Notes under the pieces: generated by a model | Told to the model about the DNA's origin: nothing | Seen by the model: only the letters and a program-made list of their open reading frames with translations | Database searches by the model: none | NCBI RefSeq assembly: GCF_003334785.1 | Contig: NZ_QOWV01000008.1 | Reading direction: 5' to 3' (one strand) | Length of the DNA stretch: 64,000 bases | From: Escherichia coli | GTDB taxonomy: Bacteria; Pseudomonadota; Gammaproteobacteria; Enterobacterales; Enterobacteriaceae | Shown here: positions 1 to 64,000 of the stretch, piece by piece | How the letters are laid out: every line of letters begins with the position of its first letter | How positions within the stretch are numbered: the first letter of the stretch is position 1 | Program-made: the position numbers and the translations under genes

Positions 1-24
1 AAAGCGGCGAATATCGATATTTAA
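1..24 (+). CDS. gyrB: DNA gyrase subunit B, 3' end (partial, continues upstream of window)
   Basis: In-frame codons K-A-A-N-I-D-I-stop at window start; position upstream of yidB matches K-12 synteny. Confidence 0.5.
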   Translation, partial: KAANIDI

Positions 25-45
25 TGGCGCTAACCATGCGAGCGT

Positions 46-144
46 GCCTGATGCGCTACGCTTATCAGGCCTACGAAAATCTTGCAATGTATTGAATTTT
101 CATGATTTTGTAGGCCGGATAAGGCGTTCACGCCGCATCCGGCA
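46..144. repeat. REP/BIME-type extragenic palindromic units (two inverted copies)
   Basis: gcctgatgcgctacgcttatcaggcctac and gtaggccggataaggcgttcacgccgcatccggca motifs. Confidence 0.6.
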
Positions 145-156
145 AGAAGCTATAAG

Positions 157-189
157 AAAAGGGCGGAGATCATCTCCGCCCTTTTTATT
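157..189 (+). terminator. Rho-independent terminator downstream of gyrB
   Basis: GC hairpin gggcggag..ctccgccc followed by T-run. Confidence 0.6.
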
Positions 190-263
190 TCTGCAATCCG
201 CAATTATCATCCCGCAAATCTATACTTTTTGGGTCAACACGTAACGCTTTACAGGTGATTATC

Positions 264-662
264 ATGGGGCTTTTTGATGAAGTTGTCGGTGCCTTTCTGA
301 AAGGCGATGCGGGGAAATATCAGGCTATTTTAAGTTGGGTTGAGGAGCAGGGCGGCATTCAGGTGCTGCTGGAAAAACTGCAAAGTGGCGGCTTAGGGGC
401 CATTCTCTCAACCTGGCTGAGTAATCAACAGGGCAATCAATCGGTTAGTGGCGAGCAACTGGAATCGGCGCTCGGCACAAATGCGGTGTCCGATCTCGGG
501 CAAAAACTTGGCGTGGATACCAGTACAGCTTCCATTTTACTGGCAGAACAATTGCCGAAGATTATTGATGCGCTCTCACCGCAAGGTGAAGTGTCACCAC
601 AAGCCAATAACGATCTGCTTTCCGCAGGCATGGAACTGCTGAAAGGGAAACTCTTCCGCTAA
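264..662 (+). CDS. yidB: DUF937 family protein YidB
   Basis: ORF 255..662; ATG at 264 gives the 132-aa MGLFDEVVGAFLKG... product. Confidence 0.85.
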   Translation: MGLFDEVVGAFLKGDAGKYQAILSWVEEQGGIQVLLEKLQSGGLGAILSTWLSNQQGNQSVSGEQLESALGTNAVSDLGQKLGVDTSTASILLAEQLPKIIDALSPQGEVSPQANNDLLSAGMELLKGKLFR

Positions 663-776
663 GCAAAAAGGGAGCACGCAACGCGCGTTGCATCCCCCTT
701 TTCCCTCGGGTGTTGTACTGATTTTTGAGCGGAATCGCGTTAGCATGGGTCAGGAACCAATCTACCTGGGGAACTC

Positions 777-1589
777 ATGGCTATTAAACTCATTGCTATC
801 GATATGGATGGCACCCTTCTGCTGCCCGATCACACCATTTCACCCGCCGTTAAAAATGCGATTGCCGCAGCTCGCGCCCGTGGCGTGAATGTCGTGCTAA
901 CGACGGGTCGCCCGTATGCAGGTGTGCACAACTACCTGAAAGAGCTGCATATGGAACAGCCGGGCGACTACTGCATTACTTATAACGGCGCGCTGGTACA
1001 GAAGGCCGCTGATGGTAGCACCGTGGCGCAAACTGCTCTCAGCTATGACGACTATCGTTTCCTGGAAAAACTCTCTCGCGAAGTCGGTTCTCATTTCCAC
1101 GCCCTGGACCGCACCACGCTGTACACCGCCAACCGTGATATCAGCTACTACACGGTGCATGAATCCTTCGTTGCCACCATTCCGCTGGTGTTCTGCGAAG
1201 CGGAGAAAATGGACCCCAATACCCAGTTCCTGAAAGTGATGATGATTGATGAACCCGCCATCCTCGACCAGGCTATCGCGCGTATTCCGCAGGAAGTGAA
1301 AGAGAAATATACCGTGCTGAAAAGTGCGCCGTACTTCCTCGAAATCCTCGATAAACGCGTTAACAAAGGTACGGGGGTGAAATCACTGGCCGACGTGTTA
1401 GGTATTAAACCGGAAGAAATCATGGCGATTGGCGATCAGGAAAACGATATCGCAATGATTGAATATGCAGGCGTCGGTGTGGCGATGGATAACGCTATTC
1501 CTTCAGTGAAAGAAGTGGCGAACTTTGTCACCAAATCTAACCTTGAAGATGGCGTGGCGTTTGCTATTGAGAAGTATGTGCTGAATTAA
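777..1589 (+). CDS. yidA: HAD-superfamily (Cof-type) sugar phosphatase YidA
   Basis: 270-aa ORF with IAIDMDGTLL HAD motif I and C-terminal GDxxND motif. Confidence 0.9.
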   Translation: MAIKLIAIDMDGTLLLPDHTISPAVKNAIAAARARGVNVVLTTGRPYAGVHNYLKELHMEQPGDYCITYNGALVQKAADGSTVAQTALSYDDYRFLEKLSREVGSHFHALDRTTLYTANRDISYYTVHESFVATIPLVFCEAEKMDPNTQFLKVMMIDEPAILDQAIARIPQEVKEKYTVLKSAPYFLEILDKRVNKGTGVKSLADVLGIKPEEIMAIGDQENDIAMIEYAGVGVAMDNAIPSVKEVANFVTKSNLEDGVAFAIEKYVLN

Positions 1590-1594
1590 TCTGT

Positions 1595-1627
1595 GGGCGG
1601 GCAAACAGCATAAACGCGTTTGCCCGC
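1595..1627. terminator. Bidirectional hairpin between convergent yidA and yidX
   Basis: gggcgggcaaac..gtttgcccgc inverted repeat. Confidence 0.5.
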
Positions 1628-1634
1628 TTACTGA

Positions 1635-2291
1635 TTATTGGTTTACTGCATATACAACCAGAAATTGCAGCGGTGCAGTAATGATGTCCAGCGTAACAGT
1701 CACTGGCAGTAATGCTGCGGAAACACCATCCGGAATGCCTCTGGGTGAATAGTATTCATAAAATCGCACTTTAAATGGATGGTAGAACGCCATCACCTTT
1801 GAGTAATCCATGTTTTTATTTTTCTCATGGATTGTGCCTTTTAGGTTTTCCAGTGACCTGGTACAGTGTTGAACACCACAGGCAAAACCATAATGCGTTG
1901 CCAGTGCCTTTTCTTCTTCGTTATTCCAGTAGTAGTAAAGCGATATTGTGCCGGTAAATTTCTTTTTCCCCGCATTTAAAACAAATCTTGCGTCATCGGC
2001 AACCTGAATATTGTGCCGGTTAAGTGCTGGATCATTGAGCATCTTAACGATGTCATCGGCACCATCAGTGATAAGGTAATCCAGCGATTCCCCTACAAAA
2101 ACATAGCCTTTTGTTCCATTACTATCTTTTGCCTGCGATAGCCCAGTGATGGTGTCTGACTGCGATTGATACTTTCCTGAACTACCCTTTGCGGTATGGG
2201 AAACCAGAGCATACGAGATACAGCCTGAAAGCATCAGCGCCAGTGGGAATAAACCGGCAACCTTAAAAAATCCCTTAAAATTCAACTTCAT
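1635..2291 (-). CDS. yidX: Putative lipoprotein YidX
   Basis: ORF 1635..2408; internal Met MKLNFKGFF... followed by lipobox-like LSGC. Confidence 0.75.
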
Positions 2292-2568
2292 GATTAATCC
2301 TTTAAACGAGTAGCTAAGCCGTTGAAAGCATACTCTTCTTTCCCTCCTGTTTAGCGCCTGATATCCCTTTTCAGATTTCTGCCCGACGCATGTCATTTTT
2401 TTATGCATTGTTCTTTTTGTGATCTAAATTGTAGTACAACAATATAAGTTTGTACTACATTACACGCACGGCAAACGCGAACGTCATCACGCTGGTACTA
2501 CAAAGTTGCCGCGTTATGCATCGATCGGGGTAAAGTAGAGAAGAACATACAGAGCACAAGGACTCTCC

Positions 2569-3258
2569 ATGACTCTCAATAAAACCGATCGCATTGTCAT
2601 TACGCTGGGTAAACAGATCGTTCACGGCAAATACGTGCCAGGCTCGCCGCTTCCGGCTGAGGCGGAACTCTGTGAGGAGTTTGCAACCTCGCGCAACATC
2701 ATCCGTGAGGTGTTCCGTTCGCTGATGGCGAAGCGGCTGATTGAAATGAAACGTTATCGCGGGGCGTTTGTGGCACCGCGTAACCAGTGGAATTACCTCG
2801 ACACTGACGTACTGCAATGGGTGCTGGAAAATGACTACGACCCACGGCTTATCAGTGCCATGAGCGAAGTGCGAAATCTGGTGGAACCGGCGATTGCCCG
2901 TTGGGCAGCAGAGCGCGCGACTTCCAGCGATCTGGCGCAGATTGAATCGGCGCTGAACGAGATGATTGCCAACAATCAGGACCGCGAAGCGTTTAACGAA
3001 GCGGATATTCGCTACCACGAGGCGGTGCTGCAGTCGGTGCATAACCCGGTGTTACAGCAACTTAGCATTGCGATCAGTTCGCTGCAGCGGGCGGTTTTTG
3101 AACGAACCTGGATGGGCGATGAGGCCAACATGCCGCAAACGCTCCAGGAACATAAGGCGCTGTTCGATGCGATACGACATCAGGACGGCGATGCGGCAGA
3201 GCAGGCGGCGCTTACCATGATCGCCAGCTCGACACGAAGGTTAAAGGAAATCACATGA
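2569..3258 (+). CDS. dgoR: GntR-family galactonate operon repressor DgoR
   Basis: 229-aa ORF with N-terminal GntR-type HTH region, immediately upstream of dgoKAD. Confidence 0.9.
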   Translation: MTLNKTDRIVITLGKQIVHGKYVPGSPLPAEAELCEEFATSRNIIREVFRSLMAKRLIEMKRYRGAFVAPRNQWNYLDTDVLQWVLENDYDPRLISAMSEVRNLVEPAIARWAAERATSSDLAQIESALNEMIANNQDREAFNEADIRYHEAVLQSVHNPVLQQLSIAISSLQRAVFERTWMGDEANMPQTLQEHKALFDAIRHQDGDAAEQAALTMIASSTRRLKEIT

Positions 3259-4132
3259 CAGCTCGCTACATCGCAATTGACTGGGGATCGACCAATCTGC
3301 GCGCCTGGCTTTATCAGGGCGACCACTGCCTGGAGAGCAGGCAATCAGAAGCAGGCGTCACGCGCCTGAACGGAAAATCTCCGGCTGCGGTGTTAGCAGA
3401 AGTCACGACCGACTGGCGTGAAGAGAAAACGCCAGTGGTAATGGCAGGAATGGTTGGCAGCAACGTCGGCTGGAAAGTTGCACCGTATTTATCTGTTCCT
3501 GCCTGTTTTTCGTCTATTGGCGAACAATTAACGTCAGTTGGCGACAATATCTGGATTATTCCCGGATTATGTGTCTCTCATGACGATACCACAATGTGAT
3601 GCGCGGCGAAGAAACACAATTGATCGGCGCGCGAGCTCTGGCTCCTTCCTCTCTTTATGTCATGCCCGGAACCCATTGCAAATGGGTGCAGGCCGATAGC
3701 CAGCAAATCAACGATTTTCGCACCGTGATGACCGGTGAATTACATCATTTACTGTTAAATCACTCATTGATTGGCGCAGGTTTGCCGCCGCAGGAAAACT
3801 CTGCCGATGCCTTCACAGCTGGCCTTGAGCGTGGTCTTAATACGCCCGCCATATTGCCGCAGCTTTTTGAAGTTCGCGCCTCGCATGTGCTGGGAACACT
3901 TCCCCGCGAACAGGTCAGCGAATTTCTCTCTGGTTTGTTGATTGGCGCAGAGGTCGCCAGTATGCGCGACTATGTGGCCCATCAACACGCCATCACCCTT
4001 GTCGCCGGAACATCGCTGACCGCGCGCTACCAGCAAGCCTTTCAGGCGATGGGTTGCGACGTGACGGCGGTGGCGGGCGACACGGCATTTCAGGCTGGTA
4101 TAAGGAGCATCGCTCATGCAGTGGCAAACTAA
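3255..4132 (+). pseudogene. dgoK: 2-dehydro-3-deoxygalactonokinase DgoK, split by an apparent 1-nt frameshift near 3588..3599
   Basis: Two adjacent ORFs 3255..3599 (114 aa) and 3596..4132 (178 aa) in different frames; restoring one base gives a single 292-aa reading frame. Confidence 0.7.
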
Positions 4133-4733
4133 ACTCCCGCTGATCGCCATTTTGCGCGGTATTACGCCCGACGAGGCGCTGGCGCATGTTGGCGCGGTGA
4201 TTGACGCCGGGTTCGACGCGGTTGAAATCCCGCTGAATTCCCCACAATGGGAGCAAAGCATTCCCGCCATCGTTGATGCGTACGGCGACAAGGCGTTGAT
4301 TGGCGCAGGTACGGTACTGAAACCTGAACAGGTCGATGCGCTCGCCAGGATGAGCTGTCAGCTCATCGTTACGCCCAATATCCATAGTGAAGTGATCCGC
4401 CGTGCGGTGGGCTACGGCATGACCGTCTGCCCCGGCTGCGCGACGGCGACCGAAGCCTTTACCGCGCTCGAAGCGGGCGCGCAGGCGCTGAAAATATTTC
4501 CGTCATCGGCTTTTGGTCCGCAATACATCAAAGCGTTAAAAGCGGTATTGCCATCGGACATCGCAGTCTTTGCCGTTGGCGGCGTGACGCCAGAAAACCT
4601 GGCGCAGTGGATAGACGCAGGTTGTGCAGGGGCGGGCTTAGGCAGCGATCTCTATCGCGCCGGGCAATCCGTAGAGCGCACCGCGCAGCAGGCAGCAGCA
4701 TTTGTTAAGGCGTATCGAGAGGCAGTGCAATGA
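4116..4733 (+). CDS. dgoA: 2-dehydro-3-deoxy-6-phosphogalactonate aldolase
   Basis: 205-aa ORF overlapping dgoK end and dgoD start; KDPG-aldolase-like. Confidence 0.9.
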
Positions 4734-5878
4734 AAATCACCAAAATTACCACGTATCGTTTACCTCCCCGCTGGATGTTCCTGAAAATTGAAACCGATGA
4801 AGGCGTGGTCGGTTGGGGCGAGCCCGTGATCGAAGGCCGCGCCCGTACGGTGGAAGCGGCAGTTCACGAGCTGGGTGACTATTTGATTGGTCAGGATCCA
4901 TCGCGCATCAATGACTTATGGCAAGTGATGTATCGCGCCGGATTCTATCGCGGCGGTCCGATCCTGATGAGCGCCATCGCCGGGATTGACCAGGCGTTAT
5001 GGGATATCAAAGGTAAAGTGCTGAATGCGCCGGTCTGGCAACTGATGGGCGGCCTGGTTCGCGACAAAATTAAAGCCTACAGTTGGGTTGGCGGCGATCG
5101 TCCGGCGGATGTTATCGACGGCATTAAAACGCTACGCGAAATCGGCTTCGATACCTTCAAACTGAACGGTTGTGAAGAACTGGGGCTAATTGATAACTCC
5201 CGCGCGGTAGATGCGGCGGTTAACACCGTGGCACAAATTCGTGAAGCTTTTGGCAATCAGATTGAGTTTGGTCTTGATTTCCACGGTCGCGTCAGCGCGC
5301 CGATGGCGAAAGTGCTGATTAAAGAACTGGAGCCGTATCGCCCGCTGTTTATTGAGGAGCCGGTGCTGGCGGAACAAGCCGAATACTACCCGAAACTGGC
5401 GGCACAAACGCATATTCCACTGGCGGCGGGTGAACGCATGTTCTCACGCTTCGATTTTAAACGCGTGCTGGAGGCAGGTGGTATTTCGATTCTGCAACCG
5501 GATCTCTCCCACGCGGGCGGTATTACCGAATGCTACAAAATCGCCGGAATGGCAGAAGCCTATGACGTGACCCTTGCGCCGCACTGTCCGCTCGGACCGA
5601 TTGCACTGGCGGCTTGCCTGCATATCGACTTTGTTTCCTATAACGCCGTACTTCAGGAACAAAGTATGGGAATTCATTACAACAAAGGCGCGGAGTTACT
5701 CGACTTTGTGAAAAACAAAGAAGACTTCAGCATGGTCGGCGGCTTCTTTAAACCGTTAACGAAACCGGGCTTAGGCGTGGAAATCGACGAAGCTAAAGTG
5801 ATTGAGTTCAGTAAAAATGCCCCGGACTGGCGTAATCCGCTCTGGCGTCATGAAGATAACAGCGTAGCAGAGTGGTAA
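4730..5878 (+). CDS. dgoD: D-galactonate dehydratase (enolase superfamily)
   Basis: 382-aa [35 protein letters not shown]... Confidence 0.9.
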
Positions 5879-5997
5879 TTCCTGCCACGTAAGCCCCTCA
5901 TCGGGCACTAAAACAGCAATACAAAAATATAACCCTCTGTAAATTACAGGGCATGGTGAGCGGCTTCGCTATGCCCAAAATCTGGAGAAAGCTCGCT

Positions 5998-7290
5998 ATG
6001 GATATTCCCGTTAATGCAGCAAAGCCGGGGCGTCGGCGTTATCTGACGCTGGTGATGATCTTTATTACGGTAGTCATTTGTTATGTCGACCGCGCCAACC
6101 TGGCCGTGGCTTCCGCCCATATTCAGGAAGAGTTCGGCATTACCAAAGCGGAAATGGGCTATGTATTTTCGGCCTTCGCCTGGCTTTATACGCTATGTCA
6201 GATCCCCGGCGGTTGGTTTTTAGATCGCGTAGGTTCTCGCGTGACTTATTTTATTGCGATATTTGGCTGGTCAGTGGCGACTTTATTCCAGGGCTTTGCC
6301 ACGGGCTTAATGTCATTAATTGGTCTGCGCGCGATAACCGGTATTTTCGAAGCGCCTGCTTTCCCGACCAATAACCGGATGGTGACCAGCTGGTTCCCGG
6401 AACATGAACGCGCTTCTGCCGTTGGTTTTTATACGTCTGGTCAGTTTGTCGGTCTGGCGTTTCTGACGCCGCTGCTGATCTGGATTCAGGAGATGTTGAG
6501 CTGGCACTGGGTGTTCATTGTCACTGGTGGTATCGGCATTATCTGGTCGCTGATTTGGTTTAAGGTTTATCAGCCGCCGCGCCTGACCAAAGGTATCAGC
6601 AAAGCTGAACTGGATTACATTCGTGATGGCGGCGGTCTGGTGGATGGTGATGCGCCGGTGAAGAAAGAGGCGCGTCAGCCGTTAACAGCCAAAGACTGGA
6701 AACTGGTGTTCCATCGTAAACTGATCGGCGTTTATCTTGGGCAATTTGCGGTGGCTTCTACACTGTGGTTTTTCTTAACCTGGTTCCCGAACTATTTAAC
6801 CCAGGAAAAAGGAATCACGGCGCTGAAAGCAGGCTTTATGACCACGGTGCCATTCCTCGCGGCGTTTGTCGGCGTCCTGCTCTCTGGCTGGGTAGCGGAT
6901 CTGCTGGTACGTAAGGGCTTTTCACTGGGCTTTGCGCGTAAAACGCCGATTATCTGCGGCTTGCTGATCTCCACCTGCATTATGGGCGCTAACTACACTA
7001 ACGATCCGATGATGATTATGTGCCTGATGGCGCTGGCATTCTTCGGTAACGGTTTTGCTTCGATTACCTGGTCGCTGGTTTCTTCTCTGGCACCGATGCG
7101 CCTGATTGGTTTAACCGGCGGCGTGTTTAACTTCGCCGGTGGTCTGGGCGGCATCACCGTTCCGCTGGTGGTGGGGTACCTGGCGCAGGGTTACGGTTTC
7201 GCACCTGCACTGGTTTATATCTCCGCCGTCGCGTTGATTGGCGCGCTCTCTTATATCCTGCTGGTGGGCGATGTGAAGCGCGTTGGCTAA
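5998..7290 (+). CDS. dgoT: D-galactonate:H+ symporter (MFS)
   Basis: ORF 5953..7290; ATG at 5998 gives 430-aa [18 protein letters not shown]... membrane protein. Confidence 0.85.
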
Positions 7291-8351
7291 TCCTTCAACT
7301 GTGGAATATGTGCCACACCACTGCGCATAATCCACTTTCTTAAAGCCGGTGCGGTCAGGCATCGGCTTTTTACTATCTTGCCGAAGAGTTTTAAACGCAG
7401 TTTGCGGGTGGCGCGCCAGTAAGCGGTATTGAGCTTCTCTGGCTGCTTCAGTAACACCGAACGCAGAATGTCTGTGCTATCCAGCGCATAGCTAATCCCC
7501 TCCAGCGAGCTGGCGCTGATAAATCCCGCCGCTTCACCAATCAGAAAGGCGTTGTCCTTACCGCAGACAAAATCCTGCCAGCGCGAGGGAAACAGCACCG
7601 TGCATTTTTCGCTTTTCACCGTCTTACCAAACTGGAACTGAAAGGCGCTCATTTTCTCTTTCAGCGTCGTGAAACGCGTCTGACCGTCTTTCATTGGATA
7701 GGCACCGCCAAAGATAAAATAACCGTCTTTGCTGATACTCCATGAATAACAGTTAGTTATCGAATTATCAAAGATGCAGGAGTAGAACGGCACCGGATGT
7801 TTCTCCGCGAACCACTGCTGGATAGCGACATATTTACGGATTTGATGATCCGGGTAGAGATGTCGCCGCACCATCGAGTTTGCGCCATCGGCACCGACCA
7901 GATAGCGGGCGGTAATATGTTGCTCCCAGCCGTCTGCACGAAAAATGACATGCCATTTATCATCCTCACGCCAGATTTTTCGGCACAGGCTGTCGTGATA
8001 AACCTCAACGCTGGCGGGGATCAGCGATTTCATCCACAAGTCGAAAGCATGGCGATTAATATTGATATAGCTTCGCTGGTAGTTACGCGTGAGCGATGCG
8101 GCGACGTCGACGGTTTTGACGCTGAAAATCTGCGGATTAGCGATCACATCGACAGGAAGCGTCAGCCCATCGCGAATAAAAGATCGCTGCGCGTCCGGTG
8201 CCAGCAGACCGCCGCAGGGTTTGCTGAAACCTTCAGTACCACACTGGTGCTTTTTATCCAGCGCGATCACCTGCATTTTGCCTGCTAACTTTCGTGCCAA
8301 CGCCGATCCTGCCGGGCCGAGGCCAATAATCGCCACGTCGAAATGTTCCAT
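7287..8351 (-). CDS. cbrA: FAD-dependent oxidoreductase CbrA (colicin E2 tolerance)
   Basis: ORF 7287..8372; internal start [17 protein letters not shown] with GxGxxG FAD-binding motif; 354 aa. Confidence 0.8.
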
Positions 8352-8418
8352 CTTTTCACTCACATTCATCACGATGGCAAAAGACTATTGTCTGAAAGTG
8401 AAGTCCTTGTGAAGTATG

Positions 8419-9666
8419 ATGGCGGGACCCGTTTTGTATCAGGACCGCGCCATGAAACAGATAACCTTTGCTCCCCGTAATCACCTGCTCACCAATACCA
8501 ATACCTGGACGCCCGACAGCCAGTGGCTGGTATTTGACGTGCGTCCTTCTGGCGCGTCGTTTACCGGCGAGACCATTGAGCGTGTGAATATCCATACCGG
8601 CGAGGTCGAGGTTATCTATCGCGCGTCACAGGGCGCACACGTCGGCGTGGTGACCGTTCATCCGAAGTCAGAGAAATATGTTTTCATCCACGGCCCGGAA
8701 AATCCTGATGAAACATGGCATTACGACTTCCATCATCGGCGCGGAGTGATTGTTGAAGGCGGCAAGATGAGTAACCTTGATGCGATGGATATTACCGCGC
8801 CGTATACGCCAGGAGTGCTGCGCGGCGGCAGCCATGTGCATGTCTTTAGCCCGAACGGTGAAAGGGTGAGCTTTACCTATAACGACCATGTAATGCATGA
8901 ACTCGATCCGGCGCTGGATTTGCGAAACGTCGGTGTTGCTGCGCCGTTTGGCCCGGTCAACGTACAAAAGCAGCATCCGCGTGAATACAGCGGTAGCCAC
9001 TGGTGCGTGCTGGTGAGCAAAACCACGCCCACGCCACAGCCTGGCAGTGATGAAATCAATCGTGCTTATGAAGAAGGATGGGTAGGAAATCACGCGCTGG
9101 CATTTATTGGCGACACACTTTCGCCAAAGGGCGAGAAAGTGCCGGAGCTGTTTATCGTTGAGTTACCGCAAGATGAAGCTGGCTGGAAAGCGGCAGGTGA
9201 TGCGCCGTTAAGCGGAACGGAAACAACCCTGCCCGCGCCACCGCGTGGCGTCGTGCAGCGACGTTTAACCTTTACCCACCATCGGGCTTATCCGGGGTTA
9301 GTCAACGTCCCGCGCCACTGGGTGCGCTGTAATCCGCAGGGTACACAAATCGCGTTTTTAATGCGAGATGATAACGGCATTGTGCAACTGTGGCTTATCT
9401 CGCCACAGGGCGGCGAGCCGCGCCAGTTAACCCATAACAAAACGGATATTCAGTCTGCATTTAACTGGCATCCGTCAGGAGAATGGTTGGGCTTTGTGCT
9501 GGATAATCGAATTGCTTGTGCCCATGCGCAAAGCGGCGAGGTTGAGTATTTAACCGAACACCACGCCAATTCACCTTCTGCGGACGCCGTGGTCTTCTCG
9601 CCGGATGGTCAGTGGCTGGCGTGGATGGAAGGCGGCCAGCTGTGGATCACCGAAACTGATCGCTAA
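8419..9666 (+). CDS. yidR: Uncharacterized protein YidR
   Basis: ORF 8416..9666; start codon choice between adjacent Met codons is uncertain. Confidence 0.75.
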   Translation: MAGPVLYQDRAMKQITFAPRNHLLTNTNTWTPDSQWLVFDVRPSGASFTGETIERVNIHTGEVEVIYRASQGAHVGVVTVHPKSEKYVFIHGPENPDETWHYDFHHRRGVIVEGGKMSNLDAMDITAPYTPGVLRGGSHVHVFSPNGERVSFTYNDHVMHELDPALDLRNVGVAAPFGPVNVQKQHPREYSGSHWCVLVSKTTPTPQPGSDEINRAYEEGWVGNHALAFIGDTLSPKGEKVPELFIVELPQDEAGWKAAGDAPLSGTETTLPAPPRGVVQRRLTFTHHRAYPGLVNVPRHWVRCNPQGTQIAFLMRDDNGIVQLWLISPQGGEPRQLTHNKTDIQSAFNWHPSGEWLGFVLDNRIACAHAQSGEVEYLTEHHANSPSADAVVFSPDGQWLAWMEGGQLWITETDR

Positions 9667-9667
9667 A

Positions 9668-10000
9668 TCAGTTATCAGGCATTCTGGCCGGTGGAATAAC
9701 CGCATTGGTGGCTTGCGCGTTGGCTTCGCTTTTTTCAACGCGCGAGCGCACCGAGCTGTCTTTGCGGAACACATCCCACGGCAGTAAAAGCGTGTCCATC
9801 ACAGCGGTAAACGGCATATCGAGAATCGCCAGCGACTTAGTGCCCCAGTTGGTTTCATCGTCGCCAATCATGGTTGCGCTGGCGCGGGTGCCGGGATACG
9901 TTCCTTCTTTCCCTCCGGTATGGGACATCACGCTGGAGCATCCTCCGAGTAATGTCATTCCGCTGCATATCATGAACGCTAACAACACATTTCTTATCAT
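9668..10000 (-). CDS. yidQ: Putative lipoprotein YidQ
   Basis: ORF 9668..10075; internal start MIRNVLLAFMICSGMTLLGGC with lipobox; 110 aa. Confidence 0.7.
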   Translation of the reverse strand: MIRNVLLAFMICSGMTLLGGCSSVMSHTGGKEGTYPGTRASATMIGDDETNWGTKSLAILDMPFTAVMDTLLLPWDVFRKDSSVRSRVEKSEANAQATNAVIPPARMPDN

Positions 10001-10174
10001 AATAAATTCATCTGTTGATCGTGGGTGTTGGCCTGATGAGTTATAGCGATCCCTTGCTGAAAATAACATCATCATTACGTCGCACTGTGGCGGCTATCGC
10101 ACTTTAACGTTTCGTGCTGCCCCCTCAGTCTATGCAATAGACCATAAACTGCAAAAAAAAGTCCGCTGATAAGG

Positions 10175-10204
10175 CTTGAAAAGTTCATTTCCAGACCCAT
10201 TTTT
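10175..10204 (+). promoter_or_regulatory. sigma32 heat-shock promoter of ibpAB
   Basis: -35 cttgaaa and -10 cccatttt with 14-nt spacer, about 100 nt upstream of ibpA. Confidence 0.6.
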
Positions 10205-10305
10205 ACATCGTAGCCGATGAGGACGCGCCTGATGGGTGTTCTGGCTACCTGACCTGTCCATTGTGGAAGGTCTTACATTCTCGCTGATTTCAGGAGCTAT
10301 TGATT

Positions 10306-10719
10306 ATGCGTAACTTTGATTTATCCCCGCTTTACCGTTCTGCTATTGGATTTGACCGTTTGTTTAACCACTTAGAAAACAACCAGAGCCAGAGTAATGG
10401 CGGCTACCCTCCGTATAACGTTGAACTGGTAGACGAAAACCATTACCGCATTGCTATCGCTGTGGCTGGTTTTGCTGAGAGCGAACTGGAAATTACCGCC
10501 CAGGATAATCTGCTGGTGGTGAAAGGTGCTCACGCCGACGAACAAAAAGAGCGCACCTATCTGTACCAGGGCATCGCTGAACGCAACTTTGAACGCAAAT
10601 TCCAGTTAGCTGAGAACATTCATGTTCGTGGTGCTAACCTGGTAAATGGTTTGCTGTATATCGATCTCGAACGCGTGATTCCGGAAGCGAAAAAACCGCG
10701 CCGTATCGAAATCAACTAA
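10306..10719 (+). CDS. ibpA: Small heat shock protein IbpA
   Basis: 137-aa alpha-crystallin-type s[22 protein letters not shown]... Confidence 0.95.
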
Positions 10720-10830
10720 TTCCCTAAGGCCGCCTGGCGCGGCCTGACATCTCCATGCTCGCCGTCAGGGAGCATATGCGAATCTTCGGATTTGCAGGTA
10801 CTTACTCGCTTCTTAGAAGGAGAAATGACT

Positions 10831-11259
10831 ATGCGTAACTTCGATTTATCCCCACTGATGCGTCAATGGATCGGTTTTGACAAACTGGCCAACGCACTGC
10901 AAAACGCCGGTGAAAGCCAGAGCTTCCCGCCGTACAACATTGAGAAAAGCGACGATAACCACTACCGCATTACCCTTGCGCTGGCAGGTTTCCGTCAGGA
11001 AGATTTAGAGATTCAACTGGAAGGTACGCGCCTGAGCGTAAAAGGCACGCCGGAGCAGCCAAAAGAAGAGAAAAAATGGCTGCATCAAGGGCTTATGAAT
11101 CAGCCATTTAGCCTGAGCTTTACGCTGGCTGAAAATATGGAAGTCTCTGGCGCAACCTTCGTAAACGGTTTACTGCATATTGATTTAATTCGTAATGAGC
11201 CTGAACCCATCGCAGCGCAGCGTATCGCTATCAGCGAACGTCCCGCGTTAAATAGCTAA
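10831..11259 (+). CDS. ibpB: Small heat shock protein IbpB
   Basis: 142-aa paralogue [19 protein letters not shown]... directly after ibpA. Confidence 0.95.
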
Positions 11260-11274
11260 CTAGCTATTCTCTTT

Positions 11275-11302
11275 GCCCCGCCATTCTGGTGGGGCTTTTT
11301 TT
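11275..11302 (+). terminator. Rho-independent terminator of ibpAB
   Basis: gccccgcca..tggtggggc hairpin followed by T8. Confidence 0.6.
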
Positions 11303-11454
11303 GTCTTACTTACTCAACAATGCGTTAAATTTCGACTGTTTAAGATATTTCGGCACGTTCTTTCCCGTGATAATGTGCGCTATAAGGCAAATCTGCTTCA
11401 CCGATTCAGCCATAATCCGTAGCAATTAAAATGTTATCTCAAGAGAAATGGACG

Positions 11455-13116
11455 ATGAGTGATATAGCATTAACGGTCAGTATTCTGGCTTTGGTGGCAG
11501 TCGTCGGTTTGTTTATCGGCAACGTCAAATTTCGCGGCATAGGATTAGGTATTGGCGGCGTGCTGTTTGGTGGGATCATCGTCGGCCATTTTGTTTCTCA
11601 GGCGGGGATGACATTAAGTAGCGATATGCTGCATGTTATTCAGGAATTTGGCCTGATCCTGTTCGTTTATACTATCGGGATTCAGGTAGGGCCGGGCTTC
11701 TTTGCCTCATTGCGCGTCTCCGGATTACGCCTCAACCTGTTTGCTGTTCTGATCGTCATCATCGGTGGTCTGGTTACCGCCATCCTGCATAAACTGTTTG
11801 ATATTCCACTGCCGGTAGTGCTGGGGATTTTCTCCGGTGCGGTTACCAATACGCCAGCGCTGGGGGCAGGGCAGCAGATTTTGCGCGACCTGGGTACACC
11901 AATGGAAATGGTCGATCAGATGGGGATGAGTTACGCGATGGCGTATCCATTCGGCATTTGCGGGATTTTGTTCACCATGTGGATGTTGCGGGTTATTTTC
12001 CGCGTCAATGTCGAGACAGAAGCTCAGCAGCACGAGTCTTCACGCACCAATGGCGGCGCGCTGATCAAGACTATCAATATTCGCGTTGAGAACCCTAACC
12101 TGCATGATTTAGCCATTAAAGATGTACCGATTCTCAACGGCGACAAAATTATCTGCTCGCGTCTGAAACGCGAAGAAACCCTAAAAGTTCCTTCGCCAGA
12201 TACCATTATCCAACTGGGCGATTTGCTGCATCTGGTGGGTCAGCCAGCGGATTTACATAATGCGCAACTGGTGATTGGTCAGGAGGTCGATACTTCGCTG
12301 TCCACGAAAGGCACTGATTTGCGCGTCGAGCGTGTGGTGGTCACCAATGAAAACGTGCTCGGAAAACGTATTCGCGACCTGCACTTTAAAGAACGCTATG
12401 ACGTTGTTATCTCGCGCCTGAACCGTGCCGGGGTCGAACTGGTCGCCAGTGGCGATATCAGCCTGCAGTTCGGCGATATCCTCAATCTGGTGGGGCGTCC
12501 GTCCGCAATTGATGCCGTTGCCAATGTGCTGGGGAATGCGCAGCAAAAACTGCAACAGGTTCAGATGCTGCCAGTGTTTATTGGCATCGGGCTAGGCGTA
12601 TTGTTAGGTTCTATTCCCGTCTTTGTGCCAGGATTCCCGGCCGCGTTGAAACTGGGGCTGGCGGGCGGACCGCTGATTATGGCGTTGATCCTCGGGCGTA
12701 TCGGCAGTATCGGCAAGCTGTACTGGTTTATGCCGCCAAGCGCCAACCTCGCGCTGCGGGAGCTGGGGATCGTGCTGTTCCTCTCGGTCGTTGGTCTGAA
12801 ATCTGGTGGGGATTTTGTGAATACCCTGGTCAATGGCGAAGGGCTAAGCTGGATTGGTTATGGTGCCCTGATCACCGCCGTTCCGCTGATTACTGTTGGC
12901 ATTCTGGCGCGGATGTTAGCCAAAATGAATTACCTGACCATGTGCGGGATGCTGGCAGGTTCCATGACCGATCCTCCGGCGCTGGCGTTTGCTAATAATC
13001 TTCATCCAACCAGCGGTGCGGCGGCGCTCTCTTACGCCACTGTCTATCCGTTGGTAATGTTCCTGCGCATTATCACCCCCCAATTACTGGCGGTGCTCTT
13101 CTGGAGTATCGGTTAA
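11455..13116 (+). CDS. yidE: Putative transporter YidE (AAE family, twin TrkA-C domains)
   Basis: ORF 11431..13116; start [14 protein letters not shown]...; 553 aa. Confidence 0.85.
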
Positions 13117-13829
13117 CTCTTTTCCGGGTGGAGTCGCCGTAAATGGTACTCCACCTGGTATTCGCTGGCATTTCTGAACATCACTGAATAATTCAAAAAC
13201 TCCCCGCTCTCGCTATATGACAACGAGGTGATCCGCAGCAGTGGCGTGTGTTCCGCTACCTTCATTTGCCGCGCCAGCAGTCTATCGGCGAGCACTGGCG
13301 TCAGGCTTTCATAATTACCGCCAATCAAAATCCCGCACTCTTGTTCAATATATTCAAACTTCGACCCTTCCAGATGTTGCAGCGAAAGATTACGGAACAG
13401 TTTTACCGGCATATAGCTGTCTTCCAGCATCAGCGGTTTCCCTTCCACAAAACGAACGCGACGGGAGAAGTAGATCTGCTCGTTGATTTGAATCCGTAAC
13501 TGGCTGGCAATGGCCGGAGGCGCAGGCATGATTTCAAAAATCAGCACCTGGCTGGTGACCGTTTTTCCCTGCCGTTTTAACACCTCCACCAGCCCGGTCA
13601 GACTGGCGGTTTGATGCAGTACATCTTTGCGCACCAGGTAAGTGCCACTACCGTGGCGGCGGACCACCAGCCCCCACGCTACCAGCAGGTCAATGGCTTT
13701 ACGGATGGTCATCCGCGATACCGCAAACTCTTCCGCCAGCTTTTTTTCACCGGGAAGAAGGCTGTTTAGCGTGAAATCTGCGGAGTTAAGTCGAATTCTT
13801 AACCGCTCCGCAATGCTTTTGTAGATCAT
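13113..13829 (-). CDS. yidP: GntR/HutC-family transcriptional regulator YidP
   Basis: ORF 13113..13988; internal start [11 protein letters not shown]... with GntR HTH; 238 aa. Confidence 0.8.
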
Positions 13830-14124
13830 CTCTAGATCTCTTTTTTGCCTGCAAGCCCGGGTAATGCGCACACAAGTTCTGCTTAATCGATTGAAAAAAC
13901 ATCTTTTTTTTAAAGATGTGTTCGATGCTGTGTACCTGTGCTCACAGAGGTCTACTTTTTCGCGAAAACGTAGATCTCTACCGCCCAACGAAAAGCATGA
14001 AAGCGATCACGAATCCCATTGGGTCGTCATGTTCTGCCGATCGCATCTTCCTATCCTCGCTCCAGGCCTGCCGCATAACCAATCAGGCTTCCTACTTACA
14101 GAATTGAGAAAAGAGGATGTGGAA

Positions 14125-17445
<3,321 letters not shown>

Positions 17446-17611
17446 TTTAATATCCCTCCGGCGAATTATGCTCACAACCTGAACTTAACAGAAAACAATC
17501 CGTTCAGGGATACGACGTTTGTATTTTAAGAATCTGACTGCCTGACCCGACGCATTTTACCTCTCCCTATATTCATGCGTCCGGGACATAAACATAAATA
17601 AGGGCTATGAG

Positions 17612-19564
17612 ATGAATTCGTTACAAATCTTGAGTTTTGTCGGTTTTACGCTGCTGGTGGCGGTGATCACCTGGTGGAAGGTCCGCAAAACAGATACCGG
17701 ATCGCAACAAGGCTATTTTCTTGCCGGACGTTCACTAAAAGCGCCGGTTATTGCCGCTTCGTTAATGCTAACCAACCTTTCCACGGAACAACTGGTCGGC
17801 CTTTCCGGGCAGGCCTACAAAAGCGGCATGTCGGTGATGGGCTGGGAAGTGACTTCAGCGGTGACGCTGATCTTCCTCGCGCTAATCTTTTTACCGCGCT
17901 ATCTGAAGCGCGGCATTGCCACCATCCCCGATTTTCTGGAGGAACGTTATGATAAAACGACGCGTATTATCATCGACTTCTGCTTCCTAATTGCCACCGG
18001 CGTCTGCTTTCTGCCGATTGTTCTCTACTCCGGCGCGTTGGCGCTCAACAGCCTGTTTCACGTCGGGGAATCGCTACAGATTTCTCACGGTGCGGCTATC
18101 TGGCTACTGGTAATTTTGCTTGGTCTGGCGGGAATTTTGTATGCGGTGATCGGCGGACTGCGCGCAATGGCAGTGGCGGACTCCATCAACGGTATTGGGC
18201 TGGTTATCGGCGGGTTGATGGTGCCGGTATTTGGCCTGATCGCGATGGGCAAGGGCAGCTTTATGCAGGGCATTGAGCAACTCACCACCGTTCACGCCGA
18301 GAAATTAAACTCAATCGGTGGCCCGACCGATCCCTTGCCGATTGGCGCGGCATTTACCGGTTTGATTCTGGTGAACACCTTTTACTGGTGTACAAATCAG
18401 GGCATCGTGCAACGCACGCTGGCGTCAAAAAGCCTGGCGGAAGGGCAAAAGGGGGCGCTGTTAACGGCGGTGCTGAAAATGCTCGACCCGCTGGTACTGG
18501 TGCTGCCAGGGTTGATTGCGTTTCATCTGTATCAGGATTTACCGAAAGCCGACATGGCCTACCCGACGCTGGTCAATAACGTTCTGCCAGTGCCAATGGT
18601 GGGTTTCTTCGGCGCGGTGTTATTTGGTGCGGTGATCAGTACCTTCAACGGCTTTCTGAATAGCGCCAGTACGTTATTCAGTATGGGTATTTACCGTCGC
18701 ATCATTAACCAGAATGCCGAGCCGCAGCAGCTGGTCACCGTCGGGCGCAAATTTGGTTTCTTTATCGCTATCGTTTCGGTGCTGGTCGCGCCGTGGATCG
18801 CCAACGCGCCGCAGGGGCTGTATAGCTGGATGAAACAGCTCAACGGCATTTACAACGTGCCGCTGGTTACCATCATCATTATGGGCTTTTTCTTCCCGCG
18901 CATCCCGGCGCTGGCGGCAAAAGTAGCGATGGGGATTGGCATAATCAGCTACATCACCATCAACTATCTGGTGAAGTTCGACTTCCATTTCCTCTATGTG
19001 CTGGCCTGTACGTTCTGCATCAACGTGGTCGTGATGCTGGTGATCGGTTTTATCAAACCGCGCGCCACGCCGTTCACCTTCAAAGATGCGTTTGCGGTGG
19101 ACATGAAACCGTGGAAAAACGTCAAGATCGCGTCAATTGGCATCCTGTTCGCGATGATTGGCGTCTATGCCGGGCTGGCTGAATTCGGCGGCTACGGTAC
19201 GCGCTGGTTAGCGATGATCAGTTATTTCATTGCCGCCGTAGTGATTGTCTACCTGATTTTTGACAGCTGGCGGCGGAAGGTATTCGCTTTAATTCCGCCT
19301 ACACCTGTTCACCGGTTTGTACGCCTGCACGGGCCGGACTATTTACCGGTATCTACGCTAACCAGTCCGGCCCGTGGACCAACAACGTCGCGCCAGGCAA
19401 AAACATCTCCACTATGGGGCGCTACTTTAAGGATGCCGGCTATCACACCTGTTACATCGGCAAATGGCATCTCGACGGTCATGACTATTTCGGCACTGGC
19501 GAGTGTCCGCCGGAGTGGGACGCTGATTACTGGTTCGATGGGGCGAACTATCTTAGCGAACTGA
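17612..19564 (+). CDS. yidK: SSS-family solute:sodium symporter YidK with aberrant 3' extension into the yidJ region
   Basis: 650-aa ORF; first ~550 aa are a typical SSS membrane protein, the tail is an out-of-frame reading of the sulfatase gene. Confidence 0.7.
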   Translation: MNSLQILSFVGFTLLVAVITWWKVRKTDTGSQQGYFLAGRSLKAPVIAASLMLTNLSTEQLVGLSGQAYKSGMSVMGWEVTSAVTLIFLALIFLPRYLKRGIATIPDFLEERYDKTTRIIIDFCFLIATGVCFLPIVLYSGALALNSLFHVGESLQISHGAAIWLLVILLGLAGILYAVIGGLRAMAVADSINGIGLVIGGLMVPVFGLIAMGKGSFMQGIEQLTTVHAEKLNSIGGPTDPLPIGAAFTGLILVNTFYWCTNQGIVQRTLASKSLAEGQKGALLTAVLKMLDPLVLVLPGLIAFHLYQDLPKADMAYPTLVNNVLPVPMVGFFGAVLFGAVISTFNGFLNSASTLFSMGIYRRIINQNAEPQQLVTVGRKFGFFIAIVSVLVAPWIANAPQGLYSWMKQLNGIYNVPLVTIIIMGFFFPRIPALAAKVAMGIGIISYITINYLVKFDFHFLYVLACTFCINVVVMLVIGFIKPRATPFTFKDAFAVDMKPWKNVKIASIGILFAMIGVYAGLAEFGGYGTRWLAMISYFIAAVVIVYLIFDSWRRKVFALIPPTPVHRFVRLHGPDYLPVSTLTSPARGPTTSRQAKTSPLWGATLRMPAITPVTSANGISTVMTISALASVRRSGTLITGSMGRTILAN

Positions 19565-20658
19565 CGGAAAAAGAGATTAGCCTGTGGCGCAATGGCCTAA
19601 ACAGCGTCGAAGATTTACAGGCGAACCATATCGACGAAACCTTCACCTGGGCGCATCGTATCAGCAATCGGGCGGTGGATTTTCTGCAACAGCCTGCGCG
19701 CGCAGACGAGCCTTTCCTGATGGTGGTTTCGTATGATGAGCCGCATCACCCGTTCACCTGTCCGGTGGAGTATTTAGAGAAATACGCTGATTTTTACTAC
19801 GAGCTGGGCGAGAAAGCACAGGATGACCTGGCTAACAAACCGGAACATCACCGCTTATGGGCGCAGGCGATGCCATCGCCAGTCGGTGATGACGGGCTTT
19901 ATCACCATCCGCTCTATTTTGCCTGTAATGACTTTGTTGATGACCAAATCGGACGGGTCATCAATGCCTTAACGCCAGAGCAACGTGAAAATACGTGGGT
20001 TATTTATACCTCCGATCACGGCGAAATGATGGGCGCACATAAGCTGATCAGTAAAGGGGCGGCGATGTATGACGACATCACCCGCATTCCGCTGATCATC
20101 CGTTCGCCGCAAGGGGAGCGGCGACAGGTCGATACGCCAGTCAGTCATATCGATTTACTGCCGACAATGATGGCGCTGGCAGATATTGAAAAACCAGAGA
20201 TTCTGCCGGGGGAAAATATCCTTGCCGTGAAAGAGCCACGCGGCGTGATGGTGGAATTTAACCGCTACGAGATTGAGCATGACAGCTTTGGCGGTTTTAT
20301 TCCGGTGCGTTGCTGGGTGACGGATGACTTTAAACTGGTACTCAACCTCTTCACCAGTGATGAACTTTACGATCGCCGTAATGACCCAAATGAAATGCAT
20401 AACCTGATCGATGATATCCGTTTTGCAGACGTTCGCAGCAAAATGCATGACGCCTTATTGGATTACATGGACAAAATTCGCGATCCGTTCCGCAGTTACC
20501 AATGGAGTCTGCGTCCGTGGCGTAAAGATGCACGGCCGCGCTGGATGGGGGCGTTTCGTCCACGTCCACAAGATGGCTATTCGCCAGTTGTACGCGACTA
20601 TGACACCGGCCTACCGACACAAGGGGTGAAGGTGGAGGAGAAAAAACAGAAGTTCTGA
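19264..20658 (+). pseudogene. yidJ: Sulfatase YidJ, 5'-truncated (no in-frame start upstream of the CTPAR active-site motif)
   Basis: Sulfatase frame opens right after a TGA at 19261..19263; first ATG is at 19414, downstream of the CxPxR motif. Confidence 0.65.
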
Positions 20659-20665
20659 CGATAAT

Positions 20666-20690
20666 GCCCGCTGATGATCACCCGGCGGGC
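20666..20690. terminator. Hairpin between convergent yidJ and yidI
   Basis: gcccgc..gcgggc inverted repeat. Confidence 0.45.
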
Positions 20691-20704
20691 ATTATTCAGG
20701 CTGC

Positions 20705-21154
20705 TTAAACCAGTGAACCGCCGGTCAGGAAGGAAAAGATAAGGAATATCAGCAAAATGCTGCACACGATGCCGATACCAAAAAGCAAGGTATGGAAAGC
20801 CAGCGTCCCGCCGCCAAAAACCAGCGCGCCGCGAATGCCCCAGCGATTTTCCTTACGCATACCGCCAATAAATGCGCAAAGTAGCGCAGCAATGGCCAGT
20901 GCGATACCGCTTTGATTGAGGATTTTATCGACATCTACGTCCTCTTTTTTCTCCACGGTGGTAATTTTTTCGCCTTTTATTCCGGCGAGAAGACCTCTTT
21001 TAATTTCAGCCGTTTTGTCCGCCACGATGCTTTCAAACGTTGGCGGTGGTGCGGAGAAAGGGCCGAATGAAAAGTGGATAATCCCCATCATTAAAGCGAT
21101 GGCACCGAACAGCATGCCCAATGAACTGATTTTATTTTGAGCTATGATACCCAT
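20705..21154 (-). CDS. yidI: Inner membrane protein YidI
   Basis: ORF 20705..21262; internal start MGIIAQNKISSLG...; 149 aa. Confidence 0.75.
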   Translation of the reverse strand: MGIIAQNKISSLGMLFGAIALMMGIIHFSFGPFSAPPPTFESIVADKTAEIKRGLLAGIKGEKITTVEKKEDVDVDKILNQSGIALAIAALLCAFIGGMRKENRWGIRGALVFGGGTLAFHTLLFGIGIVCSILLIFLIFSFLTGGSLV

Positions 21155-21261
21155 CTGACCTCCTTGTAGCGGATGGCAAAAGCATATCAGGAAACGGGCG
21201 GACGAAATTCTTAAAAAAACCGCTAAAGGTAGAGCGTTAGTGAAATTGCAAAGGAGCAACA

Positions 21262-21609
21262 ATGAAAATTTCCCGCCTCGGAGAAGCGCCTGATTACCGC
21301 TTCTCGCTGGCTAATGAGCGTACTTTTCTGGCGTGGATCCGTACTGCACTAGGATTTCTGGCGGCGGGGGTTGGGCTTGATCAACTTGCGCCAGATTTCG
21401 CCACGCCCGTCATTCGCGAACTGCTGGCGTTGTTGTTGTGTCTGTTTTCCGGCGGGTTAGCGATGTATGGCTACTTGCGCTGGTTACGCAATGAAAAAGC
21501 GATGCGTCTGAAAGAGGACCTGCCCTACACCAACAGCTTATTAATCATTAGCTTAATATTGATGGTCGTGGCGGTGATCGTTATGGGACTGGTGTTGTAT
21601 GCCGGATAG
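21262..21609 (+). CDS. yidH: DUF202 inner membrane protein YidH
   Basis: 115-aa ORF, hydrophobic. Confidence 0.8.
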   Translation: MKISRLGEAPDYRFSLANERTFLAWIRTALGFLAAGVGLDQLAPDFATPVIRELLALLLCLFSGGLAMYGYLRWLRNEKAMRLKEDLPYTNSLLIISLILMVVAVIVMGLVLYAG

Positions 21610-21961
21610 CCGCAAAGCCAGACGCATTGCCGACCCAGGACTGCAGCCGGAGCGCACATCACTGGCGTGGTTTCGTACCATGCTGGGCTACGGCGCGTTG
21701 ATGGCGTTGGCTATCAAACACAACTGGCACCAGGCGGGCATGTTATTCTGGATTTCGATTGGCATTCTCGCCATCGTGGCGCTGATCCTCTGGCACTACA
21801 CCCGTAATCGCAATTTAATGGATGTCACGAATAGCGATTTTTCCCAATTTCACGTAGTCCGTGACAAATTTTTGATCTCCCTCGCGGTGTTATCTCTCGC
21901 AATACTGTTTGCTGTAACGCATATACATCAACTTATCGTATTTATTGAGAGAGTCGCATGA
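21599..21961 (+). CDS. yidG: Inner membrane protein YidG
   Basis: 120-aa ORF overlapping yidH stop. Confidence 0.8.
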   Translation: MPDSRKARRIADPGLQPERTSLAWFRTMLGYGALMALAIKHNWHQAGMLFWISIGILAIVALILWHYTRNRNLMDVTNSDFSQFHVVRDKFLISLAVLSLAILFAVTHIHQLIVFIERVA

Positions 21962-22455
21962 CAGGAAGTCAGGTCATTGATGCTGAAGAGGACAGGCATA
22001 AACTGGTTGTAGAGTACAAGGATGCTCTGCAACCTGCCGATTTTTATCACAATTTCAAACAGCGGGGCATCCGCTCCGTACAGCTCATTCCCTATCTTGA
22101 ATTTGATGACCGGGGCGATCTGACGGCCGCTTCGGTGACAGCAGAGCTGTGGGGGAAATTTTTAATTGCCCTGTTCGAGTGTTGGGTGCGGGCAGATATC
22201 AGTCGTATCTCGATTGAGCTTTTTGACGCCACCTTACAAAAATGGTGTGGCAGCGAAAACCCGCAACCGCGCTGTGACTGCCAGGCGTGCGACTGGCATC
22301 GCCTGTGCCCGCACGCTCGGCAGGAGACGCCAGACAGCGTGCTTTGTGCGGGCTATCAGGCGTTTTATTCTTACTCCGCACCGCATATGCGGGTGATGCG
22401 TGATCTGATAAAGCAGCATCGTTCTCCCATGGAGCTGATGACGATGCTGCGGTGA
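21958..22455 (+). CDS. yidF: Uncharacterized protein YidF
   Basis: 165-aa Cys-rich ORF overlapping yidG stop. Confidence 0.8.
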   Translation: MTGSQVIDAEEDRHKLVVEYKDALQPADFYHNFKQRGIRSVQLIPYLEFDDRGDLTAASVTAELWGKFLIALFECWVRADISRISIELFDATLQKWCGSENPQPRCDCQACDWHRLCPHARQETPDSVLCAGYQAFYSYSAPHMRVMRDLIKQHRSPMELMTMLR

Positions 22456-22462
22456 CGTGCGC

Positions 22463-23647
22463 TTAAACGGGCTGCCCCTGATGCGACATCCGCGTCGCCA
22501 GCGGCAGCCAGCACAGCACGATCAACAATCCCATTAAGGTCATCAACAACCCCAGGCTGCCCTGACCGGTTTGCGGCAACATCGCAGAGAGCGACGCCAG
22601 CACGCCGGAACCAATGTTTTGCAGACCGCCGACCAGCGCGCCAGCCGTGCCCGCCAGGAAGGGGAACGGCTCCATCGCGCCGCTGGTCGCCAGCGGAAAC
22701 AGCATCCCGGCACCGAAAAAGAACAGCGCGGCGGGAACGAGCAGCGTCCAGACATTCATCACGCCAAACCAGTCGGGGATCCACATCAGCAAGCCAGCCA
22801 GCAGGCAGCAGATAACCGACTGCCACATTAACGTGGAGAAGCGTTTATTGGGACGTCCGGCAAACCATGCGCCAAAAAACGCTGCCGGAATCGGCAGAAT
22901 AAACAAAATACTGACCGTCATACTGCTCAGCCCTAACACCGCGCCCATCAGCACGCCGGAGCAGGCTTCAAAGGCGGCAATCCCGGCCAGACCGCCAATC
23001 AGCATCAGCAAATAACAGTTAAAACCGCTGTTACCGAAAAGCGTTTTATAACTGGTAAGCAGGCGCGTGCGCGGTGCATCGACCGGACGCGTTTCCGGCA
23101 TCCAGCGGGCCATACTGAAGGTCACACCAGCACAAAGAACCAACAAAAAGAGATAACAGGCGCGCCAGTTCCACATCGTATCCAGCAGACCGCCGATTAG
23201 CGGTGCGAGCAACGGACTGACGAGAATCCCCATGTTTAACAGGCTGTTAGCATGGCGCAACTGTGTCCGTTCATATAAATCTCGCGGTAAAGTACGCGCC
23301 ATTACGCCGCCAACGCCGGTGCCCATCCCCTGCATCGCGCTGGCGGCAATCAACACCGTCAAACTGGAGGTCGTGACCGCGACCAGCGTTGCCAGCATAA
23401 AAATGGACATTCCGACGAGGATCACCGGTCGGCGGCCCACGCGGTCGGAAATCGGGCCATAAAACAGCTGTGAGACACCGTAAGTCAGCAGATAAGCGCC
23501 CATTACGCTCTGCACCGCCCCTTCACGGACGTTGAGATCGCGCGCCATATCGGCAATAGCTGGAATATAAATGGTTTGCGCCATCTGACCGACGGCCACG
23601 AGTAATACCAACATCAATAACAAATTGACGTTTCTTTGCCTTTTCAT
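22463..23647 (-). CDS. emrD: MFS multidrug efflux transporter EmrD
   Basis: ORF 22463..23653; start MKRQRNVNLLLMLVLL...; 394 aa. Confidence 0.9.
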   Translation of the reverse strand: MKRQRNVNLLLMLVLLVAVGQMAQTIYIPAIADMARDLNVREGAVQSVMGAYLLTYGVSQLFYGPISDRVGRRPVILVGMSIFMLATLVAVTTSSLTVLIAASAMQGMGTGVGGVMARTLPRDLYERTQLRHANSLLNMGILVSPLLAPLIGGLLDTMWNWRACYLFLLVLCAGVTFSMARWMPETRPVDAPRTRLLTSYKTLFGNSGFNCYLLMLIGGLAGIAAFEACSGVLMGAVLGLSSMTVSILFILPIPAAFFGAWFAGRPNKRFSTLMWQSVICCLLAGLLMWIPDWFGVMNVWTLLVPAALFFFGAGMLFPLATSGAMEPFPFLAGTAGALVGGLQNIGSGVLASLSAMLPQTGQGSLGLLMTLMGLLIVLCWLPLATRMSHQGQPV

Positions 23648-23821
23648 TATCACGGATGCTTTTATAAAAATAATTAGAATAAGTCACTACGCATTCCCAT
23701 AAATGCGGGAGAGGAATCTATCACATTGATGAATGTTAGCCAGATATACGCCAGGAATGGGGAATTGTTTAGCGGCAGAATATGTAAACAAAAGCGGCAA
23801 TAAATGTTGCCGGGAGAGATG

Positions 23822-23860
23822 GTAGGGCGGATAAGATGCGTCAGCATCGCATCCGACACC
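23822..23860. repeat. REP-like palindromic unit
   Basis: gtagggcggataagatgcgtcagcatcgcatccgaca motif. Confidence 0.4.
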
Positions 23861-23869
23861 AACCCGCAC

Positions 23870-23906
23870 GCTAAATATAAAAGGGGAGCGGTTTCCCGCT
23901 CCCCTT
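23870..23906 (-). terminator. Rho-independent terminator of tisB
   Basis: ggggagcgg..ccgctcccc hairpin with U-run on the minus strand. Confidence 0.5.
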
Positions 23907-23926
23907 TGGTGCGACTTGAATCTGAA

Positions 23927-24016
23927 TTACTTCAGGTATTTCAGAACAGCATCAAGCAGTTGCAGTGCTGCAACAATGAGTTTGAGGATAAGAATGGCGA
24001 TATCCACCAGGTTCAT
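23927..24016 (-). CDS. tisB: SOS-induced type I toxin TisB (29 aa)
   Basis: Minus-strand ORF encodes MNLVDIAILILKLIVAALQLLDAVLKYLK; below the 60-aa ORF-track cutoff. Confidence 0.9.
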   Translation of the reverse strand: MNLVDIAILILKLIVAALQLLDAVLKYLK

Positions 24017-24250
24017 ACGCGTCTCCTGTGGTTCAGGAGCACTGCCAGCTGACGTACCTTTCCGCTGCCTGTTGCCAGCTGTTGTGCACGCGGTATCTCA
24101 AGGAGAAACGTTGTGCTTGTTGACATAACACAGTGTGCTCACGCGGGGTTAAGGCGCTGACGGCACCACCCGTTTCAGCCAGGACTTAGTGCGCCGGGTA
24201 ACGATGCGGCCCCCGCATAACACATTGCGTACAGTGATATTATAGAAGTT

Positions 24251-24270
24251 TACTGTATAAATAAACAGTA
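24251..24270. promoter_or_regulatory. LexA box (SOS operator) at the tisAB / istR-2 promoters
   Basis: tactgtataaataaacagta matches the CTGT-N8-ACAG consensus. Confidence 0.8.
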
Positions 24271-24366
24271 ATATTTGGACAAAACGCAAACTGTGATCGA
24301 TACTCAACTATGCACTAAATACGTCAAAATTCGTGCCGAAATTGCGCGTTCTGCGCGGAACACGTA

Positions 24367-24452
24367 TACTTTCAGTGTTGACATAATACAGTGTGCTTTG
24401 CGGTTACCAGCCGCAGGCGACTGACGAAACCTCGCTCCGGCGGGGTTTTTTG
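24367..24452 (+). ncRNA. istR: IstR-1 antitoxin sRNA (approximate boundaries)
   Basis: tatact -10 element upstream; body is near-complementary to a copy at 24108..24135 inside the tisAB leader; ends at hairpin plus T6. Confidence 0.45.
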
Positions 24453-24580
24453 TTATCTGCAATTCAGTACAAAACGTGATCAACCCCTCAATTTTCCCTT
24501 GCTGAAAAATTTTCCATTGTCTCCCCTGTAAAGCTGTGCTTGTATAAATATTGTTAAACACAAAACCAACAAGGTCCCCA

Positions 24581-24679
24581 ATGACTACTTCCATGCTCAA
24601 CGCAAAACTACTACCAACTGCGCCATCCGCCGCAGTGGTCGTCGTGCGTGTGGTGGTGGTCGTCGGCAATGCGCCGTAG
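24581..24679 (+). CDS. ivbL: ilvB operon leader peptide
   Basis: 32-aa ORF MTTSMLNAKLLPTAPSAAVVVVRVVVVVGNAP with Val/Leu-rich control codons. Confidence 0.9.
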   Translation: MTTSMLNAKLLPTAPSAAVVVVRVVVVVGNAP

Positions 24680-24702
24680 GGACTGGAACAACACACGATT
24701 CC

Positions 24703-24737
24703 AAAACCCCGCCGGCGCAAACCGGGCGGGGTTTTTC
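24703..24737 (+). terminator. ilvB attenuator terminator
   Basis: ccccgccggcgcaaaccgggcgggg hairpin followed by T5. Confidence 0.75.
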
Positions 24738-24784
24738 GTTTAAGCATCTCCCGGAAAGTCGGCCCAGAAGAAAAGGACTGGAGC

Positions 24785-26473
24785 ATGGCAAGTTCGGGCA
24801 CAACATCGACGCGTAAGCGCTTTACCGGCGCAGAATTTATCGTTCATTTCCTGGAACAGCAGGGCATTAAGATTGTGACAGGCATTCCGGGCGGTTCTAT
24901 CCTGCCTGTTTACGATGCCTTAAGCCAAAGCACGCAAATCCGCCATATTCTGGCCCGTCATGAACAGGGCGCGGGCTTTATCGCTCAGGGAATGGCGCGC
25001 ACCGACGGTAAACCGGCGGTCTGTATGGCCTGTAGCGGACCGGGTGCGACTAACCTGGTGACCGCCATTGCCGATGCGCGGCTGGACTCCATCCCGCTGA
25101 TTTGCATCACTGGTCAGGTTCCCGCCTCGATGATCGGCACCGACGCCTTCCAGGAAGTGGACACCTACGGCATCTCTATCCCCATCACCAAACACAACTA
25201 TCTGGTCAGACATATCGAAGAACTCCCGCAGGTCATGAGCGATGCCTTCCGCATTGCGCAATCAGGCCGCCCAGGCCCGGTGTGGATAGACATTCCTAAG
25301 GATGTGCAAACGGCAGTTTTTGAGATTGAAACACAGCCCGCTATGGCAGAAAAAGCCGCCGCCCCCGCCTTTAGCGAAGAAAGCATTCGTGACGCAGCGG
25401 CGATGATTAACGCTGCCAAACGCCCGGTGCTTTATCTGGGCGGCGGTGTGATCAATGCGCCCGCACGGGTGCGTGAACTGGCGGAGAAAGCGCAACTGCC
25501 TACCACCATGACTTTAATGGCGCTGGGCATGTTGCCAAAAGCGCATCCGTTGTCGCTGGGTATGCTGGGGATGCACGGCGTGCGCAGCACCAACTATATT
25601 TTGCAGGAGGCGGATTTGTTGATAGTGCTCGGTGCGCGTTTTGATGACCGGGCGATTGGCAAAACCGAGCAGTTCTGTCCGAATGCCAAAATCATTCATG
25701 TCGATATCGACCGTGCAGAGCTGGGTAAAATCAAGCAGCCGCACGTGGCGATTCAGGCGGATGTTGATGACGTGCTGGCGCAGTTGATCCCGCTGGTGGA
25801 AGCGCAACCGCGTGCAGAGTGGCACCAGTTGGTAGCGGATTTGCAGCGTGAGTTTCCGTGTCCAATCCCGAAAGCGTGCGATCCGTTAAGCCATTACGGC
25901 CTGATCAACGCCGTTGCCGCCTGTGTCGATGACAATGCAATTATCACCACCGACGTTGGTCAGCATCAGATGTGGACCGCGCAAGCTTATCCGCTCAATC
26001 GCCCACGCCAGTGGCTGACCTCCGGTGGGCTGGGCACGATGGGTTTTGGCCTGCCTGCGGCGATTGGCGCTGCGCTGGCGAACCCGGATCGCAAAGTGTT
26101 GTGTTTCTCCGGCGACGGCAGCCTGATGATGAATATTCAGGAGATGGCGACCGCCAGTGAAAATCAGCTGGATGTCAAAATCATTCTGATGAACAACGAA
26201 GCGCTGGGGCTGGTGCATCAGCAACAGAGTCTGTTCTACGAGCAAGGCGTTTTTGCCGCCACCTATCCGGGCAAAATCAACTTTATGCAGATTGCCGCCG
26301 GATTCGGCCTCGAAACCTGTGATTTGAATAACGAAGCCGATCCGCAGGCTTCATTGCAGGAAATCATCAATCGCCCTGGCCCGGCGCTGATCCATGTGCG
26401 CATTGATGCCGAAGAAAAAGTTTACCCGATGGTGCCGCCAGGTGCGGCGAATACTGAAATGGTGGGGGAATAA
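24785..26473 (+). CDS. ilvB: Acetolactate synthase I large subunit
   Basis: 562-aa ThDP-dependent enzyme. Confidence 0.95.
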   Translation: MASSGTTSTRKRFTGAEFIVHFLEQQGIKIVTGIPGGSILPVYDALSQSTQIRHILARHEQGAGFIAQGMARTDGKPAVCMACSGPGATNLVTAIADARLDSIPLICITGQVPASMIGTDAFQEVDTYGISIPITKHNYLVRHIEELPQVMSDAFRIAQSGRPGPVWIDIPKDVQTAVFEIETQPAMAEKAAAPAFSEESIRDAAAMINAAKRPVLYLGGGVINAPARVRELAEKAQLPTTMTLMALGMLPKAHPLSLGMLGMHGVRSTNYILQEADLLIVLGARFDDRAIGKTEQFCPNAKIIHVDIDRAELGKIKQPHVAIQADVDDVLAQLIPLVEAQPRAEWHQLVADLQREFPCPIPKACDPLSHYGLINAVAACVDDNAIITTDVGQHQMWTAQAYPLNRPRQWLTSGGLGTMGFGLPAAIGAALANPDRKVLCFSGDGSLMMNIQEMATASENQLDVKIILMNNEALGLVHQQQSLFYEQGVFAATYPGKINFMQIAAGFGLETCDLNNEADPQASLQEIINRPGPALIHVRIDAEEKVYPMVPPGAANTEMVGE

Positions 26474-26476
26474 GCC

Positions 26477-26767
26477 ATGCAAAACACAACTCATGACAAC
26501 GTAATTCTGGAGCTCACCGTTCGCAACCATCCGGGCGTAATGACCCACGTTTGTGGCCTTTTTGCCCGCCGCGCTTTTAACGTTGAAGGCATTCTTTGTC
26601 TGCCGATTCAGGACAGCGACAAAAGCCATATCTGGCTACTGGTCAATGACGACCAGCGTCTGGAGCAGATGATAAGCCAAATCGATAAGCTGGAAGATGT
26701 CGTGAAAGTGCAGCGTAATCAGTCCGATCCGACGATGTTTAACAAGATCGCGGTGTTTTTTCAGTAA
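26477..26767 (+). CDS. ilvN: Acetolactate synthase I small (regulatory) subunit
   Basis: 96-aa ACT-domain ORF directly after ilvB. Confidence 0.95.
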
Positions 26768-26842
26768 CCGCTCAAGGCTTGAACAACATCGCGCTTATCG
26801 TTAAGGTAAGCGCGTATTTTTTTTACCCGCCAGGACAAGACC

Positions 26843-27433
26843 ATGATCACCGTTGCCCTTATAGACGATCACCTCATCGTCCGCTCCGGCTTTGCGCAGC
26901 TGCTGGGGCTGGAACCTGATTTGCAGGTAGTTGCCGAGTTTGGTTCGGGGCGCGAGGCGCTGGCGGGGCTGCCGGGGCGCGGTGTGCAGGTGTGTATTTG
27001 CGATATCTCCATGCCCGATATCTCCGGTCTGGAGCTGCTAAGCCAGCTGCCGAAAGGTATGGCGACGATTATGCTCTCCGTTCACGACAGTCCTGCGCTG
27101 GTTGAGCAGGCGCTTAACGCGGGGGCACGCGGCTTTCTTTCCAAACGCTGTAGCCCGGATGAACTCATTGCTGCGGTGCATACGGTTGCCACGGGCGGCT
27201 GTTATCTGACGCCGGATATTGCCATTAAACTGGCATCCGGTCGTCAGGACCCGCTAACCAAACGTGAACGCCAGGTGGCGGAAAAACTGGCGCAAGGAAT
27301 GGCGGTGAAAGAGATTGCCGCCGAACTGGGCTTGTCACCGAAAACGGTACACGTCCATCGCGCCAATCTGATGGAAAAACTGGGCGTCAGTAACGACGTA
27401 GAGCTGGCGCGCCGCATGTTTGATGGCTGGTGA
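26843..27433 (+). CDS. uhpA: Response regulator UhpA (NarL/FixJ family)
   Basis: 196-aa ORF with receiver domain and LuxR-type HTH. Confidence 0.9.
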
Positions 27434-28935
27434 TGAAGACGTTGTTCTCCCGCTTAATTACCGTTATTGCCTGCTTTTTTATCTTCTCTGCCGCATGGTT
27501 TTGCCTGTGGAGTATCAGCCTGCATCTGGTTGAGCGCCCTGATATGGCGGTGCTGTTATTTCCGTTTGGTCTGCGTCTGGGGCTAATGCTGCAATGCCCG
27601 CGCGGATACTGGCCCGTATTGCTGGGCGCGGAGTGGCTGCTGATTTACTGGCTAACGCAGGCGGTCGGTTTAACCCATTTTCCGTTATTGATGATCGGTA
27701 GTTTACTGACGTTACTGCCCGTAGCGCTGATCTCGCGCTATCGCCATCAGCGTGACTGGCGCACCTTGCTGTTACAGGGGGCGGCGTTAACGGCGGCGGC
27801 GTTGTTGCAGTCGCTGCCCTGGCTTTGGCACGGCAAAGAGTCGTGGAATGCGCTGTTGCTGACTTTAACTGGCGGCCTGACGCTGGCCCCGATATGTCTG
27901 GTGTTCTGGCACTATCTCGCCAATAACACCTGGCTGCCGCTCGGTCCGTCACTGGTTTCTCAGCCAATCAACTGGCGCGGGCGACATCTGGTCTGGTACT
28001 TGCTGCTGTTTGTTATCAGTCTCTGGCTCCAGTTGGGATTGCCGGACGAACTGTCGCGCTTTACGCCATTCTGTCTGGCGCTGCCGATTATCGCGCTGGC
28101 CTGGCACTATGGTTGGCAAGGGGCGCTGATTGCGACGTTGATGAACGCCATCGCGCTGATCGCCAGTCAAACCTGGCGCGATCATCCGGTGGATTTATTG
28201 CTCTCGCTGCTGGTGCAAAGTCTGACAGGGTTGTTGCTTGGCGCTGGCATCCAGCGGTTGCGTGAACTTAACCAGTCGCTGCAAAAGGAACTGGCGCGCA
28301 ATCAGCATCTGGCTGAACGGTTGCTGGAAACCGAAGAGAGCGTGCGCCGTGATGTGGCGCGTGAGCTGCATGATGATATCGGTCAGACCATCACTGCTAT
28401 TCGTACTCAGGCGGGCATTGTTCAGCGGCTGGCGGCAGATAACGCCAGCGTGAAGCAGAGCGGGCAGCTCATCGAACAACTATCGCTGGGCGTTTACGAC
28501 GCGGTGCGCCGTTTGTTGGGTCGGTTACGTCCGCGCCAGTTGGATGATCTCACCCTGGAGCAGGCCATCCGCTCACTGATGCGGGAAATGGAGCTGGAAG
28601 GGCGCGGTATTGTCAGCCATCTCGAATGGCGAATCGATGAATCAGCGTTAAGCGAAAACCAGCGCGTGACGCTGTTTCGTGTCTGCCAGGAAGGGCTGAA
28701 CAACATTGTGAAACATGCTGATGCCAGCGCGGTCACCCTGCAAGGCTGGCAGCAGGATGAACGGTTGATGCTGGTTATTGAAGACGATGGCAGCGGTTTG
28801 CCGCCGGGTTCCGGGCAACAAGGTTTTGGCCTCACCGGAATGCGCGAGCGCGTAACGGCGCTGGGTGGCACATTACACATTTCCTGTCTGCACGGCACGC
28901 GTGTCAGCGTTTCTCTACCTCAACGCTATGTCTAA
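27433..28935 (+). CDS. uhpB: Sensor histidine kinase UhpB
   Basis: About 500-aa membrane kinase; start overlaps uhpA stop. Confidence 0.9.
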
Positions 28936-28944
28936 GGTTTGATG

Positions 28945-30264
28945 ATGTTGCCGTTTCTGAAAGCGCCTGCCGATGCGCCATTAATGACTGATAAATATGA
29001 AATTGATGCCCGCTATCGCTACTGGCGTCGGCATATTCTGCTGACCATCTGGCTGGGTTACGCGCTGTTTTACTTCACGCGGAAAAGTTTTAACGCCGCC
29101 GTACCAGAAATCCTTGCTAACGGCGTGCTCAGCCGTAGCGATATCGGCCTGTTAGCGACCCTGTTTTACATTACCTATGGCGTGTCGAAGTTTGTCTCCG
29201 GCATTGTCAGCGATCGCTCAAATGCCCGTTATTTTATGGGGATAGGGCTTATCGCCACGGGCATTATCAACATTCTGTTTGGCTTCTCGACGTCGCTATG
29301 GGCGTTTGCCGTGCTCTGGGTGCTGAACGCCTTTTTCCAGGGCTGGGGTTCACCGGTGTGTGCGCGTCTGTTAACGGCCTGGTATTCACGTACCGAGCGC
29401 GGCGGTTGGTGGGCATTATGGAACACGGCGCATAACGTCGGCGGCGCACTCATTCCCATTGTGATGGCAGCGGCTGCGCTGCATTACGGCTGGCGTGCCG
29501 GGATGATGATTGCTGGTTGTATGGCGATAGTCGTGGGGATTTTTCTCTGCTGGCGGCTACGCGATCGCCCGCAGGCGTTAGGTTTACCGGCGGTCGGTGA
29601 ATGGCGACACGACGCGCTGGAAATTGCTCAACAACAAGAAGGGGCAGGGTTGACGCGTAAAGAGATCCTCACCAAATATGTGTTGCTGAATCCGTATATC
29701 TGGCTGCTTTCGTTTTGCTATGTGCTGGTCTATGTGGTCCGGGCGGCGATCAACGACTGGGGCAATTTGTATATGTCCGAGACACTGGGCGTCGATCTGG
29801 TCACGGCGAATACGGCAGTGACGATGTTTGAACTGGGCGGATTTATCGGTGCGCTGGTAGCCGGTTGGGGCTCGGACAAATTGTTTAACGGCAACCGAGG
29901 GCCGATGAATTTGATTTTCGCCGCCGGAATTTTGCTTTCAGTCGGCTCCCTGTGGCTGATGCCATTTGCCAGCTACGTGATGCAGGCAACCTGCTTCTTC
30001 ACCATTGGTTTTTTTGTCTTTGGCCCACAGATGTTAATCGGTATGGCGGCGGCAGAGTGTTCCCACAAAGAGGCGGCAGGGGCGGCGACGGGGTTTGTCG
30101 GCTTGTTTGCTTATCTGGGGGCGTCGCTTGCTGGTTGGCCGCTGGCGAAAGTACTCGATACCTGGCACTGGAGCGGATTTTTTGTGGTTATCTCTATCGC
30201 CGCCGGGATTTCCGCACTGCTGTTACTGCCCTTTTTGAACGCCCAGACACCGCGCGAAGCGTGA
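28945..30264 (+). CDS. uhpC: Membrane sensor protein UhpC (MFS-like)
   Basis: ORF 28939..30264; start MLPFLKAPADAPLMTDKYE... Confidence 0.85.
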   Translation: MLPFLKAPADAPLMTDKYEIDARYRYWRRHILLTIWLGYALFYFTRKSFNAAVPEILANGVLSRSDIGLLATLFYITYGVSKFVSGIVSDRSNARYFMGIGLIATGIINILFGFSTSLWAFAVLWVLNAFFQGWGSPVCARLLTAWYSRTERGGWWALWNTAHNVGGALIPIVMAAAALHYGWRAGMMIAGCMAIVVGIFLCWRLRDRPQALGLPAVGEWRHDALEIAQQQEGAGLTRKEILTKYVLLNPYIWLLSFCYVLVYVVRAAINDWGNLYMSETLGVDLVTANTAVTMFELGGFIGALVAGWGSDKLFNGNRGPMNLIFAAGILLSVGSLWLMPFASYVMQATCFFTIGFFVFGPQMLIGMAAAECSHKEAAGAATGFVGLFAYLGASLAGWPLAKVLDTWHWSGFFVVISIAAGISALLLLPFLNAQTPREA

Positions 30265-30401
30265 TGCATCTCACCTTTTCACTTCATATCCGGCAAAACT
30301 AAGAAATTTTCCAGGTTTTGCCTGGACGCTATCTCAGGCCTGATTTGCTGCTGATTTTTACAATGCATGCCTCACGCAGGTATTCATTTCAGGAGTAACC
30401 C

Positions 30402-31793
30402 ATGCTGGCTTTCTTAAACCAGGTTCGCAAGCCGACCCTGGACCTTCCGCTCGAAGTGCGGCGCAAAATGTGGTTCAAACCGTTCATGCAATCCTACCTG
30501 GTGGTCTTTATCGGCTACCTGACGATGTACCTGATTCGCAAGAACTTTAACATCGCGCAGAACGATATGATTTCGACCTACGGGTTGAGCATGACGCAGC
30601 TGGGGATGATCGGCCTGGGTTTCTCCATCACTTATGGCGTGGGTAAAACGCTGGTTTCCTACTACGCCGACGGCAAAAACACCAAACAATTCCTGCCGTT
30701 CATGCTGATCCTCTCTGCTATTTGTATGCTGGGCTTCAGTGCCAGTATGGGCAGCGGCTCGGTTAGCCTGTTCCTGATGATTGCCTTCTACGCCTTAAGC
30801 GGCTTTTTCCAGAGTACCGGCGGTTCGTGCAGTTACTCCACCATCACCAAATGGACGCCGCGTCGTAAACGCGGGACATTCCTCGGTTTCTGGAATATTT
30901 CTCACAACCTTGGCGGTGCAGGCGCAGCAGGTGTGGCGCTGTTCGGGGCAAATTACCTGTTCGATGGCCATGTCATCGGCATGTTTATCTTCCCGTCGAT
31001 TATCGCGCTGATTGTCGGTTTTATCGGCCTGCGTTACGGCAGCGACTCCCCGGAATCTTATGGCCTCGGCAAAGCTGAAGAACTGTTCGGCGAGGAGATC
31101 AGCGAAGAGGACAAAGAGACAGAATCTACCGATATGACCAAGTGGCAGATCTTTGTTGAGTATGTGCTGAAAAACAAAGTGATCTGGCTGCTGTGCTTCG
31201 CCAACATTTTCCTCTATGTGGTACGTATTGGTATCGACCAGTGGTCAACCGTATACGCGTTCCAGGAACTGAAACTCTCTAAAGCGGTGGCGATTCAGGG
31301 CTTTACGCTGTTTGAAGCTGGTGCGCTGGTCGGTACGCTGCTGTGGGGCTGGCTCTCTGACCTGGCGAACGGTCGCCGTGGCCTGGTGGCCTGCATCGCG
31401 CTGGCGCTGATTATCGCCACGCTCGGTGTGTATCAACATGCCAGTAACGAATATATCTATCTGGCTTCTCTCTTTGCGTTGGGTTTCCTGGTCTTTGGCC
31501 CGCAATTGTTGATTGGTGTGGCTGCTGTTGGCTTTGTACCTAAAAAAGCGATTGGCGCTGCCGATGGTATTAAAGGCACCTTTGCTTACCTGATTGGTGA
31601 CAGCTTTGCCAAGTTAGGTCTGGGAATGATTGCCGATGGGACGCCGGTATTCGGCCTTACCGGCTGGGCAGGCACCTTCGCCGCGCTGGATATCGCCGCG
31701 ATTGGTTGTATCTGCCTGATGGCGATAGTGGCGGTAATGGAAGAACGCAAAATCCGCCGCGAGAAAAAAATTCAGCAGTTGACAGTGGCATAA
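30402..31793 (+). CDS. uhpT: Hexose-6-phosphate:phosphate antiporter UhpT
   Basis: 463-aa MFS ORF. Confidence 0.95.
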
Positions 31794-31811
31794 ACGTAAC
31801 TGGTGACTTTT

Positions 31812-31837
31812 GCCCGGCATGACGCCGGGCTTTTTTT
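31812..31837. terminator. Bidirectional terminator between uhpT and ade
   Basis: gcccggcatgacgccgggc hairpin followed by T7. Confidence 0.7.
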
Positions 31838-31838
31838 A

Positions 31839-33605
31839 TTATTCCGTGACTTCCAGCGTAGTGAAGGCAAACTTCTCGCCATCAAATAGCCCCTGACTGG
31901 TTAGTTTTAGCGCGGGGATCACTGGCAGAGAAAGAAACGCCATCTGAATAAACGGCTCATCGGGTAACGGACCGCATTCACGGGCGGCGGCTTTCAAGGC
32001 GTCAATTTGTTCCGCCAGCGACTGCGCCGTGTCGGTGCTCATCAGCCCGGCAATGGGTAACGGCAGATGACTTTGTACCTGGCCGTTACGTACCACGCAC
32101 AGCCCGCCGCCATCCTGAATCACCTGATTGACCGCCAGCGCCATCTCTTCGGCACTGCGACCGATCACCACAATATTATGGCTGTCATGGCTGACCGTCG
32201 CAGCCAGCGCACCTTCATTCAGTCCAAAGCCGCCAAGCAAACCACAAGCCGGAGCCAGCCGTTGCCCGTAACGCTCAAGTACGGCAATAAAGCTCACATC
32301 ATCGCGATCAAAACCATTTTCGCTGTAGACGCTGGAGTGGGAGTGCGTAATCAATTCGTTATGGATGACGTCAATGACCCGATAGCGTTTTCCGGGCGTA
32401 AATTGCAGGGCAAAGTCGCTGGCGGAAACTGGCTGGCGGGCAATGGTGTTGCCATATGGCGGAGCGGATTGTGCCAGTCTCGCCGACTCTTCCGCCTGTA
32501 AGGTTTGCGCATCAATCGGCTCGCCTTTCACCAGTACCTGCTGCACCGTGACCTTACGCGCATCGCTCAACAGGACGATATCGGCCTGCTTGCCGGGTGC
32601 CAGTAAGCCGAGGTGATTCAGACCAAAGTGGCGCGCCGTCGACCAGCTGGCGACGCGATATGCCACATGCAGCGGCACATTGTGTTGTTCGATCAGGCGG
32701 CGAATTAAGGCATCGATGTGTCCTTCATGGGCGATCTCCCACGGGTTACGGTCATCGGTACAGAGCATGCATTGCGGGCTGTTAAATTCGTTGATCAACG
32801 GTGCCAGCGCGTTGAGATTGCGGGCAGCGGACCCTTCGCGGATCATCAACGACATGCCGAGTTGTAATTTCCGGCGTCCTTCTTCCAGCTGATAACTTTC
32901 GTGGCAGTTTTCAATACCCGCAGTAATATAGGCGTTAAGTTCTTTACCACCCAAACCCGGGCAGTGACCGTCCAGCGTCAGGTGGCGAAATGCATCCAGT
33001 TTATCGAGCAGCGCATTCTGCCCGCTAATTACGCCAGGGTAGTCCATCATTTCTGCAAGGCCGGTAACCTGCGGATGGTCCCGCCAGGCGAGCATCTGTT
33101 CAAGGGTAAAACTGGCACCGTTAACATCGCAGCCTTCCAGGGCGGGTACGCAAGAGCTGACCTGTAAGTACTGGTTTTGCCTTGCCTGTTCGGCACAGCG
33201 GGCAAACCAGGCGAATCCGGCTTCGCCCATCACGTTGACGATTTCATGAGGGTCGCAAATAACGGTCGTCAGGCCGCGCGGCAGGGTAGCGGTTTCAAAA
33301 GTGACCGGCGTCATCATGCTGGATTCAATATGCAGGTGAGCATCAATAAACCCTGGCACCGCCGTTGCGCCGCGAGCATCAATCCGCTGCAAAGCCGGAG
33401 CATCAGTGTATTCTGCGCCAACACCGGCAATGTAACGTCCTTTAATCACAATTGGGCCGGAAATTTCTCCGCCATTGATCAGGTCGAGAATAGAGACATT
33501 ATCAATAATATAATCGGCAACAGCGTCGCCACGGGAAACGGCTAACAATTCCTGGTATTCAGCCCGGCTAATGTGATGAAATTTATGGTTAATAGAATTA
33601 TTCAT
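31839..33605 (-). CDS. ade: Adenine deaminase
   Basis: 588-aa amidohydrolase-superfamily ORF. Confidence 0.9.
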
Positions 33606-33779
33606 ATTTTTCTCATTTTGATTTTATCAATTTGATTATTATTTATCATAAAGAAACGTCGCGAGATTATTAAAGAATATCCATTAATGTGCAATTGAAA
33701 TGTGATAATTATCACTGAACCGTTGTTGTCATTTGTTTTACAAAAGCAAGGGATTAAATCTCCTCCAATGGACAAAAAA

Positions 33780-35114
33780 ATGAATAATGACAATACCGAT
33801 TACGTGAGTAATGAATCAGGGACGCTTTCGCGATTATTTAAACTACCTCAGCATGGGACCACCGTCCGCACAGAATTGATTGCGGGGATGACCACTTTTT
33901 TAACCATGGTGTACATCGTTTTTGTGAACCCGCAAATCCTCGGCGCGGCACAAATGGACCCGAAAGTGGTGTTTGTTACCACCTGTTTGATTGCCGGTAT
34001 CGGCAGTATTGCGATGGGGATATTTGCTAACTTACCCGTGGCGCTGGCTCCGGCAATGGGGCTGAACGCCTTCTTTGCCTTCGTGGTCGTGGGGGCGATG
34101 GGCATCTCCTGGCAGACCGGGATGGGCGCAATATTCTGGGGCGCAGTTGGACTATTTTTGCTCACGCTGTTTCGTATCCGGTACTGGATGATCTCCAACA
34201 TTCCCTTAAGTTTACGTATTGGTATCACCAGCGGAATTGGATTATTTATCGCCTTAATGGGATTAAAAAATACTGGCGTTATTGTCGCCAATAAAGACAC
34301 GCTGGTGATGATTGGCGATTTAAGTTCTCACGGCGTGTTGTTAGGTATTTTAGGGTTTTTTATTATAACCGTGTTGTCATCACGTCATTTTCATGCCGCG
34401 GTGCTGGTTTCTATTGTGGTGACGTCTTGCTGTGGATTATTTTTCGGTGATGTTCATTTTAGCGGCGTCTATTCCATTCCGCCTGATATTAGCGGCGTCA
34501 TTGGTGAAGTAGATTTGAGCGGCGCGTTAACACTTGAACTCGCCGGTATCATTTTCTCCTTTATGCTGATCAACCTATTTGATTCATCAGGAACATTAAT
34601 TGGTGTAACTGATAAAGCGGGCTTAATAGATGGTAACGGTAAATTCCCCAATATGAATAAGGCGCTGTATGTTGATAGCGTCAGTTCGGTGGCGGGTGCG
34701 TTTATCGGCACCTCGTCTGTTACTGCCTATATTGAAAGTACTTCTGGTGTGGCAGTCGGTGGCCGCACGGGGCTGACTGCGGTTGTGGTTGGCGTTATGT
34801 TCCTGTTGGTTATGTTCTTCTCACCGCTGGTGGCGATAGTTCCTCCTTACGCAACCGCCGGAGCGTTAATCTTTGTTGGCGTGCTGATGACTTCGAGCCT
34901 GGCGCGCGTTAACTGGGATGATTTTACCGAATCGGTGCCTGCGTTTATTACCACGGTGATGATGCCCTTTACTTTCTCGATCACCGAAGGGATTGCACTC
35001 GGCTTTATGTCGTACTGCATCATGAAAGTATGCACCGGGCGCTGGCGCGATCTGAACCTGTGTGTGGTGGTGGTCGCAGCTCTGTTTGCACTGAAGATTA
35101 TTCTGGTGGATTAG
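33780..35114 (+). CDS. adeQ: Adenine permease AdeQ (NCS2 family)
   Basis: ORF 33702..35114; start MNNDNTDYVSNESG...; 444 aa. Confidence 0.85.
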   Translation: MNNDNTDYVSNESGTLSRLFKLPQHGTTVRTELIAGMTTFLTMVYIVFVNPQILGAAQMDPKVVFVTTCLIAGIGSIAMGIFANLPVALAPAMGLNAFFAFVVVGAMGISWQTGMGAIFWGAVGLFLLTLFRIRYWMISNIPLSLRIGITSGIGLFIALMGLKNTGVIVANKDTLVMIGDLSSHGVLLGILGFFIITVLSSRHFHAAVLVSIVVTSCCGLFFGDVHFSGVYSIPPDISGVIGEVDLSGALTLELAGIIFSFMLINLFDSSGTLIGVTDKAGLIDGNGKFPNMNKALYVDSVSSVAGAFIGTSSVTAYIESTSGVAVGGRTGLTAVVVGVMFLLVMFFSPLVAIVPPYATAGALIFVGVLMTSSLARVNWDDFTESVPAFITTVMMPFTFSITEGIALGFMSYCIMKVCTGRWRDLNLCVVVVAALFALKIILVD

Positions 35115-35166
35115 TAACTGGCGAGGGTTTCCAGATATCATGAGTTCTGATTACGCAGGAGAACTC

Positions 35167-35619
35167 ATGATCTGGATAATGCTCGCCACGCTGGCGGTAG
35201 TGTTTGTGGTTGGTTTTCGGGTGCTGACATCCGGGGCCAGAAAAGCGATTCGCCGTCTCAGCGATCGGCTGAACATCGATGTCGTACCCGTGGAGTCGAT
35301 GGTCGATCAAATGGGAAAGTCAGCTGGTGACGAATTTTTACGTTATTTGCATCGTCCGGATGAGTCGCACCTGCAAAACGCCGCGCAGGTGTTGCTCATC
35401 TGGCAAATTGTCATTGTCGATGGTAGCGAACAGAACCTGCTGCAATGGCATCGGATTTTACAAAAAGCTCGCCTCGCCGCGCCGATTACCGACGCTCAGG
35501 TCAGGCTGGCGCTAGGTTTTCTGCGCGAAACCGAACCTGAAATGCAGGATATTAATGCTTTTCAGATGCGCTATAACGCGTTCTTTCAGCCTGCCGAGGG
35601 CGTTCACTGGTTGCATTGA
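35167..35619 (+). CDS. yicN: DUF1198 protein YicN
   Basis: ORF 35140..35619; probable start MIWIMLATLAV... Confidence 0.7.
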   Translation: MIWIMLATLAVVFVVGFRVLTSGARKAIRRLSDRLNIDVVPVESMVDQMGKSAGDEFLRYLHRPDESHLQNAAQVLLIWQIVIVDGSEQNLLQWHRILQKARLAAPITDAQVRLALGFLRETEPEMQDINAFQMRYNAFFQPAEGVHWLH

Positions 35620-35639
35620 AACCGTTTCGTCTTATCAGC

Positions 35640-35700
35640 CTACAGACCGCGCCTGACCTGTCGGGTGGATAAGACGTTCACGCCGCATCCGGTAATCTTT
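35640..35700. repeat. REP-like palindromic unit
   Basis: ggataagacgttcacgccgcatccgg motif. Confidence 0.4.
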
Positions 35701-35829
35701 GCCCTGTTCCGTTTCGATCTTAACTCCAGCTCAAGCAACACCGTAAAAGTTGCAAAAACGTTAAATGCGTCACACATTTCAATGTTAAAGTGGTCGGCTT
35801 TTCCCCTGAAACATGCCACGGGTAACACC

Positions 35830-37020
35830 ATGAGTGAATTTATTGCCGAAAACCGCGGCGCGGATGCCATCACCCGACCGAACTGGTCAGCCGTTTTCTC
35901 GGTGGCGTTTTGTGTCGCCTGTCTGATTATCGTTGAGTTTTTGCCCGTCAGTTTGTTGACGCCAATGGCCCAGGATTTAGGCATTTCGGAAGGGGTTGCC
36001 GGGCAATCGGTGACCGTGACCGCCTTTGTGGCAATGTTTGCCAGTTTGTTTATTACCCAGACAATTCAGGCTACTGACCGCCGCTACGTTGTTATTTTGT
36101 TTGCCGTTTTGCTGACGCTCTCCTGCTTGCTGGTTTCCTTTGCTAACTCATTCAGTTTGCTTTTAATCGGTCGTGCCTGTCTGGGGCTGGCGCTGGGCGG
36201 GTTCTGGGCGATGTCGGCGTCGCTGACCATGCGTCTGGTGCCGCCGCGTACGGTGCCGAAGGCGCTGTCGGTGATCTTCGGCGCGGTTTCTATTGCGCTG
36301 GTGATTGCCGCGCCGTTGGGCAGTTTTTTAGGCGAGCTTATCGGTTGGCGCAATGTCTTTAATGCGGCGGCGGTGATGGGCGTGCTGTGTATTTTCTGGA
36401 TTATCAAATCATTGCCTTCACTGCCAGGCGAACCCTCGCATCAGAAACAAAATACTTTCCGCTTATTACAACGTCCGGGTGTGATGGCAGGGATGATCGC
36501 CATCTTCATGTCTTTCGCCGGGCAGTTTGCTTTCTTCACGTATATTCGCCCGGTGTATATGAACCTGGCGGGATTCGGCGTGGATGGCTTAACGCTGGTG
36601 CTGTTGAGTTTTGGTATCGCCAGCTTTATTGGTACGTCGCTTTCGTCGTTCATTCTTAAACGTTCGGTAAAACTGGCCTTAGCAGGCGCGCCGTTAATAC
36701 TGGCTGTGAGTGCGTTGGTACTGACGTTGTGGGGAAGCGATAAAATCGTTGCTACCGGCGTGGCGATTATCTGGGGGCTAACTTTTGCATTGGTTCCCGT
36801 CGGCTGGTCAACGTGGATCACCCGCTCGCTGGCCGATCAGGCAGAAAAAGCCGGGTCTATTCAGGTGGCGGTTATTCAGCTTGCTAATACCTGTGGCGCG
36901 GCAATCGGCGGTTATGCGCTGGATAATATTGGTCTGACTTCGCCGTTGATGTTGTCCGGCACATTGATGTTGCTGACTGCATTGTTGGTTACTGCAAAGG
37001 TGAAAATGAAGAAATCCTGA
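35830..37020 (+). CDS. nepI: Purine ribonucleoside efflux pump NepI (MFS)
   Basis: ORF 35665..37020; ATG at 35830 ([14 protein letters not shown]...); 396 aa. Confidence 0.85.
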
Positions 37021-37060
37021 TATCAGGTAAAGAAGCGTTGGTCAGTAGTTGTTGCTGTTC

Positions 37061-37354
37061 TTACATATCCGGGCATTCTACCTTACCCAACGCTTCCCAA
37101 TAATTGCTCTGATTATTACGTTCCATCGCCACGATGGCCTCGCGTATATGTTGTTTATTGTTTTCATCTGACAACATTAACTTTTCCCACGCTTCATCTG
37201 ATAATGACGCCTGTGGCGTGCAAATTTTACGTAAATCTTGTAATACCGTGGTTTTCTCTTTTGCGGACTGCAGTGAGCTAAAAGGCGACTCGGCGTATAC
37301 GATGCCTGGCATAGCGAAAAAAGTGAAAATAAGCAGTAGTGTCGTTGGTTTCAT
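37061..37354 (-). CDS. yicS: Uncharacterized secreted protein YicS
   Basis: 97-aa ORF with N-terminal signal peptide. Confidence 0.75.
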   Translation of the reverse strand: MKPTTLLLIFTFFAMPGIVYAESPFSSLQSAKEKTTVLQDLRKICTPQASLSDEAWEKLMLSDENNKQHIREAIVAMERNNQSNYWEALGKVECPDM

Positions 37355-37575
37355 GGATTCAACCTTTTACAAATGTGTATCGAATGAAGCATAAGTGTAG
37401 TTTGCTTTCATCGCTCTCATCATGCTGTACGAAACGCGCTTGCGTGGTCAGTAAGAAGTGCCAGACTTTATATTCCACTTTTATTCCTTTTTATTCTTAT
37501 CGATAGCGTTTCGTTTTTTAAACCGCAGCGACCTTACCGCTATAGTCAGGTAATCATTAATAAAAGGATAAAAAA

Positions 37576-38394
37576 ATGAAACTGACAACACATCATCTAC
37601 GGACAGGGGCCGCATTATTGCTGGCCGGAATTCTGCTGGCAGGTTGCGACCAGAGTAGCAGCGATGCAAAACACATTAAAGTTGGCGTTATAAATGGCGC
37701 AGAACAAGATGTCGCGGAAGTCGCTAAAAAGGTGGCAAAAGAGAAATATGGCCTCGATGTTGAACTGGTAGGATTTAGCGGTTCGTTGCTACCGAACGAT
37801 GCGACAAATCATGGCGAACTTGATGCGAATGTCTTCCAGCATCGACCCTTTCTTGAACAAGATAATCAGGCGCATGGTTATAAACTGGTAGCGGTGGGAA
37901 ATACGTTTGTCTTCCCTATGGCGGGTTATTCCAAAAAAATCAAAACCGTGGCGCAAATAAAAGAAGGCGCGACAGTGGCGATCCCCAACGACCCGACCAA
38001 CCTTGGTCGCGCACTTTTACTGTTGCAAAAAGAGAAGCTAATTACTCTGAAAGAGGGAAAAGGGTTATTACCTACCGCGCTGGATATAACCGATAATCCT
38101 CGTCATTTGCAGATTATGGAACTCGAGGGGGCGCAGCTCCCGCGCGTACTGGATGATCCCAAAGTTGATGTAGCGATTATCAGCACCACTTACATTCAGC
38201 AGACCGGGCTTTCTCCGGTGCACGACAGCGTATTTATTGAAGATAAGAATTCGCCGTATGTGAATATTTTGGTGGCACGGGAAGATAATAAGAATGCAGA
38301 AAACGTGAAGGAATTTCTGCAATCTTATCAATCACCCGAAGTCGCTAAAGCGGCAGAAACCATTTTTAACGGTGGCGCGGTGCCTGGCTGGTAA
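37576..38394 (+). CDS. nlpA: Lipoprotein 28 (methionine-binding-protein-like)
   Basis: 272-aa ORF with lipobox LAGC. Confidence 0.9.
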   Translation: MKLTTHHLRTGAALLLAGILLAGCDQSSSDAKHIKVGVINGAEQDVAEVAKKVAKEKYGLDVELVGFSGSLLPNDATNHGELDANVFQHRPFLEQDNQAHGYKLVAVGNTFVFPMAGYSKKIKTVAQIKEGATVAIPNDPTNLGRALLLLQKEKLITLKEGKGLLPTALDITDNPRHLQIMELEGAQLPRVLDDPKVDVAIISTTYIQQTGLSPVHDSVFIEDKNSPYVNILVAREDNKNAENVKEFLQSYQSPEVAKAAETIFNGGAVPGW

Positions 38395-38397
38395 TTC

Positions 38398-39321
38398 TCA
38401 CTTATGCCGCGCCGGACGATTTATTTTTCTGGCGCGGCGACGGGAATCCATTGAAATCAAAATCACCGATGACAGAATCAGCAGCGTTCCCAGCCAGTCC
38501 GGTAATGTGAACGTGATCCCCAGCAACAGCAAAGAGAGTAGCGCGCTACTTAATGGTTCTGCACAGCTCAAAATGCTGGCTTTTGGACCGCCAATTAATT
38601 GTGCTCCTTTCAGGTACAGACTAAATGTCAGGGACGTACCAATGACCACCAAATAAAAAAACGCCAGAATCAAACTGCCGTTAACGACAAAGTTTGTTCC
38701 TTGTCTGGCATAAAAAGGCAACAGAATCAGACCGCCAATCAGCATACTCCAGCCGACGACTGGTAACGTGCCATAGCGGGCAATTAGCGTTGAGGGATAG
38801 GTGGTATAGAATGCAGCAGCAAATGCCGAGGCAATGCCCCAGAACAACGCGGCAGGAGAGATCGATAATGACGTCGGATTACCGTGTGTCACCAATAAAA
38901 AAGTCCCGACCAGCGATGTCAAAATAGCGCAGAAAACCAGAATGCCCGGGCGCGATTTACGCACCAGTGAGAACCAGGCGACGATAATCGTCGGTGAGAG
39001 GAATTGCAGCACCGTTGCCGTGGCTGCGTTCGATTTTTCGATGGTTAGCAAAAAAGTGAGCTGTACAGTTAGCGCGCCAACCACGGAAAAAATCAGCAGG
39101 CTAATGGCATCTTTATGATTGTTAATAATAGAAAAGATTTTATCGCCATGAACAAATGACAGCGTCAGTAGAATCAAACCGGCGAATATCAAACGCGTCA
39201 TAGTCAAAAACTGCGACGACATCTGGCTTTGCTCCATGATGTATTGCGCGCAGACCCCTGAACTTCCCCACAACACGGCGGCAATCAGAACGTTCAGCAT
39301 CCCCTTTCTGGTGGAACCCAT
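38398..39321 (-). CDS. yicL: EamA/DMT-family transporter YicL
   Basis: 307-aa polytopic membrane ORF. Confidence 0.8.
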
Positions 39322-39431
39322 TTTTCCCTCTGCATACTGTTTTGTCGTTTATGTATGCAGGCATGATAGCAAAAATGGCGAGGATGGCTCTGTTTGCGCC
39401 ACGCCGATTTTTCTTAGCCCAGACTGGTGAG

Positions 39432-40616
39432 CTAAATATCTTTAATAAACAGCAGGCAAATCATCGCAATACCCAACATCCCTATCGCCAGCCAGAACAA
39501 CGCATGGTAGCTCCAGATTTCAACCATAATTCCGTCAACAGAGCCGGCGATAATCCAGCCGACGCGTGAAGTATTTGCATATAACGTTGTCGCAGAGCCT
39601 ATTTTTTCAGGCATCAAGTCCTGAAAATAAAGCATGCCGATACCACAGAGAATACCAAGGAAGATGGCATTAAGAATTTGCAATTCCAGCTCAACCGCCG
39701 GAGTCGTCGCCATGAGTACGCTGGCGTAAAAACACATTCCACTCACGATAGCAATGAGCATTAATAGTCGCTTGCCAATACGTTTCATGTAATAGCCTGC
39801 GATTAACATCATCGGAATTTCCAGACCGGCAGCGATACCAATCATTTCTCCAGCCAGTTTATCGGTTAGATGCAGTTCATCAATAATAAATAGCGGCATA
39901 TTTATCATGTAGAGATTATTCGCCGCCCACATCATTGAACAGACCACAAAAAGTAGCCGCGTATCCCGCTTCCTGTGGGTGGAGGGTAAAATTTCTACGG
40001 GTTGGGTAACGACAGGAATATTTCTTTGTATTGATGGCAAAAACAACCAGACTATCAGTCCGCAAACAACAAATGCGATGGCAGCGGTGAGATACATCAC
40101 TTTAAAACTAAATCCCATTGCCAGTTCATAAGCGAGCGGTGGCCCGATAACCCAGGCAAGCGAGATCTGAGCACGTAAAAATGTACTGAACATGACCGTC
40201 TCACGGCCTGTTCTGTCGGCGTGTTCACGGGCGAGGGCGAACATTTGCGGGTTTGCGGTGGAAGCAAAACTACTCAGAAGTACGCCCGTTGAGAGGAGAA
40301 TGAAGTAGTTGCGATTCCACGCAAAAAGCGTGCAGGCCAGCACTCCAAATAAGCAACATAGCAGAATCAGTAATTTACGGTCGCCTTGTTTATCGGAGTG
40401 CCTTGCCAGAAATTGACTGACCAGAATTCCCATAATAGCGCTACCGGTGAAGAAAAAACCTACCATTATAGGACGGGCTTTCAGTTCATCTGCGAGGAAT
40501 ATACTTAGGGTAGGAGTCTGAAGAGCGCCCGCAATACCCGTCAGAAAGGCGACAAGTAAAAATGCCGCGGCAGTGAGATCAAGTATTTTTGATGGAGTGG
40601 TAGCCGTTTTTTGCAT
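39432..40616 (-). CDS. setC: Sugar efflux transporter SetC (MFS)
   Basis: 394-aa MFS ORF. Confidence 0.85.
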   Translation of the reverse strand: MQKTATTPSKILDLTAAAFLLVAFLTGIAGALQTPTLSIFLADELKARPIMVGFFFTGSAIMGILVSQFLARHSDKQGDRKLLILLCCLFGVLACTLFAWNRNYFILLSTGVLLSSFASTANPQMFALAREHADRTGRETVMFSTFLRAQISLAWVIGPPLAYELAMGFSFKVMYLTAAIAFVVCGLIVWLFLPSIQRNIPVVTQPVEILPSTHRKRDTRLLFVVCSMMWAANNLYMINMPLFIIDELHLTDKLAGEMIGIAAGLEIPMMLIAGYYMKRIGKRLLMLIAIVSGMCFYASVLMATTPAVELELQILNAIFLGILCGIGMLYFQDLMPEKIGSATTLYANTSRVGWIIAGSVDGIMVEIWSYHALFWLAIGMLGIAMICLLFIKDI

Positions 40617-41249
40617 TCTTCTGAATCACCGGGCGAAAAAATATAACTGAGTTACAAATAAGTACCAGTCGAATGAGTATTGTATTAAGAATTTTTGAGT
40701 ATCGCTGATACAACCAGAAAGCAATGCTAGCGCAATATTATAGGGCCAGCAATTGAGATTATTAGTAAAAGCATGTTAAGAATTAATTACCGAATTTATA
40801 TATTAATTATAGTAAGGCAATGAGCTATTTTTGATAGTAAAAATAAAACAAGTTGATTTGATATATTAAATGAACAAATTAATCTTGATGGCAGTCTGAT
40901 TATTGGTGAAGTTTATAGTCAGTTTTTTTCGCCAGCGGTTAAAGAAATAGAATAGTCGTATAAAAAAGGGTGTTCTGGGGCGAGTAAAACAACATCTTCA
41001 CCTTAATGGCGATACAGTTGGCTGAGAGTCAGCAGGGGGGCAAATCACCTGCAAATAAACACGGCGCATACTGGCGTGAATATCGCGGATGCGTTCGAGG
41101 ACAGAAGAACCGACAGGCGGATTCTTCAGCCGCTCATCGTCCATCACAAAACCTTAGACCAGGTATTCCTGAAGCCGATTGAATATTGAGCAGTAGAAAA
41201 TATCTGGATTGACAGTATTACAAGGGGTTGGAGAACGTCAGGAGAGGCA

Positions 41250-41273
41250 TTTTGGCGGAAGATCACAGGAGTC
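41250..41273. repeat. Distal att repeat: 24-bp direct copy of the selC 3' end
   Basis: ttttggcggaagatcacaggagtc is identical to 53075..53098. Confidence 0.7.
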
Positions 41274-41401
41274 AAAATTGACATATAACAATTTGATTCC
41301 AATCGTTTATATTTATCAGCTCTAATTCATTTATACACATCCTTATACACATAATATCTGTCGATTAATTTTTACACGTATCTTCACGCACGTTAACTCA
41401 G

Positions 41402-41695
41402 GAAAAAAATTTTTTTTCGAAAGAACTGTTCACACTGTTCACCTTTCTGTTTTCTCCTTTTATTTCAGTTTGATAGGTGGTGAATAATGGGTGAAGGGTG
41501 AACATTCGATTCTTCACCTCCGGCATTCTGCCGGTGTGACTTGTGCAGGGGATTAATCCTCCGCACTGAAATCACACAGGGAGAAAAAAGTTTTTTTGAT
41601 TTGATTGTTCATCTTTCGTTTTTCTCTTTTAATTTCAGTGTGATAACGGGTGAATATACGGTGAAGGGTGAACAGTGGATTGTTCACTTTCGGGG
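41402..41695. repeat. crr-like region: two imperfect ~120-bp direct repeats with TGTTCAC motifs
   Basis: Units at about 41402..41522 and 41579..41695 share tgttcac / gggtgaa / ggtgaagggtgaaca blocks. Confidence 0.6.
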
Positions 41696-41703
41696 AATTC
41701 AGG

Positions 41704-41731
41704 GATAAAAAAAGACCGGCAGATGCCGGTC
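41704..41731 (-). terminator. Rho-independent terminator after alpha
   Basis: gaccggcagatgccggtc hairpin with U-run on the minus strand. Confidence 0.6.
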
Positions 41732-41738
41732 AGATGAG

Positions 41739-44072
41739 TCAGGCTGTTGCAGGGTCGTCACATTTCGGCAGCCAGTCGCCGTAGCTTTCCTCTTTCAGCG
41801 TCAGGTTGGTCTGTATCCCCTGTTTGGTATGGCGCTTCTCGTAATTCAGTCCGTATTCCTTCAGCATCACCGGCAGCCCCAGCCCGAACATTTTCAGACT
41901 GAGTACATTCCGGTAGCCGTTTGCCTCCATGTAGGCCAGATAGGCGTGATAGAGGTATTTACGGTAATTACGCGGGATGATACTGGCGTTCCCCATATAC
42001 ATGCCGCTGGTCTGCGGCAGGGTTTCCAGATAGCCGATAAAATCAAACGTCGGGTCGGCATCCCGTTTGATGTTCAGTGCCTCGTCTGAGTTCTGCTGGG
42101 ACTGAAGCAGTGACCGGGCGAGCATCGGGTCGCTGAACTTCTGCATCAGGTAACGCACGATGACCGCCAGCTCGCGGGTGATTTTGTCCTTAAGCTGCGG
42201 GTCGCGCTCCTGCGGGGCTATCTGTTCCGGGAAGTGAATAATCACCCGCCGGCGTGACACGCCGCCGCTGCGGTCGGTGAAGCGCATCGGGTTATTGTTC
42301 ACGGCCAGAATCACCGCCGGGATGTGCGTGGAGTACGCATCCCGGTATTTCGGGTCAACGGACACCGCATCGCCGCCGGTGATGGCCTTGAGTCCGGCAC
42401 CGTCGCCGCTCCATTTTTCCTGGTCCGGCAGGCGTATCAGTGAGAAGCCAGTTAACGCGGCACGTTCACGCGGGGATTCCAGCGTCTCGATGGTGGCCGA
42501 CGTGGCGTTATCCTCACCGGCCAGCAGGGTGGCTATTTCGGCCATGATACTTTTGCCGCTGCCGCCGGGACCGGTCACCTCCAGAAAGAGCTGCCAGTCG
42601 TAGCGGTTTGCCAGCACCATAAACAGTGCGGCCAGAATCACGTCGCGTTTTTCCGCACGGCCACCGGCGGCACGGTCAAGCCAGCGCCAGAATGCGGGGG
42701 CGTGGGTTTCCAGCGTTTCACCTTCCACCGGCGGGGTGAAATCCACATCGCACAGGGCGCGCATCCAGTGTGACGGACTGTGCGGGTGGAACGTGCCGTT
42801 CTGCGTGTCGAGCACGCCGTTACGAAAGCCAATCAGGCGGCGGGAGGGGGCTTCCTGCTGCGGAATAATCAGCTTCAGGGTGTCCACCACGGAGGCCACC
42901 TTCCCGGAGGAGAACGGCGCGCGCAGACGCTGAAACAGCCCGGCCACATCCCGGGCAAAGTCCTGTGGTGGCAGCACCTTCCAGACACCATTTTCATAGC
43001 GGGACAGAAGCTGGCCGTTGGCATCGACCGCGAGCGCCTCGCCGTAATGCTCATAGATACGCATGGCCTTTTCGCTGGTACTCATGGCGGAAAACTCCGC
43101 TTCGCTCATGGTGTCGAACGGGCTTTCAGCCGGTGGCCGGATGGCATCATAAATGGCCTTACGGGTGGTTTCCCCGCCGTACTGCGTGAAGGCATCATTC
43201 CAGTCACCGAAGACCGGCGGCAGGGCAACAACGCCCTCACACGCATCTGCGGCTGCGGCGGCTTTTTTCTGGCCGTCACCGCTGAGGTCACGGTCTGCGG
43301 CAAGGACAATCTGACAGGCCGGATGCTTCTGCCGGGCAAGGCTGGCCAGAGAAAGGAGGTTCACGGAAGAAAGCGCCACCATCACCGTTTCACCGGTCAG
43401 GTGATGTACGGTAAGTGCGGTCGCGTATCCCTCCGCTATCCACAGACGTTTTCCGGCCTGATTCTGTCCTTCAAGGGTGTGACAGGTGCCCCTGACCTGT
43501 CCGCCTTTCAGGGTGCGCTTACGGCCGTCAGCACTGATTAACTGAAGGTTAACCAGTTCGCCGCTGTCGTCATACAGTGGCACCACAAGGTCACCGGCGC
43601 GCCAGCTCACGCCACCGGCTCTGTGTGTGCCGGTCAGCATCCGGCATTCCCGGCCGGGAAAGCCCTTGCGGGTCAGGTAGGCGTTACCGGTTCCGGGACG
43701 GGTTTTCGCCATCAGGGTTTGTGCCAGTGCGGCGGCGTTCTTCCGGGCGGCTTCTGTTTCAGCACCGGCGGCGGCCGTCACTGCCGGGTCAGCCGGGGGC
43801 AGGCAGCCGGTCACGGCAGCCACCTTTGCGGCCGCGTCGGACGGGGAAACACCAAACACCTTTTCAACCAGTTTCAGGCCGTCACCGGCACCACACTGAT
43901 TGCAGTACCAGGTGCCGCGCCCCTCCCTGTCATCAAAACGGAAACGGTCACTTCCGCCACAGACCGGACAGGGCTGATGACGGTTTTTCAGCACCTGAAT
44001 CCCCAGCGACGGGAGAATACGCGGCCAGTGGCCGAGCGCATGGCTGACGGTGGCGGTTACGTTCATTTTCAT
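41739..44072 (-). CDS. P4 alpha-type primase-helicase
   Basis: 777-aa ORF; N-terminal zinc-ribbon CPVCGG..CNQCG, Walker A GPGGSGKS. Confidence 0.9.
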   Translation of the reverse strand: MKMNVTATVSHALGHWPRILPSLGIQVLKNRHQPCPVCGGSDRFRFDDREGRGTWYCNQCGAGDGLKLVEKVFGVSPSDAAAKVAAVTGCLPPADPAVTAAAGAETEAARKNAAALAQTLMAKTRPGTGNAYLTRKGFPGRECRMLTGTHRAGGVSWRAGDLVVPLYDDSGELVNLQLISADGRKRTLKGGQVRGTCHTLEGQNQAGKRLWIAEGYATALTVHHLTGETVMVALSSVNLLSLASLARQKHPACQIVLAADRDLSGDGQKKAAAAADACEGVVALPPVFGDWNDAFTQYGGETTRKAIYDAIRPPAESPFDTMSEAEFSAMSTSEKAMRIYEHYGEALAVDANGQLLSRYENGVWKVLPPQDFARDVAGLFQRLRAPFSSGKVASVVDTLKLIIPQQEAPSRRLIGFRNGVLDTQNGTFHPHSPSHWMRALCDVDFTPPVEGETLETHAPAFWRWLDRAAGGRAEKRDVILAALFMVLANRYDWQLFLEVTGPGGSGKSIMAEIATLLAGEDNATSATIETLESPRERAALTGFSLIRLPDQEKWSGDGAGLKAITGGDAVSVDPKYRDAYSTHIPAVILAVNNNPMRFTDRSGGVSRRRVIIHFPEQIAPQERDPQLKDKITRELAVIVRYLMQKFSDPMLARSLLQSQQNSDEALNIKRDADPTFDFIGYLETLPQTSGMYMGNASIIPRNYRKYLYHAYLAYMEANGYRNVLSLKMFGLGLPVMLKEYGLNYEKRHTKQGIQTNLTLKEESYGDWLPKCDDPATA

Positions 44073-44086
44073 GGTGTTGTTCTCCT

Positions 44087-44407
44087 TCAGTGCAGTACCG
44101 GCGCTTTTATGTGACGGGCACAGAGTTCATCCATCACAACCAGCCCGAGAAAGGACAGCGACGGCGCGGCCTTCAGGGGGCCGGATTCCATTAAATCTTC
44201 CAGCAGGGCACAGGCTATCTGACGCCCTTTTTCCTCACCGTGCTGGCGCAGATAAAAGCCTTCCAGCTCAGCGGCGATGGCCGCCTCCAGTGACTCAAGG
44301 GTGAGATGCGGGTAGCGGTGCTGACGTTCGCACACGGTCAGCCAGGCACAGGCGACAGCGCGACGGTAAAGGGCAGCGCGTAAGACGGGCGGTAAGGGGG
44401 TTTTCAT
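44087..44407 (-). CDS. Hypothetical protein, P4 left-operon position (orf106-like)
   Basis: 106-aa ORF immediately upstream of alpha, same strand. Confidence 0.5.
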
Positions 44408-44542
44408 TTGTTTTCCTCCCTGTGACAGATGACTGCATTCCGTGCCGGTTGCATTAACTGATAAGGCATATCTGCGTCTCCTGAAGACGTGCGTATCCCT
44501 GCGCGAATACGCACATTTAATTTTTCGGGTGTCGTTTTTTAA

Positions 44543-44998
44543 TTACAGATAATTGCGGTAACTGTTATCCGGGGTGATTTCCGGGTCAGGCTCCGTGCGG
44601 GGAATTTCCCGCCATTCCCGCGCCACCGGTGCCGCCCGGCTGACCGGAACAGGGTCCTGCGGGTAAATATCCAGATATTTCTCCCGCCATTTCTGTAATT
44701 CCGGGTCTCCGGCCATTTCTTTCAGTACCGCATGCCGGTTTACGGGGCTGCGTTTAAACAGGTCAGGACGGTCACAGGTAAATTCCCGCAGAAAACGCCC
44801 CAGCGGGATGTCTGTGGTGCGCCCGTCGGCGATGATACGCACAAGGATACTGAATTTACGGCGGTACGGGTTCCAGACAATTTCCGGGCAGCGGTACGGC
44901 ATTTCCCACGGAATACCGTCTTCCAGAATGCCGACCACGGCCACATCGGGAAAACCGGCAGAACGGTAAATCTCACCGGGCTGGGGAAAATCAAACAT
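44543..44998 (-). CDS. Hypothetical protein, P4 left-operon position (orf151-like)
   Basis: 151-aa ORF co-oriented with alpha. Confidence 0.5.
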   Translation of the reverse strand: MFDFPQPGEIYRSAGFPDVAVVGILEDGIPWEMPYRCPEIVWNPYRRKFSILVRIIADGRTTDIPLGRFLREFTCDRPDLFKRSPVNRHAVLKEMAGDPELQKWREKYLDIYPQDPVPVSRAAPVAREWREIPRTEPDPEITPDNSYRNYL

Positions 44999-45857
44999 GC
45001 GTCCTGTCTCCCCGGTCTTTCTGCTGGGCGAGAAAATCGCGGCACAGGCCTTTGGCTTTCAGCTCATTCAGCACAAAATCAATATCTTCATTCAGGTAAC
45101 TGAAAATATGCGGAATGTAGAGCTGATGCAGGCCGGAGAGTTCACGGTGAATCAAATCACCCCCAACAAACTGGGATACGGCGCTGGCGCGGTTGAGCTT
45201 ATGGTAAGCCTCAATGCTGAGGTGTTCACGGGCGTCATGACGCGCTGAGACGGTCTGAGGGGCTTTTTTATTACGCACGGGACACCTCCACCACCGGCAG
45301 ACGGGCAGCAAGGGAGAGCACATAGTCACGGACAAGGGAACGGCGGGCGCTGCGTTCATCACCGGCGACGGTGCGAAGCATACAGATACGGGGATGACGG
45401 TCTGTGCGACGGACAGCCGCAAACACAAAGACAAATTCAGGGTGTGAGGGGGTAAGGGTTGTAGCCATGATGGCAGCCTCCTGTGAATAGCAAATAACGC
45501 TATCGCCGGAGTTCTCACGCTCGATGGCGATAGCCCAGACGGGGGTGAGAATACCGGCTTCACAGGATACCGGCCAGCCCGGAGGCTGCCCCGCCTGAGC
45601 TACCATTGACTCAGAGGCATAACATGCGATTGCGAACAGGATCATACCTGCACGGCAAACCACACGCCACACCATAATCTGGTGCTCTGTGGCGTTGATT
45701 GCGACACAAAAAAAGACGCATGGCGCGTCATATGTCGCCTGTGAATTGCTCGGGTTCTCACGCCCGGCTGCCGATTTTGCGGCAGCGGAAAAACTATATC
45801 CGCAAATGCCGGAAAAAGGCAAGCCAGAAAAAGGGAGTTTTTGCAGAGCGGGCATCA

Positions 45858-46124
45858 TCATGCGTCGTACCCCCGTTTGCGTCCGGCAATGCGTCCGGCC
45901 ATCCATGCGGTGACTTCAGAGTGCAGCCAGGCCACATTTTTACCGCCAAGACTCACCTGCGGCGGAAATTCCCCCTTACGGATGAGTTCGTAGATGGTCG
46001 AGCGTGACAGGCCGCACAGGTGCATCACTTCCGGAAGACGTAAAAAACGCTCCTGTGTGATGTCCGGCAGCGGCATCAGTGGCGTCACAGGGGCGGGAGA
46101 CGGGGAAGAAAAAACAGCTTGCAT
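45858..46124 (-). CDS. AlpA/Vis-family small DNA-binding regulator
   Basis: 88-aa ORF with HTH-like [16 protein letters not shown]. Confidence 0.65.
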
Positions 46125-46403
46125 CGGGCTACCTCGTTAATGTCCATACAGCACCGGATAAGTCCGTCCGGCTTCAGGTAGCGCTTTATTTTGTGAATAT
46201 TTTCAGCAGACGCAACAGGGGGGATTTGTTCCGGCAGCCTTACAATGCTTGTGTATTTTTTGTTCATCTCCACTTAAAGTCATTTAAAGCCACTTAAAGC
46301 AATTCGTAATTTTTATAGTGAAATACAAATCGTTTTTTCTTATTCATTCCCGGCGAATTAATAAAAACAAACAGTAATAAACAGCACAAAAAGCCCATCA
46401 ACG

Positions 46404-46508
46404 GGTGAACAGTGGTGAACAGACGGTGAACAGTCATTACTGCGATTGTTCACCCTTTAACTTACTGTATTACTTATCTTTTTTCTTATGGTGAACAGAG
46501 GTGAACAG
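46404..46508. repeat. ori-like iteron cluster (GGTGAACAG octamer copies)
   Basis: Five direct copies of ggtgaacag plus one inverted ttgttcacc within about 105 bp, between divergent vis and sid. Confidence 0.6.
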
Positions 46509-46676
46509 TAAAATATAAAAAAACAAACAGTAAGCCGGTTTTTCCTACGACCTTTTCCTGGCTTGCCGGTGTGAGGATGAGTCTCCTGTGTCAGGGCTGG
46601 CACATCTGCAATGCGTCGTGTTGTTGTCCGGTGTACGTCACAATTTTCTTAACCTGAAGTGACGAGGAGCCGGAAA

Positions 46677-47411
46677 ATGTCTGACAACACCATCCCTGAA
46701 TATCTGCAACCCGCACTGGCACAACTGGAAAAGGCCAGAGCCGCCCACCTTGAGAACGCCCGACTGATGGATGAGACCGTCACGGCCATTGAACGGGCAG
46801 AGCAGGAAAAAAATGCGCTGGCGCAGGCCGACGGAAATGACGCTGATGACTGGCGCACAGCCTTTCGTGCAGCCGGTGGTGTCCTGAGCGACGAGCTGAA
46901 ACAGCGCCACATTGAGCGCGTGGCACGCCGGGAGCTGGTACAGGAATATGACAATCTGGCCGTGGTGCTGAATTTTGAACGTGAACGCCTGAAAGGGGCG
47001 TGTGACAGCACGGCTACCGCCTACCGGAAGGCACATCATCACCTTCTGAGTCTGTATGCAGAGCATGAGCTGGAACACGCCCTGAATGAAACCTGTGAGG
47101 CGCTTGTCCGGGCAATGCATCTGAGCATTCTGGTACAGGAAAATCCGATCGCCAACACCACCGGCCATCAGGGCTACGTCGCACCCGATAAGGCTGTCAT
47201 GCAGCAGGTGAAATCATCGCTGGAACAGAAAATTAAACAGATGCAAATCAGCCTCAGCGGCGAGCCGGTTCTCCGGCTGACCGGACTGTCAGCGGCAACA
47301 CTTCCGCACATGGATTATGAGGTGGCAGGCACACCGGCACAGCGCAAGGTGTGGCAGGACAAAATAGACCAGCAGGGAGCAGAGCTTAAGGCCAGAGGAC
47401 TGCTGTCATGA
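46677..47411 (+). CDS. P4 Sid-like capsid size-determination scaffold
   Basis: ORF 46659..47411; ATG at 46677 preceded by gaggag RBS; 244 aa, coiled-coil-rich. Confidence 0.8.
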   Translation: MSDNTIPEYLQPALAQLEKARAAHLENARLMDETVTAIERAEQEKNALAQADGNDADDWRTAFRAAGGVLSDELKQRHIERVARRELVQEYDNLAVVLNFERERLKGACDSTATAYRKAHHHLLSLYAEHELEHALNETCEALVRAMHLSILVQENPIANTTGHQGYVAPDKAVMQQVKSSLEQKIKQMQISLSGEPVLRLTGLSAATLPHMDYEVAGTPAQRKVWQDKIDQQGAELKARGLLS

Positions 47412-47908
47412 TTTACTGCCCGTCGTGTGGACATGTTGCTCACACCCGCCGCGCACATTTTATGGACGATGGCACCAAGATAATGATTGCACAGTGCCGG
47501 AATATTTATTGCTCTGCGACATTTGAAGCGAGTGAAAGCTTTTTCTCTGACAGTAAAGATTCAGGAATGGAATACATTTCAGGCAAACAGAGATACCGCG
47601 ATTCACTGACGTCAGCCTCCGGTAGCATGAAGCGCCCGAAAAGAATGCTTGTTACCGGATATTGTTGTCGGAGATGTAAAGGCCTTGCACTGTCAAGAAC
47701 ATCGCGGCGTCTGTCTCAGGAAGTCACCGAGCGTTTTTATGTGTGCACGGATCCGGGCTGTGGTCTGGTGTTTAAAACGCTTCAGACCATCAACCGCTTC
47801 ATTGTCCGCCCGGTCACGCCGGACGAACTGGCAGAAAGCCTGCATGAAAAACAGGAACTGCCGCCAGTACGCTTAAAAACACAATCATATTCGCTGCGTC
47901 TGGAATGA
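47408..47908 (+). CDS. P4 Delta-like late transactivator (tandem Ogr-type zinc finger)
   Basis: 166-aa ORF with two CxxC..CxxC blocks (CPSCGH..CRNIYC and CRRCKG..CTDPGC). Confidence 0.8.
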   Translation: MIYCPSCGHVAHTRRAHFMDDGTKIMIAQCRNIYCSATFEASESFFSDSKDSGMEYISGKQRYRDSLTSASGSMKRPKRMLVTGYCCRRCKGLALSRTSRRLSQEVTERFYVCTDPGCGLVFKTLQTINRFIVRPVTPDELAESLHEKQELPPVRLKTQSYSLRLE

Positions 47909-47981
47909 GGGCTGCCGGTTAACACCGGCCGTCGCCGCACACCGTATTTTTATTCTTCAGCATGATGAGAAAGAGATAACG

Positions 47982-48554
47982 ATGGAAAGCACAGCCTTAC
48001 AGCAGGCCTTTGACACCTGTCAGAATAACAAAGCAGCATGGCTGCAACGCAAAAATGAGCTGGCTGCGGCCGAACAGGAATATCTGCGGCTTCTGTCAGG
48101 AGAAGGCAGAAACGTCAGTCGCCTGGACGAATTACGCAATATTATCGAAGTCAGAAAATGGCAGGTGAATCAGGCCGCCGGTCGTTATATTCGTTCGCAT
48201 GAAGCCGTTCAGCACATCAGCATCCGCGACCGGCTGAATGATTTTATGCAGCAGCACGGCACAGCACTGGCGGCGGCACTGGCACCGGAGCTGATGGGCT
48301 ACAGTGAGCTGACGGCCATTGCCCGAAACTGTGCCATACAGCGTGCCACAGATGCCCTGCGTGAAGCCCTTCTGTCCTGGCTTGCGAAGGGTGAAAAAAT
48401 TAATTATTCCGCACAGGATAGCGACATTTTAACGGCCATTGGATTCAGACCTGACGCGGCTTCGGTGGATGACAGCCGTGAAAAATTCACCCCTGCGCAG
48501 AACATGATTTTTTCGCGTAAAAGTGCGCAACTGGCATCACGTCAGTCTGTGTAA
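47982..48554 (+). CDS. P4 Psu-like polarity suppression / capsid decoration protein
   Basis: 190-aa ORF following delta. Confidence 0.8.
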   Translation: MESTALQQAFDTCQNNKAAWLQRKNELAAAEQEYLRLLSGEGRNVSRLDELRNIIEVRKWQVNQAAGRYIRSHEAVQHISIRDRLNDFMQQHGTALAAALAPELMGYSELTAIARNCAIQRATDALREALLSWLAKGEKINYSAQDSDILTAIGFRPDAASVDDSREKFTPAQNMIFSRKSAQLASRQSV

Positions 48555-48718
48555 AATTCCCCGAAAATCCGCCCGTTTTTACTGAAAAAAGCCATGCATC
48601 GATAAGGTGCATGGCTTTGCATGCGTTTTCCTGCCTCATTTTCTGCAGATCGCGCCACGCCCGGCGTGGCCTGAGCGTGTCAGCGCAACTGCATTAAAAC
48701 CATCCCACAAAGCGGGCG

Positions 48719-48737
48719 GGCGAGGCGGGGAAAGCAC
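48719..48737. other. cos site (P2/P4-type 19-nt cohesive end sequence)
   Basis: ggcgaggcggggaaagcac. Confidence 0.6.
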
Positions 48738-48979
48738 TGCGCGCTTACTTAGATGCGTGAATTTATTTATATCACTGAAGTATATCCCTAAGCTCATTTC
48801 TCAAAGGGCCTATGGTTGCACAAGGTTGTACCATGGCATTCAAAACTTTTTAAACCAAGAATGACAATTTCATTATTAGGCCGGAATAGTTACTAATTTT
48901 AGTATAGGTTGCGATTGTTTAACGCATTTTTTATTATGATGCAGATTTTATTATTACTAATGGGGTGCAAAAAACACGT

Positions 48980-50269
48980 ATGAAAAAAAATGTTGGTAAC
49001 CGCAATAAAAATTCTGATGTGCTTATTCTTAAAGGTATGTTGAACAATTTAAAAGATGGTTTAAATAATTTTGAATTATTGCTTAAATTGCAGTTTAAAA
49101 TATTGGTGTGCGTGATGAGATGTGAGCGGAAAATTAAGTTTCTTAAAAAGAATAATGCTCATTTAAGGTCGGTGTTAAAAAAATCAAGACTTCCAAAAGA
49201 AAAATCTCTGGCAGTAAAAGAAAAAATTAAATACAATTCTGAAGTAATTACTGCTGAAAAATTCAAGATATATACGTATAAAATGTTTGGCGATGCTGTT
49301 GCATTTTTATACATCGATAAATATACAATTAAACAGTTATACTACAATGTACATAATTACAATGTTAAAGAAACGTCGGGGGATTTGAGCGGTAAGTCTG
49401 GATTGCGAGAGGAATGGGAATGCGTAAAACTTGCATGTGATAATAAAGTTCCAGCTCTGTTGCATGATATTACAATGAGTATAAGGCATGGAGATGTATC
49501 ACTTTTAGGTAAAGATGAGCCATTTATTATTGAGATGAAATCAAGCTCAAATACAAATAAGAGAGTTGAGCGGCAAAAATCTAACCTTGAAAAATTAGGA
49601 AGTTTCATAGCAAAAGACGAAGCTGAAAATTTTCGAGGGATTCCATTGTTAATCAGGAAAAATTTGTTAACTGAAGAGGAATCATATTCTCAGGTTTTAA
49701 ATGAGTGTCTTAATGATTGTCGCAGCAAAGGAATGGCTTTGGTTGAAGCTGAAAAAGGATTTTATATCTGCGCAGTTAGAGAAGGGAATATGGCTTCTAT
49801 GCTAGAAAATATAGATTTTGATGAAAAAAAAGAAGTTTTTCCTGTATTTCTCAATCAATATAAAAATAATGGGGAGTGGCTACCATTAACACCATTTACA
49901 CTATTAATTAACGATCCTTACGATCTCCATGATTTTATCGAAGGGGAATTAACAATAGCTTGTTTTTTAATGCTCGATGAATACAAAAAAATTGCTATAG
50001 AACTAGGCTATGAATTAGTTTTTGTTTCTAATGATGAATATAGTATCTTGTTAAAAAGAATTGGTGAAGATATTATATTTGGTGTTTCCTGGCAAATGTT
50101 GTTAAGAGTTCCATTAGAGATGATGTCCATGTCATGGTTGATAAAAGAAAGTATTAATATATATAGTAACTCCCTAGAAAATAGCACCCATAATGATGAA
50201 TTAAATCAGGGGCAGGGAAATACTAAAAATTCATTATTCGAAAAATACAAGAATTTATTTTCTTACTAA
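48980..50269 (+). CDS. Hypothetical protein in satellite variable region; PD-(D/E)xK-like signature
   Basis: ORF 48965..50269 (GTG) or ATG at 48980; AT-rich; motif HGDVSLLGKDEPFIIEMK. Confidence 0.6.
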   Translation: MKKNVGNRNKNSDVLILKGMLNNLKDGLNNFELLLKLQFKILVCVMRCERKIKFLKKNNAHLRSVLKKSRLPKEKSLAVKEKIKYNSEVITAEKFKIYTYKMFGDAVAFLYIDKYTIKQLYYNVHNYNVKETSGDLSGKSGLREEWECVKLACDNKVPALLHDITMSIRHGDVSLLGKDEPFIIEMKSSSNTNKRVERQKSNLEKLGSFIAKDEAENFRGIPLLIRKNLLTEEESYSQVLNECLNDCRSKGMALVEAEKGFYICAVREGNMASMLENIDFDEKKEVFPVFLNQYKNNGEWLPLTPFTLLINDPYDLHDFIEGELTIACFLMLDEYKKIAIELGYELVFVSNDEYSILLKRIGEDIIFGVSWQMLLRVPLEMMSMSWLIKESINIYSNSLENSTHNDELNQGQGNTKNSLFEKYKNLFSY

Positions 50270-50301
50270 TTAAGCATTGTAATTATATTTGATTTTTTCT
50301 A

Positions 50302-50335
50302 CAGGCTTGGACGGAATCATATAGCTCCAAGCCTG
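50302..50335. terminator. Hairpin between the two convergent cargo ORFs
   Basis: Perfect 10-bp stem caggcttgga..tccaagcctg with 14-nt loop. Confidence 0.45.
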
Positions 50336-50370
50336 TTGTGTCGGTATCAAAAAGAAAGTGATATTATTGT

Positions 50371-51744
50371 TTATCTAATATATTTTGTTACTTCCATATT
50401 ATCTTCATCGTCAAAAGAGTACTCAACCATCATACGACTATTTTTACCTGACTTAATATCTTGAAGCCAAGCTGAGGCAACCCTAGGGTCTAAATGCTGT
50501 TTTCTACTCAGCTCATTATTTTTTAGCCTATCAAGCCTTATTGCTCTTTGAAGAGTTTTATCGATGTAGTCTTCCAAATCAATGGACAACCTCCTTTTTG
50601 GATATAAATATTGGTATTCATCACACAATAGTACTCCTGGTAATTTAATTTCGCGTAGGTCGAAAGAATACCAACTATAGTTTTTAGACTCATTAGCTAA
50701 TTCCGAAACTAGATGAGCCCCATTTTGTTGTAAGAGAGATATTTTGTGATCGATGCTAATGTCAGATATTTCTCTTAAAGACTCAAAATGCATGTTTTCG
50801 TAGATAGTATTTAATAAAATACTCTCCATGTAAGAGTAAAAATCAGTACCATCGATGATAATATTAGTTTCATTGTAGACTGCAAGAGACATAAGATATA
50901 TGAAGAAAACTGCGGGAGTACTATTACCTCTGTTTATATCAAGTCTAAGGGAGTTGACATAATCAGGCGGAGAGTTTGAGAAAATTTCTCTTATTAACCA
51001 GTCTGGAATAGTGGTTCTTGTTAGAATGTCAGCGTTCAAACTTGAACGACATAAAAAAATACACATCTTTAATTTTAATTTTATTGAAAATGATGGGAAT
51101 AAATGATCGATGAAAGATAAAATACATGTATACTCTGCTAAGTCTGTTTGTTGCAACTTTTCTTTTATTTCATTTTCAAGCATTTTTAATTTAAAAAAAT
51201 CATTCCTTTTTTCTAATATTTCCCAATGAAATAATTGCTCCTGAGCGTACGCATGCCCCTCTAAAATAGCTAGCATGCTTAAAGGAATGTTTAGGATTTC
51301 TTGATAATTATTAACATACCCAAAGAAATGGACTCTGATATACACACCCATATCGTCATCATATTGTAATGATGCTTTAATATTTTTATAATTTAATTTA
51401 TTAGTGCTGTTGTTTTTGAAGTGATAATGTAAAGTAATTTCAGTATCATCAACTAATAAATTATCAAAAGCCTCCTTTGTTTCATATTTAAAATAGTTAT
51501 ATAGCCGACATGAATAATTTAACCCCCAGTGAGTTGTAGAACAATCAAGTAAATGGATTGTTTCATGGAGATATGTTTTATAAAATTCAATTTCGCTATC
51601 ATCAAAATCATATATGCTTTTACTGTCTATGATATTTTGTGCTTGCGGTAAACTTATATTTAATTCATCGTTTGAAATCTCAATTAAATGTGATGAAAAA
51701 TCATAAGAACCCAATGTTTTGCTGTTAAATATACATCCGCTCAT
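50371..51744 (-). CDS. Hypothetical protein with HEXXH zinc-metallopeptidase motif, translationally coupled to int
   Basis: 457-aa AT-rich ORF; YLHETIHLLD at residues 58..67; start overlaps int stop as ATGA; agggga RBS. Confidence 0.65.
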   Translation of the reverse strand: MSGCIFNSKTLGSYDFSSHLIEISNDELNISLPQAQNIIDSKSIYDFDDSEIEFYKTYLHETIHLLDCSTTHWGLNYSCRLYNYFKYETKEAFDNLLVDDTEITLHYHFKNNSTNKLNYKNIKASLQYDDDMGVYIRVHFFGYVNNYQEILNIPLSMLAILEGHAYAQEQLFHWEILEKRNDFFKLKMLENEIKEKLQQTDLAEYTCILSFIDHLFPSFSIKLKLKMCIFLCRSSLNADILTRTTIPDWLIREIFSNSPPDYVNSLRLDINRGNSTPAVFFIYLMSLAVYNETNIIIDGTDFYSYMESILLNTIYENMHFESLREISDISIDHKISLLQQNGAHLVSELANESKNYSWYSFDLREIKLPGVLLCDEYQYLYPKRRLSIDLEDYIDKTLQRAIRLDRLKNNELSRKQHLDPRVASAWLQDIKSGKNSRMMVEYSFDDEDNMEVTKYIR

Positions 51745-52916
51745 AGCAAATCCCCTAAAAGATAATCAGAGTACCATTGAATCATCGTTTTCCTTTGAGA
51801 AAAATATTGTGCGTGATTATAGGTTCCTCGGATATTGTTCTTATCAACATGTGCTAATTGCATTTCAATCCAGGTACTATCAAATCCCTGTTCATGTAGG
51901 ATTGTTGACATTGTATGTCTAAAACCGTGACCTGTAGCACGTCCTTTGTAACCAAGTAACTCAATCACTTGTGAAACACTTTCTTTTGAAATTGGTTTGC
52001 TACGATTGTTCCTGCCAATAAAAATATAGGGATAATGGCCGGTGATAGGCTTTAGCTGTTTAAAGAGGTCTACCACCTGAGTAGACAAAGGTACAATATG
52101 TGGTCTGCGCATTTTCATACGTTCCGCTGGTATCTCCCATATACCTTTTTCGAGGTCTACTTCTTCCCACGTAGCAAAGCGCATCTCCTGCGTTCTTACA
52201 CCAGTCAGCATGACTATCTTCGTAGCATTTTTGGTGATGATGCTACCGGTATAAGCTTCGAGATCCCGAATAAAATGAGGCAATTCTTCGGCAGATAGAA
52301 ATGGATGATGTTTTTGCTTAGGAACGGCCAGAGCGATGGCTAAATCAGGCGCAGGATTGTATTCAGCGCGGCCAGTTATGATTGCGTAGCGATAAACCTC
52401 ACCGCACCTCTGACGTACCTTACGTGTTTTCTCTAGTGCTCCACGCTTCTCTATTCGTCGCAACACTTCAAGAAGTTCTAAGGGTTTGATTTCACTAATA
52501 GGACGTTTACCAATGAACGGGAAAACATCTTGCTCAAATGTTTTAATAATTTCTTCGCGGTAGGCAAGTGTCCAGCGATCGGCTTTATTTGAGTGCCACT
52601 CACGACATATAGCCTCGAATGAGTTTTCTGTTGAGAGCTGCTGTGCCAGCTTTTGGGCTTTACGTTCTTCCACTGGGTCTATGCCGTTTGCAACCTGCTT
52701 CCGAGCTGTATCGCGTTTCTCACGTGCTTCAGCTAGGCTCACAAGGTCGTAGCTACCAAATGACATTAACCGCGCTTTTCCGGCAAAGCGGAAACGGAAA
52801 CGCCAGCCCTTCGAGCCATCGGGATTGATAAGCAATGACAGGCCCTGCCCGTCGTTCAATGTGTATGGCTTGTCTTGGGGCTTTGCTCGTTTGATTTGTA
52901 TATCTGTAAGTGCCAT
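51741..52916 (-). CDS. int: P4-type tyrosine integrase
   Basis: 391-aa ORF with C-terminal catalytic-type residues (GHGFRHT.., ..NHAQY); adjacent to tRNA 3' end. Confidence 0.9.
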   Translation of the reverse strand: MALTDIQIKRAKPQDKPYTLNDGQGLSLLINPDGSKGWRFRFRFAGKARLMSFGSYDLVSLAEAREKRDTARKQVANGIDPVEERKAQKLAQQLSTENSFEAICREWHSNKADRWTLAYREEIIKTFEQDVFPFIGKRPISEIKPLELLEVLRRIEKRGALEKTRKVRQRCGEVYRYAIITGRAEYNPAPDLAIALAVPKQKHHPFLSAEELPHFIRDLEAYTGSIITKNATKIVMLTGVRTQEMRFATWEEVDLEKGIWEIPAERMKMRRPHIVPLSTQVVDLFKQLKPITGHYPYIFIGRNNRSKPISKESVSQVIELLGYKGRATGHGFRHTMSTILHEQGFDSTWIEMQLAHVDKNNIRGTYNHAQYFSQRKTMIQWYSDYLLGDLL

Positions 52917-53077
52917 GTGTATAAGCCAAAAATATGTATAAAAAATCTATACACATCACTATACATATTTTTCATGGATTCAGGGAGATCTTGTCGGACG
53001 GTTACGGATGAGTGATTTACTATATGTTTTGAAAATAAAGGATTTTTAGACTCTCTCGGATGGTGACGGAAGAATTT

Positions 53078-53172
53078 TGGCGGAAGATCACAGGAGTCGA
53101 ACCTGCCCGGGACCGCTGGCGGCCCCAACTGGATTTGAAGTCCAGCCGCCTCACCGGAGACGACGATCTTCC
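53078..53172 (-). tRNA. selC: tRNA-Sec (selenocysteine)
   Basis: Minus strand reads GGAAGATCGTCGTCTCCGGTGAGGCGGCTGGACTTCAAATCCAGTTGGGGCCGCCAGCGGTCCCGGGCAGGTTCGACTCCTGTGATCTTCCGCCA. Confidence 0.85.
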
Positions 53173-53464
53173 GCGCCTCGATTGCTACATGGAGGCGGGG
53201 CGCATTATAGCTACTTCCTTGAGTTTCTACATCCCCCAGATCAGTTTTTTCCGCCTAATACACGCAGCGTATTATCACGAAAGCATTATAGTTCATATAA
53301 AATCCATATTTTACAATGATATATGAGCGGAATTAACGCTACCACGATCACATAAAACAAGAATCATAAATTAATAACCAGATATCGGAATATTCGCTCT
53401 CACAGGGATGGTTTACAAAATGCGTTATCGGTCTCAGCACCCCTATAGCATCAAGGAAAAGTAG

Positions 53465-54847
53465 ATGAAGAGTGAAGTGTTGTCCGTTAAAGAGAAAATT
53501 GGTTATGGCATGGGAGACGCCGCCAGCCACATTATTTTCGATAACGTAATGTTATATATGATGTTCTTTTATACCGATATTTTTGGCATTCCTGCCGGAT
53601 TTGTCGGAACCATGTTTTTGGTCGCTCGTGCACTGGATGCGATTTCCGATCCTTGCATGGGGTTGTTGGCCGATCGAACGCGCTCTCGCTGGGGTAAATT
53701 TCGTCCGTGGGTACTGTTTGGCGCACTGCCATTTGGGATCGTCTGTGTACTGGCCTATAGCACGCCAGATCTCAGTATGAACGGAAAAATGATTTATGCA
53801 GCAATTACTTACACCCTACTTACCTTACTTTATACCGTCGTCAATATCCCTTACTGCGCATTGGGTGGTGTAATCACCAATGACCCGACTCAGCGTATCT
53901 CGCTGCAATCCTGGCGTTTTGTGCTGGCGACCGCGGGAGGCATGCTTTCTACGGTTCTGATGATGCCACTGGTTAATTTAATTGGTGGTGATAATAAACC
54001 ACTCGGTTTCCAGGGTGGTATCGCGGTCCTTTCCGTGGTGGCATTCATGATGCTGGCATTCTGTTTCTTCACCACTAAAGAACGCGTTGAAGCACCACCT
54101 ACAACGACGTCTATGCGGGAAGATTTACGTGATATCTGGCAAAACGACCAGTGGCGGATTGTCGGTTTACTAACCATTTTCAATATCCTGGCGGTGTGCG
54201 TACGCGGTGGAGCGATGATGTATTACGTCACATGGATTTTGGGTACGCCGGAAGTGTTTGTCGCTTTTCTCACCACTTATTGCGTGGGTAACCTGATTGG
54301 TTCCGCTCTGGCAAAACCGCTGACCGACTGGAAATGTAAAGTCACTATTTTCTGGTGGACGAACGCCCTGCTGGCAGTGATTAGCCTCGCGATGTTCTTT
54401 GTTCCCATGCAGGCCAGCATCACTATGTTTGTCTTCATCTTCGTGATTGGTGTGTTGCATCAACTGGTGACACCTATCCAGTGGGTAATGATGTCCGATA
54501 CCGTCGACTACGGCGAGTGGTGCAATGGTAAACGCCTGACCGGGATCAGTTTTGCTGGCACGCTGTTTGTGCTCAAACTGGGGTTGGCCTTCGGCGGCGC
54601 TCTTATCGGCTGGATGCTGGCTTATGGCGGATATGATGCGGCAGAAAAAGCGCAGAACAGCGCCACGATTAGCATCATTATTGCGCTATTCACGATTGTT
54701 CCGGCGATCTGTTATTTGCTGAGCGCGATTATCGCTAAACGCTACTACTCACTCACGACGCACAATCTGAAAACCGTTATGGAACAGCTGGCCCAGGGCA
54801 AACGCCGTTGCCAGCAACAATTCACCTCTCAAGAAGTGCAGAACTAA
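53465..54847 (+). CDS. yicJ: GPH-family glycoside/cation symporter YicJ
   Basis: 460-aa polytopic membrane ORF. Confidence 0.85.
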   Translation: MKSEVLSVKEKIGYGMGDAASHIIFDNVMLYMMFFYTDIFGIPAGFVGTMFLVARALDAISDPCMGLLADRTRSRWGKFRPWVLFGALPFGIVCVLAYSTPDLSMNGKMIYAAITYTLLTLLYTVVNIPYCALGGVITNDPTQRISLQSWRFVLATAGGMLSTVLMMPLVNLIGGDNKPLGFQGGIAVLSVVAFMMLAFCFFTTKERVEAPPTTTSMREDLRDIWQNDQWRIVGLLTIFNILAVCVRGGAMMYYVTWILGTPEVFVAFLTTYCVGNLIGSALAKPLTDWKCKVTIFWWTNALLAVISLAMFFVPMQASITMFVFIFVIGVLHQLVTPIQWVMMSDTVDYGEWCNGKRLTGISFAGTLFVLKLGLAFGGALIGWMLAYGGYDAAEKAQNSATISIIIALFTIVPAICYLLSAIIAKRYYSLTTHNLKTVMEQLAQGKRRCQQQFTSQEVQN

Positions 54848-54856
54848 GGAACGGCA

Positions 54857-57175
54857 ATGAAAATTAGCGATGGAAACTGGTTGATTCAACCTGGCCTCAA
54901 TTTGATTCACCCGCTTCAGGTGTTCGAGGTTGAACAGCAGGGTAATGAAATGGTGGTCTATGCTGCCCCCCGTGATGTGCGTGAACGTACCTGGCAGCTT
55001 GATACGCCTTTATTTACGCTGCGCTTTTTCTCCCCACAGGAAGGTATTGTCGGTGTACGGATTGAGCATTTTCAGGGGGCGCTGAATAACGGTCCTCATT
55101 ACCCACTCAATATTTTGCAGGACGTGAAGGTCACAATCGAAAACACAGAGCGTTATGCTGAGTTTAAAAGTGGCAACTTAAGTGCGCGTGTCAGCAAAGG
55201 TGAGTTCTGGTCACTGGATTTTCTGCGCAACGGCGAACGTATTACCGGTAGTCAGGTGAAAAATAATGGCTACGTGCAGGACACGAATAATCAACGAAAT
55301 TATATGTTTGAGCGGCTGGATCTTGGCGTTGGCGAAACAGTTTATGGTCTGGGAGAGCGCTTCACTGCCCTGGTGCGCAATGGTCAAACGGTAGAGACCT
55401 GGAACCGGGACGGCGGCACAAGTACTGAACAGGCGTATAAAAATATCCCGTTCTACATGACTAACCGTGGTTATGGGGTACTGGTCAATCATCCCCAATG
55501 CGTCTCTTTTGAAGTGGGATCGGAGAAAGTCTCCAAAGTGCAGTTCAGCGTTGAGAGTGAATATCTCGAATACTTTGTTATCGACGGTCCGACGCCGAAA
55601 GCGGTACTTGATCGTTATACCCGCTTTACTGGTCGTCCGGCGCTGCCGCCCGCGTGGTCCTTCGGTCTGTGGCTAACCACTTCATTTACCACCAACTACG
55701 ACGAGGCGACAGTAAACAGCTTTATCGATGGTATGGCGGAACGCAATCTGCCACTGCATGTTTTCCACTTTGACTGTTTCTGGATGAAAGCCTTCCAGTG
55801 GTGCGATTTTGAGTGGGACCCGCTGACTTTCCCGGACCCGGAAGGGATGATCCGCCGCCTGAAAGCGAAAGGGCTGAAAATCTGCGTCTGGATTAACCCC
55901 TATATCGGGCAAAAATCCCCCGTCTTTAAAGAGTTACAAGAGAAAGGCTATTTACTCAAACGCCCGGACGGTTCGCTGTGGCAGTGGGATAAATGGCAGC
56001 CAGGTCTGGCGATTTATGACTTTACCAATCCGGATGCCTGCACATGGTACGCCGACAAACTGAAAGGTCTGGTCGCGATGGGCGTTGATTGCTTTAAGAC
56101 CGACTTTGGCGAACGTATCCCAACCGATGTTCAGTGGTTTGACGGTTCCGATCCGCAGAAAATGCATAACCATTATGCGTACATCTACAACGAACTGGTG
56201 TGGAACGTGCTCAAGGACACCGTTGGTGAGGAAGAAGCCGTCTTGTTTGCCCGCTTGGCCTCCGTTGGTGCGCAGAAATTCCCGGTACACTGGGGTGGTG
56301 ACTGTTACGCTAACTACGAATCAATGGCGGAAAGCCTGCGCGGTGGTTTGTCTATTGGCCTTTCAGGTTTTGGCTTCTGGAGCCACGATATCGGCGGCTT
56401 TGAAAATACCGCTCCGGCACACGTTTACAAACGCTGGTGCGCGTTTGGTTTGCTCTCCAGCCATAGCCGTTTACATGGCAGCAAATCTTATCGTGTGCCG
56501 TGGGCCTACGATGATGAGTCCTGTGATGTGGTGCGCTTCTTCACGCAACTGAAATGCCGCATGATGCCGTATCTGTATCGTGAAGCTGCGCGTGCAAACA
56601 CGCGGGGTACGCCGATGATGCGGGCCATGATGATGGAGTTCCCGGACGATCCGGCTTGTGATTACCTTGACCGTCAATACATGTTAGGCGACAACGTGAT
56701 GGTTGCGCCGGTGTTCACTGAAGCGGGCGATGTGCAGTTCTACCTGCCGGAAGGTCGCTGGACACACCTGTGGCACAACGATGAACTCGACGGTAGTCGC
56801 TGGCATAAACAGCAGCACAGCTTCCTGAGTCTGCCCGTTTATGTGCGTGATAACACTCTACTGGCGCTGGGCAACAACGATCAACGTCCCGATTACGCGT
56901 GGCACGAAGGCACGGCATTCCACCTCTTTAATCAGCAAGACGGGCATGAAGCCGTCTGTGAAGTGCCCGCTGCTGACGGTTCGGTGATCTTTACTCTAAA
57001 AGCAACACGTACTGGTAACACGATTACTGTGATTGGTGCGGGCGAGGCGAGGAACTGGACACTGTGCTTGCGCAATGTTGTGAAAGTAAATGGTCTGCAA
57101 GGCGGTTCGCAGGCTGAAAGTGAGCAGGGGCTGGTGGTGAAGCCTCAAGGGAATGCGCTGACAATTACGTTGTAA
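54857..57175 (+). CDS. yicI: GH31 alpha-xylosidase YicI
   Basis: 772-aa ORF. Confidence 0.9.
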
Positions 57176-57191
57176 TCTATTGATGGAATGC

Positions 57192-57214
57192 CGGGTACGT
57201 CTGAGTCGTACCCG
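57192..57214. terminator. Hairpin between convergent yicI and yicH
   Basis: cgggtacg..cgtacccg inverted repeat. Confidence 0.5.
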
Positions 57215-57227
57215 ACGAGATTGATGT

Positions 57228-58937
57228 TTACTGCACCGGCTCCGTCGATGTAACTTCACCGCTGGAAACGACGCCCGCATTCATGGTTTGAGTCACTTGC
57301 TGCTTTGCGGCGTTCACGGCATGCAATTGCCCGCTAACCGTAGGTTTCAGCGGGGCATTGGCCTGAATATCTCCACTGGCGGTAAGCTGAATATTGCCGT
57401 CGCCAGTCAACGGTAATTCAGGCCATCCCCATTGTTGCAAAATATTCACCGGCACACCGCGTCCATTCAGGCTGATATGGGTCTGACGTTGTGGCGTTTG
57501 TGAAACACTGGCGGTGGCTTCCAGAATGCCTTTTTCAGTAAATGCACTCAGTTCGCTGATATTCACCGTGCTGCTGTTGGCGGTCAGCGCCAGCGACGGG
57601 CGACGAACATCAACACGATTGAATGTCGCGGCGGCGGCATTCAGATTCGCCGAGCCACTCCAGACGCCCCATTTATGATCGGTAACCAGCGTCAGGTTGG
57701 CACCGTAACCATCGAGCGTGGTGAGCTGCCACGGGAAGTCAGGGTCGATATCAATGATCAGATTGCGGCTGGCGCTAAATCTCTTCAGTTGCAGGCTGTT
57801 TAACCAACCGGGTGTCGTTTCCATCCACAACTGTTGCCAGTTTTTCGGCAAGGTATATTCCAGCCCGGCAATTGCCGCATCATCAAGGATCAACGTTTTC
57901 CCGTCACGCAGCCAGTTCCCTGACGTTCTGACCATACCCCCTTCCCAGCGGCTGGTGAACTGGCGCAGCGCTACGCCCTGCGGGGAAAATTCCGCGTTTA
58001 TAATCGGGTCAAATAAATGCAGCGAACCATAAATGAACTCGCTAGCGTTCATCGACAGTTTGCCTTCTTGTGTCTGCCAGTCATCTTTACTGAAGGTCAT
58101 GTTGCGCAAGCTGAGATCGAGGTCGGTCACCGCCCAGTCCGGACCTTGCAAACGAGCATCGATCACTTCCAGGCGACCAATCTGCAACGACGGGACAGAG
58201 CGTAATGGCGCAAAGAAGTCGGTTAGCGATTTTTCGCTTTGTAGACGGATATCCGCCATGCGCAGGTTTTCCACTTGCCAGCTGCCGTCGGCGTTACGCT
58301 GCGCGTTTCCGGTTAATGTCCCGCGCGCGATGTCGGCACCCAGGTTAGTCAGCGTAACGCGATCGTTATCAATACTGCCTTCAATCAGTACATTGGTGGC
58401 AGGAACATCATTGAGCGAAAGCGATCCGGCACTAAACTGAATCTGCGCCTTCGTACCCAGCACTTTACCGGCTTCTGGTGACCACGGAACCACGCCGCCA
58501 TTTACCCGCTGCGCGCTCAGTTTCCATTCGCTATTCGGGCTATTAAACGCCATATCACGCAGTTGCAGACGATCGGCTTTGAACGGTAGCGGCGCGGTCT
58601 GGTCGGTGAGATTCAGCGTCCCGTTTTCCAGCAGGATGGTATCGACATGGCGTGGTTCGGTCAGTTGCCGACTACTTAGCGCAATGTCGACACTTTTGGC
58701 CACCAGGGTCGCGGGCTGGCCATCACGACCAAACGTGACATTCTCCAGCACGATATGAGATGGCGCGGAAAAACGGTGATCCATCGCCCCGAAGGCCAGA
58801 TGATAGTCGCTATTCTCGGAAACCCATGCGCTGATATGTTCTGCTCCCCAGCGGGTTTGCAGAAGAAAATAGAGGCCAGCGATCACCACTAACAGAGCGA
58901 TGAGAATGTAGAGAAGCAGCTTCCCAATAAATTTCAT
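57228..58937 (-). CDS. yicH: AsmA-family protein YicH
   Basis: ORF 57228..58961; start MKFIGKLLLYILIALLVV... (signal anchor). Confidence 0.8.
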   Translation of the reverse strand: MKFIGKLLLYILIALLVVIAGLYFLLQTRWGAEHISAWVSENSDYHLAFGAMDHRFSAPSHIVLENVTFGRDGQPATLVAKSVDIALSSRQLTEPRHVDTILLENGTLNLTDQTAPLPFKADRLQLRDMAFNSPNSEWKLSAQRVNGGVVPWSPEAGKVLGTKAQIQFSAGSLSLNDVPATNVLIEGSIDNDRVTLTNLGADIARGTLTGNAQRNADGSWQVENLRMADIRLQSEKSLTDFFAPLRSVPSLQIGRLEVIDARLQGPDWAVTDLDLSLRNMTFSKDDWQTQEGKLSMNASEFIYGSLHLFDPIINAEFSPQGVALRQFTSRWEGGMVRTSGNWLRDGKTLILDDAAIAGLEYTLPKNWQQLWMETTPGWLNSLQLKRFSASRNLIIDIDPDFPWQLTTLDGYGANLTLVTDHKWGVWSGSANLNAAAATFNRVDVRRPSLALTANSSTVNISELSAFTEKGILEATASVSQTPQRQTHISLNGRGVPVNILQQWGWPELPLTGDGNIQLTASGDIQANAPLKPTVSGQLHAVNAAKQQVTQTMNAGVVSSGEVTSTEPVQ

Positions 58938-59057
58938 GGTCTTCCATCCCGTGAAATGCACATAAGGGAGTTATGCACGATTTACGCGCAATCCTCAAGG
59001 CGGGAATGGTGAAAGAGGTGAGACTGCGGCGGTAATTATCTTACCGCCGCCAGTGAA

Positions 59058-60449
59058 TTACTGTTTTTCTGGTGGGAAAATCAGATTCAGCACGATGGCA
59101 GTAATACCGCCCGCGGCGATCCCGGAGGAGAGCAGGTTTTTCAGCCATTCAGGGGCAAACTGCAAAATCAGCGGCTGCTGAGACACGCCCAGACCAACCG
59201 CCAGCGACAGCGCGATAATCAGAATCGCCCGACGGTTCAGCGGCTCACGAGAAACGATACGCACACCGGAGGCGGCGATGGTGCCAAACATTACAAGCGT
59301 TGCGCCGCCCAGAACCGGTTCTGGAATGTGTTGTACAAAACCGCTCACTGCCGGGAACAGACCCAGCACGATCAACATCAGCGCGACGACAAAACCGACA
59401 TAGCGGCTGGCAACACCAGTCAACTGGATCACTCCGTTGTTTTGCCCGAAGCAGGAGTTCGGGAAGGTGTTAAACACCGCCGAAACAAACGAGTTCAGGC
59501 CGTTTGCCAGCACGCCACCTTTCAGGCGTTTCATGTACAGCGGACCGGACACTGGCTGTTCGGAAACGTCAGAGGTCGCCGTGATATCGCCAATGGTTTC
59601 CAGCGAAGTGATCATAAAGACCAGCATCAGCGGCAGCAGCAGACTCCATTCAATGCCAAGACCGTAATAGAGCGGCGTTGGCACCATAATCAGTTCTTGC
59701 GTCATCGGTTCGTTGCTTTCTGGCAACATGCCCATAAACCACGCCAGCGCATATCCGGCCGCCATCGCAATCACCAGTGAGGCCACGCGTAAGTAAGGGT
59801 TACGTTGACGGTTAAGCAGGATAATTAAGGCTAAGACCACGCCTGCCAGCAGCAGATTTTTCGGTGCGCCGAAGGTGTTATCGCTCATGGCTGCGTAACC
59901 GCCGCCAATGGACGTTAACCCAACCTGAATTAGCGACAGGCCGATAATCATCACCACAACGCCAGAAACCAGCGGCGTAATAATGCGGCGCGCCAGATGC
60001 AGAACGCGGGAGATCACCATCTCGGTGCAACTTGCCAGCATCAACGTGCCGAACAAAGCCGCCATCATGGTAGGAACATCAGCACCACCGGTTTTCAGCG
60101 CGGTACCGCCCATAATCAGCGGGGCAACAAAGTTGAAGCTGGTGCCCTGAATAGACAACAGCCCGGAGCCAACCGGACCCCAGGCCTTAATTTGAATAAT
60201 CGATGCCACACCGGAGGCAAACAGCGACATACTAATAATGTGTTGCGTGTCTTGTGCCGGTAAACCCAGCGCCTGGCAGATTAATAGCGCTGGCGTGATC
60301 ACCGCAACGAACATCGCCAGCAGATGCTGACAGGCGGCAAACAGGGTTTGAGGAAGCGGCGGACGATCTTCAAGACGGTAAATCAGTTCGCTGTTTTGAG
60401 TCTGCGCAACCGGTTGCGCATTTTCTGACTCGAGGGTGGAAACAGACAT
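59058..60449 (-). CDS. xanP: Xanthine permease XanP (NCS2 family)
   Basis: ORF 59058..60458; start [10 protein letters not shown]... Confidence 0.85.
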
Positions 60450-60728
60450 CGAAAACAATCCCGTGGTAGCAAAGCGGGCATTTTAGCTGACCGAAAGAGA
60501 AAAGCAAACGTTTGCCACATCCTCATCTAAATATTTAAATGAGATAAATGCACTTTTTTATATAACTTTTGGTATTTTTCTGCTTAAAATCCATGCCATT
60601 TGTTCATTAACAGCTGAGAATTTGACCCAGGAAAGCATAACTCGATACCCGTCATAGTTCATGAAGTTGCCACTGCGCGATGAAGTATGACGAGTATGAA
60701 AGAGTGATGCGGATACAAAGGAGTAACT

Positions 60729-61934
60729 ATGTTTCATCTCGATACTTTAGCAACGCTTGTTGCCGCAACGCTGACGTTGCTGCTCGGGCGTAAGTTGGTC
60801 CATTCCGTCTCCTTTTTGAAGAAATACACCATACCGGAACCTGTTGCGGGTGGTTTGTTGGTGGCGCTGGCGCTACTAGTACTGAAAAAAAGCATGGGCT
60901 GGGAAGTCAACTTTGATATGTCCCTGCGCGATCCGTTAATGCTGGCTTTCTTCGCCACCATTGGCCTGAACGCCAACATTGCCAGTTTGCGTGCCGGTGG
61001 GCGTGTGGTTGGCATCTTCTTGATTGTGGTTGTTGGTCTGTTGGTGATGCAAAATGCCATTGGCATTGGTATGGCTAGCCTGTTAGGGCTTGATCCGCTG
61101 ATGGGGCTGTTGGCCGGTTCTATTACGCTTTCCGGCGGTCACGGTACGGGCGCTGCGTGGAGTAAATTGTTCATTGAACGTTATGGCTTCACCAATGCGA
61201 CGGAAGTGGCGATGGCCTGTGCAACGTTCGGTCTGGTGCTGGGCGGCTTGATTGGCGGTCCGGTGGCGCGCTATCTGGTGAAACACTCCACCACGCCGAA
61301 CGGTATTCCGGATGACCAGGAAGTCCCGACGGCGTTTGAAAAGCCGGATGTGGGCCGCATGATCACCTCGTTGGTGCTGATTGAAACTATCGCGCTGATT
61401 GCTATCTGCCTGACGGTGGGGAAAATTGTTGCGCAACTTTTGGCTGGCACTGCTTTTGAACTGCCGACCTTCGTCTGTGTACTGTTTGTTGGCGTGATTC
61501 TGAGCAACGGTCTGTCAATAATGGGCTTTTACCGCGTCTTTGAGCGTGCGGTATCCGTGCTGGGTAACGTAAGCTTGTCGTTGTTCCTGGCGATGGCGTT
61601 GATGGGGCTGAAACTGTGGGAGCTGGCTTCGCTGGCGCTGCCGATGCTGGCGATTCTGGTGGTACAGACCATCTTCATGGCGTTGTATGCCATCTTCGTT
61701 ACCTGGCGCATGATGGGCAAAAACTACGATGCGGCAGTGCTGGCTGCGGGTCACTGTGGTTTTGGCCTCGGTGCAACGCCAACGGCAATCGCCAACATGC
61801 AGGCGATCACTGAACGCTTTGGCCCGTCGCACATGGCGTTTTTGGTGGTGCCGATGGTCGGTGCGTTCTTTATCGATATCGTCAATGCGCTGGTAATTAA
61901 GTTGTATTTGATGTTGCCGATTTTTGCCGGTTAA
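60729..61934 (+). CDS. gltS: Sodium/glutamate symporter GltS
   Basis: 401-aa polytopic membrane ORF. Confidence 0.9.
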   Translation: MFHLDTLATLVAATLTLLLGRKLVHSVSFLKKYTIPEPVAGGLLVALALLVLKKSMGWEVNFDMSLRDPLMLAFFATIGLNANIASLRAGGRVVGIFLIVVVGLLVMQNAIGIGMASLLGLDPLMGLLAGSITLSGGHGTGAAWSKLFIERYGFTNATEVAMACATFGLVLGGLIGGPVARYLVKHSTTPNGIPDDQEVPTAFEKPDVGRMITSLVLIETIALIAICLTVGKIVAQLLAGTAFELPTFVCVLFVGVILSNGLSIMGFYRVFERAVSVLGNVSLSLFLAMALMGLKLWELASLALPMLAILVVQTIFMALYAIFVTWRMMGKNYDAAVLAAGHCGFGLGATPTAIANMQAITERFGPSHMAFLVVPMVGAFFIDIVNALVIKLYLMLPIFAG

Positions 61935-61974
61935 CCGATGAAGCGGCGGTAGAAGTGCCGCCGCAACAAAGACA

Positions 61975-62090
61975 AATGCCTGATACGCTTCGCTTATCAA
62001 GCCTGCGTATTGATTCATAATTTATTGAATTTGTAGGGTGAATCGCATCCGGCAGGAAGGTAGGGTAACCTGAAATGGCGGTCTTCTCAC
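61975..62090. repeat. REP/BIME-type palindromic units
   Basis: gcctgatacgcttcgcttatcaagcctgc and gtagggtgaatcgcatccggcag motifs. Confidence 0.4.
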
Positions 62091-62099
62091 TGCCGCCTT

Positions 62100-64000
62100 T
62101 TACGCATTCGAGTAACGTTCTGTCTCCGGCATCCAGCGTTCTATCAAGGCTTTTGCCTGTTGTGGGTAACGTTCGTGAATATGTCGCGCCAGGCGCTGAA
62201 CTTCCGGGATCATCGCCTGATCGCGCAGTAAATCCGCCACTTTAAATTCAGCATTACCCGTCTGACGCGTGCCTAACAATTCGCCAGGGCCGCGAATCTC
62301 CAGATCTTTTTGCGCAATCACAAAACCGTCGTTACTGTCGCGCAGCACTTGCAGGCGAATTTGCGCCGTTTTAGAAAGCGGCGTTTTGTAGAGCAGCACG
62401 CAGTGAGAAGCCACCGCGCCACGACCTACGCGCCCGCGCAGCTGGTGTAACTGCGCCAGACCCAGACGCTCAGGGTTTTCGATAATCATCAGGCTGGCGT
62501 TAGGCACATCAACACCGACTTCAATAACGGTAGTGGCAACCAGCAGATGTAGCTCACCTTGTTTAAACGACGCCATCACCGCCTGTTTCTCGGCTGGTTT
62601 CATCCGCCCGTGTACCAGGCCAACATTCAATTCTGGTAGCGCCAGTTTCAACTCTTCCCAGGTAGCTTCCGCCGCCTGCGCTTCCAGTAACTCTGACTCT
62701 TCAATCAACGTACAAACCCAGTACGCCTGACGACCTTCAGTTATGCAGGCGTGGCGCACGCGGTCAATGATGTCGGTACGGCGGGTATCAGGAATAGCGA
62801 CCGTAGTCACTGGCGTGCGGCCTGGCGGCAGCTCATCTATCACCGAGGTATCGAGATCGGCATACGCCGTCATTGCCAGCGTGCGGGGGATCGGCGTGGC
62901 GGTCATGATCAACTGATGCGGATGGAAGCCCTGCTGCTGGCCTTTCTCCCACAATGCCAGACGCTGATGCACGCCAAAACGATGCTGTTCGTCGATAATC
63001 ACCAGCGCCAGGCCGTTAAACTGCACCTGTTCCTGGAAGATGGCGTGTGTACCGACAATCATCTGCACCTGACCGCTGGCGATGGCTTCCTGCTGAGACA
63101 GTCGCGCTTTGCCTTTCTGCTTACCGGCGAGCCAGCCCACTTTGATACCGAGCGGTGCAAACCAGTTGCGGAAGTTATTGGCGTGCTGCTCGGCGAGTAA
63201 TTCGGTTGGTGCCATCAGTGCCACCTGTTTGCCGTGGGCAATCGCACGCAGCGCGGCGAGGGCGGCGACCAGCGTTTTACCGGAACCTACATCGCCCTGT
63301 ACCAGGCGCATCATCGGCACATCCAGCGCCATATCATGCTCGATCTCCGCCACTACGCGTGCCTGTGCGCCCGTTGGCTTGAACGGTAAGGCGGCGAGGA
63401 GTTTATTTTTCAGCGTGTCATTGGCGCTCAGCGGCTGGGCATGAAAACGCTGTGCTCCGGCACGTAAGGCTAACATGCTGAGGTTGTGCGCCAGCAGTTC
63501 TTCCAGAATCAGACGACGTTGCGCCGGATGCTGCCCGGTTTCCAGATCGCTAAGCTGTAGCGTCGGTGGCGGGCGGTGCAAAGTGCGCAACGCTTCCGGT
63601 AGCGTCATCATTCCTTGTGACAGTTCCGGCGGCAGGAGTTCTTCAATGGCGCAGGTGTCGAGCAGATCCAGCGCCTGGTCGGTTAATTTACGCAGCGTGG
63701 CCTGCTTTACGCCTTCCGTTGTTGGATAAACCGGCGTGAGCGTTTCCTGTAATTCTGGCGTGCTGAGATCGCCCTGCACGCGGTATTCCGGGTGGATCAT
63801 CTCCGCACCATATTTACCGCGCTTTGCTTCGCCATAAGCCAGTACACGGCGGCCCGTCGCCAGGCTATTTTTCATTGCCGCGCTGAAATTGAAAAAGCGC
63901 ATGGTGAGGATGCCGGAACCGTCGCTGATCTGGCAGGTCATCATCCGCCGACCGCCGAAGGAGATATTGCAGTTCAGCACTTCGCCTTCCACCGTGGCAT
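62100..64000 (-). CDS. recG: ATP-dependent DNA helicase RecG (N-terminus beyond window end)
   Basis: Open frame from stop at 62100 to window end; DEQH box and helicase motifs (GDVGSGKT). Confidence 0.9.
   Translation of the reverse strand, partial: ATVEGEVLNCNISFGGRRMMTCQISDGSGILTMRFFNFSAAMKNSLATGRRVLAYGEAKRGKYGAEMIHPEYRVQGDLSTPELQETLTPVYPTTEGVKQATLRKLTDQALDLLDTCAIEELLPPELSQGMMTLPEALRTLHRPPPTLQLSDLETGQHPAQRRLILEELLAHNLSMLALRAGAQRFHAQPLSANDTLKNKLLAALPFKPTGAQARVVAEIEHDMALDVPMMRLVQGDVGSGKTLVAALAALRAIAHGKQVALMAPTELLAEQHANNFRNWFAPLGIKVGWLAGKQKGKARLSQQEAIASGQVQMIVGTHAIFQEQVQFNGLALVIIDEQHRFGVHQRLALWEKGQQQGFHPHQLIMTATPIPRTLAMTAYADLDTSVIDELPPGRTPVTTVAIPDTRRTDIIDRVRHACITEGRQAYWVCTLIEESELLEAQAAEATWEELKLALPELNVGLVHGRMKPAEKQAVMASFKQGELHLLVATTVIEVGVDVPNASLMIIENPERLGLAQLHQLRGRVGRGAVASHCVLLYKTPLSKTAQIRLQVLRDSNDGFVIAQKDLEIRGPGELLGTRQTGNAEFKVADLLRDQAMIPEVQRLARHIHERYPQQAKALIERWMPETERYSNA

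Follow-up and report, generated by a model that had tools for sequence, protein, structure and literature searches.

The immunity and early-control region of a P4-like prophage in Escherichia coli

Described immunity regions and the locus analysed here

The closest described system is the immunity region of phage P4 (X51522 / NC_001609, about 7888-8767). In P4 the CI RNA pairs with the targets seqA and seqC, causing premature termination (PMC4825925), and the IsrK-like and C4 RNAs have been equated with seqA and CI, respectively (PMC3632133). PMC10111431, citing Forti et al. 1999, describes eta and Kil, the position of PLE within eta and the translational coupling to the alpA homologue. Termination is prevented, again according to Forti 1999, by the translation of eta and not by an Eta protein, and this translation has been reported for transcripts from PLL; timm is placed within kil/eta. 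The E protein binds P2 C (PMC2995052). A similar arrangement is found in immI of P1 and P7. There the regulatory RNA matures from the leader of the very operon that it controls, and it blocks the translation of the first translated gene, which codes for an Icd-like division inhibitor. In Salmonella Gifsy-1 the IsrK/orf45/anrP module likewise lies upstream of a C4-like processed RNA (STnc1160) and controls a downstream toxic/anti-repressor gene (PMC4825925).

We analysed a window of 64,000 nucleotides from an E. coli genome (assembly GCF_003334785.1, contig NZ_QOWV01000008.1). Two overlapping minus-strand ORFs of 190 and 211 aa had been noted in the initial annotation between an orf151-like ORF and vis, and both appear in the ORF list exactly as described (44991..45563 with a GTG start and 45271..45906 with an ATG start). 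The segment had been read as the control region of a left operon with an RNA-based immunity factor as in P4, and its coding capacity had been considered unassigned. The first of these readings is borne out by the alignment to P4, in which positions 44400-46300 matched over the full length with 97.0% identity (1901 bases), as well as by the RNA family matches and co-varying targets described below. The second does not hold: the segment is the well-studied P4 immunity region and every one of its elements is already described in the P4 literature. We conclude that positions 44991-45860 almost certainly represent the immunity and early-control segment in the left operon of a P4 prophage variant at selC.

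The features are listed in Table 1. On the minus strand the order is the eta start over the vis stop, PLE, the leader with seqA and t1, a variable spacer, CI, seqC, kil and epsilon. This gene order is shared with P4, and CI and both targets are base-for-base the same, so homoimmunity with P4 is to be expected. The vis product is identical to P4 ORF88 in 87 of 88 aa and matches phrog_2790 ('excisionase and transcriptional regulator'). P4 differs in a few single-base changes, one of which lies in the loop of t1, and has its own spacer allele. It also carries int-cII-beta-gop, whereas here we found the selC site with a non-P4 integrase and a cargo module. The int and cargo end of the island is not P4; for the two cargo ORFs beside the integrase, searches of PADLOC, NCBIfam and Pfam all came back empty.

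Table 1. Features of the immunity and early-control segment, with positions in the window
Feature	Position	Strand	Evidence or remark
vis / orf88, AlpA-family excisionase and regulator	45858..46124	-	ORF list, P4 and PGAP annotation
eta, 196 aa, three consecutive ATGs (45861/45858/45855)	45271..45861	-	translation, PGAP
PLE-like sigma-70 promoter inside eta (TTGCCT, 18-nt spacer, TATAGT), predicted	45793..45822	-	promoter scan
c4-a1b1, overlapping the leader	45747-45799	-	RF03163, 49.5 bits vs gathering 46.7
PLE transcript leader with seqA and t1, isrK-like	45709..45786	-	Rfam RF01394
seqA target: GTGAGAA (45761-45755), TTCACAGG (45745-45738)	45738..45761	-	exact complements of CI loop
t1: GC-rich hairpin GACGCGCCATGCGTC, then seven T, predicted	45708..45729	-	terminator scan
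Variable spacer, t1 to CI	45613..45666	-	eta residues about 66-83
CI RNA gene (C4 antisense RNA family), immunity factor	45523..45610	-	Rfam RF01695
seqB boxes in CI loop: UCCUGUGAA, UUCUCAC	45567-45559, 45551-45545	-	complementary to seqA and seqC
seqC target: GTGAGAA (45518-45512), TTCACAGGAGGCTGCC (45487-45472)	45472..45518	-	exact complements of CI loop
C-rich, G-poor transcript stretch at kil start, candidate timm Rho utilisation region	45380..45510	-	composition
kil, 65-aa Icd-like cell-division inhibitor, 3' part of eta	45271..45468	-	NF033153
epsilon (E), 95 aa, anti-repressor of helper P2 C repressor	44991..45278	-	translation, phrog_10016
orf151, downstream neighbour	44543..44998	-	147/151 aa identical to P4 ORF151; phrog_10748 full length

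The similarity to P4 extends beyond the immunity region, with 97.7% identity between the core (41404-48718) and P4 4291-11624. A megablast search detected near-identical DNA in 1062 of 5426 complete E. coli genomes. Two other genomes carry the sequence of the region at 100% and ∼980 at 95-99% identity; E. coli A1 (NZ_CP029328) has a 100% identical copy. These observations bear on the possibility that the element is a decayed, silent remnant in which the cassette is present but without function. Such decay would fit the cryptic state of many P4-like islands in E. coli, the non-P4 int and cargo end of this one and the broken eta of one relative (L006). However, the promoter, t1, CI, seqA, seqC and the kil, eta and epsilon frames are all intact and at least 97% identical to P4, and alpha, cnr, sid, delta, psu, vis and the integrase ORF beside tRNA-Sec are all of full length. 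Given this and the many identical or near-identical copies, we regard a decayed remnant as very improbable and continue with an intact P4 prophage variant.

The CI RNA, its targets and the leader

The CI gene was matched by RF01695 over the entire model (1-87 of 87, at 45523-45610 on the minus strand) with 74.9 bits against a gathering threshold of 45. Its sequence is identical to P4 CI and its predicted fold has a free energy of -49.3 kcal/mol. All 27 pairs of the stem were kept in 9 loci, two of them with compensatory changes. The leader matched the isrK model (RF01394) from 1 to 77 of 77 with 71.4 bits against a threshold of 50, and shows the two 5' hairpins and the terminator also seen in Gifsy-1. 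t1 corresponds to the 3' hairpin of the isrK model; its name and its position between PLE and cI follow Briani et al. 2000. A permissive Rfam scan (E ≤ 1) of 44400-46600 returned no families besides C4, isrK and c4-a1b1. The PLE-like site was the sole promoter-like site in 44900-46500; its sequence is identical to P4, where a consensus -10 is annotated at the homologous position in X02534.

In order to evaluate the pairing of CI with its targets we compared the duplex energies to those of shuffled sequences. The CI-seqA duplex reached -34.6 kcal/mol (shuffles: -19.6 ± 3.9) and the CI-seqC duplex -37.4 kcal/mol (shuffles: -21.3 ± 3.7), and in neither case was the energy equalled by any of 500 shuffles. 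The second seqC box (TTCACAGGAGGCTGCC) contains the kil Shine-Dalgarno sequence AGGAGG. Across 9 loci 100% of the cells were paired between seqA and CI and 96.3% between seqC and CI, with compensatory changes in 12 of 15 pairs for each target, compared to only 35-53% paired in a control for which the pairing partner was slid. We observed the same three-way co-variation of CI, seqA and seqC in a set of 79 unique relatives, which comprise 26 loop types. Cognate combinations had a mean duplex energy of -34 kcal/mol and non-cognate ones of -25 kcal/mol, and in 75 of the 79 sequences the cognate target was better than at least 90% of the non-cognate targets, for seqA and seqC alike. Cognate pairing was scored here by duplex energy, as an exact 8-mer match at fixed offsets undercounted it owing to G-U pairs and 1-nt shifts.

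On the strength of the near-identity, the mechanistic steps can probably be carried over from P4, and we found nothing in the sequence that contradicts them. P4 CI is processed by RNase P/PNPase. In the lysogen, constitutive PLE transcripts would be processed to stable CI RNA. Pairing of CI with seqA would then increase termination at t1, and pairing with seqC would block the translation of kil, so that the nascent RNA would be open to Rho-dependent termination at timm. As an outcome epsilon, orf151, cnr and alpha (replication) would be off. Activation of the late promoter PLL further upstream would let ribosomes that arrive from vis translate the entire eta frame across the cassette, and this translation would suppress termination and allow the operon to be expressed; epsilon would then inactivate the C repressor of the helper P2. 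timm is said to lie inside kil/eta. At 45380-45510 the C/G ratio of the transcript rose up to 2.1, the highest value of the region in a sliding 78-nt composition analysis, and timm may have its Rho utilisation region in this stretch.

The leader could have a further role beyond that of a passive CI target, in which the t1-terminated RNA would work in trans like IsrK of Gifsy-1 and activate translation of the downstream frame on read-through transcripts. Such a role would agree with the full-length isrK match; P4 seqA was called a structural homologue in the IsrK paper (PMC4825925), and an IsrK-like element of P4-like prophages was required in S. Typhi in a transposon study (PMC3632133). IsrK of Gifsy-1 has, however, been described as a trans-acting activator of the translation of its own read-through mRNA, whereas the P4 leader has been described as the CI target seqA. 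Furthermore, the boxes of the leader co-vary with CI, which is already explained by its role as a target. We consider a trans-acting leader unlikely, and it would add to the regulation by CI rather than replace it. To our knowledge no P4 experiment shows a trans-activating role of the leader.

The eta frame and the genes kil and epsilon

The start of eta overlaps the vis stop by 4 nt (ATGA). The frame encloses PLE, seqA, t1, the CI gene and seqC, and kil forms its end in the same frame. In P4 the sizes are 65 aa for kil and 197-199 aa for eta. For eta we counted 184 identical residues over 199 aligned columns (196 vs 199 aa), with a 3-codon deletion, and for Kil 64 of 65 identical aa. Kil matched the NCBIfam model NF033153 (phage_ICD_like) with 76.9 bits against a cut-off of 25; with its ATG at 45468 it is the first gene translated from PLE transcripts. 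The initial annotation had expected small kil and eta genes below the ORF cut-off, which is right for the short kil only, as eta is the long ORF itself, read from the three ATGs at 45861, and is long in P4 as well.

Epsilon, encoded by the C-terminal half of the 190-aa ORF, begins with GTG behind a GGAGG and shares 8 nt with the end of kil. Its product is identical to P4 in 94 of 95 aa; the P4 annotation reads 'helper derepression protein'. Family matches of the 190-aa ORF were limited to this half, with phrog_10016 covering 95 of 95 aa. The N-terminal half (45279-45563, minus strand) had no PHROGs match at E ≤ 0.1, is annotated neither in P4 nor by PGAP and was rejected as a spurious gene. 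Further ORFs were discarded as spurious overlaps, each with no PHROGs match at E ≤ 0.1 and without P4 or PGAP annotation: the antisense 83-aa ORF (44997-45248, plus strand), two small ORFs on the minus strand (45611-45721 and 45642-45761) and two on the plus strand (45689-45913 and 45699-46007).

We then studied the reading frames and substitution patterns in the 79 relatives. The eta frame was open in 77 of them, a count in which intact frames are favoured by the retrieval with an Eta protein query; the other two frames had on average 4.4 and 6.2 stops. In 78 of the 79 the kil ATG shared the phase of the eta start, and in L006, with its broken eta, kil is annotated alone. The diversity of the third relative to the first and second codon positions was 0.64-1.03 in the eta-specific segments and 3.28 in kil, statistics that ignore phylogeny and cover P4-like elements only. 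The trend was the same on 8 loci, with a third-position excess in kil and none in the eta-specific segments. These substitution patterns suggest that Kil is a protein under purifying selection and that the first 131 codons of eta may matter solely as an open, translatable frame, the conservation of which would stem from the enclosed RNA and DNA signals. The earlier impression that only the C-terminal parts of the two long ORFs look protein-like is therefore confirmed, for the 190-aa ORF by family matches limited to the last 95 aa and for the 211-aa ORF by coding-type substitutions in the last 65 codons (kil) alone. A long ORF that is a conserved, expressed protein had been named as the observation that would refute the earlier reading of the segment, and this is formally the case for eta, given its open frame and reported translation; upstream of kil it carries no protein-level signature.

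The 54-nt spacer between t1 and CI shows 63% identity to P4 with a 9-nt in-frame deletion (27 of 73 alignment columns differ), and its flanks are 98-99% identical. Among E. coli genomes we encountered two spacer alleles, each in about half of the carriers, with a bimodal distribution and no intermediates. In the relatives the spacer falls into six length classes (61, 67, 79, 85, 97 and 106 nt), all in one phase, and all indels are multiples of three. Simple relaxed drift was rejected as an explanation, as a divergence of 37% within flanks diverging by 1-2% and two alleles with no intermediates are not what it would produce. The sharp divergence and the bimodal alleles instead point to an allele exchange behind the difference from P4.

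The long ORF could also be regarded as a functional two-domain protein (ASH and Icd-like), for instance a transcriptional regulator or repressor, to which the RNA elements are secondary. PGAP treats the 196-aa frame as a single gene product ('host cell division inhibitor Icd-like protein'), and the RefSeq record of P4 labels a 137-aa sub-ORF 'transcriptional repressor'. Pfam Phage_ASH (PF10554) matched eta residues 22-143 with 86.9 bits, phrog_6928 ('transcriptional repressor') matched over the full length, residues 79-146 matched longer 'transcriptional regulator' phrogs, and the frame is conserved open. However, the ASH match spans 45433-45798 and thus includes the PLE -10 hexamer, seqA, t1, the CI gene and seqC. 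Purifying selection on the Phage_ASH residues was not detected among the P4-like elements when phylogeny is ignored: the codon positions were equally diverse in every eta-specific segment, compared with the 3.3-fold third-position excess in kil. Residue variability is highest where the codons fall in the RNA specificity boxes, and these boxes co-vary with the RNA segments they pair with. A spacer of 61-106 nt that differs as strongly as described above between otherwise near-identical elements is difficult to reconcile with a protein domain. The 'repressor' label also predates the demonstration of cI as an RNA (PMC4825925). Overall we consider a two-domain protein quite improbable. With somewhat less than even probability, the 131 eta-specific codons may form no protein domain, at least in P4-like satellites, and instead be a translated RNA/DNA control cassette whose frame stays open solely to let ribosomes cover it. 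The two-allele spacer could then recombine as a module and adjust the maturation of CI or the read-through of Eta, or else be neutral filler.

Comparison with other systems and implications for annotation

Besides the organisation of the operon, the region shares with immI of P1 and P7 an RNA of the C4 family (RF01695) and an upstream target which matches c4-a1b1 (RF03163), both above the gathering thresholds. DNA matches of 72-75% over the CI region were found in the P1-like phages D6 and RCS47. P1 has the anti-repressor Ant, whereas in P4 epsilon and the replication genes are found instead downstream of the Icd-like gene. We did not find a translationally coupled Ant-type anti-repressor gene after the icd-like gene in this locus; epsilon had no NCBIfam match and matched only PHROG families that have no assigned function. 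The region works like immI, but as no Ant-type gene lies downstream we do not file it as an immI operon. Compared to P1 and P7, the features particular to P4 are the read-out by transcription termination at t1 and timm and the long eta frame fed from PLL. The anti-repressor loci of N15, phiKO2 and PY54 gave DNA matches of 75-80%, limited to the CI/seqA part of the query, and their neighbours are annotated as 'Icd-like protein', 'transcriptional repressor' and terminator. These are linear-plasmid prophages; only the RNA cassette is common, and neither the genes around it nor the satellite lifestyle are shared.

For the annotation of such elements, automatic pipelines report a single 'Icd-like protein' of 196 aa and overlook the CI RNA together with its targets and the kil gene nested in the frame, and the P4 RefSeq record still keeps the 'transcriptional repressor' label on its sub-ORF. 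The 26 specificity types, the three-way co-variation, the open frame without protein constraint and the in-phase indels lend support to the published model from sequence comparison alone. They also suggest that caution is advised when Phage_ASH matches are read as protein domains.

The P4 core and its island

We compared window 44400-46300 with bacteriophage P4 (X51522/NC_001609, 7297-9206) and observed 97.0% identity across 100% of the length. Two E. coli strains have chromosomes that match this stretch at 100% identity, and among 5426 complete E. coli genomes 1062 gave near-identical DNA in megablast. From crr/alpha to psu the P4 core (window 41404-48718) shares 97.7% identity with P4 4291-11624. 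The other end of the island is non-P4, with two uncharacterised ORFs and an integrase ORF adjoining tRNA-Sec. Because the core matches P4 and the integrase ORF adjoins tRNA-Sec, the element is, judged by its sequence, a P4 variant at selC in E. coli.

Two AT-rich ORFs lie between psu and the integrase, at 48965-50269 (plus strand, 434 aa) and 50371-51744 (minus strand, 457 aa), where P4 itself carries gop/beta/cII. In P4-like satellites this position is a described hotspot for anti-phage cargo. Searches of PADLOC, NCBIfam and Pfam returned no match to either ORF even at E <= 10, and both are candidate parts of a cargo or defence module not yet described. Upstream of vis, the P4 ori region (46300-46500) contains repeated GGTGAACAG-type motifs and, on the plus strand, a hairpin resembling a terminator (46425-46454); these correspond to the ori repeats in the P4 annotation. 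Elsewhere in the window we encountered Rfam matches above gathering for istR (24322-24451, plus), the ROSE_2 thermoregulator (10240-10312, plus) and ES036 (67-109, minus).

Features of the left-operon control region and the island's tRNA gene
Feature	Position	Strand	Basis
orf151-like ORF, 151 aa	44543..44998	-	ORF list
epsilon, 95 aa	44991-45278	-	P4 annotation places epsilon at the same position
kil, last 65 codons of the 211-aa ORF	45271-45468	-	NCBIfam phage_ICD_like, 76.9 bits (cut-off 25)
seqC, downstream target	GTGAGAA 45518-45512; TTCACAGGAGGCTGCC 45487-45472	-	exact complements of CI boxes
C4 antisense RNA (RF01695)	45523-45610	-	74.9 bits (gathering 45), full model
Intrinsic terminator, hairpin then seven T	hairpin 45729-45715	-	only minus-strand one in the scan
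isrK (RF01394)	45709-45786	-	71.4 bits (gathering 50)
c4-a1b1 (RF03163)	45747-45799	-	49.5 bits (gathering 46.7)
seqA, upstream target	GTGAGAA 45761-45755; TTCACAGG 45745-45738	-	exact complements of CI boxes
Promoter-like site TTGCCT-18-TATAGT	45822-45793	-	sole match in consensus scan
eta, 196 aa	from triple ATG at 45861	-	translation of long frame
AlpA-like ORF, 88 aa	45858..46124	-	ORF list
tRNA-Sec (selC)	53082-53172	-	Rfam above gathering; marks the island's integration site

Genes, CI RNA and its two targets

The initial annotation described two overlapping minus-strand ORFs, which the ORF list contains (44991..45563, 190 aa; 45271..45906, 211 aa) between the 151-aa and the 88-aa AlpA-like ORF, and left their coding capacity unassigned. 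Instead epsilon, kil and eta could all be identified with P4 counterparts, and the control system is one already known in detail. Epsilon forms the C-terminal half of the 190-aa ORF, starts with GTG after GGAGG and is identical to P4 in 94 of 95 residues. The N-terminal half, read in another frame than the kil it overlaps, gave no match in a family search. Epsilon is an anti-repressor that binds the C repressor of the helper P2 (PMC2995052). As had been proposed, kil is short (65 aa, 64 identical to P4). Eta had been expected to be small as well and is instead the long ORF, with 199 aa in P4.

An Rfam scan of the window, run with gathering cut-offs, gave three minus-strand matches inside the region; a permissive scan found no family there beyond C4, isrK and c4-a1b1. 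The C4-like RNA corresponds to the P4 CI RNA and the IsrK-like element to the P4 seqA leader (PMC3632133, PMC4825925). In X02534 a -10 is annotated at the position homologous to the promoter-like site. The terminator hairpin is presumably P4 t1, between PLE and cI.

The CI loop boxes (nt 44-52, UCCUGUGAA; nt 60-66, UUCUCAC) lie in the unpaired part of CI and have exact complements upstream and downstream. Within the second seqC box is an AGGAGG Shine-Dalgarno sequence; its end lies 7 nt upstream of the kil start codon (ATG, 45468). The predicted CI-seqA duplex reached -34.6 kcal/mol compared to -19.6 +/- 3.9 for shuffled targets, and CI-seqC reached -37.4 compared to -21.3 +/- 3.7 kcal/mol; none of 500 shuffles was as good in either case. 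The C4/CI match and this complementarity agree with the earlier expectation that the immunity factor is an RNA. CI, seqA and seqC are identical to those of P4 and thus the predicted immunity specificity of the element is that of P4.

At the foot of the leader's first hairpin (45786-45787; columns 364-365 of alignment A1) the P4 reference has GC, and CG is found in the window as well as in each of the other seven E. coli loci. The P4 version breaks one pair and lowers its isrK score, 60.8 bits compared to 68.9-74.7 for the other loci. The GC may stem from an early mistake in the sequencing of X51522, or else be peculiar to the laboratory strain.

We then examined the pairing in P4 and seven P4-like E. 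coli islands with 52-94% Eta identity (alignment A3). In every one, C4 and isrK matches fall inside the homologous ORF. For CI-seqA, 100% of cells in the named pairs were formed and 12 of 15 pairs showed changes on both sides; shifting the partner by 1-3 columns reduced pairing to 41-53% of cells and left 1-3 pairs with such changes. For CI-seqC we observed 96.3% of cells formed and 12 of 15 pairs compensatory, all five exceptions coming from one sequence that is 1 nt out of register in the alignment. Internal CI stems were paired in 100% of cells, with two compensatory pairs. Extending the set to 80 IMG/VR loci (79 unique sequences, 26 distinct loop types) gave mean duplexes of -34 kcal/mol for cognate and -25 for non-cognate targets; in 75 of 79 sequences, for seqA and seqC alike, the cognate target outranked 90% or more of the non-cognate ones.

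One of these relatives (IMGVR_UViG_2698536560_000011) has a mosaic immunity cassette in its eta region. Its CI boxes (CCUGUGAA / UUUCCAC) match its own seqC and neither box of its own seqA (GTGAGAA / TCTAACGG), and the duplex with that cognate seqA reaches just -21.9 kcal/mol. The cassette resembles a product of recombination between specificity types, in which CI-dependent termination at t1 might be lost.

By analogy with P4, PLE transcripts in the lysogen would yield CI RNA. Its pairing with seqA would promote termination at t1, and pairing with seqC would block kil translation and so allow Rho-dependent termination at timm, leaving the downstream genes epsilon, orf151, cnr and alpha silent. 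Transcription from PLL, upstream of vis, would be translated continuously through eta and escape termination. The highest C/G ratio of the transcript (up to 2.1) occurs at 45510-45380, at the start of kil; this is suggestive only, a plausible Rho loading site.

The eta frame

PGAP annotates the eta ORF as one 'Icd-like protein' overlapping the vis stop by 4 nt. A passage of PMC10111431, citing Forti et al. 1999, places a constitutive promoter, CI and seqA inside the gene and describes Kil as a truncated form of Eta.

The long ORF is clearly maintained as an open frame. It is open through to the kil stop in 77 of 79 unique relatives, a sample that favours intact frames as it came from an Eta protein query, and in this interval the two alternative frames contain means of 4.4 and 6.2 stops. 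The 8-sequence set shows 0 stops compared to 2-10 in the other frames. In 78 of 79 sequences the eta start and the kil ATG share a phase, and the six t1-to-CI spacer lengths (61, 67, 79, 85, 97 and 106 nt) all fall in one phase.

Between window 44950-46150 and P4 we counted 42 differing alignment columns, 27 of them in the spacer immediately upstream of CI (45613-45666, minus strand), which is 63% identical to P4 with a 9-nt in-frame deletion, compared to 98.1% and 99.1% for its flanks. The spacer distribution among complete E. coli genomes is bimodal: 449 carry the window allele (at least 95% identity), 428 are at 60-80% identity (those listed being 9 nt longer, like P4's allele), and no intermediate allele was found. 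The pattern resembles an exchange of alleles in a segment whose sole constraint is that the reading frame be kept.

The ratio of third-position to first- plus second-position diversity, a measure that ignores phylogeny, was 0.64 for the N-terminus and PLE, 0.78 for the seqA/t1 leader, 0.92 for the spacer, 1.03 for CI, 0.96 for seqC and 3.28 for kil, with the same trend in the smaller comparison set. By this measure we saw no coding-type substitution pattern upstream of kil. The value for kil and the full-length match of epsilon to a 95-residue PHROG bear out the initial impression that the C-terminal parts of the two ORFs are the protein-like ones. The Pfam Phage_ASH match (residues 22-143, 86.9 bits; window 45433-45798) takes in the PLE -10 hexamer, seqA, t1, CI and seqC. 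From these sequence patterns we infer that the eta-specific part is conserved owing to nucleic-acid signals and the need for an open frame, which fits the published translation-dependent anti-termination role.

The relative in E. coli LAU-OXA (NZ_CP045277.1) has a frameshift in eta, which its annotation lists as a partial 'ash family protein' pseudogene; its kil (65 aa), C4 RNA (86.1 bits) and isrK element are intact. By its sequence this locus is a natural case of eta loss with putative retention of RNA immunity. In P4-like elements Phage_ASH carries no codon-position signature of protein selection, and database labels like 'ash family protein' and 'transcriptional repressor' may in large part describe an RNA cassette that is translated.

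Follow-up and report, generated by a model that had tools for sequence, protein, structure and literature searches.

A P4-like satellite at selC of Escherichia coli and its putative P4-type bipartite origin of replication

The DNA analysed here (64,000 nucleotides of contig NZ_QOWV01000008.1, in the following called the window) is part of the Escherichia coli chromosome: across the region, it is 99.7% identical to strain A1. It contains a P4-like element of 11.85 kb (41250-53099), integrated at selC (Table 1). Seven P4-like marker components are present: int, psu, delta, sid, alpA/vis, epsilon and alpha. Six of these share 98-99% identity with P4, and int 38%. The protein identity to P4 is 91-100% for alpha, Cnr, ORF151, epsilon, Vis, Sid, delta and Psu. 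Like other P4-like satellites, the element possesses the cos site of P2-type helpers and direct att repeats at a tRNA gene. At the DNA level, positions 41404-48718 are colinear with P4 4291-11624, with an identity of 97.7% over 7.3 kb.

Table 1. Position of the P4-like element's features in the window, with their relation to phage P4 (GenBank X51522).
Feature	Position	Strand	Remarks
Distal att repeat	41250..41273	+	24 bp, TTTTGGCGGAAGATCACAGGAGTC; copy of the selC 3' end
crr repeat copy 1	41404..41523	+	120 bp; five type 1 sites as in P4: TGTTCACA, TGTTCACC, GGTGAATA, GGTGAACA, TCTTCACC
crr repeat copy 2	41584..41693	+	110 bp; eroded relative to P4
Alpha terminator (talpha)	41704..41731	-	GC-rich hairpin and T-run; aligns to P4 4604-4628
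alpha	41739..44072	-	777 aa; primase, SF3 helicase, C-terminal winged-helix origin-binding domain; phrog_2249, TIGR01613
cnr (P4 ORF106)	44087..44407	-	Copy-number regulator; length as in P4, one synonymous difference, protein 100% identical
CI/C4 immunity RNA	45523..45610	-	Rfam matches in the RNA region: RF01695 (74.9 bits), RF01394 (71.4), RF03163 (49.5)
isrK	45709-45786	.	Rfam match, immunity RNA region
c4-a1b1 targets	45747-45799	.	Rfam match, immunity RNA region
vis (P4 ORF88)	45858..46124	-	Left neighbour of the origin; 98.9% identical to P4
Span equivalent to P4 rep_origin	46180..46903	.	Transferred from X51522 <9086..9809; colinear block, offset 37094
ori type 2 repeats	46270..46299	+	Three tandem 10-bp repeats, CCACTTAAAG TCATTTAAAG CCACTTAAAG; identical to P4 9176-9205
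ori1 iteron block	46404..46507	+	Six type 1 octamers: GGTGAACA five times direct, TGTTCACC once inverted; equals P4 X51522 9310-9413
sid	46677..47411	+	Right neighbour of the origin; 98.4% identical to P4
delta	47408-47908	.	After sid; 98-99% identical to the P4 protein
psu	47982-48554	.	After delta; 98-99% identical to the P4 protein
cos junction	48700..48737	.	P4 right end AAAGCGGGCG joined to left end GGCGAGGCGGGGAAAGCAC; matches both P4 termini
429-aa cargo gene	48980-50269	+	psu-int hotspot; convergent with the 457-aa gene
457-aa cargo gene	50371-51744	-	psu-int hotspot; overlaps the int end by 4 bp
Integrase	51741-52916	-	Adjoins the proximal att; 38% identical to P4 Int
Proximal att repeat	53076..53099	+	24 bp; inside the tRNA-Sec 3' end
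tRNA-Sec (selC)	53078-53172	-	Hosts the proximal att repeat

The homology to P4 DNA starts exactly at the left edge of crr (41404) and ends ~25 bp past cos (about 48737-48745). These limits and the distant integrase indicate that the int-att module and the cargo were swapped as blocks; the gop-beta-cII cargo of P4 is replaced by other genes. The element differs from P4 in this cargo, in its location at selC and in its 38% identical integrase. A conserved core with swapped integrases is known from P4-like satellites (PMC8628076, Moura de Sousa & Rocha 2022), and so is a variable defence hotspot between psu and int, beside cos (PMC9122126, Rousset et al. 2022). With the P4-like satellites of the Enterobacterales, the element shares the seven markers in conserved order, the chromosomal site, the cos-adjacent cargo and the exchanged integrase, and it does not differ from them in any point of substance. 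A P2-type helper was not found in the window. The stretch 41250-53099 thus forms an intact P4-like satellite at selC that can probably be mobilised. Beyond its distal border, between setC and the att repeat, lies a fragment of a rhuM pseudogene (41013-41174, annotated in the near-identical strain A1), which may be the remnant of an earlier selC island.

The two cargo genes of the psu-int hotspot gave no match in Pfam, NCBIfam or PADLOC and no relative of solved structure by sequence; the sole match in the PHROG search was to a family whose function is unknown. Table S1 of Rousset et al. 2022 (PMC9122126) gives the pair as "hypothetical + hypothetical". In the 429-aa protein, D172, E185-x-K187, R195, R198 and Q199 are invariant, and the D172/E185/K187 pattern resembles the motif of PD-(D/E)xK nucleases. 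The 457-aa protein resembles a metallopeptidase: it has an invariant HExxH (H60-E61-x-x-H64) and a conserved LEGHAYAQE block at 161-169. Its AlphaFold model, with a pLDDT of 49, was too poor for use. Homologues of the 457-aa protein with 34-35% identity occur without the 429-aa partner in Vibrio parahaemolyticus (loci L016-L018, 6001-7347) and in Idiomarina (locus L019, 6001-7356). The Vibrio homologue is a single cassette amid acetyltransferase and toxin-antitoxin cassettes, and the one of Idiomarina adjoins a Tn7-like tnsA / Mu-transposase / tniB / tniQ module. The idea of an obligate two-gene cargo system is weakened by these distant homologues lacking the partner.

Upstream of sid lies a block of iterons at 46404-46508. 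An earlier note on this DNA had described an iteron cluster between divergent vis and sid genes, and the P4 homologues are indeed placed in this way, vis on the minus strand and sid on the plus strand. Its count of five direct copies and one inverted copy of an octamer holds as well; the string it gave, however, is a 9-mer, and the inverted copy fits the octamer alone. The 9-mer GGTGAACAG is found on the plus strand at 46404, 46414, 46425, 46490 and 46500, and the single inverted octamer TGTTCACC at 46447-46454. The block is thus built as GGTGAACAG-T-GGTGAACAG-AC-GGTGAACAG, followed by 14 bases, the inverted TGTTCACC, an AT-rich stretch of 35 bp and GGTGAACAG-A-GGTGAACAG. In P4, the type 1 repeat is defined as the octamer GGTGAACA/TGTTCACC; the six octamers found here have a spacing of about one helical turn. 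The AT-rich spacer (46455-46489) has an AT content of 80%, vs. 52.6% for the whole element.

The region was matched in the phage collection at 97% identity to P4, on the features "origin of DNA replication", "ori type 1 repeat (x6)" and "ori type 2 repeat (x3)". Here, ori and crr are defined as in the GenBank annotations made by the P4 depositors (X51522 / NC_001609; X02534; X05623). Aligned to P4 base by base, the six type 1 repeats, the three type 2 repeats and all spacings are unchanged. Near the iterons, the element departs from P4 by no more than two substitutions, which fall in the AT-rich spacer; the spacer itself is present in both, and the position of the origin between vis and sid is also shared. 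In P4, deletion of any ori1 iteron reportedly inactivates oriI.

Repeats of such a short unit could also be a simple repeat without function, produced by chance or slippage, and a tandem gain of 10 bp does happen in relatives of the element. The exact 9-mer GGTGAACAG, however, occurs eight times in the window for an expected 0.43, a count that none of 100 dinucleotide-preserving shuffles reached, and seven of the eight copies lie inside the ori1 and crr regions. For the shorter TGTTCAC, 20 copies were counted vs. 7.5 expected, 11 of them in the same regions. Furthermore, the iteron block is the best-conserved intergenic segment in the comparison with the divergent P4-like element XPF_3 (locus L011): 82% of its positions are identical, vs. 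41-63% in the adjacent intergenic segments. In XPF_3, the (A/G)GTGAACAG units are retained together with their spacing, and so are the inverted copy and the AT-rich spacer; the type 2 repeats were not conserved in the alignment to this divergent element. A chance origin of the repeats is refuted by the shuffles and by this conservation, and a repeat devoid of function has next to no probability.

Two P4-like elements have a seventh ori1 iteron, at ~279-340 in L013 (NZ_CP013029) and ~280-340 in L014 (NZ_CP027584). In both, it results from a 10-bp tandem gain, giving four left tandem copies vs. three, and the remaining origin is unchanged. Around the block in the window, an imperfect direct repeat, AAT(T/A)A(A/T)AAAAACAAACAGTAA, is visible at 46356-46377 and 46512-46533; its two copies flank the iterons at a distance of 156 bp from each other. 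The divergent XPF_3 has kept the right-hand one (AAAAAAACAAACAGT). Possibilities for this repeat are a host-factor site or a part of the origin.

The second set of repeats lies just downstream of alpha. Its matches in the phage collection are the P4 features "crr (cis required region for replication)" and "crr 120bp direct repeat (x2)", along with the terminator and end of alpha. As in P4, crr consists of two tandem repeats of ~120 bp immediately past the alpha terminator; they have a core of 88 nt with 81% identity. The two direct repeats of ~120 bp with a TGTTCAC core, reported earlier past alpha, are thus real, but the second copy measures 110 bp, because of a 9-bp deletion and a T-run shorter by one base. 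For the same two reasons, the repeats are 170 bp apart, vs. 180 in P4. A separation of the iterons from crr, given before as ~4.8 kb, was found too, at 4.7 kb edge-to-edge and 5.0 kb start-to-start.

In crr copy 1, all five sites are those of P4. Copy 2 on the contrary has lost one site and carries two substituted ones. The 9-bp deletion (junction 41605/41606) removes one iteron (TGTTCACAC), the surviving neighbour site is TGTTCATC where P4 has TGTTCACC (C>T at 41612), and TGTTCACT stands in place of TGTTCACC at the last site. The T-run at 41591-41597 lacks one base relative to P4. One perfect octamer is left in this copy, vs. three in P4.

Alignment to P4 also bears out the ori plus crr arrangement proposed in the earlier note: the annotated type 1 and type 2 ori repeats are identical, and 41404-41693 aligns to crr. 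Very probably, 46404-46508 is the ori1 half and 41404-41693 the crr half of the bipartite origin of a P4-like satellite. That the repeats serve mainly as transcriptional operators of divergent vis and sid late promoters, and not as an origin, is highly improbable. Such a role would agree with the place of the cluster, upstream of vis and sid and between two TGT-N12-ACA boxes (46227-46244 and 46587-46604). These boxes, however, show no enrichment in the window (15 vs. 13.9 expected) and serve here as positional landmarks only. Moreover, copies of the iteron motif are also present in crr, which lies 5 kb away beyond a terminator and has no promoter context, and immediately past the primase of an unrelated island, and the P4 depositors annotate the sites as origin.

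The initiator of P4 has its counterpart here: alpha, with its C-terminal winged-helix domain, and Cnr are both present. Alpha is identical to P4 alpha at 765 of 777 positions (98%), over the full length and with zero gaps. Its origin-binding winged-helix domain, residues 671-770, matches PDB 1KA8 (E 1e-63) and is free of substitutions relative to P4. Over its 2334 nt, the gene differs from P4 at 36 nucleotides. P4 has a second origin, ori2 (replicon II), inside this gene. For the eight core genes compared with P4, a pS of 0.043 and a pN of 0.0065 were obtained, i.e., a pN/pS of 0.15 (0.16 for alpha alone), which indicates that the core genes have been under purifying selection since the split from P4. 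Every component of the origin is homologous to that of P4, intact and conserved. The functionality of the replicon is well supported since alpha, cnr, ori1 and crr copy 1 are intact and purifying selection is evident; judged from the sequence, the replicon is probably functional.

Variation of crr was inspected at a sample of loci, including L002, L003, L004 and L007, and by means of a 91-bp probe over the deletion. Among the complete E. coli genomes, 17 matched this probe at 95-99% identity and 13 at 90-95%; a further 1004 matched at 80-90%, the range in which the undeleted P4-type allele falls, and zero complete genomes reached at least 99%. The deletion allele is rare: it is found in about 17-30 of 1034 E. 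coli genomes. At the sampled loci, the 9-bp deletion is common to other selC-integrated elements (A1, SCU-115), in which the surviving site is still consensus; the window alone has C>T at 41612 and the shorter T-run. In 23CRST012, a single hybrid crr copy stands beside a full-length alpha. In 0H23, an IS3 is inserted inside crr, and the alpha region is degraded. From these sampled alleles, it appears that crr varies in nature, and ori1 hardly.

Could the element then carry an origin that is P4-homologous but attenuated or defective? The erosion of crr copy 2 would reduce the occupancy by alpha, and the element would be on its way to a fixed island. The loss of perfect octamers in copy 2 speaks for this, as do the two private changes, the lack of any complete genome with at least 99% identity over the probe and the existence of a relative such as 0H23. 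Nevertheless, an attenuated replicon is rather unlikely. Copy 1 is untouched, the core genes are all intact with a low pN/pS, and the 9-bp deletion is common to several otherwise intact selC elements. Moreover, the 23CRST012 allele indicates that one crr copy is tolerated in nature. One 120-bp repeat is reportedly enough for crr function, with which this single-copy crr is consistent.

For a replicon that is functional, the mode of action can be outlined by homology with P4. The domain order of P4 alpha, including an SF3 helicase and a DnaG-type primase, has been described (PMC2777425). The C-terminal winged helix of alpha would bind the GGTGAACA/TGTTCACC iterons at both ori1 and crr. At ori1, it would meet six phased sites around the 35-bp AT-rich stretch; the sites of crr would be engaged at a distance of ~5 kb, immediately beyond the terminator of alpha. 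The SF3 helicase would then open the AT-rich DNA, the primase would prime synthesis, and Cnr, encoded beside alpha, would restrain initiation. The chromosomal copy would be expected to fire once it has been derepressed and excised from selC, e.g., upon infection by a P2-type helper. In this way, we infer binding by alpha, melting of the origin and competence for replication.

Iteron origins and a distant homology between Pri-Rep and alpha have been described for Gram-negative PICIs (PMC6092414, Fillol-Salom et al. 2018). Like the P4 origin, those of PICIs combine iterons around an AT-rich stretch with a primase-helicase initiator. The PICI origin, however, occupies one site immediately 3' of pri-rep, whereas that of P4 is bipartite, with ori1 ~5 kb from crr and beyond the regulatory genes. 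A further case was seen in CREC-629 (L015, NZ_CP024815, 7047-9150), which has a tandemly duplicated, capsid-forming island of the PICI type with genes for int, an icd-like protein, primase, ssb, major capsid, head decoration and terS. At least nine GGTGAAC/GTTCACC iterons, with the same GGTGAACAG/TGTTCACC motif, follow right after its 605-aa primase. The identity of this primase to alpha is 48% over alpha residues 290-771, a range that takes in the C-terminal DNA-binding region; the N-terminal parts of the two proteins are unrelated. On account of the common iterons and the related primase, the two satellite families appear to share an iteron-initiator module. In view of the PICI precedent (PMC6092414), the sharing of iterons with PICI-type islands is not claimed as new.

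The origin is widespread in the species. Of 5426 complete E. coli genomes, 1051 (about a fifth) contain the 196-bp ori segment, 965 of them with at least 95% identity. None of the about 1250 places found in complete E. coli genomes with the ori segment and the crr probe is on a plasmid. P4-like elements have never been seen as plasmids in genome collections (PMC8628076) and, because they are never found on plasmids, autonomous plasmid maintenance may be irrelevant in nature.

As a discovery, the finding is small: ori, crr and alpha of P4 were sequenced and annotated in the 1980s, and what is seen here is the very origin of P4 in a closely related element, and so already known. The useful result is a correct label for 41250-53099, with a replication module that can be annotated base by base. 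The origin alleles seen include those with one or two crr copies, with erosion of copy 2 and with an additional, seventh ori iteron, and the crr series among them would serve as an inexpensive natural experiment on the number of alpha sites required in crr. A more speculative reading, quite improbable on present evidence, is that crr, and to a lesser degree ori1, is a naturally tunable half of the P4 origin, the eroded allele of the window being an adaptive attenuation and not decay. If this is true, allele variation could set the strength of replication, and it could cause titration or incompatibility between satellites sharing a cell.

Follow-up and report, generated by a model that had tools for sequence, protein, structure and literature searches.

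What does a phage satellite carry when its cargo belongs to no recognized protein family? In P4 itself, the slot between cos and the integrase gene holds gop-beta-cII, and cII is a member of the sce7726 family within the PD-(D/E)xK superfamily. In the P4-like satellite studied here, the same slot holds two convergent genes that RefSeq calls hypothetical. A first reading of the DNA, made from the sequence alone, proposed that the two are independent single-gene modules in a hotspot for exchangeable anti-phage genes. Are they real genes, what might their products do, and do they act separately or as a pair?

The satellite is 11.85 kb long and is inserted at selC in the E. coli chromosome, bounded by 25-bp att direct repeats. 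Positions below are those of the window, the whole stretch of 64,000 nucleotides that was analysed. The backbone elements expected on the two sides of the slot, psu and cos to the left and int and selC to the right, were all located, as were the two convergent open reading frames between them, A (429 aa, plus strand) and B (457 aa, minus strand):

41249-41273, no strand: left att core, a copy of the tRNA-Sec 3' end and an exact 25-bp repeat of 53074-53098; the left satellite boundary
41739-44072, minus strand: backbone gene for a P4 alpha-like primase-helicase (RefSeq 'primase-helicase zinc-binding domain-containing protein')
45523-45799, minus strand: P4 immunity RNA region (C4/CI antisense RNA, isrK, a1b1 targets), from Rfam
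47982-48554, plus strand: psu, polarity suppression, the final backbone gene ahead of cos (RefSeq 'phage polarity suppression protein')
48719-48737, plus strand: cos, the 19-nt P2/P4 cohesive-end sequence GGCGAGGCGGGGAAAGCAC, a single exact match with a chance expectation of 0
48746-48979, plus strand: AT-rich leader of gene A with sigma-70-like sites, the start of the variable cargo
48980-50269, plus strand: gene A, WP_000742539, 429 aa from an ATG start (434 aa from a GTG at 48965); RefSeq 'hypothetical protein'
50301-50336, no strand: intergenic hairpin with a perfect 11-bp stem (arms 50301-50311 and 50326-50336) and a 14-nt loop
50371-51744, minus strand: gene B, WP_001406847, 457 aa, orphan family with a zincin-like signature; RefSeq 'hypothetical protein'
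51741-52916, minus strand: int, P4-type tyrosine integrase, from the open reading frame and RefSeq annotation
53074-53172, minus strand: tRNA-Sec gene (selC, 53078-53172), whose 3' end holds the right att core, from ARAGORN and the repeat

The Pfam domains Toprim_3, D5_N and Pox_D5 were found in a locus homologous to the alpha-like gene, and PF07455 in loci homologous to psu. All three Rfam matches in the immunity region exceed their gathering scores (RF01695, 74.9 bits; RF01394, 71.4 bits; RF03163, 49.5 bits), and selC scores 83.8 bits against RF01852. The sequence around cos is conserved with the P4 sequence of Rousset Table S2A (PMC9122126).

Where does the cargo begin and end? The sequence-only reading opened the variable slot at 48555. 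The slot is real, but that start is too early: it takes in about 190 bp of the conserved cos region, so the cargo begins near 48746. When a query starting at 48555 is compared with other P4-like elements, the match ends about 210 nt into it. At the other edge, the final 16-60 nt of int are part of the variable module. Other E. coli int alleles are at most 89% identical, with similarity beginning 16-60 nt from the int 3' end; an allele at least 99% identical is confined to the 10 genomes with the A and B cargo. The AT-richness that the sequence-only reading saw in the cargo is borne out. GC content is 0.307 over 48746-51744 as against 0.530 in the remaining satellite (0.510 in the window), and it runs at 0.27-0.34 over 48750-51750, compared with 0.52-0.63 in the backbone.

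The same-slot comparison across E. coli that the sequence-only reading had proposed shows how rare this cargo is: it occurs in 10 of 5426 complete genomes, whereas the flanking cos/psu sequence occurs in 2244 of them. The pair is intact in all 10 carriers and in every locus listed by Rousset, and is also found in Klebsiella at 96-97% identity. A tblastn search of 50,697 deposited phage genomes matched neither protein.

The slot is indeed a known site of exchangeable anti-phage genes, the published P4 psu/cos-int hotspot (PMC9122126). It has both properties of hotspot cargo: position between psu plus cos and int, and variable content of foreign composition. The hotspot survey lists more than 300 arrangements, this locus among them (PMC9122126). 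The A and B pair, with identical proteins in the same slot, is P4 hotspot system #32 in Table S1B of Rousset et al. 2022, where it occurs 48 times among 5,251 E. coli P4 loci; the row gives sequences and a count, and its domain column is empty (PMC9122126). System #32 is not among the cloned and tested systems of Table S2 (PMC9122126), and the pair was not found in the supplements of a 2026 preprint (bioRxiv 10.64898/2026.02.27.708500). A literature search by accession, PHROG id, peptide and DNA strings turned up the pair in one place, Rousset Table S1 (PMC9122126), and no published phenotype for A or B. The pair is thus already catalogued and is no new sighting. What is added here to the catalogue entry is the motif analysis, the structure models, the family sizes and the contexts beyond P4.

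Neither protein could be placed in a known family, as the sequence-only reading had found: Pfam, NCBIfam and PADLOC gave no match for A or B. The defence-specific check it suggested was run with the PADLOC-DB v2.0.0 profiles. No match to either protein appeared at E <= 1, and ten distant members of each family yielded only two insignificant matches (E = 0.006 and 0.026). PHROGs placed A, but not B, in phrog_14906, a family without known function.

B carries three conserved elements, given here with residue numbers of the protein:

51544-51567, minus strand: HETIHLLD, an HExxHxxD motif (H60, E61, H64, D67), from the family alignment
51238-51261, minus strand: EGHAYAQE, an ExxAxxxE motif (E162, A165, E169) on the helix that follows a beta-meander
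51130-51135, minus strand: the conserved pair E204-Y205 (E204 in 118 of 129 family members, Y205 in 128 of 129)

The first motif is invariant in an alignment of 57 sequences. Among 129 members H60, H64 and D67 are each present in 125 and E61 in 124, the remainder being gaps apart from one D at E61. In the second motif the counts out of 129 are 129 for E162, 124 for A165 and 128 for E169. Together with W73, G74 and Y205, these motif residues are essentially invariant across the 129 relatives, and the N-terminus of B is also conserved. (The profile search of genome contigs for this family was run with a 15-sequence alignment.) The AlphaFold model of B (pLDDT 91.2, pTM 0.90) is mostly helical, with HExxHxxD on helix 49-70 and ExxAxxxE on helix 157-179. 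An HExxH motif on a helix with a glutamate on a later helix is a mark of zincins of the gluzincin type. E162 is proposed to be the third metal ligand, and Y205 is a possible catalytic residue. Because HExxHxxD, ExxAxxxE and the tyrosine are invariant in about 125 relatives, B looks like a gluzincin-type zinc metallopeptidase.

Similarity to known peptidases gave no further placement. The structure search proposed by the sequence-only reading returned no analogue of the B model among solved structures, and the family sequence profile retrieved nothing from all PDB chains. No Pfam peptidase family matched any B member examined, Peptidase_M78 included, and no recognized peptidase family resembled B in the structure or profile searches. 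The working analogy proposed for B is Lit (Peptidase U49), an abortive-infection zinc metalloprotease encoded by the e14 prophage; in response to the Gol peptide of T4 it cleaves EF-Tu. Like Lit, B is a single prophage- or satellite-borne gene beside an integrase at the end of its element, and both have the HExxH motif. B is the longer protein (457 aa; Lit, 297 aa) and carries invariant ExxAxxxE and tyrosine motifs in addition. Homology to Lit was tried and rejected: hhalign of the 57-sequence profile with K-12 Lit aligned 11 columns at 1.3% probability, and Pfam gave no match. ImmA/IrrE-type proteins and CapP are likewise HExxH metallopeptidases that occur on mobile elements, beside immune operons. 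Those proteins, however, are small and always accompanied by an HTH repressor, and it is the partner repressor that is cleaved, whereas B is about 450 aa long and has no conserved neighbour.

A has three parts: an extended antiparallel helical hairpin at the N-terminus (residues about 13-111), a PD-(D/E)xK-like core in the middle and, towards the C-terminus, an alpha/beta domain that is conserved. The core contains the candidate catalytic residues:

49412-49576, plus strand: putative nuclease active-site segment (E145, D172, E185-x-K187, S189, R195, R198, Q199)

All eight residues of this segment are invariant in 34 A-family sequences that are 26-91% identical; the translation of the segment, like that of the HETIHLLD stretch of B, was checked. 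In the AlphaFold model (pLDDT 82.6, pTM 0.84) the core runs alpha-beta-beta-beta-alpha-beta (H142-154, E159-161, E173-175, E182-184, H192-212, E214-218), with the nuclease segment itself modelled at moderate confidence (pLDDT 64-79). Since an invariant E...D...ExK lies on such a predicted core, A looks like a PD-(D/E)xK nuclease; as in nucleases of this kind, basic and glutamine residues follow on the next helix. Neither the helical hairpin nor the C-terminal domain is matched in PD-(D/E)xK proteins or cII. When aligned with P4 cII, residues 165-203 of A fall on residues 36-73, motif on motif, at an hhalign probability of 0.1%; as a claim of homology this was rejected, and it serves as a lead only. 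The A model found no analogue among solved structures and retrieved no nuclease structure, the family profile found nothing among all PDB chains, and no Pfam nuclease family matched A or any of the 34 members, nor any NCBIfam family A. For both proteins the enzyme class is read solely from motifs and predicted secondary structure.

Relatives of A occur in two other catalogued systems. P2 hotspot system #138 (Table S5B, PMC9122126) is a full-length A homologue that stands alone in the gpA-Q hotspot, with 16 occurrences. P4 hotspot system #37 (43 occurrences; PMC9122126) encodes a shorter paralogue of about 340 aa with a 72-aa partner in place of B. The two share the A-family signature (FGD, IRHGDV or MRHGDV, E-x-K), and E145, D172, E185 and K187 are kept in both as well as in a homologue on a viral contig, L041. 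Both systems are unannotated, and neither matches the tested set of Table S2 (PMC9122126).

How might the two genes be expressed? Between them lies the perfect hairpin that the sequence-only reading had noticed, with a stem of 11 bp and not of 10. Folding gave a minimum free energy of -19.8 / -19.3 kcal/mol (z = -3.1 / -4.6 relative to shuffled sequences), and loci diverged to about 74% amino acid identity retain it with altered stem bases and a U-tract after it. A canonical bidirectional intrinsic terminator was considered and is not supported: a terminator scan gave no match, and the copy in the window has no U-tract. The leader of A contains promoter-like sites at 48861-48890 and 48909-48937, which are consensus matches only. 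A promoter scan found none belonging to B, which appears to be transcribed together with int. The ATG of B shares bases with the stop codon of int (ATGA), and a Shine-Dalgarno sequence, AGGGGA, lies 7 nt upstream. Transcription with int would be atypical of a defence gene kept ready at all times and counts against a defensive role.

The reading we prefer, to which we give an even chance, is that the cos-int slot holds two autonomous single-gene modules, both most likely Abi-type anti-phage effectors from families that current libraries do not recognize. We infer the catalytic activities, triggers, targets and anti-phage phenotype of A and B as follows. A would be a cytoplasmic nuclease restrained until an infection is detected, probably by way of its helical hairpin or its C-terminal domain; once activated, it would cleave phage or host nucleic acid. 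B would work in a way that resembles Lit of e14: switched on by a phage product, it would cut an essential protein of the host or of the phage.

Other readings of the locus have to be weighed against this one. Long spurious open reading frames are conceivable, and annotation offers nothing past 'hypothetical' for either gene, so A and B might be frames open by accident, or pseudogenes in decay, within AT-rich junk. That reading is already refuted and has practically no chance of being right. Stop-free frames of this length are few in AT-rich DNA, homologues with invariant motifs reach down to 20-30% identity, both AlphaFold models are confident, and B has its conserved N-terminus and Shine-Dalgarno sequence. 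Measured over the full length against copies in the 72-74% amino acid identity range, A has a dN/dS of 0.125 and B one of 0.076; both are therefore real genes under purifying selection. A non-defensive cargo deserves more thought. The pair might serve the satellite itself, by interfering with or exploiting the helper P2 or by countering host immunity; it might form an addiction or toxin module, or confer some other host-fitness trait. Of eight randomly chosen P4 hotspot loci of unknown content, six gave phage resistance and two gave no protection (bioRxiv 10.64898/2026.02.27.708500), and hotspots also hold cargo other than defence genes, partition systems and cytolethal distending toxin in P2 among it. 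The translational coupling of B to int would tie its expression to the satellite life cycle. A role confined to P4-P2 biology is unlikely, since the two families are also found away from satellites: in integrons, next to Tn7-like elements, on plasmids, in prophages of unrelated kinds and in a decayed remnant. Their recurrent neighbours are defence genes (Qat, an AbiA-like gene, DruA, DUF4238, a Hailong-like pair), and no conserved small antitoxin-like partner adjoins them. Nor does the pair itself resemble a type II toxin-antitoxin module: A and B are convergent, both exceed 420 aa, and the hairpin separates them. On balance we think a non-defensive function unlikely.

Do A and B instead form a single, functionally coupled system? 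Metallopeptidase B might, for example, sense infection and cut the N-terminal helical hairpin off nuclease A, thereby activating it; alternatively, one protein might restrain the other. Conservation of the pair speaks for coupling: it is intact in 10 of 10 E. coli genomes and all Rousset loci and present in Klebsiella, and the same arrangement is kept in a lineage in which both proteins have diverged to 72-74% identity and dS exceeds 1. Moreover, these two very rare families meet again in an unrelated viral contig (L024/L041). In L041, however, a gap of about 4.8 kb separates the two genes and contains a Hailong-like system as well as further genes. In the satellite, A and B are not co-transcribed, because they are convergent and separated by the hairpin. 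Each is also commonly found by itself: A occurs without B in 17 of 22 A-family loci, including the single-gene P2 systems, and B without A in 18 of 23 B-family loci. In P2-like prophages A stands by itself, with gpA on one side and the portal gene on the other, and it remains intact, after loss of B, in a decayed Pluralibacter gergoviae satellite; more distant members adjoin DruA, DUF4238, integrases and a Hailong-like pair. An integron of Vibrio parahaemolyticus carries B as a one-gene cassette between attC-like repeats, and relatives of B adjoin Tn7-like tnsABC-tniQ, QatA/QatC, an AbiA-like gene and a PIN toxin-antitoxin pair. The search for hidden partners came back empty. A 456-aa neighbour of a Serratia A homologue was ruled out as a cryptic B by BLASTP and hhalign, a 241-aa neighbour of an Idiomarina B homologue was rejected as a cryptic A, and 22 neighbours of B-family genes share no similarity that would make one a conserved partner. 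The solitary occurrence of A in the P2 hotspot and of B in integron, Tn7-like and defence contexts thus supports the two independent modules of the sequence-only reading, and we consider functional coupling into one system rather improbable. Full independence is nonetheless weakened by adjacency through dS > 1 and by co-occurrence in a second, unrelated island, so the two may cooperate to some extent. The boldest version is a long shot: A and B would be new enzyme families, with folds unlike solved structures, that together make a protease-gated nuclease. B would recognize a phage product and then unleash DNA degradation by cleaving the N-terminal helical hairpin off A or by cutting an inhibitor common to both. 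Such a mechanism would account for the joining of two extremely rare families on at least two independent occasions.

Taking the two-module reading as our guide, what would these genes add? Genes of unknown function are expected in the P4 hotspot and about three quarters of those tested prove defensive, so the surprise is limited; A and B are moderately interesting, as promising subjects for experiment within a hotspot that is well known. What was a blank entry in a supplementary table has become two precise hypotheses open to mutational test. P2 and P4 hotspots are reported almost never to swap defence genes (bioRxiv 10.64898/2026.02.27.708500), and the A family is among the few cargo types common to both. 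Through the B family, one module is common to P4 satellites, Vibrio integron cassettes and Tn7-like elements. If B is protective, it would be a second, unrelated case of the rare Lit-type strategy, a single-gene Abi metalloprotease. If either protein protects against phage, it would bring a new protein family, apparently with a new fold, into the anti-phage repertoire.

Genes A (WP_000742539) and B (WP_001406847) lie in a P4-like satellite at selC. The features that define this element are as follows.

41249-41273, left att core, an exact 25-bp direct repeat, ATTTTGGCGGAAGATCACAGGAGTC
45523-45799, minus strand, P4 immunity RNAs, all above Rfam gathering scores
45523-45610, minus strand, C4/CI antisense RNA (Rfam)
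45709-45786, minus strand, isrK (Rfam)
45747-45799, minus strand, a1b1 target element (Rfam)
48719-48737, cos, the exact 19-nt P2/P4 cos sequence
48980-50269, plus strand, A, an ORF of 429 amino acids between cos and int
50371-51744, minus strand, B, an ORF of 457 amino acids, convergent with A
53074-53098, right att core, the second copy of the repeat, overlapping the 3' end of tRNA-Sec
53078-53172, minus strand, tRNA-Sec

The 11.85 kb between the att repeats is near the size of P4. The satellite has the P4 gene set of an alpha-like primase-helicase, DUF5375 and an Icd-like gene, as well as an AlpA-like HTH, a gene in the sid position, an Ogr/Delta gene, psu and a tyrosine integrase. No Rfam matches fall within the cargo. 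At about 41440-41720, beyond the end of alpha towards the left att core, are two blocks of repeats, GGTGAA(T/G)...GGTGAAGGGTGAACA / TGTTCAC, which look like P4 ori/crr-type alpha-binding iterons. Immediately outside the left att core, from about 40500 to 41250, GC is 0.35-0.41, and a RhuM-family pseudogene fragment annotated by RefSeq lies in this stretch at about 41013-41174; this is probably what is left of a previous selC island.

The sequence-only reading described two convergent, AT-rich ORFs in the cos-int slot. This holds: both ORFs are present, and GC in the 3-kb cos-int block is 30.7% as against 53.0% in the remaining satellite. The interval it assigned to the cargo, 48555-51744, does contain both genes, but its first 190 nucleotides are conserved cos region. 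Ten complete genomes, E. coli strain A1 among them, match this interval at 99.6% identity or better. Likewise, the perfect hairpin noted between the ORFs exists, although its stem is 11 bp and not 10; it has a 14-nt loop and folds far better than shuffled sequence (z = -3.1 and -4.6).

A P4-like satellite of another enterobacterial assembly (L010-L012), at the same selC site, carries both genes in this arrangement. Its copies keep the hairpin structure despite altered stem bases, and a U-tract then follows. In L011 the hairpin (9325-9370, the counterpart of window 50301-50336), with its U-tract 3' of the stem, resembles a terminator of A. The hairpin at 50301-50336 fails the terminator scan; its T-run sits upstream of the stem. 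Divergence between the two satellites also allows selection to be estimated.

Amino acid identity and dN/dS of satellite genes, window against L011
A, 74% identity, dN/dS 0.125
B, 72% identity, dN/dS 0.076
int, 94% identity, dN/dS 0.067
alpha, 84% identity, dN/dS 0.123
psu, 63% identity, dN/dS 0.174
sid-position gene, 29% identity, dN/dS 0.411

For both A and B, dS exceeds 1. Because the pair is kept in L010-L012 with dN/dS values of 0.125 and 0.076, A and B are real genes, and both are under purifying selection.

To what families do they belong? The sequence-only reading could place neither ORF, and neither can we. A and B find no match in Pfam, NCBIfam or PADLOC, permissive thresholds included; 34 A-family and 57 B-family members searched individually against Pfam give none; PADLOC assigns no family to ten distant members of each; and profiles of the two families match nothing among all PDB sequences. 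A belongs to phrog_14906, a PHROG without a function, and its family amounts to 36 clusters in 5.8 billion proteins, profile search included. The B family has 188 representatives in 1.84 billion proteins. B is found in 7 of 100,044 species-representative genomes, all Gammaproteobacteria (Colwellia, Pseudoalteromonas, Idiomarina, Photobacterium, two Acinetobacter species and Paraperlucidibaca). We conclude that A and B are genuine orphans whose catalytic signatures are clear and whose confident models have no solved analogue.

In B, residues H60, E61, H64, D67, W73, G74, E162, A165, E169 and Y205 are essentially invariant among 129 aligned members. The conserved motifs are placed as follows.

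HExxHxxD(x5)WG, helix 49-70
ExxAxxxE, helix 157-179, after a three-stranded beta-meander
E-Y, helix 200-215

Judged by its motifs, B carries the gluzincin metallopeptidase signature, in which a helix with HExxH precedes one that carries a Glu. Its LEGHAY segment may also be comparable to the motif that supplies the third ligand in M1-family enzymes. B was also considered as a homologue of the Lit protease of prophage e14, and this was rejected.

In the AlphaFold2 model of A (pLDDT 82.6, pTM 0.84), residues 13-111 form a long antiparallel hairpin of helices, followed by a disordered linker and then an alpha/beta body. Across 34 sequences at 26% identity or more, the invariant residues include G104-D105, E145, D172, E185, K187, S189, R195, R198 and Q199, and the C-terminal domain holds a second invariant block. 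The predicted elements of the alpha/beta segment run in this order.

142-154, helix bearing E145
159-161, strand
173-175, strand with D172 at its start
182-184, strand, then E185-x-K187
192-212, helix bearing R195, R198 and Q199
214-218, strand

This predicted order resembles the usual layout of PD-(D/E)xK nuclease cores. A is likely, though not proven, to be such a nuclease; we go no further because the segment is modelled with moderate confidence only (pLDDT 64-79) and because hhalign against P4 cII (sce7726 family) superposes the motifs in an alignment that is not significant.

Each gene is found without the other. P2-like prophages of Citrobacter, of Serratia and of five IMG/VR contigs carry A without B in the P2 hotspot, whose borders are gpA and the portal gene. 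Among published systems, E. coli P2 system #138 (Table S5B) is an A-family single gene with 16 occurrences, and P4 system #37 is a shorter A paralogue with a 72-amino-acid partner (PMC9122126). In many Pluralibacter gergoviae genomes, A is full-length at 91% identity in a decayed satellite that retains a psu fragment and an N-terminal int fragment and has no B (L013-L015); there A looks domesticated. Distant members lie 3' of tail genes or adjoin integrase in other prophages, adjoin DruA or DUF4238 genes, and also occur on Rhizobium plasmids. In the P2-like prophage of Serratia fonticola (L007), the P2 hotspot also holds a 456-amino-acid orphan (9771-11141), 3' of its A homologue. This protein is not similar to B and matches nothing in Pfam or PADLOC; it is a further hotspot candidate.

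In Vibrio parahaemolyticus B is a single-gene cassette between attC-like repeats; the array that holds it has 24 of these. The Idiomarina and Photobacterium members adjoin Tn7-like tnsABC-tniQ or tniQ-cas-like genes. In Photobacterium ganghwense (L037), four co-directional ORFs lie downstream of the B-family gene (9495-14456; 407, 691, 349 and 207 amino acids). The 691-residue protein matches Csy2 weakly (E = 1e-7; 31 bits, where the cut-off is 154), and judged by their layout the four may be a tniQ-cas8/5-cas7-cas6 operon, as in CRISPR-associated Tn7-like transposons. In a Colwellia MAG (L034, 9696-13700), QatA and QatC lie directly downstream of B. The NCBIfam match to QatA (E = 3e-112, 376 bits) is below the curated cut-off of 600, and that to QatC (E = 4e-120) is above its own. 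Upstream in this locus are two large ORFs (960 and 460 amino acids) that have no annotation. In viral contigs B adjoins an AbiA-like gene or an anti-repressor, and elsewhere it sits after a PIN toxin-antitoxin pair. No mutual similarity was found among 22 neighbours of B-family genes.

From the loci with A alone and B alone we conclude that the two are separable modules, the arrangement proposed in the sequence-only reading. The alternative is that A and B cooperate. In a profile scan of 40 loci the two occur jointly in only two settings, the P4-at-selC lineage and one unrelated viral contig (L024/L041), where they are on the same strand about 4.8 kb apart with other genes between. That two families so rare should meet a second time leaves cooperation some probability; yet each stands alone elsewhere, A in the P2 hotspot and B as an integron cassette, and we regard cooperation as unlikely. 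The intervening genes include, at 1439-3066 on the minus strand of L041 (IMGVR_UViG_3300014774_000065), a Hailong-like pair, a pentapeptide-repeat / K+-channel protein and a nucleotidyltransferase that are 29% and 24% identical to P4 system #27 of Rousset et al. Klebsiella pneumoniae CP125156.1 (PLSDB, 5.37 Mb), filed as a plasmid yet chromosome-sized, also has the pair, at 96-97% amino acid identity; the cargo has thus moved between genera.

At 99% identity or more, the int allele of this satellite (51741-52916) is found only in the ten E. coli genomes with this cargo. No other selC-type allele exceeds 89% identity, and over the last 16-60 nt the similarity is lost altogether, which puts the recombination or module boundary of the hotspot inside the 3'-terminal part of int. 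B starts at an ATG that overlaps the int stop codon (ATGA), and its AGGGGA Shine-Dalgarno sequence sits within the final int codons. The promoter scan detected no promoter of B's own; B is coupled to int.

The slot was said to be a hotspot for defense genes in P4-like satellites, and the literature agrees: Rousset et al. (2022) defined the P4 psu/cos-int hotspot (PMC9122126). System #32 in their Table S1 is exactly these two proteins, at 48 of 5,251 loci with an empty domain column, and the pair is not among the systems that they cloned (PMC9122126). The locus is therefore already recorded in a published table, uncharacterized there. Moura de Sousa et al. (2026) found six of eight random unknown P4 loci to be protective (bioRxiv 10.64898/2026.02.27.708500); the protein and DNA sequences of our locus have no match in the supplements of that preprint. 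Literature searches by accession and PHROG id gave no further paper on A or B, and the B cassette was sought in an integron defense study and not found.

We propose that A and B would be abortive-infection effectors that work independently of each other. In the case of A, a nuclease would be held silent until infection, with its helical hairpin, its C-terminal domain or both serving as a sensing or oligomerization element. B would be a zinc peptidase switched on, in Lit-like fashion, by a phage product, and once active it would cleave an essential host or phage protein. The expression of B, for which no promoter of its own was detected and which is coupled to int, is a point of tension for this mechanism. 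That at least one of the genes is defensive seems to us somewhat probable, because about 75% of tested unknowns from the hotspot were protective and because of the defense neighborhoods; for the complete picture of a nuclease module plus a peptidase module, we put the chances at even.

The finding itself is real and correctly read. The hotspot is well described, unknown defense genes are expected there, and the locus stands in a published table. The novelty, if our reading is true, would lie in single-gene effectors from unrecognized families carried in the hotspot.

Follow-up and report, generated by a model that had tools for sequence, protein, structure and literature searches.

The variable slot between psu/cos and int of P4 satellites has been described as a P4 defence hotspot (Rousset et al, 2022; PMC9122126). 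Among its catalogued contents, system 32 (48 occurrences, unannotated; PMC9122126, Table S1) is the pair of genes analysed here, which we call gene A and gene B, and the entries for systems 32 and 37 carry neither a Pfam entry nor a comment. A recent preprint (doi 10.64898/2026.02.27.708500) reported phage protection by six of eight unannotated P4 hotspot loci picked at random, and described the Bandua P4 system as including a NERD protein. The gene A locus is absent from the systems tested in Rousset 2022, in this 2026 P2/P4 preprint and in DefensePredictor, and the accessions of the two products (WP_000742539.1 and WP_001406847.1) were not found in searchable main texts. Outside P4, the old/tin slot of P2 (the gpA-Q hotspot) also holds members of the gene A family, although these are unrelated in sequence to both Old (an OLD-family ATPase/Toprim nuclease) and Tin.

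The described enzymes that most resemble the product of gene A are of two kinds. Shedu (SduA, DUF4263) and NERD nucleases share with it a PD-(D/E)xK enzyme acting as a single protein or as the core of a system, additional non-catalytic domains, and a location in defence hotspots. The archaeal Holliday junction resolvase Hjc (PF01870; PDB 1hh1, 4tkk) is a dimer of single-domain chains of ~140 amino acids that resolves four-way junctions and shares the predicted active site, whereas the gene A protein is bacterial, borne by mobile genetic elements and ~430 amino acids long.

The window, a stretch of 64,000 nucleotides from Escherichia coli (contig NZ_QOWV01000008.1 of assembly GCF_003334785.1), contains a P4-like satellite whose features are collected in Table 1. 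The genes of its right arm follow the order Sid-like, Delta, Psu, gene A, gene B and int. The sequence GGCGAGGCGGGGAAAGCAC, which we take to be the P2/P4 cohesive end (cos), has one exact match in the window and none in shuffled sequences, and its position was independently confirmed by the linear P4 record, whose right end falls at nucleotide 48718. Together the flanking genes and cos therefore place gene A in the psu/cos-to-int slot, in agreement with the earlier note, which had described it as cargo. The GC content is 0.29-0.36 over the two cargo genes versus 0.51-0.56 in the P4 core. Of 5426 complete E. coli genomes, 2244 contained matches to the slot flanks and only 10 of these had gene A as the cargo, indicating that it is dispensable for the P4 life cycle. 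Thus, as is characteristic of P4 hotspot cargo, the locus lies between psu/cos and int and is variable among similar elements.

Table 1. Features of the P4-like satellite and of its cargo genes (positions in the window)
Feature	Position	Strand	Basis or remark
P4-like satellite, ~11.86 kb (11.9-kb)	41244-53101		Bounded by 33-nt direct repeats
Sid-like protein	46659-47411		Right arm of satellite
Delta	47408-47908		Right arm of satellite
Psu	47982-48554		Right arm of satellite
cos, 19-nt cohesive-end sequence	48719-48737	+	Start of variable cargo slot
AT-rich leader, two sigma-70-like promoter matches	48861-48937	+	Consensus matches only
Gene A, 429 aa, WP_000742539.1	48980-50269	+	ORF, RefSeq annotation, PHROG 14906 match
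Gene A, N-terminal antiparallel helical hairpin, residues 13-111	49016-49312	+	AlphaFold2 model, pLDDT >95
Gene A, predicted PD-(D/E)xK nuclease core, residues 141-226	49400-49657	+	Invariant residues, model, Hjc alignment
Gene A, key codons of nuclease core	E145 49412-49414; D172 49493-49495; E185-M-K187 49532-49540 (K187 49538-49540); Q199 49574-49576		
Gene A, C-terminal alpha/beta domain, residues ~232-400	49673-50179	+	Confident in AlphaFold2 model
Perfect 11-bp inverted repeat, 14-nt loop	50301-50336	.	Between convergent genes A and B
Gene B, 457 aa, WP_001406847.1, HExxH protein	50371-51744	-	ORF, homologues
P4-type tyrosine integrase (int)	51741-52916	-	Far border of cargo slot
att repeat overlapping tRNA-SeC 3′ end	53069-53101	.	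Partner repeat 41244-41276
tRNA-SeC	53078-53172	-	Satellite insertion site

The open reading frame of gene A extends from a GTG at position 48965 to 50269 on the plus strand (434 amino acids) and contains an in-frame ATG at position 48980 (429 amino acids); the earlier note had considered the start uncertain between these two codons. The ATG is the better start, because the RefSeq form of the product (429 amino acids), the PHROG 14906 profile (429 positions, covering residues 4-428) and the homologues, whose starts fall a few residues or less from this codon, all agree; the description of a protein of about 429 amino acids at this position thus matches the RefSeq annotation. The distance from GGCGAGGCGGGGAAAGCAC to the ATG is 243 nt (estimated before at about 240 bp), and the AT-rich, promoter-like stretch that had been noticed in between contains two sigma-70-like matches at 48861-48890 and 48909-48937, identified by consensus only. 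The first 60 residues were likewise correctly described as rich in lysine and asparagine, with 11 Lys and 10 Asn (35%, versus 19% over the whole protein). Comparison with a homologue of 74% identity gave a dN/dS of 0.12, so that gene A is a genuine gene on which strong purifying selection acts.

Word-indexed searching recovered no more than 12 relatives of gene A. A profile search covering 1.84 billion cluster representatives retrieved 989 of them at E≤1e-3, of which 426 passed the stricter cutoff of E≤1e-30, and nearly all members are proteins of ~400 amino acids that match end to end. The family ranges over Proteobacteria, Bacteroidota, Deinococcota and Firmicutes. For gene A itself, none of the 5027 models of PADLOC-DB v2.0.0 was hit at E≤1, no NCBIfam model matched, and Pfam returned no significant family for either the whole protein or the isolated nuclease domain; nor did Pfam at E≤0.001 return a family for any of 137 homologues. 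Among PHROGs only its own family 14906 was found, the function of which is unannotated, a tblastn search against GenBank phages gave no match, and a search of PDB sequences with full-length profiles yielded coiled-coil noise only.

The earlier note had proposed a restriction endonuclease-like motif at residues 175-192, counted from the GTG. This segment, HGDVSLLGKDEPFIIEMK, corresponds to residues 170-187 in the ATG numbering used here (nucleotides 49487-49540). What the note had described proved correct throughout, although in the strict sense the residues around D172 read G-D-V and not hydrophobic-D. Because the motif expression also matched 15% of composition-matched shuffles of the protein, its occurrence in one sequence says little. 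The motif gains weight from conservation across homologues: in an alignment of 137 full-length homologues, the majority of which share 24-35% identity with the query, residues E145, D172, E185 and K187 are retained in 137 of 137. Only seven columns of this alignment are invariant, the other three being D105, G141 and Q199, while conservation exceeds 90% at D163, T165, R169, G171, R195 and R198. The family accordingly presents the catalytic-type acidic/lysine set of a PD-(D/E)xK enzyme, with a glutamate in helix 1, an aspartate where strand 2 starts and (D/E)-x-K in strand 3.

The structure of the gene A protein was predicted with AlphaFold2 using the 137 sequences, giving a model with pLDDT 94.1 and pTM 0.92. 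(A first run with 12 sequences was set aside, because its pLDDT fell under 50 around the motif, over residues 116-141 and again over 163-181.) In the model the N-terminal region forms helices at residues 13-26, 31-68 and 73-111, the latter two constituting the hairpin proper; Q38 and E49 of this hairpin are nearly invariant in the 137 homologues, and its tip is basic (KKSRLPKEK). The central region contains a helix bearing E145 (141-154), strands at 159-161, 173-175 (just past D172) and 182-184 (leading into E185-x-K187), a helix bearing Q199 (194-212), and final strands at 214-218 and 221-225. Judged by the order of secondary structure elements, this is the canonical alpha-beta-beta-beta-alpha-beta topology of PD-(D/E)xK nucleases. 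Conserved positions of the C-terminal domain are E258, G260, N292, P305, F319, R376, E380 and S383. A profile of this domain found no PDB match even at E≤10, and the possibility that it is a duplicated nuclease core was rejected; we regard it as a candidate sensing or oligomerization domain.

Whole-chain fold searches with the model matched only coiled-coil and helical proteins. A Foldseek search of AFDB50 gave 120 matches at E≤1e-3, and those listed at the top are full-length homologues with TM scores up to 0.98, from Proteobacteria, Bacteroidota, Deinococcus, Clostridium and other taxa. A few of the AFDB homologues carry the automatic names "NERD domain-containing", "Nuclease" or "DUF4263 domain-containing", which point to one superfamily and add to the likeness with Shedu and NERD proteins. 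Assignment of gene A to either group was nevertheless rejected, since neither the Pfam DUF4263 and NERD models nor the PADLOC Shedu models (E≤1) matched it and none of the 137 homologues matched a Pfam model at E≤0.001. The architecture also differs: the nuclease domain is central in the gene A protein rather than C-terminal as in SduA, and the hairpin and C-terminal domain are distinct from the extra domains of SduA.

When a profile of the isolated core, built from residues 96-232 of 44 sequences, was searched against PDB sequences, the only matches at E≤10 were two Sulfolobus Hjc resolvases (E 1.1), in which the residues E12, D42, E55 and K57 align in register with E145, D172, E185 and K187 of gene A. 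A profile-profile comparison, which the earlier note had suggested as a check, gave the same register: hhalign of the gene A core against an Hjc alignment returned a probability of 89% (E 2.3e-6) over 83 columns, while controls with a reversed template and with 20 column-shuffled templates did not exceed 2%. The value of 89%, as opposed to one above 95%, was obtained with an Hjc alignment of low diversity, the homologue search having given close Sulfolobales sequences only. In addition to the E…D…E-x-K tetrad, the two cores share a G-x-x-x-E start of helix 1, an hhhE-h-KS strand and the order of their secondary structure elements. Membership of the Hjc family (PF01870) was ruled out by the missing Pfam match, the Hjc model remaining below threshold across the gene A family (best member E 0.022), and by the 429-residue, three-domain architecture, in which an N-terminal helical hairpin and a C-terminal domain of ~170 amino acids are present beyond the part shared with Hjc. 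The gene A protein is thus probably Hjc-like at its predicted active site and lies outside the Hjc family.

The invariant tetrad, the order of elements in the predicted core and the register with Hjc all agree with the nuclease fold that the earlier note had read from a single sequence. Based on the family alignment and the model, we consider it highly likely that gene A encodes an active PD-(D/E)xK nuclease, as predicted, of a family that lacks a curated model. Dead PD-(D/E)xK domains normally lose their catalytic residues. That the core might be inactive, with the protein acting by binding only (e.g. as a decoy or scaffold), appears most improbable given that E145, D172, E185 and K187 are intact in every one of these diverse homologues.

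The resemblance of the core to a Holliday junction resolvase, together with the finding that the family always resides on mobile elements, could be taken to suggest that the nuclease serves the element itself, either by resolving or processing the intermediates of its replication or recombination, or by acting selfishly in the manner of a homing nuclease. We consider this very unlikely. The rarity of gene A among E. coli genomes with matching slot flanks argues against a role in the life cycle of P4, and the slots that hold it also hold many unrelated cargo sets. Moreover, at ~400 amino acids and with two additional conserved domains the protein is unlike minimal resolvases, and the gene lies neither within nor beside a conserved target gene.

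Adjacent to gene A and convergent to it, gene B encodes a protein with two invariant motifs, HExxH (H60, E61 and H64) and LEGHAYAQE (residues 161-169). Gene B gave no family matches, including none of the 5027 PADLOC-DB v2.0.0 models at E≤1. There is a 4-nt overlap between its start and the stop codon of int, and the inverted repeat that separates it from gene A (fold energy -19.8 kcal/mol, z = -3.1), which has no clear U-tract, is a possible transcription stop.

The two genes could be envisaged as one system in which gene B, a putative metallopeptidase, acts as sensor, activator or antitoxin for gene A, or the reverse. In P4 system 32 (48 occurrences; PMC9122126, Table S1) one is never listed without the other, they are adjacent in the same arrangement in another P4-like satellite after parallel divergence to 74% (gene A) and 73% (gene B) identity, and selection on each of them is strongly purifying (dN/dS 0.12 for gene A and 0.08 for gene B). 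However, because the genes are convergent with a hairpin between them they do not form an operon, and it is int that gene B overlaps. Members of the gene A family also occur without gene B in P2 hotspots and at 20 other loci, and homologues of gene B (34-35% identical) occur without gene A in an integron-like cassette array of Vibrio parahaemolyticus and beside a Tn7-like element. We therefore regard a two-gene system as unlikely.

The wider distribution of the family points the same way. In five P2-like loci, members with 29-52% identity occupy the interval from gpA to the portal gene Q, and a P2-like prophage of Citrobacter has no gene other than the homologue in this interval, consistent with the proposal in the earlier note that gene A stands alone. 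In Serratia a homologue sits beside a gene for a 456-amino acid protein, which was examined as a possible relative of gene B and rejected because the sequences are unrelated. Other members adjoin a prophage integrase, lie at the border of a conjugative element, or share their surroundings with integrases, toxin-antitoxin genes and a gene with a DruA domain. When the neighbouring open reading frames of 22 loci were clustered, the recurring neighbours were frame genes of P2 (gpA, portal and terminase; five loci) and of P4 (four loci), and a 72-amino acid open reading frame confined to one subclade. This subclade corresponds to system 37 of Rousset, the first protein of which is a homologue of gene A (33% identical, E 2e-40); the nuclease is paired with the 72-amino acid protein in system 37, whereas it is paired with gene B in system 32. 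A family-wide partner was therefore rejected, none being conserved among the 22 loci. What stays constant from P4 to P2, to other prophages and to a conjugative element is the nuclease gene A, and not gene B, and gene B is probably a separate cargo module, since the two genes occur apart and no partner is conserved.

Taken together, we propose that gene A encodes a self-contained DNA endonuclease that serves as anti-phage cargo of the P4-like satellite, a reading to which we assign a probability of roughly 0.6. The earlier note had suggested a nuclease effector carried as defence cargo; the nuclease fold and the hotspot location are supported, and the anti-phage role is inferred from the presence of the family in two independent hotspots, from its patchy distribution and from the protection conferred by six of eight unannotated P4 hotspot loci. 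According to this model, the product would be a Mg2+-dependent PD-(D/E)xK endonuclease that cuts DNA, with its activity gated by the C-terminal domain, the basic-tipped hairpin or both. The gating cue may be an infection signal or a particular form of DNA; candidates are modified DNA, free ends and, in analogy with Hjc, the branched intermediates of replication or recombination. Cleavage of phage DNA, or of host DNA in an abortive response, would then block phage multiplication and thereby protect the lysogen and, with it, the satellite.

A related possibility, which we entertain tentatively, is that gene A encodes a constitutive restriction-type enzyme, either Type IV (dependent on modification) or structure-specific, which would attack phage DNA directly and use its C-terminal domain to read modified bases or the shape of DNA. 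This would be in keeping with a stand-alone PD-(D/E)xK protein that has no methyltransferase nearby, with the structure specificity of Hjc, its closest putative relative, and with the frequent presence of nuclease and restriction cargo in P4 slots. However, the C-terminal part showed no match to known readers of modified bases or to known DNA-binding domains, and a constitutive and an activated abortive mechanism both fit the same data.

Gene A represents a family that is new and has no name as yet, within the familiar category of nucleases carried in the defence hotspots of phages and satellites, with its function predicted. What is added here is a predicted nuclease active site and a high-confidence three-domain model for a locus that was catalogued in 2022 without annotation, and this makes gene A a good candidate for a new single-gene anti-phage system. 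In its boldest form the proposal would make gene A the founding member of a widespread single-protein immune family, in which an Hjc-like nuclease, a hairpin arm and a C-terminal sensor recognize branched phage DNA and which is carried interchangeably by P2 and P4; we view this as a speculative and rather improbable extension. If true, recognition of branched DNA would amount to structure-sensing immunity, based neither on sequence nor on modification. The subclade with the 72-amino acid partner, which is common to P2 and P4 slots, runs counter to the report that cargo exchange between P2 and P4 is nearly absent. These hotspots are a repeated source of new immune systems, and most of the unannotated loci tested from them protect; if gene A is protective as well, its family would add ~1000 clusters (at 50% identity) that the present tools for annotating defence systems overlook.

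The P4-like satellite spans about 11.86 kb between its bounding 33-nt repeats, and its insertion site is the 3′ end of the tRNA gene selC. Just beyond the satellite's att repeat lies a rhuM pseudogene fragment, possibly left over from a previous selC island. At the satellite end opposite int, two 88-nt direct repeats abundant in TGTTCACC-like octamers lie next to the primase/helicase gene at its 3′ end, and they resemble the P4 ori/crr iterons.

Gene B, the cargo neighbour convergent to the predicted nuclease gene A, had no match in Pfam, PADLOC or NCBIfam. The encoded protein carries an invariant HExxH motif (H60, E61 and H64, followed by D67) and a second invariant motif, LEGHAYAQE, at residues 161-169; together these sequence motifs suggest a zincin-like metallopeptidase. 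The start of gene B and the integrase stop have 4 nt in common (51741-51744). Lone homologues with 34-35% identity were found in Vibrio parahaemolyticus, within a cassette array (L006-L008), and in Idiomarina, adjoining a Tn7-like element (L009). The inverted repeat separating genes A and B has a fold energy of -19.8 kcal/mol (z = -3.1), with no clear U-tract on either strand.

Features of the satellite and related loci (plain coordinates, window; after an L handle, positions within that separate locus)
Feature	Position	Description	Location
Direct repeats	41244-41276; 53069-53101	33 nt, 91% identical	Satellite ends
tRNA-SeC	53078-53172
rhuM pseudogene fragment	about 41013-41174 (L001:1414-1575)	RefSeq annotation
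Direct repeats	41436-41523; 41606-41693	88 nt, 81% identical
Inverted repeat	50301-50336	Perfect, 11 bp, 14-nt loop	Between convergent cargo genes A and B
Gene B	50371-51744	457 aa, minus strand	Cargo
Serratia fonticola gene	L002:9771-11141	456 aa	gpA-Q slot
Nuclease + 72-aa ORF	L023:6001-7533		P2-type gpA-Q slot
Nuclease + 72-aa ORF	L024:6001-7495		P4-type psu-int slot
Nuclease + 72-aa ORF	L025:5818-7312		P4-type psu-int slot
Nuclease + 72-aa ORF	L026:6001-7495		P4-type psu-int slot

Homologues of gene A also occur with other cargo. In a P2-like prophage of Serratia fonticola, the slot that holds one of them also encodes an unrelated protein of 456 aa, for which no Pfam domain is recorded and PADLOC gave no match; its gene is therefore another unannotated hotspot gene. 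Within one subclade of the nuclease family, which corresponds to P4 system 37 (Rousset et al, 2022), a 72-aa ORF is conserved directly downstream of the nuclease. Between the P2-slot pair (L023) and one of the P4-slot pairs (L024), the nucleases are 63% identical and the 72-aa proteins roughly 80% identical as judged by eye. This nuclease/72-aa cargo is shared by P2 and P4 slots, in contrast to the reported near-absence of exchange between P2 and P4.

Follow-up and report, generated by a model that had tools for sequence, protein, structure and literature searches.

What does the 457-aa protein encoded directly behind the integrase of a P4-like satellite do, and does it belong to the anti-phage genes for which such elements are known? 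The gene (ORF-B) lies within the 64,000-nt stretch of Escherichia coli chromosomal DNA analyzed here (the window). A first-pass annotation, made from the sequence letters, had placed it next to a satellite integrase, had pointed out a zinc-metallopeptidase-type HEXXH motif and had proposed an activatable protease effector. The surroundings are indeed those of a P4-like satellite inserted at tRNA-Sec: alpA-like, sid-like, delta and psu genes, a 19-nt sequence that we take to be a P2/P4-type cos, and int were all detected (Table 1), in the order alpA-like, sid-like, delta, psu, cos, two convergent AT-rich genes (ORF-A and ORF-B) and integrase. ORF-B thereby falls into the cargo hotspot of the element, the variable stretch from psu/cos to int, and the GC content of this cargo segment is 27 to 33%, compared with 54 to 58% in the satellite core. 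Homology to other E. coli satellites breaks off at ca. 48764 on the psu/cos side, and homology to other int alleles at ca. 51760-51804, 20 to 60 nt before the int stop. Because this second break falls inside the 3' end of int, the last codons of the integrase gene (ca. 20 nt), a Shine-Dalgarno-like element and the junction with ORF-B travel with the cargo.

Table 1. Coordinates, within the window, of the satellite genes and of the features of ORF-B
Feature	Position	Strand	Remarks
sid-like gene	46659-47411		satellite gene
delta	47408-47908		satellite gene
psu	47982-48554		phrog_6366, E 7e-101
19-nt sequence, presumed P2/P4-type cos	48719-48737	+	exact match, chance expectation 0; psu-side edge of cargo hotspot
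ORF-A, 429 aa, WP_000742539, phrog_14906	48980..50269	+	convergent with ORF-B
ORF-B, 457-aa HExxH protein, WP_001406847	50371..51744	-	ORF of interest
Predicted C-terminal all-helical domain, ca. residues 201-457	50374..51144	-	AF2 model; conserved E204, Y205, R272
Predicted N-terminal zincin-like domain, ca. residues 10-200	51145..51717	-	AF2 model
LEGHAYAQE block, residues 161-169	51238..51264	-	E162, proposed third metal ligand
HETIH (H60-E61-x-x-H64), residues 60-64	51553..51567	-	putative metal ligands and catalytic base
ATGA overlap, ORF-B start/int stop	51741..51744	-	ATG 51744-51742, int TGA 51743-51741
int, P4-type tyrosine integrase	51741..52916	-	PRK09692, 1.3e-86
AGGGGA, Shine-Dalgarno-like element	51751..51756	-	6 nt 5' of the ORF-B ATG, within the int coding sequence
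tRNA-Sec (selC)	53078..53172	-	satellite integration site

The cassette is rare: out of 5426 complete E. coli genomes, 10 carry it, with all the copies at least 99.8% identical, and the whole 3.2-kb cargo segment is 100% identical to E. coli strain A1. It was also found in Klebsiella (97%, at the same selC-yicI site) and Salmonella (P0003). In the SCU-115 copy, 1373 of the 1374 nt were matched and two hypothetical proteins are annotated beneath, which suggests a frameshift. The identical ORF-A/ORF-B pair has been listed before as P4-hotspot system #32, with 48 occurrences and the description “hypothetical + hypothetical” (Rousset et al. 2022, PMC9122126 Table S1); it is absent from the tested constructs of that study (Tables S2A/S2B), and it was not found in the accessible text and supplementary files of a 2026 preprint on unknown P4 cargo (bioRxiv 10.64898/2026.02.27.708500). 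According to this preprint, six of eight randomly picked unknown P4 cargos gave phage protection, which sets a high prior for defense at the ORF-B locus. As far as these two sources go, the majority of the cargo tested from the P4 cos-to-int hotspot is anti-phage (PMC9122126; bioRxiv 10.64898/2026.02.27.708500).

The minus-strand sequence at the int junction (...TTTTAGGGGATTTGCTATGAGCGG) bears out what had been described for the gene itself, namely, the 457-aa reading frame, the overlap of its start with the int stop as ATGA and the AGGGGA upstream. Both the overlap and the Shine-Dalgarno-like element are also present in a 73%-identical allele that a different P4-like satellite (locus L008) carries at this integration site, and in which the AGGG portion of the element is kept. 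The dN/dS between the two alleles is 0.084, and therefore, ORF-B is a translated gene under strong purifying selection. Promoter and terminator scans gave nothing above the shuffle expectation, and a clear promoter belonging to ORF-B was not found in them. The protein is probably made from the int message, at a low constitutive level, by way of the ATGA overlap, and the arrangement of the sequence suggests translational coupling between the two genes. The conservation of the junction suggests that a satellite can have its cargo expressed from the transcript of its integrase gene.

The HEXXH motif is exactly where it had been seen, within YLHETIHLLD (51573-51544, with the D67 codon at 51544-51546). 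By itself, a lone HEXXH is near chance, with ca. 0.03 expected per protein of the composition of ORF-B, and of the 76 window ORFs with a length of 100 aa or more, 3 have one, including the sid-like protein, in which it is surely fortuitous. Since the motif is not significant alone, what counts is its conservation across divergent homologues. A word-indexed search of 5.8 billion proteins returned only six relatives of ORF-B; when 1.84 billion cluster representatives were searched exhaustively with HMMER, there were 82 (46 of them at E <= 1e-10), nearly all of 430 to 470 aa, which make up ca. 82 clusters at 50% identity. Conservation was measured on an alignment (A2) of 72 full-length homologues with 15 to 34% identity to ORF-B, plus one exception at 73%. 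Six residues are invariant in all 72 (H60, H64, D67, W73, G74 and E162), three are found in 71 (E61, E169 and Y205) and A165 in 70, while R80, E102, H106, E204 and R272 each reach at least 90%. The reading of HEXXH as a signature of the zinc-metallopeptidase type, made originally from a single protein, is in this way upheld by the family. It should be noted that one arginine of the family, R276 (Arg in 65 of the 72 relatives), is a threonine in the E. coli clade. Taken together, HExxHxxD...(L)E(G/A)xAxxxE is the pattern to be expected of a gluzincin-like signature, in which two histidines, a catalytic glutamate and a glutamate ligand on a later helix would form the active site. HExxHxxD is also found in MtfA and in anthrax lethal factor, and its combination with a glutamate pair of the E61/E162 type is typical of hydrolytic gluzincins.

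A structure prediction and a search for a third zinc ligand, both proposed in the first-pass annotation, gave a confident AF2 model and a candidate residue. The model obtained with five sequences was unusable (pLDDT 49), and the 72-sequence alignment was used instead, giving a pLDDT of 92.3 and a pTM of 0.92. In its N-terminal part, two short strands (12-15 and 20-23) are followed by a helix (32-40) and by the long helix that carries the HExxH (49-70); then comes an insert, made up of helices at 72-108 and a three-stranded meander at 119-154, and a further helix (157-179) that has E162 at its start. This invariant glutamate on a later helix is the candidate third metal ligand in the model. Zincins have the order sheet, backing helix, active-site helix and glutamate helix, and the modeled helices of ORF-B follow it in a way that is suggestive. 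The best matches of the model among solved structures are zincin peptidases (M49 DPP III and M1 LTA4H/aminopeptidases), although these matches are weak (Z <= 6.3), and the structural search with the C-terminal helical domain gave no informative match. Foldseek against AFDB50 returned only uncharacterized proteins of ca. 450 aa from Proteobacteria, a cyanobacterium, Flavobacterium and Prosthecobacter. The conserved residues and the model together suggest, without being decisive, that ORF-B represents a divergent and so far unannotated zincin-like family.

Searches against described families were empty. ORF-B had no Pfam match at E <= 10, and nothing beyond chance appeared among the 72 relatives; with NCBIfam, neither ORF-B nor 10 relatives exceeded the chance level. 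PADLOC-DB v2 (including ZorC/EH_Signature, HEC and PDC) assigned ORF-B to 0 families and gave chance-level matches only for 10 relatives. No match to ORF-B itself was found in PHROGs, nor in PDB by sequence and profile searches, and the isolated phage genomes of INPHARED contained no relatives of ORF-B or of P0079. Membership of the Lit family (Peptidase_U49, PF10463) was rejected on the Pfam result for ORF-B (E <= 10) and the 72 relatives. The same applies to the ImmA/IrrE/CapP proteins (Peptidase_M78/COG2856), for which there is no Pfam match and, in addition, no repressor gene in the cassette. A link to ZorC/EH_Signature derived from one automatic name in AFDB and was dropped, as no Pfam EH_Signature match exists in the 72 members and PADLOC was empty. 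The α-KG HEXXH oxygenases (IPR026337/TIGR04267; ChlH, BpmH and PflC) have the HEXXH in common with ORF-B, but no RiPP genes were seen in the neighborhoods examined, and membership was rejected with no TIGR04267 match for ORF-B (E <= 0.1) or for 10 diverse relatives (E <= 10). ORF-B is best described as a type of HEXXH effector borne by mobile elements and lying outside every described family.

With these data, ORF-B is a good candidate for a one-gene anti-phage protease, and the explanation that we tentatively favor is that of a stand-alone zincin protease, triggered by phage and used in defense. We infer its metal binding, peptidase activity, trigger, substrate and defense phenotype. The protein would be a soluble, cytoplasmic, two-domain protein, carried as cargo of the cos-to-int hotspot and expressed via the int transcript. 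Its N-terminal domain would be a divergent metallopeptidase of the gluzincin type, with zinc held by H60 and H64 (D67 behind) and by E162 and with E61 as the catalytic base, and its C-terminal helical domain of ca. 250 residues might act as a sensor or autoinhibitory module. The protease would stay latent until its C-terminal domain is contacted by a protein or complex of phage origin, which would free the active site. Its substrate would then be either a phage protein or a host factor that is essential to the cell, and the cleavage would stop phage multiplication. A single gene would in this way provide a defense similar to that of Lit, of the abortive or the interference kind.

The comparison with Lit needs some care. 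Lit, from prophage e14, is a HEXXH protease of ca. 300 aa that is latent until phage infection and then cleaves a host factor. Both are single-polypeptide HEXXH proteins of mobile elements, and the action proposed for ORF-B, latency until infection followed by cleavage of a host factor, would be Lit-like. However, there is no detectable homology between them, and ORF-B is longer (457 aa versus about 300), with the extra helical domain of ca. 250 aa. With the gluzincins in general, ORF-B shares the helix-borne HExxH, the acidic residue three positions past the second histidine, a short sheet near the N terminus and, on a later helix, the invariant glutamate with E-(G/A)-x-A around it. From the zincins of the ImmA/IrrE/CapP group, it differs in having no adjacent repressor at its locus and a different C-terminal domain. 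The observations of the first-pass annotation are thus confirmed and its interpretation is supported in part: the conserved motif and the zincin matches fit a metallopeptidase and the mobile and defense-related setting fits a defense effector, but no homology to Lit or to a known defense protein was found in Pfam or PADLOC.

Some observations count against the favored explanation, namely, that ORF-B has no tie at the sequence level to a peptidase family or a defense system, that non-proteolytic HEXXH chemistry exists (PMC12636437), that R276 is replaced by Thr in the E. coli clade and that the gene is as rare as described above. The Arc/RHH links of some relatives, described below, hint at a regulatory role and also count against it. 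If the phage-triggered protease proves true, a one-gene metalloprotease system would be added to the bacterial immune repertoire, and a function would be given to a family of ca. 80 clusters that has no Pfam, NCBIfam or PADLOC model. To our knowledge, very few protease-based defenses have a known substrate, Lit being the classic example. ORF-B is a well-defined candidate, yet one among many uncharacterized cargos of the hotspot.

Related loci were searched for, among other ways, with a 14-sequence alignment, and the contexts of the relatives were very diverse. The relative in Vibrio parahaemolyticus (35% identity) is a single-gene cassette in the chromosomal integron, where at least 24 attC-like repeats occur in 17 kb and the copies at 7850 and 9346 flank the gene (8001-9347). 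In Idiomarina and in a metagenome contig, relatives are found directly 5' of tnsA-tnsB-tnsC-tniQ, beside a truncated Mg-chelatase (comM-like) gene; the 241-aa gene located 5' of the Idiomarina relative is unrelated to ORF-A or ORF-B. The relative of Photobacterium ganghwense is located between a TnsC-like ATPase gene and tniQ, together with type I-F Csy2/3/4, i.e., inside an I-F3 CAST. Others were found near known defense systems: the Colwellia relative adjoins QatABCD (QatA E 3e-201), and the one in Acinetobacter pittii comes after a CBASS cyclase and a 2TM effector. One member is beside a UPF0175/PIN toxin-antitoxin pair, another is downstream of polA, and a further one was found in what is left of a prophage, together with an Arc gene and an antirepressor gene. 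A PAAR gene was observed near one relative. No partner gene or neighbor was conserved across the contexts examined, and therefore, in mobile elements and defense islands the family behaves like a module that consists of one gene and is sufficient by itself. Possibly, although this is the more tentative claim, the family consists across several phyla of single-polypeptide immune proteases, built from a divergent zincin and a helical sensor domain, some with an RHH DNA-binding domain, which would move between bacteria as P4 cargo, integron cassettes and Tn7/CAST cargo and, once triggered, would stop phage by cutting one particular protein of the host or the phage. If the defense role is confirmed, a family that is found in P4 cargo, in an integron and in a CRISPR-associated transposon would be an example of how defense genes pass between mobile elements of very different kinds.

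The alternative that survives best, although we consider it unlikely, is that ORF-B is a regulatory zincin of the ImmA/IrrE/CapP type, which would sense a signal of stress or infection, for instance with its C-terminal domain. The target of its cleavage would be a repressor that binds DNA (or an RHH domain fused to the protein itself), leading to derepression and not to killing. Part of the family agrees with it: in Acinetobacter venetianus, an N-terminal Arc/RHH domain is fused to the HExxH domain, a separate Arc gene is located two genes upstream of the relative at one locus (L024), and 10 out of 10 diverse members have an N-domain that is matched by positions 90-251 of phrog_228, an “Arc-like repressor” profile. 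CapP/CapH offers a precedent (PMC13228613; bioRxiv 10.1101/2022.04.27.489752). However, ORF-B itself has no phrog_228 match at E <= 0.01, and the Arc/RHH-linked forms are a minority of the family. Neither is there a Pfam Peptidase_M78/IrrE match, the E. coli cassette has no repressor gene, the Vibrio gene stands alone in its integron cassette, and the other contexts examined have no conserved partner.

The neighboring gene raises another alternative, that of a system of two genes in which ORF-A, coding for a nuclease-like protein, and ORF-B, coding for a protease, need each other, one possibly being the sensor or antitoxin of the other. ORF-A has no Pfam match; an invariant D177...E190-x-K192 in its product resembles the PD-(D/E)xK motif of nucleases. 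The pair recurs as a unit in the 48 P4-hotspot occurrences cited above, divergence in the second allele is equal for both genes (ORF-A/ORF-B identity 74%/73%, dN 0.146/0.156), and they are convergent with a common hairpin in between. On the other hand, they are on opposite strands, and the two families occur separately. In Citrobacter, the hotspot that lies between gpA and the portal gene of P2 prophages contains ORF-A relatives by themselves, and in Serratia an ORF-A relative of a P2 hotspot is accompanied by a 456-aa protein that is unrelated to ORF-A or ORF-B. A satellite remnant in Pluralibacter has ORF-A with no ORF-B gene called. Conversely, no ORF-A gene adjoins any of the ORF-B relatives that were examined outside P4, and in Klebsiella ORF-B is intact and two shorter hypothetical genes are annotated at the position of ORF-A, which we read as a broken gene. 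An obligate partnership was therefore dropped as the leading view, which is now that ORF-A is a module independent from ORF-B, and cooperation between them seems quite unlikely.

Another class of explanation, rather improbable in our opinion, keeps the metal site but not the proteolysis: ORF-B could be a non-proteolytic HEXXH metalloenzyme, similar to the Fe(II)/α-KG oxygenases or another hydrolase, acting on a peptide, a nucleotide or a small substrate. The arrangement of E61, E162 and HExxHxxD speaks against it, being typical of hydrolytic gluzincins, and so does the lack of a TIGR04267/IPR026337 match in ORF-B or 10 diverse members. Moreover, no RiPP precursor, radical-SAM or transporter genes were present in the neighborhoods examined. 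In its favor are the weak similarity of the model to true peptidases and one distant structural relative automatically named as a lantibiotic-dehydratase-N protein. Besides, a zincin-like fold is also that of the α-KG-dependent HEXXH oxygenases from RiPP pathways, for which annotation as peptidases was a long-standing error (PMC12636437).

The least probable alternative is that ORF-B has no role in defense and is a hitch-hiking or selfish gene (an addiction toxin or inter-bacterial effector) or an inactive remnant, as its rarity with 10 near-identical E. coli copies, the apparent frameshift in SCU-115, the replaced R276 and the PAAR gene near one relative might indicate, but the strong purifying selection, the invariant catalytic motif, the repeated location of family members beside known defense systems and the frequent anti-phage activity of unknown cargo from this hotspot once tested all argue against it.

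Relatives of ORF-B (the 457-aa HExxH protein carried as cargo by the P4-like satellite) were found inside Tn7-like elements. In Photobacterium ganghwense (L013, 626-14456), the relative is located within a gene insert of ca. 8 kb that extends from a TnsC-like ATPase to tniQ, the latter accompanied by the type I-F genes for Csy2, Csy3 and Csy4. Given this location between the ATPase and tniQ with its Csy genes, it is cargo of a type I-F3 CRISPR-associated transposon (CAST). This position, between the transposition and the targeting modules, is unusual. In Idiomarina and in a JGI metagenome contig, an ORF-B relative is paired at both loci with an uncharacterized 241-aa gene, and the pair is flanked by a truncated Mg-chelatase (comM-like) gene and by tnsA of a Tn7-like element, which places it at the tnsA-side end of the transposon.

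Some ORF-B relatives have a link to a DNA-binding domain of the Arc/RHH type, either fused to them or encoded by a separate gene (see table), and positions 90-251 of the profile phrog_228 (“Arc-like repressor”) match the N-domain of the family. The P4-borne clade has lost a basic residue that is otherwise conserved in the C-terminal domain. Residue 276 (ca. 50917-50919 in the window) is Arg in most of the aligned family (65 of 72 members) and Thr in the E. coli ORF-B and its 73% variant, which read RGNSTP versus the consensus RGxSR. As for the HEXXH string, it is present in two window ORFs besides ORF-B, i.e., a sid-like protein and a 625-aa ORF, so HEXXH on its own appears about as often as expected by chance.

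One edge of the variable cargo is marked by an exact 19-nt cos sequence of the P2/P4 type. The opposite edge is a breakpoint within the int coding sequence (ca. 51745-51765), where the homology between int alleles stops ca. 20 to 60 nt ahead of the stop codon; therefore, the C-terminal tail of the integrase (here ...YLLGDLL*) comes with each cargo. The convergent neighbor in this segment, ORF-A, had no match in a Pfam search. Its invariant D177...E190-x-K192 looks like a PD-(D/E)xK nuclease motif. Relatives of ORF-A occupy the hotspot that P2 prophages carry between gpA and the portal gene, alone in Citrobacter and beside an unrelated 456-aa protein in Serratia. ORF-A is probably a separate one-gene defense candidate that shuttles between P4 and P2 hotspots. 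The inverted repeat between the two genes folds at -19.4 kcal/mol (z, -4.55) and was ruled out as a canonical intrinsic terminator because no U-tract follows the stem in either direction.

Features of the cargo segment, HEXXH strings and Arc/RHH genes (window coordinates unless a locus is named)
Feature	Position	Strand	Description
HESDH	ORF starting near 13864	+	625-aa ORF
HELEH	46659-47411	+	sid-like protein
cos	48719-48737		19 nt, exact; edge of variable cargo (region 48719-48764)
ORF-A	48980-50269	+	429 aa, phrog_14906
Inverted repeat	50301-50336		perfect 11 bp, ACAGGCTTGGA / TCCAAGCCTGT, 14-nt loop; between ORF-A and ORF-B stop codons
RHH-HExxH fusion	L014 7575-9251		Acinetobacter venetianus, 558 aa, RHH N-terminal
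Separate Arc gene	L024 4911-5273		prophage remnant, two genes upstream of ORF-B relative

Some copies of the two genes may be damaged. The ORF-B copy of E. coli SCU-115 (NZ_CP054368) matches over 1373/1374 nt, and two hypothetical proteins are annotated beneath the match, a sign of a probable frameshift. Klebsiella CP125156, a chromosome of 5.4 Mb whose record calls it a plasmid, has an intact ORF-B; there, the place of ORF-A is annotated as two shorter hypothetical genes, and an IS5-family element is found ca. 2.7 kb past ORF-B, on the ORF-A side.

Follow-up and report, generated by a model that had tools for sequence, protein, structure and literature searches.

The placement of an integrase gene beside tRNA-Sec, with a P4-type satellite in selC, is an arrangement that is already well known. 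The closest known element, matched through its published description, is the retronphage phiR73 (Inouye et al. 1991 Science 252:969; Sun et al. 1991 J Bacteriol 173:4171; as cited through PMC8628076, ref 21, and PMC6174562, ref 15), a P4-like satellite in selC of E. coli that needs P2 for its transfer (PMC8628076). P2-dependent transfer has been described for P4-like satellites (Rousset et al. 2022 PMC9122126; de Sousa and Rocha 2022 PMC8628076), and a variable hot spot lies between psu and int in these satellites (PMC9122126, PMC8628076).

The window analysed here is a stretch of 64,000 nucleotides of E. coli DNA (contig NZ_QOWV01000008.1), and in its region 41249-53098 the 3' end of selC is very probably occupied by a complete P4-type satellite (11,825 bp) that appears functional and has the integrase Int as its site-specific recombinase. 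The features of the element are collected in Table 1.

Table 1. Features of the selC-borne element and its junctions, with positions in the window.
Feature	Position	Strand	Basis
att core, distal junction (crr/alpha side)	41249-41273		25/25 identical
crr-side candidate arm sites TATACACAT, tandem pair	41332-41340 / 41344-41352	plus	repeat and motif scan
crr, cis replication region	41404-41700		collinear with P4 crr 4291-4590
crr direct repeats with TGTTCACC alpha-binding octamers	41436-41523, 41606-41693		repeat search
alpha primase-helicase, 777 aa	41739-44072	minus	98.5% to P4 alpha; phrog_2249, E 4e-240
orf106 (DUF5375)	44087-44407	minus	100% over 87 aa to P4 ORF106
orf151	44543-44998	minus	97.4% to P4 ORF151
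epsilon (ash), helper derepression protein	44991-45278	minus	98.9% to P4 epsilon
C4-type antisense RNA (P4 cI immunity RNA)	45523-45610	minus	Rfam
C4 RNA targets and isrK	45709-45799		Rfam
vis / alpA (orf88), excisionase and late-promoter regulator	45861-46124	minus	98.9% to P4 ORF88
sid, capsid size determination	46677-47411	plus	98.4% to P4 Sid
delta, late gene activator	47408-47908	plus	98.2% to P4 Delta
psu, polarity suppression / capsid decoration	47982-48554	plus	98.9% to P4 Psu; phrog_6366, E 7e-101
cos cohesive-end sequence GGCGAGGCGGGGAAAGCAC, 19 nt	48719-48737		identical to first 19 nt of linear P4
cargo gene 1, coiled-coil and putative PD-(D/E)xK / NERD-like nuclease	48965-50269	plus	motif, AFDB50 folds
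cargo gene 2, HExxH protein, 457 aa	50371-51744	minus	invariant motif residues
int, 391-aa tyrosine integrase, ATG start	52916-51741	minus	ORF list, Pfam, alignments
int-side candidate arm site TATACACAT, over int ATG	52915-52923	minus	motif scan
int-side candidate arm site TATACACAT	52932-52940	minus	motif scan
int-side candidate arm sites TATACACAT, tandem pair	52948-52956 / 52960-52968	plus	motif scan
att core, tRNA side (int-proximal junction)	53074-53098		exact 25-nt direct repeat
selC, tRNA-Sec (anticodon TCA), intact	53078-53172	minus	ARAGORN; Rfam RF01852

The tRNA-Sec gene was the only tRNA detected in the window by ARAGORN, and it matched its Rfam model with 83.8 bits over model positions 1-91 of 91, indicating a full-length gene. 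The start codon of int lies on the same strand, 161 nt downstream of the selC 3' end according to the ARAGORN and ORF coordinates, in agreement with an earlier note on this DNA that had put the distance at about 160 bp. The same note had proposed that the att core overlaps the final ~21 nt of the tRNA and that integration regenerates selC. Both proposals held: the core ATTTTGGCGGAAGATCACAGGAGTC, consisting of 21 nt of the selC 3' end including CCA and 4 nt downstream, recurs exactly at the distal junction with a start-to-start spacing of 11,825 bp, and the inner edge of this repeat falls exactly on the end coordinate given in the note, 53098. With a 28-nt core probe and up to 3 mismatches, 2 matches were obtained in the window compared to 0 in 100 shuffles, and no 25-nt repeat at a distance of 11,825 bp is expected by chance. 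The predicted empty site, in which a single core copy links both outer flanks, occurred without interruption and at 100% identity in many E. coli, such as strain ML35, and at least 80% of it was covered in 2486 genomes. The tRNA is kept intact because the element brings a copy of these final 21 nt with it. By its repeat, its tRNA-adjacent int and its precise empty site, the element is classified as a tRNA-targeting integrative element.

For the integrase, arm-binding, central and catalytic domains were all present, with Pfam matches to PF13356 (residues 3-88, E 3e-27), PF22022 (100-193, E 2e-33) and the catalytic domain PF00589 (206-370, E 4e-26). The alignment of catalytic residues with lambda and P4 Int, which the earlier note had suggested as a check, recovered all six (R241, K268, H330, R333, H356 and Y366). 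The first five are invariant with lambda R212, K235, H308, R311 and H333, and Y366 is conserved with P4 Int in the motif R-x-x-Y-x-H. Since MAFFT set lambda Y342 five residues off relative to Y366, the tyrosine was assigned from the P4 alignment and from how far the Pfam match extends. The N-terminus aligned from residue 1 with PDB 3ju0 and 2kj8, the arm-binding domains of related integrases, indicating that the start codon is not miscalled, and the length of 391 aa fits the 387-396 aa of the cluster members. With three domains and six catalytic residues in place, Int is neither truncated nor inactivated as far as can be read from its sequence, and it is assigned as a full-length tyrosine recombinase/phage integrase of the P4 family (DUF4102 / Arm-DNA-bind_3).

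Six candidate TATACACAT arm sites flank the two cores in the P4 layout. On the int side, their number, spacing and position are as in the annotated attP arm repeats of P4, and the crr-side pair lies 59-79 nt from the core, compared to 54-77 nt for the pair of P4 from the P4 core. The N-terminal domain of Int is predicted to bind the TATACACAT sites on either side of the 25-nt core, while its central and catalytic domains would bind the core itself, and strand exchange would take place inside the stretch shared with the selC 3' end.

The interior of the element is a P4 backbone. Window positions 41404-48718 were collinear with P4 (NC_001609) positions 4291-11624 at 97.7% nucleotide identity over ~7.3 kb, and nine P4 proteins (alpha, ORF151, epsilon, the cI-region ORF, Vis, Sid, Delta, Psu and ORF106) were 91-100% identical, compared over their full length except for ORF106 (87 aa). 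The homology reaches cos and extends 26 nt across it, and the flank matches P2 cos at 86%. In the immunity region, Rfam models RF01695, RF01394 and RF03163 scored 74.9, 71.4 and 49.5 bits, and the P4 ORF88 counterpart of vis is annotated as 'excisionase and transcriptional regulator'. All seven core components by which P4-like satellites are defined in PMC8628076 (Int, Psu, Delta, Sid, Vis/AlpA, Epsilon and Alpha) were present, the latter six at full length and 98-99% identical to the P4 proteins, and the 11,825 bp are close to the 11,624 bp of P4, a length suited to the small capsid, with an identical cos of the kind shared with P2-type helpers. No helper prophage was found within the window. 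As a separate observation, the earlier note did not recognise the whole element as a P4 in which the int/att module and the cargo have been exchanged.

The earlier note had also suggested that the cargo could be mobilised by a helper phage if the element is able to excise, a view with which the complete P4-type satellite, the P4-identical cos and the helper-exploitation genes are consistent. With this cos and the genes sid, psu, delta, epsilon, alpha and vis, a P2-type phage is the expected helper, and excision with mobilisation by such a helper is predicted from the gene content. In a lysogen, the C4-type cI RNA would silence the element. Once a P2-type helper infects or is induced, Int together with Vis would excise it, alpha would replicate it from ori/crr, Delta and Epsilon would switch on the late genes of the helper, and Sid and Psu would shrink the P2 capsid, so that P2 terminase could package the 11.8-kb genome from cos and the cargo could reach new hosts. 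This scheme presumes that Vis is compatible with the selC-type attP and that the element depends on a helper.

The alternative that survives best, though an unlikely one, is that the satellite looks intact and no longer excises, for example because the P4-type Vis misfits attP or because int is never expressed, so that its cargo is vertically inherited as a fixed chromosomal island. It draws on the attP junction (int flank, core and crr flank), which was absent from all collections searched: the exact pattern was found neither in IMG/VR nor in JGI metagenome contigs, the Int-bearing IMG/VR contigs showed no such junction, megablast detected none in PLSDB plasmids, and no place in 5426 complete E. 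coli genomes covered at least 80% of it. A missing attP in assemblies is, on the other side, what is expected for a repressed prophage. A shorter core-plus-crr pattern was found in IMG/VR in two contigs, both rejected as attP: in L003, a prophage had been cut at the att sites, and in L004, the int that comes after crr and core is another one, frameshifted and with P4-type CCCCC arm sites, which makes this contig a tandem island.

The same alternative is favoured by lesions of 1-5 nt in the distal core of 6 of the 11 other copies that were read, indicating that copies in this satellite family can become locked in. These lesions recur at GGCGG^AAGATC and may mark both the strand-exchange region of Int and a way for hosts to lock in a satellite that is useful to them. 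In Klebsiella, a decayed copy keeps the same cargo next to an int that is truncated and a remnant of alpha. In addition, both attP arms are unrelated to those of P4 (homology starts at 41404), yet Vis is of the P4 type (98.9%), and no sigma-70-like promoter was found by consensus scan between selC and int. Against this, the copy in the window has perfect cores, seven full-length P4 core genes and the P4-identical cos. Furthermore, 4-5 differences were counted across the 11.8 kb of the element in the strains A1 and Z1323HEC0067, where it lies in chromosomes whose selC-yicJ-yicI flanks diverge by 1.3% (A1) and 2.2% (Z1323HEC0067) and in different local contexts (rhuM/setC versus LEE), which requires recent transfer and site-specific integration. 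The apparently functional satellite is the preferred reading.

The attR of the element is present in roughly 480 E. coli genomes. The site preference extends to relatives. Int relatives at least 90% identical were found in IMG/VR elements of 10-15 kb that abut selC/yicJ wherever the flank is present; for the 40 most similar loci among the best 80, every one with an upstream flank showed selC/yicJ. In some of these flanks, yicJ is only 77-80% identical, indicating other genera. At one IMG/VR locus (L042), int is interrupted by unrelated DNA, and no att or host match was found there.

It is very improbable that Int belongs to a generic selC pathogenicity or genomic island of the LEE, SHI-2 or PAI-I type, unrelated to phage satellites and moved in another way, if at all. 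Such islands with P4-family integrases have selC as a classic insertion site (PMC7545054, PMC6174562), and in Z1323HEC0067 the element is stacked at selC between the tRNA and LEE. However, the 11.8 kb between the repeats are collinear with P4 and carry cos, sid, psu, delta, epsilon, alpha and vis, there are no virulence genes inside the element, and LEE in Z1323HEC0067 lies beyond the distal core, beside remnants of a separate att arm with CCCCC-type sites. That int and a short repeat stand near selC by coincidence, with the true attachment site elsewhere, is hardly conceivable, as no supporting point was found against the shuffled controls, the exact empty site in E. coli genomes and a junction shared by all carriers, other genera included.

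Within the P4-type satellite, the two low-GC genes next to int are present because they occupy the cargo hot spot. In other strains, SIR2 or GapS4a/b genes were found at this position, with backbone and int unchanged. Cargo gene 1 encodes 434 aa from GTG 48965, or 429 aa from ATG 48980 (RefSeq), with the invariant residues D163, R169, D172, E185 and K187. The ATG of cargo gene 2 overlaps the stop codon of int (ATGA), and its product has invariant H60, E61, H64, D67, H106 and E162 among 34 diverse relatives and belongs to a family of ~190 clusters, which also includes a lone cassette in a Vibrio superintegron.

No Pfam match was obtained for either protein or any aligned homologue, RVT_1 included. 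Neither protein matched a defence family in PADLOC-DB v2 at E up to 0.01, NCBIfam, or PDB by sequence and profile. In PHROGs, cargo gene 1 matched only a family of unknown function, and cargo gene 2 had no match. The AlphaFold model of the 457-aa protein (pLDDT 49) was too poor for a structure search. The model of the 429-aa protein (pLDDT 72) was of low confidence over the putative active site; it had no match in PDB and matched only uncharacterised relatives in AFDB50, a few of them named NERD, nuclease or DUF4263. An obligate two-gene system was weakened as a candidate, since homologues of the 457-aa protein in Vibrio and Idiomarina stand without the partner.

It is possible, and is suggested here only tentatively, that the pair represents one or two new anti-phage genes, with the HExxH gene translationally coupled to int. 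In one supplementary file of PMC9122126, the pair (WP_001406847 and WP_000742539) appears among the hot-spot loci as 'hypothetical + hypothetical'. More than one third of the cloned hot-spot systems protected against phages (PMC9122126), and so did 6 of 8 unknown loci picked at random from the P4 hot spot in a 2026 bioRxiv preprint, among whose newly named P4 systems the two accessions were not found. At these rates, the two unannotated genes are reasonable candidates for cloning.

The main use of the analysis is correct annotation, by which an integrase beside selC is recognised as belonging to a P4-type satellite that is fully delimited and apparently mobile, and in which attL, attR, cos and the genes for immunity and helper exploitation are placed. 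Its practical value lies in the cargo, the only unstudied part of the element. The strain comparison gives a clear case of an element reinserted site-specifically next to LEE, and also of int moving together with cargo, as one module, between P4 backbones that differ slightly.

Compared to phiR73, the element shares integration in selC and a P4 backbone in which the int/att module is not that of P4 and the hot spot next to int carries foreign cargo. The Int of phiR73 is ~40% identical to P4 Int, as is the Int described here. The cargo differs: phiR73 carries the retron Ec73, whereas two unrelated genes without a reverse transcriptase domain are found here. No retron RNA was detected in the Rfam scan and no RVT_1 by Pfam in the cargo, indicating a relative of phiR73 with other cargo, not phiR73 itself.

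Compared to P4, the crr-to-cos identity of 97.7%, the helper-exploitation, replication and immunity genes, the match at cos and the genome size (11.8 kb here and 11.6 kb in P4) are shared, as are a core 150-160 nt upstream of int, an arm site that overlaps the start of int and a tandem pair of arm sites on either side. Unlike in P4, Int is 48 aa shorter and only 38% identical to P4 Int, the arm sites are TATACACAT instead of the ATGCCCCC type, the selC 3' end serves as core in place of P4's own, and two unknown cargo genes replace gop-beta-cII. As in the defence hot spot of P4-like satellites, the variable locus adjoins cos between psu and int, but neither cargo protein matches a defence library. 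With the selC islands LEE, SHI-2, PAI I-536 and Tia PAI, the element has in common the tRNA and a P4-family integrase at its 3' end (PMC7545054); those islands are mostly immobile mosaics of 20-110 kb without P4 satellite genes and cos, whereas the element in the window is a compact complete satellite.

The integrase at selC proved to be real, to have been read correctly and to be known in kind. When compared by megablast with 5426 complete genomes of E. coli, the window fell at the E. coli selC locus, where yicJ and yicI form one flank and setC, yicL and nlpA form the opposite one. The coordinates of int and selC in the earlier note were correct, as was its spacing of about 160 bp (161 nt from the 3' end of the ARAGORN tRNA-Sec to the open reading frame). 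The 21-nt overlap that it had described between att core and tRNA was likewise correct: the core ATTTTGGCGGAAGATCACAGGAGTC (53074-53098) consists of the last 21 nt of the tRNA and the next 4 nt, and an exact copy, the distal core, lies at 41249-41273. No such repeat arose by chance in 100 shuffles of the window. The core-to-core distance is 11,825 bp, and the segment so bounded is referred to as the element.

An empty site of 676 nt was predicted by joining the outer flanks via one copy of the core (window 40900-41273 plus 53099-53400). This site was found unbroken at 100% identity in many E. coli, e.g., ML35, indicating that the insertion was exact and that selC does not differ between occupied and empty sites; the site was covered to at least 80% in 2486 E. 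coli genomes. The earlier statement that integration leaves selC intact is thus upheld by this comparison. A rhuM pseudogene fragment is part of the empty site and therefore predates the insertion of the element; it may be left over from an earlier island at selC. Elsewhere in the window, the matches to the istR antitoxin sRNA, the ROSE_2 RNA thermometer and the ES036 sRNA at the Rfam gathering threshold are ordinary E. coli chromosomal features.

Coordinates of features at the selC locus, in the element and elsewhere in the window
Feature	Position	Strand	Remark
tRNA-Sec (selC)	53078-53172	minus	ARAGORN, sole tRNA within the window; full Rfam tRNA-Sec model, 83.8 bits
int open reading frame, 391 aa	52916 to 51741	minus	same strand as selC; begins 161 nt past the 3' end of the tRNA
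457-aa cargo gene	50371-51744	minus	ATG overlaps int stop as ATGA
429/434-aa cargo gene	48965/48980-50269	plus	coiled-coil protein
cos cohesive end GGCGAGGCGGGGAAAGCAC	48719-48737		the same 19 nt begin the linear P4 record
Candidate arm sites TATACACAT, int side	52915-23; 52932-40; 52948-56 / 52960-68		first over int ATG, last two a tandem pair; motif scan
Candidate arm sites TATACACAT, crr side	41332-40 / 41344-52		tandem pair, 59-79 nt past the distal core; repeat and motif scan
rhuM pseudogene fragment	~41013-41174		between setC and the distal core; annotated in RefSeq relatives
istR	24322-24451		Rfam
ROSE_2	10240-10312		Rfam
ES036	67-109		Rfam

The encoded integrase (Int) contains the Pfam arm-type DNA-binding (residues 3-88), phage integrase central (100-193) and catalytic (206-370) domains. 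Solved structures exist for domains of related prophage integrases, and these align with Int from its first residue onward, indicating that the start codon is right, and cluster relatives have 387-396 aa, so Int is not truncated. In an alignment with lambda Int and P4 Int (38% identity to the latter), R241, K268, H330, R333 and H356 occupy invariant columns with lambda R212, K235, H308, R311 and H333, and Y366 lies within an R-x-x-Y-x-H motif common to P4 Int. The alignment proposed in the earlier note as a check on int therefore gave a full-length protein with its catalytic residues, and a truncated or inactivated integrase was ruled out.

In the annotated attP of the satellite phage P4 (NC_001609), the core lies ~150 nt upstream of int, a single arm repeat covers the start of int, and tandem arm pairs lie on the int side and, 54-77 nt beyond the core, on the crr side. 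The attP layout in the window is that of P4, but the arm word, TATACACAT, differs. With one mismatch allowed, 8 of its 14 matches in 64 kb fall within the two short stretches beside the cores. From the parallel with P4 attP, we infer that Int would bind these candidate arm sites.

The remainder of the element is largely that of P4. Window 41404-48718 aligns with P4 4291-11624 at 97.7% identity over 7.3 kb, and this stretch contains crr (two repeats bearing TGTTCACC), the alpha primase-helicase, ORF106, ORF151, epsilon, the cI region, vis (ORF88), sid, delta and psu. Eight backbone proteins are full length and 91-99% identical to their P4 counterparts, with concordant PHROG matches; ORF106 is 100% identical to P4 over the 87 aligned aa, and the C4-type antisense RNA (P4 cI immunity RNA) and its targets were detected with Rfam. 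The P4 alignment stops at the final base of the linear P4 record, and the sequence around the adjoining cos also matches the cos of P2. The element has, in full length, all seven components by which a Type A P4-like satellite is defined. Three parts are not of P4 type, namely the cargo (48745-51740), int with its upstream region (51741-53098) and the 130 nt (41274-41403) that separate the distal core from crr. The Vis protein is that of P4 but the attP arms are not, so that Vis may or may not suit this attP.

Of the 5426 complete E. coli genomes, 10 had the whole element; in further genomes, this backbone and int occupied selC together with other cargo, e.g., SIR2 or GapS4a/b genes. Compared with the element in the window (11.8 kb), 4 differences were found in strain A1 (echidna) and 5 in strain Z1323HEC0067 (human), while the selC-yicJ-yicI flanks diverged by 1.3% and 2.2%, respectively. 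Near-identical elements between flanks so divergent require that the element was transferred horizontally, and recently, and then inserted site-specifically at selC. In Z1323HEC0067 (NZ_CP148378.1, 1-6025), the element is bordered by selC on one side and, instead of setC/rhuM, by the espF end of the pathogenicity island LEE on the other; just outside the distal core are a fragment of IS3 and what remains of a second att arm (P4-type CCCCC repeats), indicating that islands are stacked in tandem at selC. A comparable tandem with a frameshifted second int was seen in an IMG/VR contig (L004). Relatives at least 90% identical to Int in IMG/VR lie within 10-15 kb elements and, wherever a flank is present, it is selC/yicJ, with yicJ identity down to 77-80%, a level that points to other genera. 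The int-plus-cargo module (48745-53073) was 99.7-100% identical across five strains, whereas the P4 backbone (41404-48744) was ~2% divergent in three of them (comparison including L015-L017), indicating separate histories and pointing to modular exchange.

For an excised or circular form, the predicted attP junction was absent from IMG/VR, PLSDB, complete E. coli genomes and JGI metagenomes; contig L004, with a core followed by int, was rejected as attP, because it is a tandem island whose int is a different one and frameshifted. In a non-random sample of 11 other copies, the distal core was perfect in 5 and carried lesions in 6 (loci L014, L015, L017, L022, L023 and L024): deletion of one A, with or without a C>T change, or deletion of 5 nt, all at GGCGG^AAGATC. 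The selC-side core was perfect in every copy read, and the element in the window is perfect at both cores. Strain A1 has 2 changes in the 25-nt core versus only 4 in the remaining 11,800 nt. Such lesions could have arisen at the crossover region after integration and lock the element in, or they could be attP variants that were inherited. Decay does happen in this satellite family: in Klebsiella pneumoniae (L005-L009), both cargo genes lie at selC with int truncated to 279 aa and a remnant of alpha (273 aa) next to them, a decayed satellite with its cargo kept.

The cos-int region, at 31% GC, holds two convergent genes (window 48745-51744) in the P4 psu-int hot spot. The TGA of int and the ATG of the 457-aa gene overlap at 51741-51744 on the minus strand (CTATGAGC), which suggests co-transcription and translational coupling of this cargo gene with int. 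Searches of Pfam, PADLOC, NCBIfam, PHROGs and PDB gave nothing for the 457-aa protein, and its structure model was too weak for use. When 1.84 billion representative proteins were searched with a profile, 188 related clusters emerged, and H60, E61, H64, D67, W73, G74, H106, G133, E162, E204 and Y205 were invariant over 34 diverse members with identity down to 18%. The HExxH (HExxHxxD) signature suggests a metal-dependent hydrolase.

Pfam, PADLOC, NCBIfam and PDB gave nothing for the 429/434-aa protein, and its sole PHROG match is of unknown function. Its invariant residues D163, R169, D172, E185 and K187 form a D...ExK pattern. The structure model was of moderate confidence (pLDDT 72, pTM 0.75), and low over residues 116-222, which hold this motif; it gave ~100 uncharacterised AFDB fold matches, among which a few bear the names NERD, nuclease or DUF4263, and no structural match in PDB. 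Homologues of the 457-aa protein in Vibrio parahaemolyticus (L010-L012) and Idiomarina (L013), with 34-35% identity, occur without the 429-aa partner, indicating that the two cargo genes need not be one system. The Vibrio homologue is a lone cassette among acetyltransferase and toxin-antitoxin cassettes in a superintegron-like array, and that of Idiomarina adjoins Tn7-like tnsA/tnsB/tniB/tniQ genes.

The variable psu-int hot spot next to cos is well documented in P4-like satellites (PMC9122126, PMC8628076). The cargo pair is entered as 'hypothetical + hypothetical', untested, among the P4 hot-spot loci in Table S1 of Rousset et al. 2022 (PMC9122126), and it is absent from the supplements of a 2026 preprint naming new P4 systems. 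Judged by its sequence, the element fits a Type A P4-like satellite with a tRNA-targeting tyrosine integrase in each feature open to such comparison. Any new biology would lie in what the two cargo genes do and in what the lesions in the distal core of other copies mean. According to citing papers (e.g., PMC8628076), a selC-integrated, P2-dependent P4-like satellite was described in 1991 as retronphage phiR73; the element is likewise a P4-like satellite in selC, but it carries no retron and is therefore not phiR73 itself.
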